DNA from: Flavobacteriaceae bacterium
GTDB taxonomy: Bacteria > Bacteroidota > Bacteroidia > Flavobacteriales > Flavobacteriaceae
Length of the DNA stretch: 32,000 nucleotides
Assembly: GCA_965224465.1 (NCBI GenBank)
Contig: OZ245049.1
Span: 3,240,001 to 3,272,000, forward strand
Direction: 5' to 3'
This document shows positions 1-32,000 of the stretch, in pieces. The position numbers and the translations under genes are program-made. The stretch's first letter is position 1. Each line of letters begins with the position of its first letter. A model generated the notes under the pieces. It searched no databases. It saw only the letters and a program-made list of their open reading frames with translations, and was not told the DNA's origin.

Positions 1-275
1 GCTACCCGCAAACCTGCTTTTACTAGTTTTGGTAAGTAGGTATTTAAGGAATGATGCGGAAAGCCAGCCAAGGCAGTTTCACTTTCACTACCAGCGCCTC
101 TTTTTGTGAGGATTATTCCTAAAATTTTTGATGCTTTTTTTGCGTCTTCACCAAAAGTTTCATAAAAATCTCCAACTCTAAATAATAGCATTGCATCGGG
201 GTATTTAACCTTAATGCTGTTGTATTGTTTCATTAAAGGGGTCACTTTTTTAACTTTTTCCTTAGATTTTGCCAA
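1..275 (-). CDS. mutS: DNA mismatch repair protein MutS, N-terminal fragment (gene runs off the left edge of the window)
   Basis: Reverse-strand translation reads (L/M)AKSKEKVKKVTPLMKQYNSIKVKYPDAMLLFRVGDFYETFGEDAKKASKILGIILTKRGAGSESETALAGFPHHSLNTYLPKLVKAGLRVA. This is the canonical MutS domain I N-terminus (TPLMxQY, GDFYE, AGxP). An in-frame TAA lies directly upstream of the TTG at 275; an alternative ATG start is at 233. It is absent from the ORF track because the window edge truncates it. Confidence 0.85.
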   Translation of the reverse strand, partial: MAKSKEKVKKVTPLMKQYNSIKVKYPDAMLLFRVGDFYETFGEDAKKASKILGIILTKRGAGSESETALAGFPHHSLNTYLPKLVKAGLRV

Positions 276-429
276 TTTTTAAGCTTTTAAATTACGAGGC
301 AAAGTTATGCATTTGGAACAAGGCACACAAGCAGGGAAGTTGATGTTCTCAGATTTGTAGTTTGTCTTAATTTAGACAGCTTAATGAGTACAAAATTATA
401 CCTTTGTAAAAGTTTTAAAAACGGATAGG

Positions 430-960
430 ATGAGGAAGTTAAAAAACAGTGAATTGGGAAGGTTGGATGTGGACGAATTTAAACATTCAGAAAAAGTACC
501 TTTAATTGTTGTTTTAGATAATATTAGAAGCCTAAACAATGTAGGTTCTGTTTTTAGAACAAGTGATGCCTTTTTAATAAAAAAAATCTACTTATGTGGA
601 ATTACTGCAACGCCACCAAATAAAGAAATTCATAAAACTGCACTGGGAGCTACCGAGTCTGTAGATTGGGAGTATAGAGAAAGCACGGTTGAATTACTAC
701 ACGAATTGAAATCGAATGATGTGAAAATTGCGTCCATTGAACAAGCCGAAAACAGTGTGAGTTTACAGGATTTTGAGCTGGATTCTAAAGACACCTATGC
801 TATTGTGTTTGGCAATGAAGTAAAAGGAGTACAACAGGAAGTAGTTTCTATGTCAGACTATTGTATTGAAATACCACAATTCGGAACAAAGCATTCCTTA
901 AATATATCGGTGTGTTGTGGACTTGTACTTTGGGACTTATTCAAAAAAATAAGATTTTAA
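430..960 (+). CDS. TrmH/SpoU-family RNA 2'-O-methyltransferase
   Basis: 176-aa ORF with SpoU methylase motifs: LIVVLDNIRSLNNVGSVFRTSDAF, AIVFGNEVKGV and IPQFGTKHSLNISVCCGLVLWDL (trefoil-knot SAM site). Confidence 0.85.
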   Translation: MRKLKNSELGRLDVDEFKHSEKVPLIVVLDNIRSLNNVGSVFRTSDAFLIKKIYLCGITATPPNKEIHKTALGATESVDWEYRESTVELLHELKSNDVKIASIEQAENSVSLQDFELDSKDTYAIVFGNEVKGVQQEVVSMSDYCIEIPQFGTKHSLNISVCCGLVLWDLFKKIRF

Positions 961-1045
961 CGAAAATTGCGGATTTAGGTAAAATAAAATGTGTATTTTC
1001 ACATTTAAATTGCAAACTTTACCCAAAAAGACAATGTAATTAATT

Positions 1046-1075
1046 CACAAACGAATAAAAATTTGTGTCTTTTTT
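1046..1075 (+). terminator. weak rho-independent terminator candidate after the methyltransferase gene
   Basis: CACAAA (1046-1051) pairs with TTTGTG (1062-1067), followed by TCTTTTTT. The stem is short and AT-rich. Confidence 0.3.
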
Positions 1076-1130
1076 ACGATATAAAACACGACTGTTGTTG
1101 TTGTGGAACTATAAGTATATCAAATTTTAA

Positions 1131-3086
1131 TTGATAATCTCAAAAATAAATGATATGTTGAGAGGTATTATTGTACTGATATTTGTACAGTTTTATTGTT
1201 CCATAAGTGCTTGTAATAAGTTGTTTGTAAAAAAAACAGACAGCGTTTTGTATTGTGATTCTAAATCTAAAAAACTAGAATTCTCACAAAATAAACAATT
1301 GTTCTTTGTTAAAAAGCCTTATGATTTTGCGATTGAGGAACGTGAAACTCCGAGGGTATTAAAAACTGAATTAAATGTTAGTGACATTTATTTTCGGGGT
1401 CTTGATACGTTCCAAACTACCAAGCATCATTTGTTAGATCTGCACAGAAAGGGTTCTAAAAATAAGGATACAGTTTTTGAGATTCGCAGACTGTATAAAA
1501 TTGGCGATTATTATAGGTTTAGGAATTTTGGAGATAGTGCTTATACGTATTTTAGAGAAGGAAAAACAAAGAGCTTGAATTTAGATGATAAATTCTATGC
1601 GCAACTTGGTCTTTCTAAAATTGCGGAACTTCTTTTTGAATATGAGGATTACAAAGAGGCAGAAAATAACATTATCAAAGCAATAGCTATTTCAAGAGAG
1701 AATGATTCGTTGACAACAAAATTGTATTTTTTACAGGCAGCTGTTTATAGTGAAATGTCTGACTATGATGCCGCTTTAAATATCCTTGATCTAGTTCTCT
1801 TTAATGCAAATGAGCGTACGGATCTTTTTCTGAAAAGTGAAGTGCTTTTAAGGGAAGGAGCTATTTATCTGAAAAAAGGGGATCATAAAACGGCTTTACA
1901 GGTTTTTAACCAGGGACTTGCTTTAAAGAAGCAAGAAAACGTTCAGGATAAAACGTATGTGAAATTGATGGTAAATAGGGCGTTTTTAATGTCTAGTAAA
2001 GGTTTATCTCAAGTAGGATTACTTGAGTATGAGCTAGGCTTATCCATTGCTAAAGAAAAAGGGTACACTCAGTTGTTTTCCTTTGTTTACTTGAAAATGG
2101 CAAGACGTTTTAAGGAACTTAATAAATTGAAGGAGGCATTTAAATTCGGGAAATTAGCAATAGAATCCTCCGAAAAACAGGGGCAAGCTCCTGAATTATT
2201 AGCGGCTATTTTGTTTACGGCATCGTTGGATAAACAAGAGGTATTGAAGTACACTGCTTTGTATTTAAAACAGCTAGATAGTATAAAGAGTTTTAAAAAA
2301 AACATGAGGACTAAAGTTGCTAAATTGAAATTTGACATCGAAGGAAAAACAAAGGAAAATCAGCTTTTAAAAAAACACAATATATTGAAAAACGAACGGT
2401 TAGAAAAAGAGCGTTTTAGAAATTTAACATCCTTGTTTATACTGTTTATTGTTCTGTTGTCTATTCTTGTAATTAGTTATGTGATTGCACAGGAACGAAA
2501 AAAATTGATGTATAAAAACAGATTGGCTAGGGTGGTGGTAAGGGTAGAAGAACGACAAGAGTTAGCTAAAAAATTACATGATGAAATAGCAGGTGATTTA
2601 AGAGTTTTATGTTTGCAGCTCGAAAAATCAGAGAATATAGAAGTAGCAAATAGGGTTGATAAAATAAAAGAAGTAATCAGAGATTTATCTCACGAATTAA
2701 CTTCAGAAAGCTTTCAAGAGGTGAGTTTTGTAGATCAGGTTGTTAATATAATTGCTGAAAATCACAGCCCTTCGCGCGTAGTTAAAGTTGTAAATATTAA
2801 AGATGTGATGTGGATAGAAATTGAGCCGTCTATTAAAAGGGTGTTGTTTTTTTCTATGAGAGAACTTATTAAAAAATGCAATTACAATTCTTTAACCTTT
2901 ACATTTTTTATAAGTAAATATGCATTAGAAACAAGAATAACAATAGATAAAGAGCATCTAAAAAATAGTTTCCAAGATAATCAATGGGAACAGATTAAAC
3001 AGCGTGTAGCAGAAATTAATGGAGATTTGTTATGGCTAGAACTAGAGGAAGAATTTAGAATCACATTACCTATTTTAAACGTATGA
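1131..3086 (+). CDS. TPR-repeat membrane sensor with an intact HisKA_3-type phospho-acceptor box but a degenerate ATPase domain (pseudo-kinase paralogue)
   Basis: 651-aa ORF. The track start at 1131 is TTG; the ATG at 1155 (MLRGIIVLIFVQFYCSISAC, signal/lipobox-like) is more plausible. It has a long TPR-like region, one TM helix (LTSLFILFIVLLSILVISYVI), then EERQELAKKLHDEIAGDL (HisKA_3 H-box). The C-terminus lacks the DxGxG and GxGL ATP-binding boxes (ITIDKEHLKN instead). A 4-nt ATGA overlap joins it to the next gene. Confidence 0.7.
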   Translation: MIISKINDMLRGIIVLIFVQFYCSISACNKLFVKKTDSVLYCDSKSKKLEFSQNKQLFFVKKPYDFAIEERETPRVLKTELNVSDIYFRGLDTFQTTKHHLLDLHRKGSKNKDTVFEIRRLYKIGDYYRFRNFGDSAYTYFREGKTKSLNLDDKFYAQLGLSKIAELLFEYEDYKEAENNIIKAIAISRENDSLTTKLYFLQAAVYSEMSDYDAALNILDLVLFNANERTDLFLKSEVLLREGAIYLKKGDHKTALQVFNQGLALKKQENVQDKTYVKLMVNRAFLMSSKGLSQVGLLEYELGLSIAKEKGYTQLFSFVYLKMARRFKELNKLKEAFKFGKLAIESSEKQGQAPELLAAILFTASLDKQEVLKYTALYLKQLDSIKSFKKNMRTKVAKLKFDIEGKTKENQLLKKHNILKNERLEKERFRNLTSLFILFIVLLSILVISYVIAQERKKLMYKNRLARVVVRVEERQELAKKLHDEIAGDLRVLCLQLEKSENIEVANRVDKIKEVIRDLSHELTSESFQEVSFVDQVVNIIAENHSPSRVVKVVNIKDVMWIEIEPSIKRVLFFSMRELIKKCNYNSLTFTFFISKYALETRITIDKEHLKNSFQDNQWEQIKQRVAEINGDLLWLELEEEFRITLPILNV

Positions 3087-5086
3087 TAGTTGCTAAATAT
3101 AAAAACATACAGCTTATTTTGTTTTTGGTTTTTGGACTTGTTTTTTCGGTTTTTGGGCAGGAAAAATCGGATAAAGACGCTTTAATAGATAGCATGTATT
3201 ATTACCTTGACAGGTCTTATAAAGAAAAATATTCTTTTGATAAGAGTTTGTTTTTTTTAAATAAAGCGGTGGATGTTTCGGACTATTTAATGTTGGACAG
3301 TTTACAAATAGAATCCAGAGTTGTTTTTGCGGAGTTTTATCAATACAATAGATTATTTCCAGAGATGAAAAACAGTTTAGACGAAGTTTTTAAACTGTTT
3401 AAACCAGATACATCTAAACAATTTGTATATGCCAATATATTATTGGGAAATTATTTTGAAAGAACACAAAAATTAGACAGTGCTTATTATTCATATAATA
3501 AAGCGAAGAAGATTTCTTTGGCTTTAAAAGACTCTTTGTTAGGGGGTGATGTATCATTAAATATCGCTAGGTTTTATTGTAAAGTACGGGATTTTGTTTC
3601 CGCAGAACATGAAATAATTCAAGGCTTAAAATACTTGGAGCCAGGAGATAAGGGTCCGTGGATTATCAATTCTTTATATGTGTTGCTTGCCAGCTGTAAA
3701 TTTGAGCAGTATGATGAGGAAGAGGCGATGAATCTTTATAGGAAGTCCTACAATATTGCAGTCAAAGAGAAAGATACATTGATTATGTTAAATGCCTTAA
3801 ATAACATGTCTTATACAAGTTCTTATTGTAAAAATAAAGACTCTGTAATGCTGTATTTGGAAAAGGGATTGGCGTTTAAAGGAGTTGATGTTACGTTTCC
3901 AGAGTTTTATGGAATGATGTTAGCCAATTTGACGTATGAGAAATTTCTTGTAGGGGATACGAAAGACCTGTTGGAAAATTATCAAAAAAGTTATGAAATA
4001 GCAGAAAAAATAAGTCATTTTAGACTGCGAATAATGATTCATAACTTTAGAGGGCACTTTTACAAAAAGAAAGGTGATACAAAAAAGGCTATTCAACAGG
4101 GCTTGTTATCTTTAAAAATGTCGAGAGCTAACAGCTCTAATGATTGGTTGCTTAAAAACTTAAAATTACTGGCTGTATTGGACAAAGAAAATGCTGTTAA
4201 TTATATAAATCAGTTTAATAGCCTGTCTGATAGTTTACAAAAAAATGAATATAAATATGTAAATAGACTTGCAGGTATTGCTTACGAAACACAAAAAAAA
4301 GATAAAGAAAACAGAAATCTAAAAGAGGACAACAAGTTGAAATCTTTGGATTATGAAAGAGTAAAATATAAAAAAACGGTTATAGTCTTATTGTTGATAT
4401 TAAGTATTTTGGGCTTTGTAATTATGTATATGAGGTTTAGGAATAGAAATGCTAAGATAATTTATGAAGCAGAATTATCCAGGGCAGATGTCAAAGAAGA
4501 AGAGCGAGATAGAGTAGTAAGAAAACTCAATAAAGAGATTTCTAATGAATTATTTGAAATAGAGGGTCTTTTAAAAAAAGCTGGAAATTTAAAATTAGCG
4601 GTTCAAACAAGAAGAGTTACGGAAATTATTGGTGAGATAGCCACGGAATTAAGTATCAAGAATTTTGATGATATTTCCTTTAATGATCAAGTGAAAGATT
4701 TAATCAAAAGTTATGAAACCGAAAATTTTAAACTATGTTTGATTGGTTTAGATAAAGTAAAATTGAAAAAGATTACAGACCTCCAAAAACAAGCCCTGTA
4801 TTTAGGGATTAGAGAGAGTATACATAATTCAGTGAAACATGCTGAGGCAACTAGGATTACAGTGAAGTTTTCTCATAAAAAAACCAAACTGAAAGTTGTA
4901 ATTACAGACAATGGTCGTGGATTTAATACCGATAGTAAACGAAACGGAATTGGTCTAAAGAATATAAAAGAAAGGATACTTAGGTTAAAAGGAACGTTTT
5001 TAATTCAAAGTAAAATAAATGAGGGGACGAGAACACAAATTAGTGTAGAATTTAAAAAAAGAGGAAAAGAACATGAAACGAATTAG
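3083..5086 (+). CDS. TPR-repeat sensor kinase paralogue with an intact HATPase_c domain but the H-box histidine replaced by Asn
   Basis: 667-aa ORF with a signal/TM N-terminus, a TPR-like region and a TM helix (TVIVLLLILSILGFVIMY). The H-box position reads EERDRVVRKLNKEISNEL (N where H is expected). The N box (RESIHNSVKHA), G1 (ITDNGRGFN) and G2 (NGIGLKNIKER) are intact. Confidence 0.75.
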   Translation: MIVAKYKNIQLILFLVFGLVFSVFGQEKSDKDALIDSMYYYLDRSYKEKYSFDKSLFFLNKAVDVSDYLMLDSLQIESRVVFAEFYQYNRLFPEMKNSLDEVFKLFKPDTSKQFVYANILLGNYFERTQKLDSAYYSYNKAKKISLALKDSLLGGDVSLNIARFYCKVRDFVSAEHEIIQGLKYLEPGDKGPWIINSLYVLLASCKFEQYDEEEAMNLYRKSYNIAVKEKDTLIMLNALNNMSYTSSYCKNKDSVMLYLEKGLAFKGVDVTFPEFYGMMLANLTYEKFLVGDTKDLLENYQKSYEIAEKISHFRLRIMIHNFRGHFYKKKGDTKKAIQQGLLSLKMSRANSSNDWLLKNLKLLAVLDKENAVNYINQFNSLSDSLQKNEYKYVNRLAGIAYETQKKDKENRNLKEDNKLKSLDYERVKYKKTVIVLLLILSILGFVIMYMRFRNRNAKIIYEAELSRADVKEEERDRVVRKLNKEISNELFEIEGLLKKAGNLKLAVQTRRVTEIIGEIATELSIKNFDDISFNDQVKDLIKSYETENFKLCLIGLDKVKLKKITDLQKQALYLGIRESIHNSVKHAEATRITVKFSHKKTKLKVVITDNGRGFNTDSKRNGIGLKNIKERILRLKGTFLIQSKINEGTRTQISVEFKKRGKEHETN

Positions 5087-5750
5087 AATAATTGCTGTAG
5101 ATGATCACAATTTTTTACTAGAAGGAATTGTAAATGCTTTAGATAAGCACGACGAAATAGAAATTGTTGTAAAGAGCAAATGTGACGAAGCGTATAAAGA
5201 GATATTGAGTGCTATTGCAAAAAAGACCCCTTTTGATATTGTATTTACAGATTTGAGTTTTGAAAACACAACAGATTCCGATGAAATTTTAGGAGGAGAG
5301 GATTTATTAAGGAAATTAAACAGTGAAAATATAGCGATTAAAAAAGGGGTAATTACAGGGCATTCTTCCATTAATAGGGTGTTTAATGTCATACATAATT
5401 TAAAACCTCAAGCCTATATTTTAAAAAGCAACTGTTCTTCTGACGAACTTTATTTTGCAGTTCGGAAAATGCTGAAAAACGAATATTTTTATACACATTC
5501 TATTCATGAGAAACTTATGAGACGTAGAATTGTAGAAATTCAAATGGACGATGTTGCTATTCAAATTTTAAAAGAATTACCAAGGCATTCAAAAATTAAA
5601 AATATGGTGGGTGTAATTAACAACTCAAAAGGTGTAGCGTTAAGTCTACGAACTATAGAAAATAAATTGAGCAATCTTCGCATAGATCTAGATGCAAATA
5701 ACAATATCGATTTATTTACCATCGCCAAAGAGTTAGGGATTGTAGATTAA
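5073..5750 (+). CDS. response regulator: REC domain plus a divergent LuxR/NarL-type HTH
   Basis: 225 aa. Receiver residues are present (AVDDH, FTDLSF phospho-Asp, VITGHS, YILKS). The C-terminus LSLRTIENKLSNLRIDLDANNNIDLFTIAKELGI resembles a LuxR-type HTH. It overlaps the upstream kinase gene by 14 nt. Confidence 0.7.
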   Translation: MKRIRIIAVDDHNFLLEGIVNALDKHDEIEIVVKSKCDEAYKEILSAIAKKTPFDIVFTDLSFENTTDSDEILGGEDLLRKLNSENIAIKKGVITGHSSINRVFNVIHNLKPQAYILKSNCSSDELYFAVRKMLKNEYFYTHSIHEKLMRRRIVEIQMDDVAIQILKELPRHSKIKNMVGVINNSKGVALSLRTIENKLSNLRIDLDANNNIDLFTIAKELGIVD

Positions 5751-6003
5751 AGGGTGTAAATGATGGTAGATGGACTGAAATACAGCAAGAGTCTTAGATT
5801 TAAATCTAATAATTACCTAGCATAGAACTTAGGTTCTTATACTTTTATCTTTAATTCTCAGTCATTTCAGAAAAGCACACGTGTAAATGTGTTTTACCGT
5901 TACTGATTTATAGGATACTATGTATATTTGTAAGGTACTTGATATATAAATTGCTAGTTTGAAGTTATTATAAGTACTAAAATTGAAATGAAAAAGGGAA
6001 AAA

Positions 6004-6033
6004 AGCTATCTTTTAAAGATGGCTTTTTTTTTT
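6004..6033 (+). terminator. rho-independent terminator
   Basis: AGCTATC (6004-6010) pairs with GATGGCT (6017-6023, one G-U pair), followed by a 10-nt T run. It lies ~250 nt downstream of the response regulator stop codon. Confidence 0.5.
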
Positions 6034-6222
6034 GTTTAAAATTCACGTAGAATCATTCCGAGGTTCCATAATTATTTGAGGGTTAAATTCATGTTATTTA
6101 ACTGATAATTATCCTTGATATGGCTAACATTAAATTAACGCTTTTATCATAAATGAATAACTTCATGGTAACCTGTTGTTTTTATTACTGCCCTTTATTT
6201 GCGGTAGAAATAATTAATAAAA

Positions 6223-9039
6223 ATGAAAAAAATAATTACAGTTATATTGATGTTTACATGTATGATTTCTTTCGCTCAGGAAAAAGGAATTATAAAAGGG
6301 ACAATCTACGACAAGGAGTTCAATAATGAGCCTTTGCCATTTGCAAATATCTATATAGAAGGGACTACCATGGGTACAACTTCAGAAATGGATGGAACGT
6401 ATGCTTTTGATATTGTTCCAGGAACCTACACTGTTGTTTTTAGTTTTTTGGGATATGATACCGAAAAAAAAGTAGGGCTTACTATTAAGAAAGGAGAAAC
6501 AATTGTTTTGAATCAAACTTTGAGTGCGAGTGCAGGCGTTGCTCTAAACGAAATATTGATTCAAGGAGCTGTAAAAAAAGAATCTGTTTCTGCATTGCTT
6601 GCCGAGCAGAAGAAAGCGGTGGCGATCAAGCAAAGTATTGGAGCGGAGGAATTGTCTCAAAAAGGAATAGGGGATGCAGCATCTGCTGTTTCTAAGATCT
6701 CAGGAATTTCGAAAGAAGGATCTTCAAATGTCTATGTGCGTGGTTTAGGAGATCGTTATTTGAATACGACCTTAAATGGTTTGTCTCTTCCTTCTAATGA
6801 TATCAACAAAAAAAATATAGATTTAAATTTATTTTCTACAGACATTATTCAGAATGTAAGTGTTAGTAAAGCCTATGCGGCTCATTTATACGGAGATTTT
6901 GCTGCGGGGAATATCAATATAAAAACAAAAGAGTACAGTGGGGATGGTATGTTAGAAATTACTGTTGGAACTGGACAGAATTCGGCGGTGAATGGAACGG
7001 ATTTTAAACAGTCCGAAGGAACAGGAAATTTTGGGTTCTACAATCGCTATAATCACAATCCGTATGCGGTAGTACTATCTCATAAAGTAGATCCTGTAAG
7101 GGGATGGAATCCTATCAATGCTTCTGCAAGCATTGTGATGGGGAAATCGTTTCGTTTTTCTGAAGAGCGTCGACTAAGTGTGTTTGCAACGGTTGCATTT
7201 GATAAAAAATATGCCTTTGTCTCGGGGACAGAAGTGGACTATACCACGGTAGAGAAAAAGAAATTTCCTCATGTAGATTCTTATGAAACATCCAATACCA
7301 CCACAGCGATGCTAAATTCCTCTTATCGTATTGATGACCGCAATAAACTGTCTTATAATGCGCTTTTCGTGAATGCAGCAAAGGATCAAGTAGGATATTA
7401 CGGAACACAAGGATTAGGGTCAAATAGAGATGCAAAACTAAATACTGATACGGGCTTTTATCAAATGAATGTGCAGTTTAACCAAGATATGATTTATGTG
7501 AATCAGCTTGTAGGAACACATAGTTCTGAAGATCAAAAATTAGCATTAGACTGGGGGGTAGGTTTCAATAAAGTGTTGTCTCGTGAGCCAGATCGCAAAC
7601 GATTTTCTCTAGAGAATTACCACTATTTTTTGGATGATGACGCAACAACCAATCCGAGTGTTTTTCAAAATAATTCTTTTGACAATCAGCGCTATTTCGA
7701 AACCATTAGAGATGCCGAGTATACCTCTCGAATTCAGTTTGCCTATACAGCATCGGATCAGTTTAAGGTATTTGTTGGGTATGATGGAAAATATAAGAAA
7801 CGTTATTTCGAAAATGTGAGATATGGTTATAAAAATGTAGCAAAAAGCATAGTGGTTGACCCTTCTAATTTTGATGCCATTTTTAATCTTCAAAACATAG
7901 CAGGCGGATTGGTGGAAACGGATGTTTTTAATCCTATTTATCCAGAAGGCGGTATTGGACCAACCAATTTTCCAGGGTTGTTAGAAAACACGTATAACGG
8001 GAAATCTACGGTTGTTGCACCGTATACATCGGCAGAAATTAAAGCAGGGAAATGGCTGTTTGTTCCAGGAGTAAGAATGGAATTGTTTGATCAAGAAATT
8101 TCTTGGGACGTAATTAATTTATTAAACAACCCTGGAGAAGCCCAAATCAAGGAAACCTTGTACTTGCCTAGTTTAAATATTAAATATAGTTTAAATAAAA
8201 ATCAAAACCTTCGTTTGGCTATGAGTTCTACTGTTTCTTTTCCTGAATTTAAAGAAATGGCTCCTTATGTATATGAAGGTGTAACAAGTAGGACAGGAGG
8301 GAATCCAGATTTATTAGGGCGTCAGGAAGGTATAAAATACACCAATGTAAAGGAGGTGTCCTATTCGGATATATTAAATATAGATCTTAAATACGAATGG
8401 TTTATTTCTTCTGATGAGTTGATTTCAATTGCAGGGTTTGCAAAGCAAATTAAAGATCCTGTCAACTTAGTTGTTGCGAATGATGCTACTGGGACACAAC
8501 GTTATTTCAGAACAGGAGAAAAGGCGAACATTATGGGAATTGAGTTAGAAGTAAAGAAGAATATCTTTAAAAACAGTCAAGGAAAAACCCTTTTAGGTGC
8601 AGGGTTTAACGTGTCTTATATGCATACAGAACAAGATTTGTATGCGACAGTGAGTGGTACTTTTAGTACAGGTTTCGATCGTGATAAAGAAGCGTTACAA
8701 GGAGCATCACCATTATTGGTCAATGCGGATATTAGTTACCATCCATCATTTGGAGATTTTGTAAGCTCGGATATTAATGTGATTGCCAGTTATTTTTCAG
8801 ATCGCATTTATGCCTTAGGGTCAGGGAGATTAGGAAATAAAATTGAAAAGGGGTTTGCCACCTTAGATTTGGTATGGAAAAATAAGTTTGGAACCCATTT
8901 CGAATTTAATATGAGTGCAAAAAATCTCTTAAACCCAGCCGTTGAGGTGGTAAGAGAATTAGCAAACGATAAAAGCGTAGCAATTAAATCATATAAATAT
9001 GGAATTGATTTTGGATTCCAACTAAAGTATAAATTTTAA
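6223..9039 (+). CDS. TonB-dependent outer-membrane receptor with an N-terminal carboxypeptidase-regulatory-like domain
   Basis: 938 aa with a signal peptide ending FAQE. CarboxypepD_reg-like segment: GIIKGTIYDKEFNNEPLPFANIYIEGTTMGTTSEMDGTYAFDIVPGTYTVVFSFLGYDT. Plug motif: VYVRGLGDRYLNTTLNGLSLPS. A long beta-barrel ends in a terminal aromatic residue (FQLKYKF). Confidence 0.9.
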   Translation: MKKIITVILMFTCMISFAQEKGIIKGTIYDKEFNNEPLPFANIYIEGTTMGTTSEMDGTYAFDIVPGTYTVVFSFLGYDTEKKVGLTIKKGETIVLNQTLSASAGVALNEILIQGAVKKESVSALLAEQKKAVAIKQSIGAEELSQKGIGDAASAVSKISGISKEGSSNVYVRGLGDRYLNTTLNGLSLPSNDINKKNIDLNLFSTDIIQNVSVSKAYAAHLYGDFAAGNINIKTKEYSGDGMLEITVGTGQNSAVNGTDFKQSEGTGNFGFYNRYNHNPYAVVLSHKVDPVRGWNPINASASIVMGKSFRFSEERRLSVFATVAFDKKYAFVSGTEVDYTTVEKKKFPHVDSYETSNTTTAMLNSSYRIDDRNKLSYNALFVNAAKDQVGYYGTQGLGSNRDAKLNTDTGFYQMNVQFNQDMIYVNQLVGTHSSEDQKLALDWGVGFNKVLSREPDRKRFSLENYHYFLDDDATTNPSVFQNNSFDNQRYFETIRDAEYTSRIQFAYTASDQFKVFVGYDGKYKKRYFENVRYGYKNVAKSIVVDPSNFDAIFNLQNIAGGLVETDVFNPIYPEGGIGPTNFPGLLENTYNGKSTVVAPYTSAEIKAGKWLFVPGVRMELFDQEISWDVINLLNNPGEAQIKETLYLPSLNIKYSLNKNQNLRLAMSSTVSFPEFKEMAPYVYEGVTSRTGGNPDLLGRQEGIKYTNVKEVSYSDILNIDLKYEWFISSDELISIAGFAKQIKDPVNLVVANDATGTQRYFRTGEKANIMGIELEVKKNIFKNSQGKTLLGAGFNVSYMHTEQDLYATVSGTFSTGFDRDKEALQGASPLLVNADISYHPSFGDFVSSDINVIASYFSDRIYALGSGRLGNKIEKGFATLDLVWKNKFGTHFEFNMSAKNLLNPAVEVVRELANDKSVAIKSYKYGIDFGFQLKYKF

Positions 9040-9072
9040 CAATTAAAAATAAAAATTGAAAAACTAATAACA

Positions 9073-10278
9073 ATGAAAAATACAATTAAAATAGCAGTAG
9101 TAGTATTTCTAGCCGTCTTTGTGATATCATGTGCAGAAGATGATACTTCAGACATTATTATCAATTCTACAATCACCAATAATACGACTAATAATAGTGG
9201 TTCTGGAAACGGAAATACCTCGAAAACCGTATACCTTTCAGGGACTTATGTGGTGGATTTGAGTTTGGAAGCTGAGAATAAATATATTTTAAATGGAGCA
9301 TTGGTAATGTCTCAAGGGACTACTTTAAATATTGAGCCAGGAACGGTAATTAAAGCATTGGCTGCTGGATCTGATATTTATGTTGCAATTTCTCAAGGAG
9401 CAAAAATTAATGCAATTGGTACCGTGGCGAATCCTATCGTATTTACTTCTGATGCTACTGTACCTAAAGCTGGAGATTGGGGAGGTTTAATATTACTTGG
9501 AAAAGCACCCATCAATTCTGTAACAGGAGGAGACTTAACGTCTACTTCAGAAATTGGAGCATTGCCTTATGGAGGTGCTGTTGTTGCGGATAATTCAGGA
9601 ACTTTAAAATATGTTCGGGTAGAATATTCTGGAGGGAAAGCAGATGGTCAGTCAGAGAATAATGGCTTTTCTTTTTATGGAGTAGGGAATGGAACTACCG
9701 TATCTTATATTCAGATGTTTGAAGGATTGGATGACGGAATTGAGTTCTTCGGAGGGACTGTAAATGTTGATTTTTTATCGGTTGTAAATGCACAGGACGA
9801 TTCTATTGACTGGACGGAAGGTTTTTCTGGGAACATCACCAATGCCTATGTAAAACACGGTGTAAATCATGATAAAGGGATAGAAGCAGATGGATATAAT
9901 ACAGATATAGGAAATAACTCAAGCCCATTGTTCTTCTCTGCTCCAACGGTTACCAATGTTACTATTGTAGGCTTAGGGTCTTCTGAAGGAGGAGAAGCTG
10001 TGCGTTTAAGAGCAGGTACACAAGGTGTATTTACAAACTTTGAAATTATAGGGTTTAAAGAAGGGTTTGATTTGGATGGAGATGATACCACAAGTCCTAC
10101 AGGAAAAGGTGTTGTGAATGGGTTGTTAAAAGTAGTAGACATTACATTTACAGACATTACATTGAAAATAAAAAACGATACTGGATTTACGTTTAAAGAG
10201 TCTGATTTTATTAGTGGAGATGGTAATGGTACCGGTACAGATTATGCTACTTGGGGTGCCGGATGGACAAAAGAATAA
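9073..10278 (+). CDS. lipoprotein of unknown function, beta-helix-like, partner of the TonB-dependent receptor
   Basis: 401 aa with a lipoprotein signal (FLAVFVISC|AEDD) and an Asn/Thr/Ser-rich linker. Repetitive Gly-rich strands (GTVIKALAAGSDIYV, GDWGGLILLGKAPIN, DDGIEFFGGTVNV, DDSIDWTEGFSGN) suggest a parallel beta-helix. It starts 34 nt after the receptor gene. There are no SusD-like features. Confidence 0.6.
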   Translation: MKNTIKIAVVVFLAVFVISCAEDDTSDIIINSTITNNTTNNSGSGNGNTSKTVYLSGTYVVDLSLEAENKYILNGALVMSQGTTLNIEPGTVIKALAAGSDIYVAISQGAKINAIGTVANPIVFTSDATVPKAGDWGGLILLGKAPINSVTGGDLTSTSEIGALPYGGAVVADNSGTLKYVRVEYSGGKADGQSENNGFSFYGVGNGTTVSYIQMFEGLDDGIEFFGGTVNVDFLSVVNAQDDSIDWTEGFSGNITNAYVKHGVNHDKGIEADGYNTDIGNNSSPLFFSAPTVTNVTIVGLGSSEGGEAVRLRAGTQGVFTNFEIIGFKEGFDLDGDDTTSPTGKGVVNGLLKVVDITFTDITLKIKNDTGFTFKESDFISGDGNGTGTDYATWGAGWTKE

Positions 10279-10310
10279 ATTAGTTTTTTGTCAACAATAT
10301 ATAGAAATAA

Positions 10311-10339
10311 GGGCTGCAATGTATTGCAGCCTTTTTTTG
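10311..10339 (+). terminator. rho-independent terminator of the receptor-lipoprotein operon
   Basis: GGCTGCAAT-GT-ATTGCAGCC, a perfect 9-bp stem, followed by TTTTTTTG. It lies 33 nt after the lipoprotein stop codon. Confidence 0.75.
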
Positions 10340-10695
10340 TTGTTTTGGAGCGCTATAGGTTAAGGGAGAGAAAACAAAAAGTGTGTGGTTTATAGTGGTT
10401 ATTTGGTATAGAAATACCTGTTGACTTAGCTGTAAAAAGGGATTTTTGTCTTGTTTTGACCGTATCTAGGCTTTCGTTTTGAGTGTTTTGTCACTTGGAG
10501 TGAGGGATTCTTATTTGGGTAAAAACCTTTTTTAAAAAAGCAGCGCTTTTAAAGACAGACTTAAAGGGCTTAAGATCGTTTAGTTAGTGCTGTTTTTAGT
10601 TTTTTGGATTCTAGGAAGCCAGTGATAACGCTTAATTAAACCCATTGCTTTCAGGAAATGTAACTATTTATAATTATCTTCGTTTTCTTTTCCCC

Positions 10696-12771
10696 ATGAA
10701 ATATATAGTGCTCATTTCCCTATTTTTTTGCTCATTTTTTGGGCGTTCCCAGCTATTGGAAACGAATCAACGGAAGTTAGATTCTATGTATCAGAATGCT
10801 CTTAATACAAAGCATACTGTAGAGAATAGATGTAAAGTTTACAAAAGTATTTGTTGGAAGGTTGTATATCGAGATCATCATCAGGGCTTACAGTATGCTT
10901 CGGAATATTATTCTTTGGCAATTGCTGCTCACTTGCCTAAGCATATTGCAGCTGCATCTCATTATTTGGGGATTTCTCAGATGTTACTTGGTAATTATGA
11001 TCTTTCAAATACAAGTTTTACAGAAGGCTTAGAGATTTCTTTAAAAACTAAAAATTTTTACCGAGCAGCTATGTTGTATGCGGATTTAGGGAATCTAATG
11101 GTTAAAACAGGTAAAATAGTTGCTGGAATGGAGTTTCATGAGAAATGTCTAAAAGTAGCTGAAGAGCACCATTTAATTGTTCAAAAAGCACGTGCAAAAA
11201 TTAATATCAGTCAAATCTATGAAAATCGAGGAGACTATAAGCAAAGTCTTAAAACATTGCAAGAAGCATTGTTAATATGTAAGGAGCATAAGCTAATTGG
11301 GTATATGTCTTCTGTATATGAAAGTCTTGGAGATGTGTTTTTAAATATTAAGGAGTTTGGGTCGGTTGAGAAAAATTATAAATTGGCATTAAAATTTGCT
11401 GAGAAAACAGATAATTCGAACAGAAGAATTCATTCTTTAACTAAATTGGCTAAAGTCAATCACGAGCAAGATAGTTTAAATATAGCCTCTAACTATTATA
11501 AAGAAGCACTGGAAATTGCATCCTCAAAAAACTTTCCTGCCCTTAAAGCATTGGTGTTGTCGGGTATTGCTAGTACTAAATTGAAGCAACATAAACTGGA
11601 TGAATCATTAAAGGATATCCTAGCATCGATCGCTCTTTTTGAAGCGTATGATGTGCAAGAAGATTTAGACCAAGCGTATTTGGTCGCAGCTCAGGTGTAT
11701 ACTGCTTTAGGAAGAAAAAAAGAGAGTACAAATTATTATCAGAAGTGCTATTACTTAGCGTTTTTGAATAGTAATTTCAAGCTATTAAACAGCGTGACTA
11801 AATCCCTTGCTGTTATTTCCGAGGACAAGGGGAATCAAGTATTAGCACTTAAATACTACAAAGAGTTTATTAAATATAATGGACTAAAAAGAGATGATGA
11901 TGATGTAAAGGAACTTATTAAGTTAGAGCTTAAAGCCAATTATCGAAATAAGGTGATTTTAGATAGTTTGAGTAAGAATGCTGAAATTATGTTATTAAAG
12001 GCAGCACATAGTAGAAGTGAAGCCTATAGTTTACTCAAAACCTATTTAGCGTATGCAGGTATAGGGATACTTTTTATGATACTTATATTTGGTCTGTATT
12101 TTTTTGAGCAGAAAAAAAGAGTTGCTGTTATCCTTGTGAATAAAAATCGCATTATAGCGAAAGCGCTTAAGGATAAGGGAACGCTTTTAAACGAAGTCCA
12201 TCATCGAGTAAAAAATAATATGCAAGTCGTTTCTTCGCTATTAAAGCTAAAGTCTATGAGTACCAATAATGAGTTTGCGAAAGTAGCACTCGTTGATAGC
12301 CAGAAACAAATTGAATCTATGCTGTTGGCACATCAAAAATTACATCAAAAAGGAAGTTTTGAAAGGATCTGTATTGTGGACTATTGTCGTGATATTGTCG
12401 CATTATTGTTGGGGTCTATCAAAACGGAAAAAGATGTTTTTATGGTTCATGGTGATACCTTGCTTATTCATATAGAACAAGTTCAGACATTTGGTTTTAT
12501 TATCAATGAATTGATTACAAATAGTCTTAAACATGCTTGGGGGCAAGATCAAAAAAAGAGGATTGAGCTCACTTTTCAAAAACGAGATAACGAGGTTCTG
12601 TTTGAATATTTAGACAATGGAAAGGGAATGGCAACTGATTTTAATATTAAGGAGTCCAAATCATACGGCACAAGATTAATCTATTCGCTTGTTAAGAGAC
12701 AGTTATTAGGGAATATTGGATTCTATTCTAAGAATGGAATTCATATAAAAATAAAATTTGATGCAAGATAA
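10696..12771 (+). CDS. TPR-repeat sensor histidine kinase (HisKA_2-type phospho-acceptor plus HATPase)
   Basis: The track ORF starts at a TTG (10645). The ATG at 10696 gives MKYIVLISLFFCSFFGRSQ (signal peptide) and is preferred. It has a TPR-like region, a TM helix (YLAYAGIGILFMILIFGLYFF), the HisKA_2 signature LLNEVHHRVKNNMQVVSSLLKLK, and ATPase boxes INELITNSLKHAW, LDNGKGM and YGTRLI. Confidence 0.8.
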   Translation: MKYIVLISLFFCSFFGRSQLLETNQRKLDSMYQNALNTKHTVENRCKVYKSICWKVVYRDHHQGLQYASEYYSLAIAAHLPKHIAAASHYLGISQMLLGNYDLSNTSFTEGLEISLKTKNFYRAAMLYADLGNLMVKTGKIVAGMEFHEKCLKVAEEHHLIVQKARAKINISQIYENRGDYKQSLKTLQEALLICKEHKLIGYMSSVYESLGDVFLNIKEFGSVEKNYKLALKFAEKTDNSNRRIHSLTKLAKVNHEQDSLNIASNYYKEALEIASSKNFPALKALVLSGIASTKLKQHKLDESLKDILASIALFEAYDVQEDLDQAYLVAAQVYTALGRKKESTNYYQKCYYLAFLNSNFKLLNSVTKSLAVISEDKGNQVLALKYYKEFIKYNGLKRDDDDVKELIKLELKANYRNKVILDSLSKNAEIMLLKAAHSRSEAYSLLKTYLAYAGIGILFMILIFGLYFFEQKKRVAVILVNKNRIIAKALKDKGTLLNEVHHRVKNNMQVVSSLLKLKSMSTNNEFAKVALVDSQKQIESMLLAHQKLHQKGSFERICIVDYCRDIVALLLGSIKTEKDVFMVHGDTLLIHIEQVQTFGFIINELITNSLKHAWGQDQKKRIELTFQKRDNEVLFEYLDNGKGMATDFNIKESKSYGTRLIYSLVKRQLLGNIGFYSKNGIHIKIKFDAR

Positions 12772-13459
12772 AAAGAGTTTTAAAGTGTTGATTGTTGATG
12801 ATGACGTGTTTATTTCTGAAATGCTCTGTGTTATTTTAGAAGCGTTAGGCTATGTTGTTCAAGACATTGCTTTTGATGCTAAGAGTGCGATTGCGTCATT
12901 AAAAACAAGCCTTCCTGACGTTGTTATTTTAGATATTCAAATGCATGGTGAAAATCAGGGTTTTACAATAGCAAAGTACATTAAAGAGCATTTAGATATT
13001 CCCTATATTTTTCTGACATCGTTTGCTGATGAAGCTACGGTAATTGAGGCTTCTCAGTTTACCCCAGATGGATATTTACTAAAACCTTTTAACGAACGTG
13101 ATATCTATGCAACACTCAATGTAATTCTCAGTAAATACAATAAAGAAATAAAATACATAGATTTAAAGGTTGGGCATAGGGTGCATAAAGTGAAAAAGGA
13201 AGACCTTCTTTGGGTAAAATCCTCAGACAAGTATATTGAGATTTACACCAAACAAAGGAGTTTTGTAAAACGGGACAGTATCGAATCATTTATGGAATTT
13301 CACCAATTAAAAAGCTTTATTCGAGTACACAGGTCTTATGCTGTGAAAATAGACGAAATAGAGAGCGTAAAAGGAGCGAAAATATTTATAGCGAAGCAAG
13401 AAATACCTATTTCAAAAACCTATCAAAAAGCATTTAAAAAAGCGTATTTATTAAATTAG
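12758..13459 (+). CDS. LytTR-family response regulator (REC plus LytTR DNA-binding domain)
   Basis: 233 aa. REC residues: LIVDDD, VILDIQM, FLTSF, LLKPF. The C-terminal LytTR domain reads DLLWVKSSDKYIEIYTKQRSFVKRDSIESFMEF...FIRVHRSYAVKIDEIESV...IPISKTYQKAFKK. It overlaps the kinase gene by 14 nt. Confidence 0.9.
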   Translation: MMQDKKSFKVLIVDDDVFISEMLCVILEALGYVVQDIAFDAKSAIASLKTSLPDVVILDIQMHGENQGFTIAKYIKEHLDIPYIFLTSFADEATVIEASQFTPDGYLLKPFNERDIYATLNVILSKYNKEIKYIDLKVGHRVHKVKKEDLLWVKSSDKYIEIYTKQRSFVKRDSIESFMEFHQLKSFIRVHRSYAVKIDEIESVKGAKIFIAKQEIPISKTYQKAFKKAYLLN

Positions 13460-13547
13460 AATTTCATAAAAAATAGTGTTTTTTTATAGCGTCATATTTC
13501 TCTTGTAAAAAAGAGGGCAACGTCAATTACAGGTGCTACAGTGTCTA

Positions 13548-13577
13548 TTCACGGACAAAACCCCTTCATTCACGACA
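13548..13577 (+). promoter_or_regulatory. direct-repeat operator candidate, copy A: TTCACGGACA-N11-TTCACGACA
   Basis: The half-sites start 21 nt apart (13548 and 13569) and are followed by TTTATTTTTTT. The flanks and the spacer differ from the other copies while the half-sites are conserved. Confidence 0.5.
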
Positions 13578-13736
13578 TTTATTTTTTTATGAATGATTAA
13601 AATATTAATGTTGCACATCAATTCGTTTAAGTAGTTAGTATTGCTTTTATGAAATGATGGATGTGTATTATTTTGAATGAATGTATTGTTTTTTAAAAAA
13701 TGAGAAAGAGTAGTATGGAGCACTTACCTCCATGGT

Positions 13737-13897
13737 ACCAATTACAATGCAAAATGACCGATATGAATAGTTTATTTCACGTTCTGTAATTGTTGAAAAA
13801 CAGAACGATAGCTAAGGATATCCATTCGTTTTTCTCCTACCTAAAACAAAAAATAAGTCCATTTATAAACCGTCAATGGAAATGTGTTTGGTATTAT
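13737..13897 (-). repeat. noncoding repeat family R, copy R1 (inverted relative to R3/R4)
   Basis: Aligns by eye with 14355..14500 and, as a reverse complement, with 23897..24083 and 29148..29250. Shared strings include AAAATGACCGAT and AAACCGTCAATGGAAATGTGTTTGG. No ORF is conserved. Confidence 0.6.
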
Positions 13898-13910
13898 ATA
13901 TAGTCTCTAG

Positions 13911-14203
13911 TGAAGAATGTTCGGATGTTAATTCTGGAATTTAGGGAACTAACAGTCGACTTTAAATATATTTTTGAGAATAGCTTTATACCTGTAGAAG
14001 TAAATTCAATGGGTATCATTGGGGAGTAAGGGTTTTTTAAAACCGTTACTTCCTAAGGCTATTTCAAGAAAAAATATCAATCAATATTTTAAGGGTGATT
14101 TTGTCCTGAAAGCACTTAAGTAATAGCGATAAAAAACGATGTAACGGTTTCTTTTTAAACGGTATTAAGTTTATTAGGTATCGATAATCAAATAACGTTA
14201 AAT
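13911..14203 (+). pseudogene. highly decayed remnant homologous to 15100..15437 (TonB C-terminal-domain-like gene fragment)
   Basis: Shares blocks with the second remnant: GTTACTTCCTAAGGCTATTT vs GCTACTTCCTAAAGCTATTT, and GGTATTAAGTTTATTAGGTATCGATAATCAAATAACGTTAAA vs GCGTATTAAGTTTGTTGGTTATCGATAATCAAATAACGTTAAA. No intact reading frame remains. Confidence 0.25.
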
Positions 14204-14354
14204 ATTAGTATTTACGAAGAACTACATAGTCCTAATTCACATAGTCCAGTTTTTTATTTCTTTATTTTTTTAACTCGTAAAGTTAAACCCTGTTTTTTGA
14301 GTTAGATATTGGCAGGTGTTAAATATACAGCGCTGGAAAGAAGGGAGGTGTAAT

Positions 14355-14500
14355 TCAATTACAACCCAAAATGACCGATCTGAATAGTTTGTTTTACATT
14401 CTAGCGTTGTTATAAAAAGGCTATCCATCCATTTTCCGCCTAGTTAAAACAAAAAATAAGTCTATTTCTAAACCGTCAATGGAAATGTGTTTGGCGTAAT
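14355..14500 (-). repeat. noncoding repeat family R, copy R2
   Basis: Same family as R1. Relative to the homologous leader at 19285..19360, this block looks like an insertion of roughly 200 bp between GGGAGG and GTTGTTTTA(A/G)GAGAGGCATCATATCCACGATCC. Confidence 0.6.
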
Positions 14501-14702
14501 AGGCATTATCTATTTTTTAAAAGCACAAATTAGAATGGCGTTGTTGTTTTAAGAGAGGCATCATATCCACGATCCAACGAATTATTTCGGGGGACAATAT
14601 GAAGAAACTTTATTTTTTTTAGGGATTAAACCTGAATTATAATTTAAAGTAGAAACGAATAAAGCACCTCAAAAAAAGCAAAAAAACATATTATACAGTC
14701 TG

Positions 14703-14732
14703 TTCACGGACACAAGTCTTTGATCCACGACA
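14703..14732 (+). promoter_or_regulatory. direct-repeat operator candidate, copy B: TTCACGGACA-N11-TCCACGACA
   Basis: Half-sites at 14703 and 14724 (21-nt phasing). The site sits in the leader upstream of the small ORF / adhesin 1. It is identical to copy C, including the spacer. Confidence 0.5.
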
Positions 14733-14993
14733 TTTCTTTTTATATGAATTATGAAAGCATTAATGTTGTCTATCAATTTGTTTATGTCTATTTCAAATAA
14801 GATGTAAAACGCCTTTTTAATTGGTTTAATTGCTGATTATATGTAGTGATTGGTATGTTGTGTTTTGGTTGGATGTGTTTTTTTACAGAAAAAACATGTA
14901 AAAAGATGCTGTTTGTGGACGGGTGCCTTTTGTGATATATTTCAATATCCCCTTTTTTTTGTCTCCACTTTTTAATAATTAAACGAATGTTTT

Positions 14994-15437
14994 ATGAAAA
15001 TAATAAGTACGTGTGTATTGTTTTTAATGCTGTGTTTTATGATGAGTGTTGCTCAAAATAAGAAAGAGTATGTAGCTGCTCTTTTACCTCCATTAAATTT
15101 AGTTGCTAAGAAAAATTGTGTGGATGTAAATCCTGAATTTATTTCAATAACAATCCTGAGTTACAGGGGCTGATAATGGATTTCAAAAGAGTTTTACAAA
15201 ACAGCTTTATTCCAGTAGCGTTTGATGTGTCTTCAAATGGTATTGTTGAGAGTGCAACAGTTTTTAAACTGCTACTTCCTAAAGCTATTTTAAAAAATAA
15301 TGAAGTTGATCTTAATCCTTTTTAGGTAATTTATTGGGATAAAAATCATTAAAAAAGCAGCAAATAAAAACGGGGTAGCTGTTGCTTTTAAAAGCGTATT
15401 AAGTTTGTTGGTTATCGATAATCAAATAACGTTAAAC
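14994..15437 (+). pseudogene. frameshifted TonB C-terminal-domain-like secreted protein gene: an intact 59-aa signal-peptide ORF (14994..15173), then out-of-frame remnants
   Basis: 14994..15173 encodes MKIISTCVLFLMLCFMMSVAQNKKEYVAALLPPLNLVAKKNCVDVNPEFISITILSYRG*. The VDVNPEF motif resembles the V-x-PxFPGG entry of flavobacterial TonB_C-type proteins. A shifted frame (15176..15325) gives MDFKRVLQNSFIPVAFDVSSNGIVESATVF..., and a third frame gives ...NKNGVAVAFKSVLSL.... The family assignment is tentative. Confidence 0.3.
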
Positions 15438-15464
15438 CCCATTACTCATTAAATAATAACAGAA

Positions 15465-18266
15465 ATGAAAAAAATATTAATTTTAGTAACAATCATGTTT
15501 ACAAGTTTTGTGTTTTCACAAAATAGAGGTAAAGTATGGTATTTTGGAGACAAAGCAGGTTTAGATTTTAATACAGATCCACCAACAGTTCTAACGAATG
15601 GTATGTTATCTACAAATGAAGGCTGTGCTTCAATATCGGACGCTTCGGGTAGTTTATTGTTTTATACTGGAGGGAGAAAGGTTTATAATAAGAATCATGT
15701 TCTAATGCCAAATGGGACAAGTGGTTTGGGAGGGGACACTTCAAGTGCTCAGTCTTCAATAATTGTTCCAGATCCAGGTAATCCAGACAGGTTTTATATT
15801 TTTGCTGTTTCTGTATACCCAAGTTCTAATGTTGTTTATTCATTAATAGATATGACCTTGGATGGAGGGAACGGGGATGTGGTTTCTGGTGCAAAGGCGA
15901 TGCCATTATTAATAGGAACTTCAGAGTGTATACAAGCTACTTTATCTGCTGATGGAACTTTTTGGTGGGTGTTAATGAATAAAGCCAATACAAATTCATA
16001 TTATGCATACAAAGTTACTGCTTCAGGAGTCGATGCTACACCCGTAATATCTTCTCTAGGAGCTGCTTCACAGGTAAGTGGAGGTATTTCTTATATTAAA
16101 TTTAATATCTCAGGCAGCAAAATGGTGAAAACTGGATTTTATATTAATTCTTTTGACTTATGTGATTTTGATACAGCTACTGGAGAAGTGACCTCTTCTT
16201 TGACCTTTCCCCTTGATAAGGCGTATGGTGTTGATTTTTCCCCAAATGGTAGGTTTATATATGTTGGGTCACTTAATACAGGTGTATATCAATATGATTT
16301 AAATGCAGGAAGTACGCAAGTAGCAATTGAGGCGTCAAAGTTTGAGGTGTTTACTGGTCGTAGTATAGGTGCTATTCAGGCCGCTCCTAACGGAAAAATA
16401 TATGTATCAAGATTTCAAAGTAGTCTTGATTATATTGGGAGTCCCAATAGTTTAGGGGTGGCGTGTGGCTACGTTTCTCAAGGCCAGAGTTTATCGGGTA
16501 AGTATGCGGCATTTGGTCTTCCAAATATAGTGTCCTTTTTTGTATCTACGGGGCCTCCTATTTTATCTAATTGTAGTACAACGTTGTTAACAGAGAATAG
16601 TGTTTCCTTAAATGTAGATGTTACTGGAGATGGTGGAGAAGACATCAGTCAAAGAGGGTTTTATTATGGTACAAGCCCAAATCCAACAACTAATCAGACC
16701 TTGGTTGCTGGTACTATAGGAACAATGGGGACTCCAGTTACTGGTTTAGTACCGGGGACTTTGTACTATTATAGGGGGTTTGCTACCAATTCTAATGGGA
16801 CGACTTATATGGCTGATTGTACATTTACAACGATTGTTTCAACCAATAATTACCCTACAATTACTGCTATTTCTAACCAATTTATTTGTCCAAATTCAGC
16901 GACAGCTCCGTTGTCTTTTACTATAGATGATGCTGAAACTCCAGTTGCTTCTTTAGTTGTTTCTGCCGTTTCTTCAAATACTACGTTGATACCAAATGCA
17001 AGTATTGTTATATCAGGTTCTGGAGCAACTCAAAGGGTTACAGTAACACCTGCTCTTGGTCAGACGGGTCTGGTAACCATTACTTTAACCGTATCGGATA
17101 CAGATTCAGGAACTGTAAGATCTATCTATACAGTAGATATAATTGATGTGACCAATCCTGAAATACCAACCTTGTCTGATATAACAAGCGAATGTTCGGT
17201 ACTTGTACCTGTACCAACTACGACAGATAATTGTACAGGAACAATTACAGGGACAACAGATGATCCATTGACCTATACAGCAATAGGTTCCTATACCGTT
17301 AACTGGAAATTTTCGGATGGGAATGGAAATTCAATTTTAGTTGCACAGAAAGTTACCATTACTGATGTGACCAAGCTAGTAGTCCCAACCTTGTCAGACA
17401 TAACAAGTGAATGTTCGGTACTTGTACCTGTACCAACTACGACAGGCAGCTGTACAGGAACAATCACAGGAACAACAGATGACCCGACGACCTATACAAC
17501 ACAGGGTTCTTATACAATCAATTGGACATTTGATGATGGAAACGGAAACTCAATTGTAGTTCCACAAAAAGTAGTTGTTAAAGACGTGACCAAACCTGTA
17601 GCAATAGCTCAAGACCTTACACTCACGTTAGATGATTTGGGTGAGGGTAGTATTTTAGCTTCAGATATTGATACTGGAAGTTCTGATAATTGTGACTTCA
17701 CCTTATCATTAGATATAGATACGTTTGATTGCTATACGATAGGTGATTATACGGTAATACTTAATGTTGAAGATGCAGCAGGGAATATTTCAACAGCGGC
17801 CGCTGTAGTGACTATTATGGGGGATGATAATGATGCTGATGGGATGGTAGATGCCTGTGATGAAGATGATGATAATGACGGTATTTTAGATGTAGATGAT
17901 AATTGTCCATGGAAATCAAATCCAAAACAAATTGATTTAGACAAAGACGGAACCGGAGATGTATGTGACGATTCTGTGGATATTTCAGTGACTCCTAACG
18001 ATACATTGACCCCAAATGGTGATGGTGTAAATGATTCTTGGCATATAGAAAATATACAGAAATATCCTTATGCTACCGTAAAAGTATTTAATAGAAATGG
18101 AGTTGAAGTATTTAAAAGTTCGAATTATAAAAATGATTGGGGAGGAGAATCTGCTAAAGGAGGAAGCGGCTTATTACCTGCAAATTCCTATTATTATATC
18201 ATCAATTTAAACCAACCTAAATCTGGTGCAAGTCCAATTACAGGGTGGTTTTATATTAATTATTAG
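15465..18266 (+). CDS. T9SS type-B cargo adhesin 1: propeller-like head, FN3/Ig-like domains, 2 HYR-like repeats, TSP3-like Ca motifs, gliding-motility C-terminal sorting domain
   Basis: 933 aa with signal peptide MKKILILVTIMFTSFVFSQ and a unique N-terminal ~560 aa. The C-terminal 228 aa are shared with the other two adhesins: [28 protein letters not shown]...[13 protein letters not shown], then [16 protein letters not shown]...VKVFNRNG...YKNDWGG...SYYYIINL...ITGWFYINY. This is the signature of the Bacteroidota gliding-motility / T9SS type-B CTD. Confidence 0.9.
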   Translation: MKKILILVTIMFTSFVFSQNRGKVWYFGDKAGLDFNTDPPTVLTNGMLSTNEGCASISDASGSLLFYTGGRKVYNKNHVLMPNGTSGLGGDTSSAQSSIIVPDPGNPDRFYIFAVSVYPSSNVVYSLIDMTLDGGNGDVVSGAKAMPLLIGTSECIQATLSADGTFWWVLMNKANTNSYYAYKVTASGVDATPVISSLGAASQVSGGISYIKFNISGSKMVKTGFYINSFDLCDFDTATGEVTSSLTFPLDKAYGVDFSPNGRFIYVGSLNTGVYQYDLNAGSTQVAIEASKFEVFTGRSIGAIQAAPNGKIYVSRFQSSLDYIGSPNSLGVACGYVSQGQSLSGKYAAFGLPNIVSFFVSTGPPILSNCSTTLLTENSVSLNVDVTGDGGEDISQRGFYYGTSPNPTTNQTLVAGTIGTMGTPVTGLVPGTLYYYRGFATNSNGTTYMADCTFTTIVSTNNYPTITAISNQFICPNSATAPLSFTIDDAETPVASLVVSAVSSNTTLIPNASIVISGSGATQRVTVTPALGQTGLVTITLTVSDTDSGTVRSIYTVDIIDVTNPEIPTLSDITSECSVLVPVPTTTDNCTGTITGTTDDPLTYTAIGSYTVNWKFSDGNGNSILVAQKVTITDVTKLVVPTLSDITSECSVLVPVPTTTGSCTGTITGTTDDPTTYTTQGSYTINWTFDDGNGNSIVVPQKVVVKDVTKPVAIAQDLTLTLDDLGEGSILASDIDTGSSDNCDFTLSLDIDTFDCYTIGDYTVILNVEDAAGNISTAAAVVTIMGDDNDADGMVDACDEDDDNDGILDVDDNCPWKSNPKQIDLDKDGTGDVCDDSVDISVTPNDTLTPNGDGVNDSWHIENIQKYPYATVKVFNRNGVEVFKSSNYKNDWGGESAKGGSGLLPANSYYYIINLNQPKSGASPITGWFYINY
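17145..17582 (+). repeat. in-frame tandem repeat, 2 x 219 nt (73-aa HYR-like unit)
   Basis: Units start at 17145 and 17364; the next domain starts at 17583. Unit consensus: [73 protein letters not shown]. Confidence 0.9.
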
Positions 18267-18280
18267 TAAAAAATAGATAA

Positions 18281-19156
18281 ATGAAGAATATATATATAAT
18301 CGTAGGGGTTTTTATGATGCTATGTTCAATAACAACACTGGCACAGCAAACACCAGAATATACTTTTTGGAGACAAAATATGGTCTTGGTAAATCCTGGA
18401 TATGTGGGGAGTACAGAAAAAGTAGAGATAAGTATTAATAGTTATAAAGATAAGCTTCAAGGTGTTTATGAGGGACCTAAAACACTTTCGCTTACCGCGC
18501 AGTGGAGTCTTAATGATAAGGTGGGGCTTGGTTTAGATATTGTTACAGACAATGTTTTTATTCAGAAAGAAACCAATGTATTTGTGGATTATTCGTATAA
18601 ATTAAGTTTTGGAGAAAAGCGAGATTTATATTTAGGATTGAAAGCGGGAGGTAGTTTTTTTAATGTTGATTTTTCAAGATTAAAAACAGTTGATCCTGCA
18701 AATCAAGGAGAGGTAAGTAACTTTAATCCCAATGTTGGAATTGGAGTGTATTACAAAACGAATAACTATTTTGTGAGTTTGTCAGCACCAAGGATCTTAA
18801 AAGCCAAACGTTACGAGGATGTATCAGGAGTTGCGCAAGAAGCATCTGATGCCACATTGCTTATGTTTGGAGGAGGCTATTGGTATGATTTGAGTACAGA
18901 CATTCAGATTGTACCTGCATTCATGACTCGTTATATTGATGGTGCGCCATTTTCTTTTGACCTTTCTACCTCCGTTCGTTTTTATGACAAGATGGAATTA
19001 GGCGTAAATTATAGGTTAAATAATGCTATTTCTGCTATGGTCTCTTTTGAAATTCTAAAAATGATAGACATAGGATTTGCGTATGACTATTCGATATCAA
19101 CTATAAATACTCAAACAGATGGCGGCCCAGAGTTTTTATTAAAAGTAAAATTTTAA
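18281..19156 (+). CDS. PorP/SprF-family type IX secretion outer-membrane protein, paralogue 1
   Basis: 291 aa with signal peptide ...TLAQQ and the family N-terminal signature QQTPEYTFWRQNMVLVNPGYVGS (compare QQDPxFSQYxxNxxxxNPAYAG). It has beta-barrel-like alternating strands and a terminal F. It starts 14 nt after the adhesin stop codon. Confidence 0.9.
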   Translation: MKNIYIIVGVFMMLCSITTLAQQTPEYTFWRQNMVLVNPGYVGSTEKVEISINSYKDKLQGVYEGPKTLSLTAQWSLNDKVGLGLDIVTDNVFIQKETNVFVDYSYKLSFGEKRDLYLGLKAGGSFFNVDFSRLKTVDPANQGEVSNFNPNVGIGVYYKTNNYFVSLSAPRILKAKRYEDVSGVAQEASDATLLMFGGGYWYDLSTDIQIVPAFMTRYIDGAPFSFDLSTSVRFYDKMELGVNYRLNNAISAMVSFEILKMIDIGFAYDYSISTINTQTDGGPEFLLKVKF

Positions 19157-19227
19157 GAAGCTGAAATCAAATTTTTAGGGAATGAAGAAGGGGGGCTAAA
19201 AAGATGTTTTCTGTTTAAATACAAAGG

Positions 19228-19279
19228 TTAATACCAAATACATTTCTAAGTGACGTTTTAGAAATGTATTTGGTATTAA
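19228..19279. repeat. perfect 22-bp inverted repeat (hairpin, 8-nt loop) at the cassette 1/2 junction
   Basis: TTAATACCAAATACATTTCTAA (19228-19249), loop GTGACGTT, TTAGAAATGTATTTGGTATTAA (19258-19279). The left arm equals the first ~35 nt of R3/R4 and the right arm equals the terminal nucleotides of R1/R2. It may act as the cassette-1 terminator. Confidence 0.8.
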
Positions 19280-19494
19280 ACCATGTTTTTGAATTGAATA
19301 TTGGCAGGTGTTAAAAAGGGAGGGGTATAAGAGTGTTGTTTTAGGAGAGGCATCATATCCACGATCCAACGAATTATTTTTGGGGACAACATGAAAAAAC
19401 CCCATTTTTTTTAGGCGATTAAACCCGAATTATAATTTAAAGTAGAAACGAATAAAGTACCTAAAATTAGCGAAAAAACATATTATATAGTCTG

Positions 19495-19524
19495 TTCACG
19501 GACACAAGTCTTTGATCCACGACA
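19495..19524 (+). promoter_or_regulatory. direct-repeat operator candidate, copy C: TTCACGGACA-N11-TCCACGACA
   Basis: Half-sites at 19495 and 19516 (21-nt phasing). The site ends 79 nt upstream of the adhesin 2 ATG (19603). Confidence 0.55.
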
Positions 19525-19602
19525 TTTCTTTTTATAGCTGTCCATAAATTAGTACCATTGTTAACGACATTTTTTTAAACGTTCTAATAAATAACTAAAT
19601 TT

Positions 19603-22600
19603 ATGAAAACAAAATTATTTTTACTCATGTTAATCATGAGTTTTATGGGGTTTTCCCAAACTACCAATATTCCAGATGCTAATTTTGAACAAGCATTGGT
19701 TGACCTAGGAATTGATTCCAATGGTCTAAATGGAACGATATTGAATGCAGATGCAATTGGAGTACGTACATTACAAATTGAAAGTAAAAACATTGTTGAC
19801 TTAACAGGTATTGAGGTTTTTACAGATTTAGTGAACTTAAATTGCAACTATAATCAGTTAACTCGTTTAGAGCTAACACAGAATGTGAAATTAAAAAACT
19901 TATCTTGTAGATTTAATCAAATAGCAAGTTTAGATATAACACAGAATTTGGATTTAAGGCAATTAGATTATAGTAGTAATCAAGTATCTAATTTGGATCT
20001 AAGTCAACATACGTCATTGGTTTATTTAATGTGTTTTTCTAATCAGATAAGTGACATAGATATAACAAAAAATACGGTTTTAAAGTATTTTTATTGTAAT
20101 GATAATCAGTTGACTAGTTTAGATATAACACAGAACTCTTTATTAGTATCTCTTGATTATAGTATCAATCAGATACCTAATTTAGATGTAAGTCAACATG
20201 CATTTTTAATAGAATTAAAGTGTACTTCCAATCAAATAACGAGTTTAGATGTTACAAATAACCTGGTTTTAGAAAGATTGAATTGTTCTTCAAATCAGTT
20301 AACTAGTTTAGATGTTACACAGAATATAGCTTTGATGTTTCTTGATTATTCTTCAAATGAAATATCGAATTTTGATGGTACAAAGAACCTAGCTTTGGAG
20401 TCACTTAATTGTTCTGTAAATCAATTAATGATTTTAGATGTTTCAAAGAACCTAAATTTAATAGTATTATATTGTTATATCAATAAAATAACTGCTTTAG
20501 ATTTAAGCAAGAACACGAGTTTGAGAACTTTTTATTGTTTTTCTAATAGGTTAACAAGTTTAGATATTAGAAATGGGGAGAATAAGAATTTTACTGGTTT
20601 TTCTGCTCAGTTTAATCCAACTCTTTTATGTATTTTGGTGGATGATGCATCTTGGAGTACTGTAAATTGGGAAAATATAGATGCTACCTCTAGTTTTAAT
20701 GATAGCTGTTGTAGTACTTCACTAACATTAGACAATTCAAGCTTAAAAGACTTAAAAGGGTTTTGTTCCGTTGCAAATCCAATAGCTCCTACCGCAACTA
20801 CTAGTTGTGGTGAAACTATAACAGGGACAACTTCAACAGTCTTTCCAATAGAAATTCAGGGGGCATCCGTTGTTACTTGGGACTTTGATGATGGAAATGG
20901 ACATAAGACGGCACAGACACAAAAGGTTATTGTAAAAGACACCCAAGCACCAATAATTCCTACTTTGTCAGACATCACAGGCGAATGTTCTGGAACAGTA
21001 CCTGTACCAACTACAACAGATAATTGTTCAGGAATAATTACAGGAACAACAGATGATTCATTGACCTATACAGGAAAAGGCTCCTATACAGTCAATTGGA
21101 AATTCACGGATGAGATTGGAAATTCAATCGTAGTTGCACAGAAAGTAATTCTTACTGATGTGACCAAGCCAGCAATTCCAACCTTGTCAAACATCACAGG
21201 CGAATGTTCTGCAACAGTACCTGTGCCAACTACAACAGATAATTGTTCAGGAATAATTACAGGAACTACAGATGAACCGTTGACTTATACAGGAAAAGGT
21301 TCCTATATAGTCAATTGGAAATTTACGGATGAGATTGGAAATTCAATCGTAGTTGTGCAGAAAGTAATTCTTACTGATGTGACCAAGCCAGCAATTCCAA
21401 CCTTGTCAGACATCACAGGCGAATGTTCTGTAACAGTACCTGTACCAACTACAACAGACAATTGTACAGGAATAATTACAGGAACAACAGATGATCCGTT
21501 GACCTATACAGGAAAAGGTTCCTATACAGTCAACTGGAAATTTGATGATGGGAATGAAAATTCAATCATAGTTGCACAGAAAGTAATTGTTACTGATGTG
21601 ACCAAACCAGTGATTCCAAGCTTAATAGACATCACAGGCGAATGTTCTGCAACAGTACCTGTGCCAACTACAACAGACAATTGTACAGGAATAATTACAG
21701 GAACAACAGATGATCCATTGAGCTATACAGGAAAAGGTTCCTATACAGTCAACTGGGAATTTTCGGATGGGAATGGGAATTCAATTGTAGTTCCACAAAA
21801 AGTACATGTTGCTGATGTGACCAAACCAGTAATTCCAACCTTGTCAGACATCACAGGCGAATGTTCTGTAACAGTACCTGTACCAACTACGACAGATAAT
21901 TGTTCAGGAATAATTACAGGAACAACAGATGATCCATTGAGCTATACAGGAAAAGGTTCCTATACAGTCAACTGGAAATTTACGGATGAGATTGGAAATT
22001 CAATCGTAGTTGCACAGAAAGTAACCGTTACTGATGTGACCAAGCCAGTGATTCCAAGCTTAACAGACCTCACAGGCGAATGTTCTGTAACAGTACCTGT
22101 ACCAACTACAACAGACAATTGTACAGGAACAATCACAGGAACAACAGACGATCCATTGACTTATACAACACAAGGTTCTTATAGAATCAACTGGACATTT
22201 GATGATGGAAATGACAATTCAATCGTAGTTGCACAGAGAGTAATTGTTAAAGATGTGACCAATCCTGTAGCGATGGCTCAAGACTTTTCGCTCACTTTAG
22301 ATGATTTGGGTGAGGGCAGTATTTTAGCTTCAGATATTGACAATGGAAGTTCTGATAATTGTGACTTCACCTTGTCGTTAGATATAGATATGTTTGATTG
22401 CTATATGATAGGTGATTATACGGTAATACTTAGTGTTGAAGATGCAGGAGGAAATATTTCAACAGCGACTGCTGTAGTGACTATTCTGGGTGATGATAAT
22501 GATGCTGATGGTATGGTAGATGCTTGTGATGAAGATGATGATAATGACGGTGTTTTAGATGTAGATGATAATTGTCCATGGAAATCAAATCCAAAACAAA

Positions 22601-22935
22601 TTGATTTAGACAAAGACGGGACCGGAGATGTCTGTGATGATTCTGTGGATATTTCAGTGACTCCTAACGATACATTGACTCCAAATGGTGATGGTGTAAA
22701 TGATACTTGGCATATAGAAAATATTCAGAAATATCCTTTTGCTACGGTAAAAGTATTTAATAGAAATGGACTTGAAGTATTTAAAAGCAGGAATTATAAA
22801 AATGATTGGGGAGGAGAATCTACTAAAGGAGCAAGAGGCTTATTACCTGTAAATTCTTATTATTATATCATCAATCTAAACCAACCAAAATCTGGTGTAA
22901 GTCCAATAACAGGGTGGTTTTATATTAATTATTAG
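19603..22935 (+). CDS. T9SS type-B cargo adhesin 2: leucine-rich-repeat head, 6 (+1 degenerate) HYR-like repeats, TSP3-like Ca motifs, type-B CTD
   Basis: 1110 aa with signal peptide [19 protein letters not shown]. About 12 x 22-aa LRRs ([21 protein letters not shown]). The stalk and C-terminus are near-identical to adhesins 1 and 3. Confidence 0.9.
19762..20568 (+). repeat. about 12 tandem 66-nt (22-aa) leucine-rich repeats in the adhesin 2 head
   Basis: Recurrent pattern such as [74 protein letters not shown]. The units are diverged at nucleotide level. Confidence 0.8.
20938..22251 (+). repeat. in-frame tandem repeat, 6 x 219 nt (73-aa HYR-like unit)
   Basis: Unit starts at 20938, 21157, 21376, 21595, 21814 and 22033; the array ends at 22251. 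A degenerate partial unit precedes it ([44 protein letters not shown]). Confidence 0.9.
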
Positions 22936-22949
22936 TAAAAAACAGATAA

Positions 22950-23825
22950 ATGAAGAATATATATATAATCGTAGGGGTTTTTATGATGCTATGTTCAATA
23001 ACAACACTAGCACAGCAAACACCAGAATATACTTTTTGGAGACAAAATATGGTCTTGGTAAATCCTGCCTATGTGGGGAGTACAGAAAAAGTAGAGATAA
23101 GTATTAATAGTTATAAAGATAAGCTTCAAGGTATTTATGAAGGGCCTAAAACACTTTCGCTTACCGCGCAGTGGAGTCTAAATGATAAGGTGGGGCTTGG
23201 TTTAGATATTGTTACAGACAATGTTTTTATTCAAAAAGAAACCAATGTATTTGTGAATTATTCGTATAAATTAAGTTTTGGAGAAAAGCGAGATTTATAT
23301 TTAGGATTGAAAGCGGGAGGTAGTTTTTTTAATGTTGATTTTTCAAGATTAAAAACAGTTGACCCAGCAAATCAAGGTAAGGTAAGTAACTTTAATCCCA
23401 ATGTTGGAATTGGAGTGTATTACAAAGCGAACAACTATTTTGTGAGTTTATCAGCACCAAGGATCTTAAAAGCCAAGCGTTACGAGGATGTGTCAGGAGT
23501 TTCGCAAGAAGCATCTGATGCCACATTACTTATGTTTGGAGGAGGGTATTGGTATGATTTGAGTACAGACATTCAGATTGTACCTGCATTCATGACTCGT
23601 TATATTGATGGTGCGCCGTTTTCTTTTGACCTTTCTACCTCCGTTCGTTTTTATGATAAGATGGAATTAGGCGTAAATTACAGGTTAAATAATGCTGTTT
23701 CTGCCATGGTATCTTTTGAAATTCTAAAAATGATAGACATAGGATTTGCGTACGACTATTCGATATCAACTATAAATACTCAAACAGATGGTGGTCCAGA
23801 GTTTTTATTAAAAGTAAAATTTTAA
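22950..23825 (+). CDS. PorP/SprF-family type IX secretion outer-membrane protein, paralogue 2
   Basis: 291 aa with 7 substitutions relative to paralogue 1. The 14-nt spacing after the adhesin stop codon is the same. Confidence 0.9.
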   Translation: MKNIYIIVGVFMMLCSITTLAQQTPEYTFWRQNMVLVNPAYVGSTEKVEISINSYKDKLQGIYEGPKTLSLTAQWSLNDKVGLGLDIVTDNVFIQKETNVFVNYSYKLSFGEKRDLYLGLKAGGSFFNVDFSRLKTVDPANQGKVSNFNPNVGIGVYYKANNYFVSLSAPRILKAKRYEDVSGVSQEASDATLLMFGGGYWYDLSTDIQIVPAFMTRYIDGAPFSFDLSTSVRFYDKMELGVNYRLNNAVSAMVSFEILKMIDIGFAYDYSISTINTQTDGGPEFLLKVKF

Positions 23826-23896
23826 GAAGCTGAAATCAAATTTTTAGGGAATAAGGATGGGGCTCTAAAAAGATGCTTTCAGTCTAAATAAAAAGG

Positions 23897-24083
23897 TTAA
23901 TACCAACTATATTTCCAAGTGACGGTTTAGAAATCGAATTATTTTTTGTTTTAGCTAGGCGAAAAATGGAAGAATAGCCTTCGCTATGGTTCTATTTTTT
24001 AACAACGTTAGAACGTAAAATAAACTATGTATATCGGTCATTTTGGATTGCAGTTGGTATAATTTAAATTACTGCCTTTTTTT
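23897..24083 (+). repeat. noncoding repeat family R, copy R3 (full length), ending in a weak terminator hairpin plus T run
   Basis: Starts TTAATACCAACTATATTTCCAAGTGACGGTTTAGAAAT (left arm of the 19228 palindrome). It continues as the reverse complement of R1/R2 and ends GCAGT-16 nt-ACTGC followed by CTTTTTTT (24050-24083). Confidence 0.6.
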
Positions 24084-24122
24084 GGTGCTTAAATTACTTG
24101 GTTTTTTAAGTGGAAAGTAGAG

Positions 24123-24152
24123 TTCACGGACAAAACTATTTCATCCACGACA
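24123..24152 (+). promoter_or_regulatory. direct-repeat operator candidate, copy D: TTCACGGACA-N11-TCCACGACA
   Basis: Half-sites at 24123 and 24144 (21-nt phasing), ~270 nt upstream of the adhesin 3 ATG. The surrounding leader is otherwise unrelated to the leaders of copies B and C. Confidence 0.5.
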
Positions 24153-24418
24153 TTTCTTTTTTTAAGAGGTACTAAAACGGTAGTATTGTGTATTATTTTA
24201 TTGTAAAAATAGGATGTATTCAATTTATCCCCATAGATAGTGCTTGTTGTTCATTTTTTTATTTGCAGATTTTTTTCTTGTTTGAAGAGATTAAAACCTG
24301 TAATAATGTCACTTCTGAAATTGAAATATCCCCTTTGTTTTAAAAAGATAAATCATTTAAAAATCACTTCCAATAGGAGGATGTAAACTTATATATTTCT
24401 TAACTATTATATCTAATT

Positions 24419-27400
24419 ATGAAAAGACTATTACTTATTTATTCAATGTTCCTTTTAGGGAGTCAATTTATGAATGCCCAAACATTGGTTGCTGGAGATA
24501 TCGCAATTATAGGTGTAAATGAGGATGCTAGTCCTGAAATCGGTGAAGATCATAGTTTTACATGGATTGCACTTAAAGAAATACCAGCAGGCGAAATTAT
24601 TTACTTTACCGAGCAAGGAGTCAATACGGTTACTATGGAATGGTATGGGAATACGGAGGGACATTTTAGTTGGACTGCGCCATCTGGAGGCTTAGCATGT
24701 GGGTCAATTGTTCATATTTATGAGAAAGGACAGACGGATGTTATGGGGGTTTTGGGAGGAGGAACCGTATCTCCTATTTTATCAGGTATAGGTTGGAACT
24801 TGGTCGGAGGTGATCAGGTGCTGGCTTACTGTGCATCGGATGTGAGAGCTTCAATCTCAAGTACTGTTTTTATTACAGGAATTCATTTAGGTGATGACGG
24901 TTCCTATGGGAAAACAAATGGTTGGACTTCTCTTTCTTTTATTGGGACAAGTTATGGTATGTGTCATTTACCTCCTGGCTTGACAAATGGTGTTGATTGT
25001 ATTTCATTGTTTAATCCCTATGAAGGGCTCTTTGAAATAGATAATAATAGGTATTCGGGATCTTTAGAGGGGACAGCTTCTGAATTGAGAGCGTTAATCA
25101 ATACTAGTTATAAGTTATCTAGGGGGGATTGGGAGGGAGATAACAATCTTCCAAAGAATATTTCAATTGAGAGCTACTCTCCAAATGTGATATGCGAAGC
25201 AGCATGTATAGCTCCTGATGCCCCAACAATTACCGTAGATGATCATATGGTATGTTTAGGGGGGGCGATTACTTTATCTATTTCAGGATCATTGAATGAT
25301 GCTTCAGCTTGGTATATTTATACATCATCCTGTGGGTCTAGTTCTAATCTCGTAGGAACTACTTCAGGGTCTAGTTTTGAGGTGACTCCGTATTTTGCTG
25401 CTACTTACTATATTAGGGGAGAAGACGGTACTGGATGTGTCGATGAGTCTACAGTGCCGTGTGGAGAAATAAAGCTGTTCGGAGATCCTTCATTAACGTA
25501 TACAGAATTTAGTTACGAGTCAGAAAGCTATTGTTTGAATTCCTCGGATCCAACACCAACAATTACAGGTTTGTCAGGTGGGACGTTTACGAGTTCTCCG
25601 TCAGGCTTATCTATTGATTCTAGTACAGGATTGATTGATGTTTCGGCTTCCATAGTAGATGTTTATCTCATCAAATATACAGTAGCAGAGTGTACTGAAT
25701 CAAGTATGTTTCGCGTGAGTATAAAAGCTTTTGATGATGCGTCTTTCAATTATGAAACTGCAAGTTATTGTTTGAATGCCTCGGATCCAACACCAACAAT
25801 TACAGGTTTGTTGGGGGGAGTGTTTACGAGTTCTCCATCAGGCTTGTCTATTGATTCTAGTACAGGATTGATTGATATTTCGGCTTCCACGAAAGGTGTT
25901 TATGGAGTTATATATACAACAACAGGAACTTGTAGCCGTTCGTCTGGTGTTTATGTAACCATTGAAGACATAACCGATCCTGAAATCCCAACCTTGTCAG
26001 ACATCACAGGCGAATGTTCTGCAACAGTACCTGTACCAACTACAACAGATAATTGTTCAGGAATAATTACAGGAACAACAGATGAGCCATTGAGCTATAC
26101 AGGAAAAGGCTCCTATACAGTCAACTGGAAATTTACGGATGAGATTGGAAATTCAATCGTAGTTGCACAGAAAGTCATTCTTACTGATGTGACCAAACCA
26201 GTAGTTCCAACCTTGTCAGACATCACAGGCGAATGTTCTGCAACAGTACCTGTACCAACTACAACAGACAATTGTTCAGGGACAATCACAGGAACAACAG
26301 ATGAACCGTTGACTTATACAGGAAAAGGTTCCTATATAGTCAATTGGAAATTTACGGATGGGAATGGAAATTCAATCGTAGTTGCACAGAAAGTAACCGT
26401 TACTGATGTGACCAAACCAGTTGCTCCAAACTTAACAGACATCACAGGCGAATGTTCTGTAACAGTACCTGTACCAACTACGACAGATAATTGTTCAGGA
26501 ATAATCACTGGGACAACAGATGAACCGTTGACTTATACAGGAAAAGGTTCCTATATAGTCAATTGGAAATTTACGGATGGGAATGGAAATTCAATCGTAG
26601 TTGCACAGAAAGTAACCGTTACTGATGTGACCAAACCAGTTGCTCCAAACTTAACAGACATCACAGGCGAATGTTCTGTAACAGTACCTGTGCCAACTAC
26701 GACAGATAATTGTTCAGGAATAATCACTGGGACAACAGATGATCCAGTAAGTTATACAGGAAAAGGCACCTATACAATCAACTGGAAATTTTCGGATGGG
26801 AATGGGAATTCAATTGTAGTTCCGCAGAAAGTAATTGTTACTGATGTGACCAAGCCAGTGATTCCAAGCTTAATAGACATCACAAGCGAATGTTCTGCAA
26901 CAGTACCTGTGCCAACTACAACAGACAATTGTACTGGAATAATTACAGGAACAACAGACGATCCGTTGACCTATACAGCAAAAGGTTCTTATACAATCAA
27001 CTGGAAATTTGATGATGGGAATGAAAATTCAATCATAGTTGCACAGAAAGTAATTGTTACTGATGTGACCAAGCCAGTGATTCCAAGCTTAATAGACATC
27101 ACAGGCGAATGTTCTGCAACAGTACCTGTGCCAACTACAACAGACAATTGTACTGGAATAATTACAGGAACAACAGACGATCCGTTGACCTATACAGCAA
27201 AAGGTTCTTATACAATCAGCTGGAAATTTGATGATGGGAATGGGAATTCAATCGTAGTTGCACAGAAAGTAATTGTTACTGATGTGACCAAACCAGTAGT
27301 TCCAACCTTGCCAGACATCACAGGTGAATGTTCGGTACTTGTACCTGTACCAACTACGACAGATAATTGTTCAGGAATAATTACAGGAACAACAACAGAA

Positions 27401-28183
27401 CCGCTGACCTATACAGCACAAGGTTCTTATACAATCAACTGGATATTTGATGATGGAAACGACAATTCAATTGTAGTTGCACAGAGAGTAATTGTAAAAG
27501 ATGTGACCAATCCTGTAGCGATAGCTCAAGACTTTACGCTCACTTTAGATGATTTGGGTGAGGGCAGTATTTTAGCTTCAGATATTGACAATGGAAGTTC
27601 TGATAATTGTGACTTCACCTTGTCGTTAGATATAGATATGTTTGATTGCTATACGATAGGTGATTATACGGTAATACTTAGTGTTGAAGATGCAGGAGGA
27701 AATATTTCAACAGCGACTGCTGTAGTGACTATTCTGGGTGATGATAATGATGCTGATGGTATGGTAGATGCTTGTGATGAAGATGATGATAATGATGGTG
27801 TTTTAGATGTAGATGATAATTGTCCATGGAAATCAAATCCAAAACAAATTGATTTAGACAAAGACGGGACCGGAGATGTCTGTGATGATTCTGTGGATAT
27901 TTCAGTGACTCCTAACGATACATTGACTCCAAATGGTGACGGTGTAAATGATACTTGGCATATAGAAAATATTCAGAAATATCCTTTTGCTACGGTAAAA
28001 GTATTTAATAGAAATGGACTTGAAGTATTTAAAAGTAGGAATTATAAAAATGATTGGGGAGGAGAATCTACTATAGGAGGAAGCGGCTTATTACCTGTAA
28101 ATTCTTATTATTATATCATCAATCTAAACCAACCAAAATCTGGTATAAGTCCAATAACAGGGTGGTTTTATATTAATTATTAG
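24419..28183 (+). CDS. T9SS type-B cargo adhesin 3: unknown head, 2 x 79-aa Ig-like repeats, 7 HYR-like repeats, TSP3-like Ca motifs, type-B CTD
   Basis: 1254 aa with signal peptide [21 protein letters not shown] and a unique ~515-aa N-terminal region. The stalk and C-terminus are near-identical to adhesin 2. Confidence 0.9.
25508..25966 (+). repeat. 2 x ~237-nt (79-aa) tandem domain repeat in the adhesin 3 head
   Basis: [48 protein letters not shown]... aligns with [48 protein letters not shown].... Unit starts at 25508 and 25745. Confidence 0.8.
25967..27499 (+). repeat. in-frame tandem repeat, 7 x 219 nt (73-aa HYR-like unit)
   Basis: Starts at 25967 ([18 protein letters not shown]...); the next domain starts at 27500, and 7 x 219 = 1533 nt. 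Adjacent units 2/3 (plus the start of 4) and 5/6 are almost identical at nucleotide level. Confidence 0.9.
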
Positions 28184-28197
28184 TAAAAAATAGATAA

Positions 28198-29073
28198 ATG
28201 AAGAATATATATATAATCGTAGGGGTTTTTATGATGCTATGTTCAATAACAGCACTGGCACAGCAAACACCAGAATATACTTTTTGGAGACAAAATATGG
28301 TCTTGGTAAATCCTGCCTATGTGGGGAGTACAGAAAAAGTAGAGATAAGTATTAATAGTTATAAAGATAAGCTTCAAGGTGTTTATGAAGGACCTAAAAC
28401 ACTTTCGCTTACCGCGCAGTGGAGTCTTAATGATAAGGTGGGGCTTGGTTTAGATATTGTTACAGACAATGTTTTTATTCAGAAAGAAACCAATGTATTT
28501 GTGGATTATTCGTATAAATTAAGTTTTGGAGAAAAGCGAGATTTATATTTAGGATTGAAAGCGGGAGGTAGTTTTTTTAATGTTGATTTTTCTAGATTAA
28601 AAACAGTTGACCCTGCAAATCAAGGAGAGGTAAGTAACTTTAATCCCAATGTTGGAATTGGAGTGTATTACAAAGCGAACAACTATTTTGTGAGTTTATC
28701 AGCACCAAGGATCTTAAAAGCCAAGCGTTACGAGGATGTGTCAGGAGTTGCGCAAGAAGCATCTGATGCCACATTGCTTATGTTTGGAGGAGGGTATTAT
28801 TATGATTTGAGTACAGACATTCAGATTGTACCTGCATTCATGACTCGTTATATTGATGGTGCGCCGTTTTCTTTTGACCTTTCTACCTCCGTTCGTTTTT
28901 ATGACAAGATGGAATTAGGCGTAAATTACAGGTTAAACAATGCTATTTCTGCCATGGTATCTTTTGAAATTCTAAAAATGATAGAAATAGGATTTGCGTA
29001 CGATTATTCGATATCAACTATAAATACTCAAACAGATGGCGGTCCAGAGTTTTTATTAAAAGTAAAATTTTAA
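28198..29073 (+). CDS. PorP/SprF-family type IX secretion outer-membrane protein, paralogue 3
   Basis: 291 aa with 5 substitutions relative to paralogue 1 and 8 relative to paralogue 2. Confidence 0.9.
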   Translation: MKNIYIIVGVFMMLCSITALAQQTPEYTFWRQNMVLVNPAYVGSTEKVEISINSYKDKLQGVYEGPKTLSLTAQWSLNDKVGLGLDIVTDNVFIQKETNVFVDYSYKLSFGEKRDLYLGLKAGGSFFNVDFSRLKTVDPANQGEVSNFNPNVGIGVYYKANNYFVSLSAPRILKAKRYEDVSGVAQEASDATLLMFGGGYYYDLSTDIQIVPAFMTRYIDGAPFSFDLSTSVRFYDKMELGVNYRLNNAISAMVSFEILKMIEIGFAYDYSISTINTQTDGGPEFLLKVKF

Positions 29074-29147
29074 GAAGCTGAAATCAGATTTTTAGGGAAT
29101 AAGGATGGGGCTCTAAAAAGATGTTTTCAGTCTAAATAAAAAGGTGG

Positions 29148-29250
29148 TAATACCAAATACATTTCCAAGTGACGGTTTAGAGATAAAATAAACTATGTAT
29201 ATCGGTCATTTTGGATTGTAGTTGGTATAATTTAAATTACTGCCTTTTTT
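29148..29250 (+). repeat. noncoding repeat family R, copy R4 (internally deleted), with a weak terminator hairpin plus T run
   Basis: TAATACCAAATACATTTCCAAGTGACGGTTTAGAG is joined directly to ATAAAATAAACTATGTATATCGGTCATTTTGGATTGTAGTTGGTATAATTTAAATTACTGCCTTTTTT. It lacks ~85 nt that are present in R3. Confidence 0.6.
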
Positions 29251-29307
29251 ATTTTCTAAATTATTCCAGTAGTATCATTTTTAAGTACTAGTAATTTTGT
29301 TTTTAAA

Positions 29308-29334
29308 TAACATATCCATAACTTTAACTTAACA
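29308..29334 (+). promoter_or_regulatory. Pho-box-like 11-bp phased direct repeats upstream of the porin gene
   Basis: TAACA (29308), TAACT (29319) and TAACA (29330) are spaced exactly 11 nt apart. The 16-mer TAACTTTAACTTAACA (29319-29334) nearly matches TAACATTAACTTTACA upstream of pstS. The site ends 39 nt before the ATG at 29373. Confidence 0.4.
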
Positions 29335-29372
29335 AAGGGATTGTTTATTTGCAGCGACAAAAAGGAACAAAT

Positions 29373-30578
29373 ATGATAAAGAAGAGAATAGCAATATTCG
29401 TATTTTTATACGGGGCTAGTATCAGTATTCATGCACAGGAAAAAACAGCAAATCCGTTTTCTATAAAATGGGATAATGGATTTAAAGTTGAGAATTCGGA
29501 CAAAAGTATCAGATTGAAATTTGGAGGAAGAATCATGTATGATATGGGATTTTTTAGTTTGAACAGTGAAGCAGAAACAAATGGTTACACCTTAAAGTCA
29601 TCTAATGGAACAGAATTACGTAGAGCGCGTTTTTTTACTTCTGGAACCATTTATAAAAATGTAGGTTTTAAGTTGCAAGTTGATTTTGCAGGTGGAAAAA
29701 TAGTACTGAAAGATGCTTTTATAACTCTTAAAAAGTTACCTATTGGTAATTTAAGGCTAGGGCATTTTAAAGAACCGTTTAGGTTAGAAGCTTTGACAAG
29801 TAGTAAATACATCACGTTTATGGAACGCTCAACACTTATTAGTATGCTTGCTGAACGTAGTTCTGGTGTGATGTTGTTTGATCAATTTGCAGCTAAAAAA
29901 GCGTCTTGGCAATTGGGAGTTTTTAGAGGAGCTGACGCTTCTTCAGATAAAAAAGAGGCGAATGGTGATTATGCTATTACAGGAAGAATTGCGGGTTTAT
30001 TAGTAAAGGAAGAACAGCACTTAGTCCATGTAGGTTTGGGCTATAGTTTTAGAAAACCACAAGAGAATCATGCTTATGGTTACAAGGTACGCCCAGAAGT
30101 ACATATTGCGAATAAATATATTAAGACGGATGTTTCTGATGTTGATCATGTCACTTTACTAAATGTTGAAGCGGCATGGGTGGCAAATTCTTTTTCTTTA
30201 CAAGGAGAATATGTAAAAGCCAAAATAAGTGCTGCTTCTGATCAAGAGTTTTCCAGTTATTATACACAAGCTAGTTATTTTATAACCGGTGAAAAAAGAG
30301 TGTATAAGAATTCATTAGTAGGGTTTGGGCGGGTGAAACCACTAAAAAACTTTGGAGATAGCGGGGTTGGAGCTATTGAGTTGGCATTGAGGTATTCTGC
30401 TATTGAAGGGATGAATAACGATCAAATGAATATTGTTACAGCAGGCGTAAATTGGCACCTAAACCCAGCAACTCGAGTGATGGTGAACTATGTGATTTCA
30501 TCAATTGATAATACGACGGATTATTTGGGGAAAGGAACGTTTCGTGCTTTTCAATTTCGTTTTCAGTTAGATTTTTAA
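29373..30578 (+). CDS. phosphate-selective porin O/P family outer-membrane porin
   Basis: The track ORF begins at TTG 29349. The ATG at 29373 gives MIKKRIAIFVFLYGASISIHAQE (signal peptide). The N-terminal signature FSIKWDNGFKVENSDKSIRLKFGGRIMYDMGFF and the C-terminal beta-strand FQFRFQLDF are typical of Porin_O_P proteins. It is adjacent to pstS. Confidence 0.8.
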   Translation: MIKKRIAIFVFLYGASISIHAQEKTANPFSIKWDNGFKVENSDKSIRLKFGGRIMYDMGFFSLNSEAETNGYTLKSSNGTELRRARFFTSGTIYKNVGFKLQVDFAGGKIVLKDAFITLKKLPIGNLRLGHFKEPFRLEALTSSKYITFMERSTLISMLAERSSGVMLFDQFAAKKASWQLGVFRGADASSDKKEANGDYAITGRIAGLLVKEEQHLVHVGLGYSFRKPQENHAYGYKVRPEVHIANKYIKTDVSDVDHVTLLNVEAAWVANSFSLQGEYVKAKISAASDQEFSSYYTQASYFITGEKRVYKNSLVGFGRVKPLKNFGDSGVGAIELALRYSAIEGMNNDQMNIVTAGVNWHLNPATRVMVNYVISSIDNTTDYLGKGTFRAFQFRFQLDF

Positions 30579-30862
30579 TCCCTTATTGAGGGTTTAACAC
30601 CAATTTAATCATATAATATCGCGTCACTTGTTTTTTTTACACCCTAATTGTAAAAAAAATAATTCAATATAATGATGCGACTTCACAAAAAATAAAAGGA
30701 TGTAATTCTGCGAGGTGCTACCTCGAAACAGAAAAAAGTCTTCGGAAGTACACGTTCGAGCCTTTGAGGTATACTTAGGGATACTAAATGTGTTTCTTTA
30801 GGACTGTTTACATTGGGTATTTGGATGTGTTTTTGTTATAACCCTCATAAAAGAGGTATAGG

Positions 30863-30895
30863 AAAGAGGGTAGTTTTAAAACGTCCCTCTTTTTT
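30863..30895 (+). terminator. terminator-like hairpin in the porin-pstS intergenic region
   Basis: AAAGAGGG (30863-30870) pairs with CCCTCTTT (30885-30892) around a 14-nt loop, within a T run. It lies ~285 nt after the porin stop codon, so the transcript it ends is unclear. Confidence 0.35.
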
Positions 30896-31043
30896 ACGTA
30901 ATTAGGAAAGGATGCATGTTTGTATTGTCAAAAAAATGACGGTTTTACACCTTAAAAACAAGTAGTTGCGAAAAATTTATTTGGTATTATTATTATCAGT
31001 GTATTTAAATAAGTGAGATCACTTTAAGATAGCGTAAAACACC

Positions 31044-31103
31044 TAACATTAACTTTACATAAAAAACTCTTTTTAATTATCTTTAGCTAACAATCAAGTT
31101 ACA
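31044..31103 (+). promoter_or_regulatory. two Pho-box-like direct-repeat pairs upstream of pstS
   Basis: TAACA (31044) / TTACA (31055) and TAACA (31088) / TTACA (31099). All are in the same 11-nt register (offsets 0, 11, 44, 55). Box 2 ends 43 nt before the ATG. Confidence 0.4.
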
Positions 31104-31145
31104 TCTGTTGCCTTATTTTGTAAAATAAATTAAGAAATAAGACAA

Positions 31146-32000
31146 ATGAAAAAAATACTTTTTTTAGCAATTTTTGCTGCTGCAATTGTTGCATGTGGAA
31201 AAAAATCAACAAAGGATAAGCAACTTTCAGAAGGTGAAACAGTATTGTCAGGGACTATTAAAATAGATGGTTCTAGTACTGTATTTCCTGTAACAGAAGC
31301 TGTTGCAGAAGAGTTTAGGTCTGTAGCTCCAGAGGTTAAAGTGACTATTGGAATATCAGGTACAGGAGGAGGATTTAAAAAATTCTCTAGGGGTGAAACA
31401 AATCTTTCCAATGCGTCTCGTCCAATAAAAGACAAAGAGAAATTGGCTTGTGAAGCTAATAATATCAGTTATTTAGAATTGGAAGTTGCTTATGATGGTT
31501 TGGCTGTATTGGTCAATCCAAAAAACGATTGGGTAGATAGTTTTACCGTGGAAGAGTTGAAAAAGATTTGGGAACCAGCAGCGCAAGGTGTTATTATGAA
31601 ATGGAATCAAATTAGACCAGAATGGCCTAATAAAGAGATTCATTTGTTCGGTCCTGGTGTAGCCTCAGGAACCTATGATTATTTTACCAAAGCCATTGTA
31701 GGAAAAAGTGGGTCAAGTCGGGGTGATTTTACTGCCAGTGAAGACGATCACGTATTGGTACAAGGGATTGCAGGAGATACCTATTCTTTGGGGTTTTTCG
31801 GGTTGGCTTATTATAGCGAAAACAAAGATAAATTAACCTTAATAGGTGTTCATAATGGAACAGAAGTGGTGAAGCCAACGTTGGAAACAGTGAGTAATGG
31901 TACGTATAAGCCATTATCTAGACCACTTTTTTTATATGTAAATAGTACTTCTGTAGCGTCAAAAGAAGTGGTGTCATTTGTTCATTTTTACTTGGAAAAT
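31146..32000 (+). CDS. pstS: phosphate ABC transporter substrate-binding lipoprotein PstS (5' part; continues past the window end)
   Basis: From the ATG at 31146 the frame is open to the window end (285 codons): [20 protein letters not shown] (lipobox) ...[21 protein letters not shown]...[27 protein letters not shown]...[14 protein letters not shown]...[10 protein letters not shown]. These are classic PstS/PBP_like_2 motifs. It is missing from the ORF track because it has no stop codon in the window. Confidence 0.85.

Follow-up and report, generated by a model that had tools for sequence, protein, structure and literature searches.

Three two-gene cassettes stand in tandem in the 32-kb stretch of Flavobacteriaceae DNA analysed here (the window), and each is a self-contained expression unit in which a 9-12-9 box is followed by a gene for a type-B cargo protein (AdhA, AdhB or AdhC), a 14-nt spacer, a PorP/SprF carrier gene (PorA, PorB or PorC) and a hairpin (Table 1). 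There are two genes to a cassette and nothing more; all of the ORFs are intact, and none of the three cargo genes is truncated, each having a start codon and a signal peptide. The pairing of cargo with PorP is established T9SS biology, and the reading that we favour, and regard as likely, is one of carrier-anchored cassettes with a chassis homogenised by recombination, swappable heads and boxes linked to a LytTR regulator. The cassettes had been delimited in a first-pass annotation of this DNA, whose ORF coordinates proved to be precisely right.

Table 1. Features of the cassette array and of the regulatory genes 5' of it (positions in the window).
Feature	Position	Strand	Evidence or remark
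Sensor histidine kinase (TPR repeats, HisKA_2, HATPase_c)	10645..12771	+	Pfam
LytTR response regulator, candidate array regulator	12758..13459	+	Response_reg 75.7 bits, LytTR 58.7 bits
Box 0, TTCACGGAC-N12-TTCACGAC, 9-12-9 direct repeat	13548..13576	+	1 mismatch
Box A, TTCACGGAC-N12-TCCACGAC	14703..14731	+	762 nt before AdhA ATG
AdhA cargo ORF	15465..18266	+	933 aa
AdhA signal peptide and head A	15465..17156	+	AF2, Foldseek
AdhA stalk, 2 x 219-nt HYR-like units, 2 Cys per unit	17157..17594	+	repeat search
AdhA constant module (incl. stop codon)	17580..18266	+	PF13585 82.9, TSP_3 30.5, TIGR04131 52.2 bits
PorA, 291-aa PorP/SprF carrier	18281..19156	+	TIGR03519 201.9 bits, PF11751 196.1 bits
3' flank (to about 19265) and 41-nt-arm hairpin (19209-19298)	19157..19298	+	sequence comparison, RNA fold
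Box B	19495..19523	+	0 mismatches; 108 nt before AdhB ATG
AdhB cargo ORF	19603..22935	+	1110 aa
AdhB signal peptide and head B	19603..20949	+	PF12799 LRR_4 46 bits
AdhB stalk, 6 x 219-nt HYR-like units	20950..22263	+	PF23237 HYR_4C 81.7 bits
AdhB constant module with type-B CTD	22249..22935	+	HMM matches
PorB, 291-aa PorP/SprF carrier	22950..23825	+	TIGR03519 203.9 bits
3' flank (to about 23934) and ~160-nt MITE-like element with terminal inverted repeats (about 23900-24060)	23826..24060	+	
Box C	24123..24151	+	0 mismatches; 296 nt before AdhC ATG
AdhC cargo ORF	24419..28183	+	1254 aa
AdhC signal peptide and head C	24419..25978	+	AF2, Foldseek
AdhC stalk, 7 x 219-nt HYR-like units	25979..27511	+	PF23237 87.8 bits
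AdhC constant module with type-B CTD	27497..28183	+	HMM matches
PorC, 291-aa PorP/SprF carrier	28198..29073	+	TIGR03519 201.4 bits
3' flank (to about 29181) and stem-loop, then U-run	29074..29262	+	sequence comparison, RNA fold

All six cargo and carrier proteins score above the curated HMM cut-offs. Along its whole length, each 291-aa ORF matches PorP/SprF (TIGR03519 at 201-204 bits, cut-off 90.55 bits; PF11751 at 196-198 bits, cut-off 22.3 bits), and the three cargo C-termini match the type-B models TIGR04131 at 49.5-52.2 bits (cut-off 35 bits) and PF13585 at 81-83 bits (cut-off 27 bits); both identities had been named beforehand as tests of the proposal, which passes them. The common tail of 228 aa, close to the 235 residues that type-B signals may require at most (PMC12618676), consists of an HYR/Ig-like domain, three DxDxDG (TSP3) motifs, which are DNDADG, DDDNDG and DLDKDG in the translations, and a type-B CTD ending in GWFYINY, as had been described. 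It is preceded by an HYR-like stalk repeat of 73 aa, in 2, 6 and 7 copies as counted earlier, at an exact spacing of 219 nt. The stalk units are 75-97% identical among themselves, a lower figure than in PorP or the constant module, where most 100-nt segments reach 91-100%. The constant module of A is 93.3-93.6% identical in nucleotides to those of B and C, which are 98.5% identical to each other. The PorP genes had been called near-identical, and this is apt at 96.6-97.6% nucleotide identity, but they are not identical copies, as 5-8 of the 291 residues differ between them. Their dN/dS of 0.08-0.19 (0.08-0.09 for PorA versus PorB and PorC), together with the intact ORFs, indicates that all cassette copies are functional.

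Alignment of the cassettes is in register throughout (A 17144-19265 with B 21813-23934 at 92.7% identity; A 17144-19262 with C 27061-29181 at 92.8%; B 20949-23931 with C 26197-29181 at 93.6%), and the homology therefore spans the spacer, the PorP gene and about 105-110 nt of 3' flank, in line with the roughly 100 nt first estimated. An exact start of this homology at the first stalk repeat holds for the homogeneous repeats, whereas in AdhB the protein homology begins one degenerate HYR-type unit earlier (aa 380-446; 39% identity with the stalk unit at E 1.5e-12).

The heads, on the other hand, are mutually unrelated, as had been claimed: no BLASTP match with E < 0.5 was obtained between any of them. 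Head A is modelled (AF2 pLDDT 86.3) as a seven-bladed beta-propeller (about aa 23-360) with FN3-like (about aa 365-455) and Ig-like (about aa 465-560) domains, in agreement with the propeller-like and FN3-like head first proposed; its best Foldseek match is 1L0Q (YVTN propeller and PKD), WD40 propellers are also matched, and its homologues elsewhere are joined to type-A or type-B CTDs. Head B, noted before as an LRR head of about 12 units, has an N-cap followed by 12 LRR units, spaced exactly 21 aa apart (aa 76-327), and then a linker rich in Cys and the degenerate HYR unit; it reaches 131 bits with the NCBIfam internalin J model, under that model's cut-off. The Cys-rich head C is modelled (AF2 pLDDT 88.0) as an Ig-like chain in which an N-terminal beta-sandwich (about aa 22-260) is followed by an Ig-like domain rich in Cys and by a pair of Ig-like repeats of ~79 aa, the latter encoded by repeated DNA at 25508-25925 with 237-nt spacing (repeat family D15); its best Foldseek matches are GhpA fragments, cadherins and S-layer proteins. 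These fold classes suggest that the cargos may be adhesins.

The block of tail and PorP evolves in concert. In a locus from a different species (L011), where the kinase is 63% identical in amino acids with the same domains, the regulator 73% and PorP 68-70%, the order is box, LRR-head cargo, PorP, box, head-C-type cargo, which is that of B followed by C in the window. The LRR heads of AdhB and L011 are 52% identical from end to end, and the homologue of head C is the second cargo of L011, inside whose gene the contig ends, so that the PorP tree was built without a second L011 PorP. PorB and PorC are 97.4% identical in amino acids, versus a PorP identity of about 69% between the window and L011, and the common head order thus makes cassettes B and C older than their 97% identical PorPs imply. 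In three further lineages PorP paralogues likewise group by genome. Two of the related loci, L005 and L021, share a head order with each other, with M43 heads 50% identical and a reprolysin-type cargo 83% identical over 1500 aa; inside each genome the PorPs are 100% and 98.9% identical, as against 88% between genomes. The doublet in L015 has a common 2076-nt block at 97.8%, and its two cargos are 58% identical overall. Metalloprotease heads occur on a related chassis in L005, L021 and L003, which means that the chassis is not adhesin-specific.

Another example of change in the array is found in a near-identical strain (L008), in which the kinase and regulator genes match those of the window at 100.0% of nucleotides and the spacer does so at 99.5%. 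Dense divergence begins at 15518, 53 nt into adhA, where identity falls abruptly to 80-89%. The first cassette of L008 corresponds to A (propeller 84%, FN3-like domain 89%, constant module 93%, PorP 95%) with 6 stalk units in the cargo gene instead of 2, while the second duplicates cassette A as a whole, together with its upstream region and its head, and a head-A paralogue stands where the window has the LRR head. The comparison across relatives called for at first pass thus gives a differently composed array, in head content as well as repeat number.

Recent independent duplications with no gene conversion, into which heads were inserted later by illegitimate recombination or horizontal transfer, could also make the chassis copies alike. 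Tandem duplication is needed at some point, and the second cassette of L008 is a full copy; the PorP copies are non-identical, with a synonymous divergence of 0.07-0.14, and a runs test gave no significant clustering of the site patterns (p = 0.068). However, unique changes at variable sites fall 40/6/4 to A/B/C in the constant module and 16/14/7 in PorP (Fisher p = 6e-4), so that these segments, though adjacent, differ in history; GC3 is uniform over heads and chassis (0.21-0.28), with no compositional sign of recent import; and the cassette orthology with L011, the clustering of PorPs by genome and the same pattern in L005 and L021 largely contradict duplication of this kind, which is accordingly judged unlikely. 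The proposal that the chassis is kept homogeneous by recombination is borne out by the segment patterns, by PorPs that cluster by genome despite an orthologous head order, and by the differences between strains in heads and repeat number.

In the homogenised-cassette reading, and by analogy with characterised systems, each cargo would be exported by Sec, the T9SS would then recognise it by its C-terminal module of ~228 aa, and the PorP/SprF-family carrier would take it off the translocon and remain bound, in which case the carrier would double as an outer-membrane anchor. Carriers held in this way would not be recycled, which would account for a carrier gene beside each cargo gene. One carrier per cargo is therefore better explained by stoichiometry than by specificity (PMC12618676). 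The CTDs are 90-96% and the PorPs 97-98% identical between cassettes, and the three carriers are probably interchangeable, as extrapolated from one case of crosstalk in F. johnsoniae; the PorP partner is thus private, as it had been called, by gene position and likely not by specificity. Recombination and gene conversion among the tandem copies would hold stalk, tail, carrier and 3' flank alike, and the unrelated heads, out of reach of conversion, would survive as separate lineages. With the conserved box as left and the HYR stalk repeats as right homology arm, heads could be exchanged and the number of stalk units could rise or fall, the outcome being strain-specific surface binding modules (propeller, LRR, Ig-chain) displayed at differing distances from the cell.

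The cargos could alternatively be mobile gliding adhesins like SprB, with the PorPs in the role of SprF, coupling them to the gliding track. A type-B CTD with a PorP/SprF gene downstream is indeed the arrangement of sprB-sprF, and homologues bear the public name of 'gliding motility-associated C-terminal domain' proteins; the absence of a PorE-like partner gene from the 32-kb window also fits, a situation associated with 'dynamic' substrates (PMC12618676). F. johnsoniae SprB is, however, several times longer than the window cargos of about 1000 aa, sprC- and sprD-like genes are absent, and each cassette has only its two genes. Function of SprF on the track requires a CxC motif (Cys324/Cys326) in a periplasmic C-terminal tail that forms a disulfide to GldK (PMC12635249), and on inspection the window PorPs lack this tail, their sole Cys lying in the signal peptide and their C-terminus (...LLKVKF) being the last barrel strand. 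The SprB/SprF parallel therefore stands for a type-B cargo with its PorP/SprF and does not imply gliding adhesins, a role that we consider improbable.

Each of the three PorP genes is followed by a hairpin. The one after PorA (RNA fold of 19200-19310, -38.6 kcal/mol, z = -7.05) is a candidate terminator or collapsed MITE-like element, and the stem-loop and U-run after PorC (29140-29262, -31.2 kcal/mol, z = -3.8) are a candidate terminator closing the array; these elements bounding the 3' flank had gone unnoticed at first. The ~160-nt element occurs in opposite orientations at 13736-13896 and 23898-24059, with cassettes A and B between the copies. Such inverted copies, like variable heads between constant flanks and an array that differs among near-identical strains, recall programmed antigenic or phase variation by an expressed copy with silent donors or a recombinase-flipped segment. 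This is very improbable, as all three cargo genes are full-length, each with its own box and a carrier under purifying selection, no recombinase or invertase ORF was found in the window, and the inverted copies, which agree at only 82% and each have terminal inverted repeats, resemble MITE insertions. Mis-assembly of one cassette as three can practically be dismissed: 219-nt repeats and 2-3 kb blocks at 93% identity are difficult for short-read assembly, but the heads are unique and unrelated over 1.3-1.7 kb, the shared part differs by 2.4-7%, the sequence comes from one contig of 5.24 Mb, and tandem cassettes recur in the independent ENA assembly of L008, as do doublets in four other genomes.

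The kinase is the first gene of a two-component pair directly 5' of the array, and in 13 of the related loci surveyed a LytTR regulator lies immediately 5' of a type-B cargo gene. A search of the window for the box, which had been overlooked before, gave four matches where 0.01 were expected, all on the + strand in spacers ahead of cargo genes, with Box 0 lying 89 nt past the stop codon of the regulator; there was none 3' of 24151, so that the array ends without a box. Box A lies in a 203-nt block (14542-14744) that stops 13 nt past the box and is repeated (92%) at 19334-19536 ahead of the LRR head, which argues for a head replacement junction. In L008, Box 0 is at the same position and a box precedes the second cassette although the spacer around it is only 81.6% identical; L011 has two boxes, each ahead of a cargo gene (0.00 expected), and the positional counterpart of Box 0 in this locus lies at 5122. 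Against a regulatory role of the box stand the more distant loci, which do not share it and have a different (LytS-type) kinase, the 762 nt between Box A and its ATG, and the Bacteroidota-type -7 motif (TAnnTTTG), which has no consistent placement downstream of the boxes. The 9-12-9 geometry is presumably that of LytTR sites, and together with adjacency and conservation it points to the box as the predicted site through which the TPR-kinase/LytTR pair probably switches on each cassette.

A constant delivery scaffold with swappable modules, a partner gene just downstream and recombination at the constant/variable junction is known from CdiA-CT/CdiI arrays and Rhs, and the array resembles these in its constant part and variable tip. 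Its partner gene, however, encodes a conserved carrier instead of an immunity protein that varies, the search turned up no toxin domains, and the polarity is opposite, with an N-terminal variable and a C-terminal constant part. A close likeness is to the F. johnsoniae pairs SprB-SprF, Fjoh_3952-Fjoh_3951 and Fjoh_1645-Fjoh_1646, in which a type-B cargo gene is likewise followed by a PorP/SprF gene, the same HMM families are matched above cut-offs, and a dedicated carrier also anchors the cargo, a mechanism that would be expected of the array too (PMC12618676, PMC9143113). Those are distinct specificity pairs, as opposed to a tandem triplication with common stalk, tail, carrier and flank in 97-98% identical copies, LytTR-linked with a box before each cassette and lacking an SprF-type CxC tail or a PorE-like partner such as Fjoh_3952 has. 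In Porphyromonas gingivalis, surface modules of the T9SS cargos Kgp, RgpA and HagA are also shuffled by recombination or gene conversion, giving strain mosaics independent of the core phylogeny (PMC5266723); these cargos, unlike those of the array, have type-A CTDs, are handled by PorV and attached to A-LPS, are not in tandem with carriers, and are homogenised in their adhesin domains instead of tail and carrier. Surface-protein genes repeated in tandem are also present in Flavobacterium psychrophilum, where gene copy number and, in a gliding-associated protein, internal repeat number vary among strains and long reads are needed (PMC8400371). LRRs are common to both arrays, in one head here, but all members of the F. 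psychrophilum array are paralogous LRR proteins, while the window array has unrelated head folds on one chassis and a PorP carrier for each cargo gene. The host of the window array is a marine flavobacterium.

The array is made up of three tandem cassettes (A, B and C), each consisting of two ORFs only, where a cargo gene (AdhA, AdhB or AdhC; 933-1254 aa) is followed in 3/3 cassettes, after a spacer of 14 nt, by a carrier gene (PorA, PorB or PorC), and ORF calling returned exactly the coordinates at which the first-pass annotation had placed them. Each cargo combines a variable head, a stalk of 73-aa units and a constant 228-aa module, the tail, and the 219-nt stalk unit is present in 2, 6 and 7 copies in A, B and C, at a spacing of exactly 219 nt. 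By BLASTN, in-register blocks join A 17144-19265 to B 21813-23934 (92.7%), A 17144-19262 to C 27061-29181 (92.8%) and B 20949-23931 to C 26197-29181 (93.6%), so that inter-cassette homology spans stalk, tail, spacer, second gene and ~105-110 nt of flank, bearing out the shared stretch from stalk to 3' flank that had been described earlier. This identity is uneven, with stalk units at ~80-90% and the constant module and PorP mostly at 91-100% per 100-nt window. The heads had been called unrelated, and BLASTP indeed found no similarity among heads A, B and C (none below E = 0.5). An assembly artefact can be ruled out, since the copies differ by 2.4-7%, their source is a single 5.24-Mb contig and an independent assembly has the same tandem design.

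Features of the array, its surroundings and related tandem doublets (window coordinates unless a related locus is named)
Feature	Coordinates	Details
TPR protein, upstream signalling cluster (1131-5750)	1131-3086	
TPR + HATPase_c kinase, upstream signalling cluster	3083-5086	
Receiver-domain protein, upstream signalling cluster	5073-5750	
TonB-dependent receptor, after signalling cluster	6223-9039	
401-aa protein, after signalling cluster	9073-10278	
Response regulator, receiver + LytTR	12758-13459	Response_reg 75.7 bits; LytTR 58.7 bits
29-nt box	13548, 14703, 19495, 24123	+ strand
MITE-like element, ~160 nt	13736-13896, 14356-14494, 23898-24059 (inverted)	terminal inverted repeats ~24 nt
MITE-like element, partial form	29186-29250	
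MITE-like element, collapsed form	19209-19298	
Small ORF between box A and adhA	14994-15173	59 aa; signal-peptide-like N-terminus
Small ORF between box A and adhA	15176-15325	49 aa
AdhA ORF	15465-18266	933 aa; ORF calling
PorA ORF	18281-19156	291 aa; ORF calling
AdhB ORF	19603-22935	1110 aa; ORF calling
PorB ORF	22950-23825	291 aa; ORF calling
AdhC ORF	24419-28183	1254 aa; ORF calling
PorC ORF	28198-29073	291 aa; ORF calling
Phosphate-selective porin gene	29349-30578	downstream of array
Tandem doublet, locus L005 (CAXYDR010000003.1), marine Flavobacteriaceae	6343-16482	3' block 3190 nt, 93.4% identity
Tandem doublet, locus L015, marine Flavobacteriaceae	6875-15080	3' block 2076 nt, 97.8% identity
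Tandem doublet, locus L021, marine Flavobacteriaceae	1585-10417	3' block 1595 nt, 94.2% identity

The 291-aa proteins match the PorP/SprF model TIGR03519 over model positions 4-292 of 292 (PorA 201.9, PorB 203.9 and PorC 201.4 bits; cut-off 90.55) and also PF11751 (196-198 bits), while all three cargo C-termini score above the cut-offs of the type-B CTD models TIGR04131 (AdhA 52.2, AdhB 50.6, AdhC 49.5 bits; curated cut-off 35) and PF13585 (CHU_C; 82.9, 81.4 and 80.8 bits; cut-off 27), which confirms the carriers as PorP/SprF proteins by full-length matches above the curated cut-off, and the tails as T9SS type-B sorting domains. The type-B matches stop 2-3 residues short of the stop codon, and a TSP3 calcium-binding stretch precedes the domain in all three cargos. 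At the other end, the N-termini are hydrophobic by eye and are candidate Sec signal peptides, with an N-terminal helix in the AF2 models at aa 2-17 (head C) and aa 2-22 (head A). The stalk unit matches PF23237 (HYR_4C) in AdhB (81.7 bits) and AdhC (87.8 bits), and AdhA, with two units only, reaches 23.4 bits, under the cut-off of 27; four conserved Cys would be expected from the family name, but each stalk unit has two (...GECS...DNCSG...).

Head A is modelled as a 7-bladed beta-propeller followed by beta-sandwich domains (AF2, pLDDT 86), with the YVTN propeller and PKD surface-layer protein 1L0Q as its best structural match; head B consists of an N-cap, 12 LRRs of 21 aa each and then one degenerate HYR unit; and head C is modelled as a chain of Ig-like beta-sandwich domains (AF2, pLDDT 88) whose best matches are to fragments of GhpA, the grappling-hook protein of Aureispira, with cadherins and S-layer proteins next. 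The propeller and the 12 LRRs agree with the folds first assigned to A and B. PDB sequence searches gave weak WD40 matches only for head A and none for head C. No catalytic signature was found in heads A, B or C, and the label "adhesin" can reasonably be inferred for the three cargos. In other bacteria, homologues of heads A and C are joined to sorting domains of type A (PF18962) or type B (PF13585), so that these heads behave as portable modules.

As a rule, type-B cargo genes have a porP/sprF-like gene right behind them (PMC12618676, PMC9143113, PMC12635249), and the cassette itself is therefore not new; as in the window, PorP lies directly 3' of the cargo gene in every related locus covering the junction. 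It has been shown that the PorP/SprF carrier is required for secretion, is limiting and not recycled, and remains bound as anchor, and that closely related CTD/carrier pairs cross-react (PMC12618676, PMC9143113, PMC12635249). Up to about 235 C-terminal residues can be needed as a type-B signal (PMC12618676), which is like the length of the 228-aa constant module. Each carrier had at first been described as the private partner of its cargo; a near-identical carrier does stand behind each cargo, but with CTDs 90-96% and carriers 97-98% identical, the carriers are probably stoichiometric and interchangeable rather than private.

In F. johnsoniae, SprF ties SprB to the gliding track by means of a CxC in its periplasmic C-tail, which forms a disulfide bond to GldK (PMC12635249). 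The window carriers differ from this system, with its sprC/sprD operon and very large SprB, in that the PorPs have no CxC C-tail, ending after 291 aa at the last barrel strand (...GGPEFLLKVKF) with their sole Cys at position 15, within the signal peptide, and neither an sprC/sprD operon context nor a very large SprB-type adhesin was found at the cassettes. In the static type-B cargos of F. johnsoniae and P. gingivalis, the operons include a PorE-like gene (PMC12618676, PMC9143113), as in the PG1035-PorP-PorE and Fjoh_3952-3951-3950 systems, whereas ORF calling and Pfam searches of all neighbouring genes found no PorE-like (OmpA_C-containing) gene between or beside the cassettes. With no CxC tail and no PorE-like gene, the window carriers fit neither described anchoring class, and carrier-only, non-motile anchoring would provisionally be expected. 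The T9SS core genes are located outside the window. In L008, a contig of a near-identical strain, the PorP at 9968-10843 carries Cys in place of a Gly close to the C-terminus (TDCGPEF vs window TDGGPEF), a single Cys and not the CxC of SprF.

Sequence comparison indicates that tail and carrier are homogenised as one unit, while the heads are not. When each variable site was scored for which of copies A, B and C has the unique change, the counts (A/B/C) were 40/6/4 in the constant module and 16/14/7 in PorP (Fisher p = 6e-4), so that these adjacent segments have different histories; clustering of the site patterns did not reach significance in a runs test (p = 0.068), and the segment-wise contingency test was used in its place. 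With dN/dS of 0.08-0.19, every PorP copy is evolving under purifying selection. Beyond these within-window counts, the decisive evidence for concerted evolution lies in comparisons with L011, a locus of a different species, and between further genomes. The L011 locus consists of kinase, regulator, box, LRR-head cargo, PorP, box and head-C-type cargo, an order that matches B then C; its kinase is 63%, its regulator 73% and its PorP 68-70% identical to those of the window, and over their full span, signal peptide to head end, the two LRR heads share 52% identity. This same order and the related LRR heads place the B/C duplication before that species split; within the window, PorB and PorC are 97.4% identical (protein) and their tails 98.5% (DNA).

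In a neighbour-joining tree of 29 PorPs, paralogues always fall together within their own genome (window A/B/C; L005, 100%; L015, 100%; L021, 98.9%), and PorP identity between genomes L005, L015 and L021 is 87-88%. L005 and L021 have their head order in common, with M43-type heads 50% identical, then a reprolysin-type cargo 83% identical over 1500 aa, and every doublet has a high-identity 3' block through PorP beside divergent or unrelated 5' parts. The L011 order, the by-genome tree and the doublet blocks together back the proposal of a secretion and anchoring chassis homogenised via recombination. Gene conversion keeps tail and carrier in step even as heads diverge or are swapped out, which speaks for carriers that are stoichiometric and interchangeable, and against lock-and-key pairs. 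No foreign-DNA signal was found in any head by GC and GC3. On one 583-kb contig (Ga0209291_1000002), the PorPs of loci L012 and L028 are 98.9% identical though 12.8 kb apart with other genes between, so that homogenisation may not need strictly adjacent cassettes.

Variation at the level of strains has been seen in L008 (ENA ERZ25073217), the contig of the one sequence from another assembly in the 90% PorP cluster; only two contigs have the identical regulator, and the L008 sequence recovered stops short of the right-hand flank of its array. L008 is collinear with window 9206-17600, with kinase and regulator genes 100.0% and the 2-kb spacer 99.5% identical, and across 10084-15196 only 13 alignment columns differ, 6/13 of them one 6-nt indel. 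Dense divergence sets in at 15518, directly behind the part of adhA that codes for the signal peptide (53 nt into the gene), and from there identity is 84% in the propeller, 89% in the FN3-like part, 87% in the Ig-like part, 93% in the constant module and 95% in PorP. The first L008 cargo has 6 stalk units vs 2 in AdhA, and the second L008 cassette has a head-A paralogue in place of the LRR head and at least 8 stalk units, the propellers of its two cassettes being 87% identical (dN/dS 0.94). Head gain or loss and copy-number variation, which had been put forward for comparison across strains, are thus real. The block 14542-14744 recurs at 19334-19536, with the LRR-head gene starting 67 nt later, an arrangement suggesting that the second cassette was once of head-A type and had its whole stretch from box to stalk replaced. 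The abrupt fall from 100% to ~84% identity directly past the signal peptide, against an otherwise identical background, marks the array as a surface locus that is hypervariable between strains; in this free-living marine bacterium it resembles the antigen loci of pathogens. Programmed antigenic variation by an invertase or by silent cassettes was rejected, as the window has no recombinase ORF and holds three complete copies, each with its own box and its own carrier gene.

Searches for proteins identical to PorA, AdhA (P0178) or the downstream porin gave no match, scans of genome representatives and of metagenomes yielded no relative above 70%, and the best identity in the constant-module search was 70%. 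Separately, 9 clustered substitutions vs L008 lie at window 9800-9990 inside the 401-aa gene (95.5% in the 200-nt window from 9806), in a flank otherwise 99.5-100% identical, and may be a small recombination tract.

A TPR/HisKA_2 kinase and a LytTR response regulator are encoded directly upstream of the array, and a 29-nt box, TTCACGGAC-N12-TCCACGAC, occurs four times (0.01 expected by chance), each time in a spacer ahead of a cargo gene; the window box search found none after the last cassette. LytTR binding sites are paired 9-bp direct repeats with a 12-bp spacer, the same 9-12-9 layout as in the window box. The box is kept ahead of the second L008 cassette though the surrounding spacer is only 81.6% identical, both of its L011 copies (0.00 expected) precede cargo genes, and a LytTR regulator lies immediately upstream of the cargo gene in 13 surveyed loci of this PorP clade. 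The more distant loci L001-L007, where the kinase is of the LytS type, lack the window box and have a different pre-ATG element in common. From the layout and placement of the boxes, we infer that the LytTR regulator would act on them to control the cassettes.

Direct RNA folding gives a hairpin after each PorP gene, which after PorA reaches -38.6 kcal/mol (z = -7.1) and after PorC is a stem with a U-run. These hairpins coincide with a MITE-like element, whose left end is the limit of inter-cassette homology. With a box ahead and a hairpin behind, each cassette (box, cargo, carrier, hairpin) looks like an autonomous unit. An intrinsic-terminator scan found no convincing terminator after the PorP genes, the hairpins having emerged only by direct folding, and promoter-like sites in a sigma-70 scan were fewer than in shuffled sequence. 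No site of the Bacteroidota -7 motif, TAnnTTTG, is placed consistently downstream of the boxes, and for this reason no promoter is claimed.

The array is a new organisation of a known system, assembled from textbook T9SS parts, and not a new kind of system. No description was found in the open-access papers searched of tandem type-B cargo/PorP arrays with co-homogenised tail and carrier, or of LytTR control of T9SS cargo; the closest analogues are a tandem LRR gene array of strain-variable copy number in F. psychrophilum (PMC8400371) and recombination among the gingipain/haemagglutinin adhesin domains of P. gingivalis (PMC5266723). What the locus adds is the concerted evolution of signal and carrier, a sharp hypervariable boundary in otherwise identical genomes and a conserved regulatory box, all of them testable. 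A tentative joint reading, which we hold as possible rather than established, is that the two-component system with LytTR and the (box, cargo, PorP)n series form a dedicated surface-protein diversification locus of marine Flavobacteriaceae. In such a locus, tail and carrier would be co-homogenised and a head landing between box and stalk would at once be regulated, secreted and anchored, with box and stalk serving as the homology arms of a natural cassette-exchange platform. Phages, grazers and changing particle or host surfaces would select varied head sets and stalk lengths in genomes otherwise identical, and the window PorPs would represent a third anchoring class of type-B carriers, neither CxC track-coupled nor PorE-tethered.

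The pairing of type-B cargo and PorP/SprF is known from few F. johnsoniae and P. gingivalis examples, and the locus offers a natural experiment on how carrier specificity evolves and on one-carrier-per-cargo, delimiting the unit that must stay constant to the tail of ~228 aa and the carrier. The conserved box and LytTR regulator provide a directly testable regulatory link for T9SS cargo, and in practical terms the chassis points to a route for displaying domains of choice on the surface of flavobacteria.

Between the regulator gene and adhA, window 13460-15464 is a 2-kb ORF-poor spacer that holds the boxes at 13548 and 14703, two MITE-like ~160-nt copies and internal short repeats (14132-14202 = 15366-15436), and it may be what is left of a former cassette. 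The two small ORFs between box A and adhA were both called by gene callers in L008, where a related 87-aa ORF precedes the second cassette; one possibility is a small secreted peptide under LytTR control. The MITE-like copies of the upstream spacer are oriented opposite to those after PorP genes, and the inverted pair 13736-13896/23898-24059 (82% identical) flanks cassettes A and B. The whole window yielded no match to Rfam or in a tRNA scan, and 30579-32000 has no + strand ORF of at least 100 aa and no Rfam or tRNA match. The 401-aa protein had no Pfam match in the scan and is labelled Beta_helix_4 in the precomputed L008/L009 annotation.

In the L005, L021 and L015 doublets, a related chassis consists of FN3, GEVED, many TSP3 repeats, a type-B CTD and PorP, and the heads are Zn-metalloproteases (M43, reprolysin/M12B), not adhesin-like folds, so that the chassis also displays enzymes. 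Among the surveyed related loci (L001-L028), a conserved synteny runs from a 212-aa ORF and an ECF sigma factor (minus strand) through a LytS-type kinase with 2TM domains, a LytTR regulator and one or two cargo and PorP cassettes to an FAD-dependent protein, with cargo lengths from 754 to 1713 aa.

Follow-up and report, generated by a model that had tools for sequence, protein, structure and literature searches.

A candidate LytTR operator upstream of T9SS adhesin cassettes in a Flavobacteriaceae bacterium

Introduction

Almost nothing is known about how Bacteroidota choose which of their many T9SS-secreted adhesins to express. The question is raised in concrete form by a 32,000-nt stretch of DNA from a Flavobacteriaceae bacterium (GCA_965224465.1, OZ245049.1:3240001-3272000), which we analyzed over its whole length and refer to as the window. 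Genes for a TPR-containing sensor kinase and a LytTR response regulator are followed there by adhesin cassettes, and a direct repeat recurs in front of these cassettes. The original prediction, made from the sequence alone, was that the kinase/regulator pair controls the cassettes through this repeat. Is the repeat a LytTR operator, and if so, on what kind of promoter would it act?

LytTR regulators bind sites that consist of two 9-11-nt repeats, direct or inverted, separated by spacers of 11-13 nt, and these sites have no common consensus (PMC4847170); at a phasing of about 21-22 bp, the repeats are placed 4-11 bp upstream of the -35 element (PMC6193735). The original prediction knew of no defined LytTR operator in Bacteroidota, and our literature search found none. 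The same search found no link between a LytTR regulator and T9SS cargo.

Results

Copies of the motif in the window

The pattern TTCACGGACA-N11-TYCACGACA occurs exactly four times in the window, at 13548-13577 (copy A), 14703-14732 (copy B), 19495-19524 (copy C, the coordinates of the original finding) and 24123-24152 (copy D), always on the plus strand and with 0 mismatches in a search that allowed 2. No match was found in 100 dinucleotide-preserving shuffles. The four predicted copies, all with the same first half-site, are thereby reproduced, and so are their finer details: half-site 2 differs among the copies at position 2 alone (T in copy A; C in the other three), the spacers are AAACCCCTTCA, CAAGTCTTTGA (in two copies) and AAACTATTTCA, and the half-sites start 21 bp apart. 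Copy A, for instance, reads TTCACGGACA-AAACCCCTTCA-TTCACGACA. The two half-sites, TTCACGGACA (10 nt) and TYCACGACA (9 nt), are direct repeats of each other apart from a 1-nt indel, and the resulting layout of 10 + 11 + 9 nt fits the published rule for LytTR sites (PMC4847170, PMC6193735), as the prediction of a LytTR-type architecture had it. A position weight matrix built from 20 sites separates the true sites (37-55 bits) clearly from the shuffles (maximum 11 bits). With a threshold of 12 bits, this matrix revealed nothing else in the window, and none upstream of the kinase-regulator operon; flexible regular expressions likewise revealed no extra weak sites in the window.

Homology among the window copies has an abrupt left border, at the start of half-site 1, and extends 43-90 bp downstream. 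Copies A and B have 90 bp in common at 80% identity and copies B and D have 81 bp, while the match between copies B and C extends to 204 bp at 92% identity and includes the upstream flank. Downstream, all four copies are followed by the T-tract TTTnTTTTTnTA and by an invariant TAnnnTTG. The flanks of copies A and D had been described as unrelated to those of copies B and C; because homology starts at half-site 1 and extends downstream, this description holds for the upstream flanks and fails for the downstream ones.

The adjoining kinase and LytTR regulator

The proposed binder of the motif is a 232-aa response regulator encoded at 12761-13459 on the plus strand, with matches to Pfam Response_reg (4e-21) and LytTR (7e-16). 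It has the organization that defines its class, an N-terminal receiver domain with a phospho-acceptor Asp and a C-terminal LytTR domain; D58 (the predicted phospho-acceptor), T86 and K108 are invariant in alignments. Pfam LytTR was found in this gene only, in agreement with the claim that it encodes the sole LytTR regulator of the window. Its nearest named relatives, from Winogradskyella and Lacinutrix, are ~62% identical. A profile search with the LytTR domain matches AgrA (3bs1, E = 1.5e-6), ComE (4cbv) and 3d6w; the profile is needed to reach AgrA and ComE, since a single-sequence search of the PDB with the same domain returns 3d6w only.

The regulator gene overlaps the gene of a 691-aa sensor histidine kinase (10696-12771, plus strand), in which Pfam TPR_12, TPR_MalT, HisKA_2 and HATPase_c are recognized. 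Hydropathy analysis shows two hydrophobic segments, and the layout of the protein is a signal peptide or TM1, a TPR region of ~430 aa that is predicted to be periplasmic, TM2, HisKA_2 and HATPase_c. Orthologues of the kinase also have 691 aa and begin with MK(H/Y). We considered the kinase as a FimS orthologue and rejected this assignment: the match to the NCBIfam FimS model is weak and N-terminal, at 25.6 bits against a cut-off of 600 bits.

Conservation of the motif beside the regulator

To compare the motif across relatives, we fetched loci from metagenomes and named genomes purely by homology to the LytTR regulator, and counted the motif at up to 3 mismatches. Conservation at orthologous loci, which the original prediction had proposed as a check, is found in 14 of 15 non-redundant loci (regulators of 58-100% identity), where the regulator stop is followed, 21-384 nt downstream, by the motif on the same strand. 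The regulator stop codon of the window, 88 nt before copy A, is matched in position in these loci. Winogradskyella thalassocola and Lacinutrix sp. C3R15 are among the species whose loci carry the motif. At the one exception (L040/L041), with a DKYIEI-type regulator of 57% identity, no motif was found within 14 kb. Near three more distant regulators (L044, L045 and L048; 35-37% identity) the motif was not found.

More divergent loci keep the pairing as well. At L031 the regulator is only 34% identical and the contig has 50% GC, and the layout of the window is repeated: kinase, regulator, TTCACGGACATAATTCCGCAGTTCGCGACA 21 nt after the stop, an ORF of 115 aa, a CHU_C adhesin of 3060 aa and a PorP gene. 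Orphan regulators of 47-48% identity are found at L043 and L047; two divergent motif copies flank each of them and face genes for SprB-like CHU_C giants in one direction and a large ORF in the other; this ORF encodes a 2455-aa Por_Secre_tail protein in L047, and its counterpart in L043 is cut by the contig end and has no domain call. The spacer is 11 nt in the window copies and the orthologues, and 12 nt in L043 and L047. A further related regulator, in L042, is also an orphan, and because the kinase is absent at such loci, the constant partner of the motif is the regulator. The other neighbor genes differ between loci, so that the LytTR regulator is the only constant one.

The sequence of the regulator points in the same direction. 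All 12 motif-associated regulators carry (S/A/D)DKYIEI in the LytTR domain, and the three regulators of 35-37% identity without a nearby motif have HVYTEI, DNYTQI or HVYVEV at this position. The retained DKYIEI signature would explain why the locus of the 34%-identical regulator keeps the motif. In a profile alignment, the DKYIEI segment falls on S165-L171 of AgrA, in the SSTKSHRL loop that includes H169, which we take to be a base-contacting residue in the AgrA-DNA structure. Loop residues set the specificity of LytTR domains (PMC4847170).

These observations bear on which protein reads the motif. It is conceivable that a different transcription factor, or an alternative or ECF sigma factor, binds the site, and that the LytTR gene is close by merely as a by-product of lying near T9SS cargo. 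The window does contain a second two-component cluster (1131-5750), of the NarL type, and the half-sites do not match the LytTR consensus of Firmicutes, [TA][AC][CA]GTTN[AG][TG]: the agreement, judged by eye in either orientation, is at best ~5/8 with a consensus that is not strictly defining. However, the LytTR regulator is the only consistent neighbor of the motif, and the NarL cluster and the other genes are absent from orthologous loci. The NarL-like regulator of that cluster (5073-5750), tried as an alternative binder, was rejected, since it is no relative of the LytTR regulator and those loci do not conserve it. The two elements of the site repeat one another in the same orientation, unlike a -35/-10 pair, a sigma-A -7 box comes after them at a fixed distance (see below), and the DKYIEI signature co-varies with the presence of the motif. 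In addition, the cargo next to the motif varies (CHU_C adhesins, Por_Secre_tail proteins, small ORFs), which indicates that the motif tracks the regulator and not one target. A different binder is therefore, in our judgment, quite improbable.

The pattern of substitution within the site was examined at two evolutionary depths. Within the species, the metagenome contig L015 encodes a regulator protein identical to that of the window and comes from a variant strain whose set of cassettes is different; of its three copies of the motif, one stands in surroundings not seen in the window and has a spacer of its own, AAACTTCTTCA. Among these within-species contexts, five in all, variation affects 1 of 19 half-site positions, compared with 6 of 11 spacer positions (Fisher p = 0.0045). 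Between species, the information content has its maxima on ACGnACA and CACGACATTT and falls almost to nothing ahead of half-site 1. Moderate conservation extends to the spacer (AAAACTCCTT) and the T-tract, and some of the signal may thus come from DNA shape or from constraints on the promoter instead of contacts with bases. Among distant relatives, GNACA is all that remains of half-site 1, against an invariant CACGACA, which makes the "direct repeat" asymmetric. The sites were found by pattern similarity, an ascertainment bias that inflates apparent invariance, and many of the loci are related to each other.

Could the copies simply be the footprint of a recent duplication of cassettes, or recombination sites for shuffling them, with no regulatory role? 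The cassettes are clearly paralogous, copies B and C are embedded in the long stretch of near-identity described above, the number of cassettes differs between the window and its strain variant, and the adhesin genes are full of 219-bp repeats. Duplication does not explain why the 30-mer persists in other genera, at loci with a single copy, and in the 50%-GC lineage, where the surrounding intergenic DNA cannot be aligned, or why the spacers diverge and the half-sites do not. As for recombination, domain searches found no recombinase gene in the window, and direct repeats would only delete cassettes. We regard both versions of this explanation as very improbable.

We also scanned 596 Gb of contigs, in which the source genome is absent or masked, for the pattern with its 18 specified bases. 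The scan returned 14 single matches in unrelated phyla, none of them in Flavobacteriia, as compared with ~17 expected by chance (596 Gb x 2 strands / 4^18).

A sigma-A promoter element at a fixed distance downstream

In flavobacteria, the sigma-A -7 box has the consensus TAnnTTTG and lies at -12 to -5 (PMC9723704). The TAnnnTTG that follows the motif is separated from CACGACA by exactly 28 nt in each of the four copies of the window and, over the whole set, in 17 of the 27 non-redundant sites; at 6 others the box is TAnGTTCG, with an unchanged or +1 offset, or is displaced by 1 nt, and in two reverse-strand copies (L029/L030 and L042) no -7 box is present at +28. The 28 nt between motif and box vary in sequence although the offset is fixed. 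In the window, the boxes are located on the plus strand at 13606-13613 (promoter A) and 14761-14768 (promoter B), both TAATGTTG, at 19553-19560 (promoter C, TACCATTG) and at 24181-24188 (promoter D, TAGTATTG). Each agrees with TAnnTTTG at 7 of the 8 positions, and TA and TTG are the same in all four. The overall consensus is thus TTCACGnACA-N11-TYCACGACA-N28-TAnnTTTG. A scan with an E. coli-type sigma-70 model gave 34 promoter-like sites against 50 expected, and this model is uninformative for Bacteroidota.

From the position of the -7 box we derived predicted transcription starts, which lie at the motif end +41: ~13618 for promoter A, ~14773 for promoter B, ~19565 for promoter C (with a leader of 38 nt to the ATG at 19603) and ~24193 for promoter D (with a leader of 226 nt). 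Because the -7 box is 28 nt downstream, half-site 1 would be located at about -70 to -61 and half-site 2 at about -49 to -41 (copy A as a whole at -70 to -41), and the -33 element would start ~4-5 nt after half-site 2. Promoters of this type have a -33 TTTG about 19 bp upstream of the -7 box and a start about 5 nt after the box. The expected -33 region reads TTTnTTTT and is free of G in most sites; L043 and L047 have TTTG. The TTTT at this position would be consistent with a weak, activator-dependent -33 element. The repeats are thereby predicted to occupy the classic position of a LytTR activator, and together the repeat length, the spacer, the predicted placement before the equivalent of a -35 element and the linked LytTR gene correspond to what characterizes LytTR operators.

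The original prediction had located the copies in the cassette leaders, and had also named a site within a transcribed leader, with no promoter downstream, as an outcome that would speak against a regulatory role. The predicted starts place the sites upstream of the start rather than in the leader, and in silico a -7 box follows the motif. Because this box is conserved downstream of it, the motif is probably absent from the transcript of its own promoter.

Can the motif nevertheless act as RNA, as a leader, an attenuator, an sRNA element or the 3' end of the regulator transcript? Copy A comes just after the regulator stop, a T-run follows half-site 2, and a G-U-rich hairpin is possible on the minus strand of copy D. 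Folding of all four copies gave no significant structure on either strand (z -1.4 to +0.6), and we rejected the minus-strand "terminator" over copy D as a G-U-rich coincidence. Rfam 15, searched at permissive thresholds, yielded no family above its gathering score and no match that overlaps the motif; the sub-threshold matches are a hairpin at 19213-19294 and one more at 13982-14102. The plus strand consists of C/A-rich direct repeats, which cannot pair. Copies C and D are 6-10 kb away from the regulator gene, the copies in L043 and L047 are upstream of the regulator and divergent from it, and the -7 box is again downstream of the motif. An RNA function is therefore extremely improbable.

The promoter layout also bears on the sign of the control. 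The LytTR regulator might bind the site to repress, or anti-activate, an otherwise constitutive promoter by occluding the upstream or -33 region, with phosphorylation relieving or imposing the silencing. The evidence that links the regulator to the motif applies equally to this possibility, and since the site ends ~4 nt before the expected -33 element, steric interference is conceivable. However, a site centered at about -55, a G-less -33 region and a good -7 box form the standard layout of an activator-dependent promoter, one that agrees with LytTR activators, which have their repeats 4-11 bp before the -35 element (PMC6193735), and neither the -7 box nor the predicted start is overlapped by a site. 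Repression is accordingly unlikely. We favor the reading in which every copy of the motif serves as upstream activator site for a sigma-A promoter that depends on the regulator, a reading which the sequence comparisons make likely.

The adhesin cassettes and their counterparts in other loci

What genes would these promoters drive? The window contains three adhesin genes, each followed by the gene of a PorP/SprF partner of 291 aa, all on the plus strand. Adhesin 1 (15465-18266, 933 aa) has HYR-like and TSP3 repeats and a CHU_C type-B T9SS sorting domain, and is followed by partner 1 (18281-19156; Pfam PorP_SprF, 1e-57; TIGR03519). Adhesin 2 (19603-22935, 1110 aa) has LRR, HYR_4C and TSP3 repeats and a CHU_C/TIGR04131 type-B sorting domain, and is followed by partner 2 (22950-23825; PorP_SprF). 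Adhesin 3 (24419-28183, 1254 aa) has HYR_4C repeats, TSP3 and CHU_C, and is followed by partner 3 (28198-29073; PorP_SprF). The E-values for CHU_C are 2e-23 to 8e-23 in all three adhesins and those for PorP_SprF ~1e-58 in all three partners, and the matches to TIGR04131 (cargo) and TIGR03519 (PorP/SprF) exceed the cut-offs. The cassettes therefore have the composition that defines their class, a T9SS type-B cargo with an adjacent PorP/SprF gene. The adhesin genes are rich in 219-bp repeats, and each cassette unit ends in a long hairpin (for example, 19214-19293).

The motif had been described as preceding every adhesin cassette. This is correct for copies B, C and D; copy A heads a decayed cassette of ~1.1 kb (13618-14700, plus strand) without an intact adhesin, in which pieces of a small secreted-protein gene and the inter-cassette repeat are followed by copy B. 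Between promoter B and adhesin 1 lies a small secreted-protein gene (14977-15450, plus strand) that three-frame translation shows to be frameshifted; the strain variant has an intact version of it, encoding 87 aa, at 13142-13405 of contig L015.

The genes downstream of the motif differ between species, and nearly always they are T9SS cargo. A T9SS sorting domain is present in every downstream gene that is complete, either CHU_C (the window, L019, L020 and L031) or Por_Secre_tail (two genes in L021, and L022 and L047). In a Winogradskyella/Lacinutrix group (L025, L027, L038 and L039), the promoter instead precedes a conserved signal-peptide-like ORF of 30-58 aa, (M/V)KK..FAIALV.AQ..., which leads into a hairpin and terminator, likewise conserved, ahead of fabD. 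Small ORFs in front of adhesins are homologous within clades only, and for this reason they are not a conserved component of the system.

Discussion

Our analysis supports, at the level of sequence, the original inference that the TPR-kinase/LytTR pair controls the adhesin/PorP cassettes: the evidence is the linkage of motif and regulator, the fixed promoter offset, the geometry of the repeats and the DKYIEI signature. The 30-bp site is very probably the docking site of the adjoining LytTR regulator, because it lies at a fixed distance from a promoter and is conserved beside the same regulator in relatives. This suggests a mechanism in which the large TPR domain of the kinase, predicted to be periplasmic, would provide the signal, and the kinase, co-transcribed with the regulator, would phosphorylate it at D58. 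The phosphorylated regulator would bind head to tail, as a pair, on TTCACGnACA and TYCACGACA, 21 bp apart, and would recruit sigma-A RNA polymerase to a promoter that has a good -7 box and a T-rich, G-less, poor -33 region. The output would be tandem units (an optional small ORF, a T9SS type-B adhesin and PorP/SprF) that are switched on together.

The short ORF of the Winogradskyella/Lacinutrix group invites a more speculative idea. It might encode a secreted autoinducer peptide sensed by the TPR kinase, or its transcript, of roughly 350-450 nt, might be a dual-function RNA of the RNAIII/hld type, which would make the system a counterpart of agr/com-type circuits. We consider this unlikely. 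If true, however, the adhesin cassettes of the window would be under density or contact control through a peptide-sensing TPR-kinase/LytTR pathway, undescribed in Bacteroidota.

As far as our literature search shows, the motif is the first LytTR operator to be proposed for Bacteroidota. Its architecture is itself textbook LytTR, and promoters of the -33/-7 type would now come under the rule that the two repeats are spaced by two helical turns. The pairing of regulator and motif is conserved from Flavobacteriaceae to a 50%-GC lineage. The model is testable: it provides a consensus, predicted starts at 13618, 14773, 19565 and 24193, and a named regulator with a DKYIEI signature. It would also enable prediction of the regulon across genomes of marine flavobacteria and a search for the signal of the TPR kinase.

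How does this system compare with those already known? Gram-positive LytTR systems typically autoregulate. AgrA, which acts at the agr P2/P3 promoters of Staphylococcus aureus, resembles the present case in its organization: the regulator combines REC and LytTR domains, its gene is beside the target promoter, and its sites are two imperfect direct repeats about two helical turns apart, before the -35 element of activator-dependent promoters. It differs in phylum and in its half-site (ACAGTTAAG-like, compared with TTCACGnACA here). The promoter proposed here is of the Bacteroidota -33/-7 type, and no autoregulatory site was found in the window. AgrA targets a peptide-pheromone operon and RNAIII, whereas the targets proposed here are T9SS adhesin cassettes, and AgrC is a polytopic sensor, whereas the kinase here has a TPR sensor domain that is predicted to be periplasmic.

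The ComE/BlpR/PlnC and HdrR-BrsR systems of streptococci and lactobacilli use 9-bp direct repeats with an 11-13-bp spacer, 4-11 bp before the -35 element, and the sequence of the repeats is poorly conserved between systems while their geometry is conserved (PMC6193735). As proposed for the window, one operator is common to several target promoters. These systems autoregulate and control bacteriocins or competence; here, in contrast, the site is downstream of the regulator operon and precedes surface adhesins.

YpdB (at the yhjX promoter) and BtsR/YehT of Escherichia coli are likewise Gram-negative LytTR regulators, and an E. coli LytTR regulator binds a direct repeat of the 10-nt motif GGCATTTCAT (PMC4847170). 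The regulator of the window aligns end to end with the NCBIfam BtsR model, at a score below the cut-off. The E. coli YpdB/BtsR systems have LytS-type 5TM kinases and single transporter targets, whereas here a TPR-HisKA_2 kinase would serve several T9SS cargo cassettes.

Two further systems belong to the Bacteroidota themselves. FimS/FimR of Porphyromonas gingivalis is a TPR sensor kinase system that controls fimbrial adhesin genes; like the system proposed here, it is a Bacteroidota two-component system with an N-terminal TPR sensor kinase and a surface adhesin output, but FimR belongs to the OmpR family, not to LytTR, and the type of operator differs. PorX/PorY-SigP is a known regulatory input to the T9SS in Bacteroidota (Porphyromonas, Flavobacterium), in which PorX, with a PglZ output domain, acts with an ECF sigma factor on the genes of the T9SS machinery. 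In contrast, the system described here would be a classical DNA-binding LytTR regulator, whose putative targets are the cargo and the PorP/SprF cassettes.

Cassette turnover and adhesin repeats

We compared the window from 10.6 to 29 kb with L015, an ENA contig of 16.9 kb that represents a strain variant: its regulator is identical to that of the window, while its cassette complement is different. In this contig, promoter B is followed by an adhesin of 1228 aa, then by a promoter with a new spacer, a small ORF, and another adhesin. Cassette turnover has therefore been recent, whereas the operators have remained intact.

Likely substrates for copy-number and cassette variation between the window and L015 are the tandem repeats of the adhesin genes. 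These comprise long arrays of 219-bp repeats corresponding to HYR_4C-type domains (17130-17680, 20800-22350, and 25950-27600), with up to 7 copies at 85-95% identity and common to the paralogues, and the 63-bp LRR repeats of adhesin 2 (19840-20600). Another repeat element, of ∼160 bp, occupies inter-cassette regions of the window in either orientation (13736-13896(+), 14356-14494(+), 23898-24059(-), and 29148-29227(-); 77-90% identity), and its end is similar to the arms of the terminator-like hairpins found 3′ of the PorP genes. The near-perfect 80-nt palindrome 3′ of PorP gene 1 (19214-19293), which is the source of sub-threshold Rfam "miRNA precursor" matches, is probably a cassette terminator.

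Small ORFs and leaders

The small ORF that precedes an adhesin in L015 (13142-13405, 87 aa) is the intact version of a gene for a small secreted protein. In the window, this gene carries a frameshift and lies ahead of adhesin 1 (14977-15450), and a further remnant of it lies after promoter A (13971-14202). Adhesins are likewise preceded by small ORFs in L020, L031, L043, and L047, four other loci fetched by regulator homology; between clades, however, these small ORFs are not homologous. Promoters B and D both have long predicted leaders, and these share the sequence AATATCCCCTTT (14944-14955 and 24325-24336); it is also present at 7620 in L015, the chance expectation being ∼0.3 matches.

Second signalling cluster

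The window contains a further signalling cluster at 1131-5750, which encodes a 651-aa TPR protein, a 667-aa histidine kinase that has TPRs and is of the NarX/UhpB type, and a response regulator of 225 aa that is NarL-like. After this cluster come a TonB-dependent receptor (6223-9039) and a protein of 401 aa (9073-10278), whose counterpart on L015 is called beta-helix; the window copy gave no family match.

Variant motif arrangements

Reverse-strand copies of the form GGACA-N13-CACGACA are located upstream of regulators with 44-46% identity to that of the window, in L042 (7798-7827(-)) and L029 (5695-5724(-)), and neither has a -7 box at +28. After the L042 copy comes a GC-rich stretch with structure; the L029 copy lies between two divergent two-component operons, with the T-run replaced by an A-run. 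Both may be autoregulatory or sRNA-driving variants. In L043, a divergent pair of motif-promoters (7792-7826(-) and 8753-8786(+)) flanks an orphan LytTR regulator without an adjacent kinase, and L047 has the same layout; here the spacer is longer by one base and the boxes read TAnGTTCG. On one side of the regulator the predicted promoter precedes SprB-like (PF13573) CHU_C giants, and on the other a large ORF, which in L047 encodes a 2455-aa Por_Secre_tail protein.

In Winogradskyella/Lacinutrix-type loci (L038 7994-8483, L039 10770-11320, L025 2701-3172, and L027 10772-11354), a conserved ORF of 30-58 aa, (M/V)KK..FAIALV.AQ..., lies downstream of the motif-promoter, and would be driven by this predicted regulator-dependent promoter. 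It is followed by a variable region, a conserved hairpin with an intrinsic terminator, and fabD. Because about half of the changed codons between L027 and L039 carry synonymous differences only, codon comparison suggests that the ORF is genuinely coding. Its predicted product has the appearance of a signal peptide, in which a Gln follows the probable cleavage site. The ORF is reminiscent either of a pheromone precursor or of agr RNAIII/hld.
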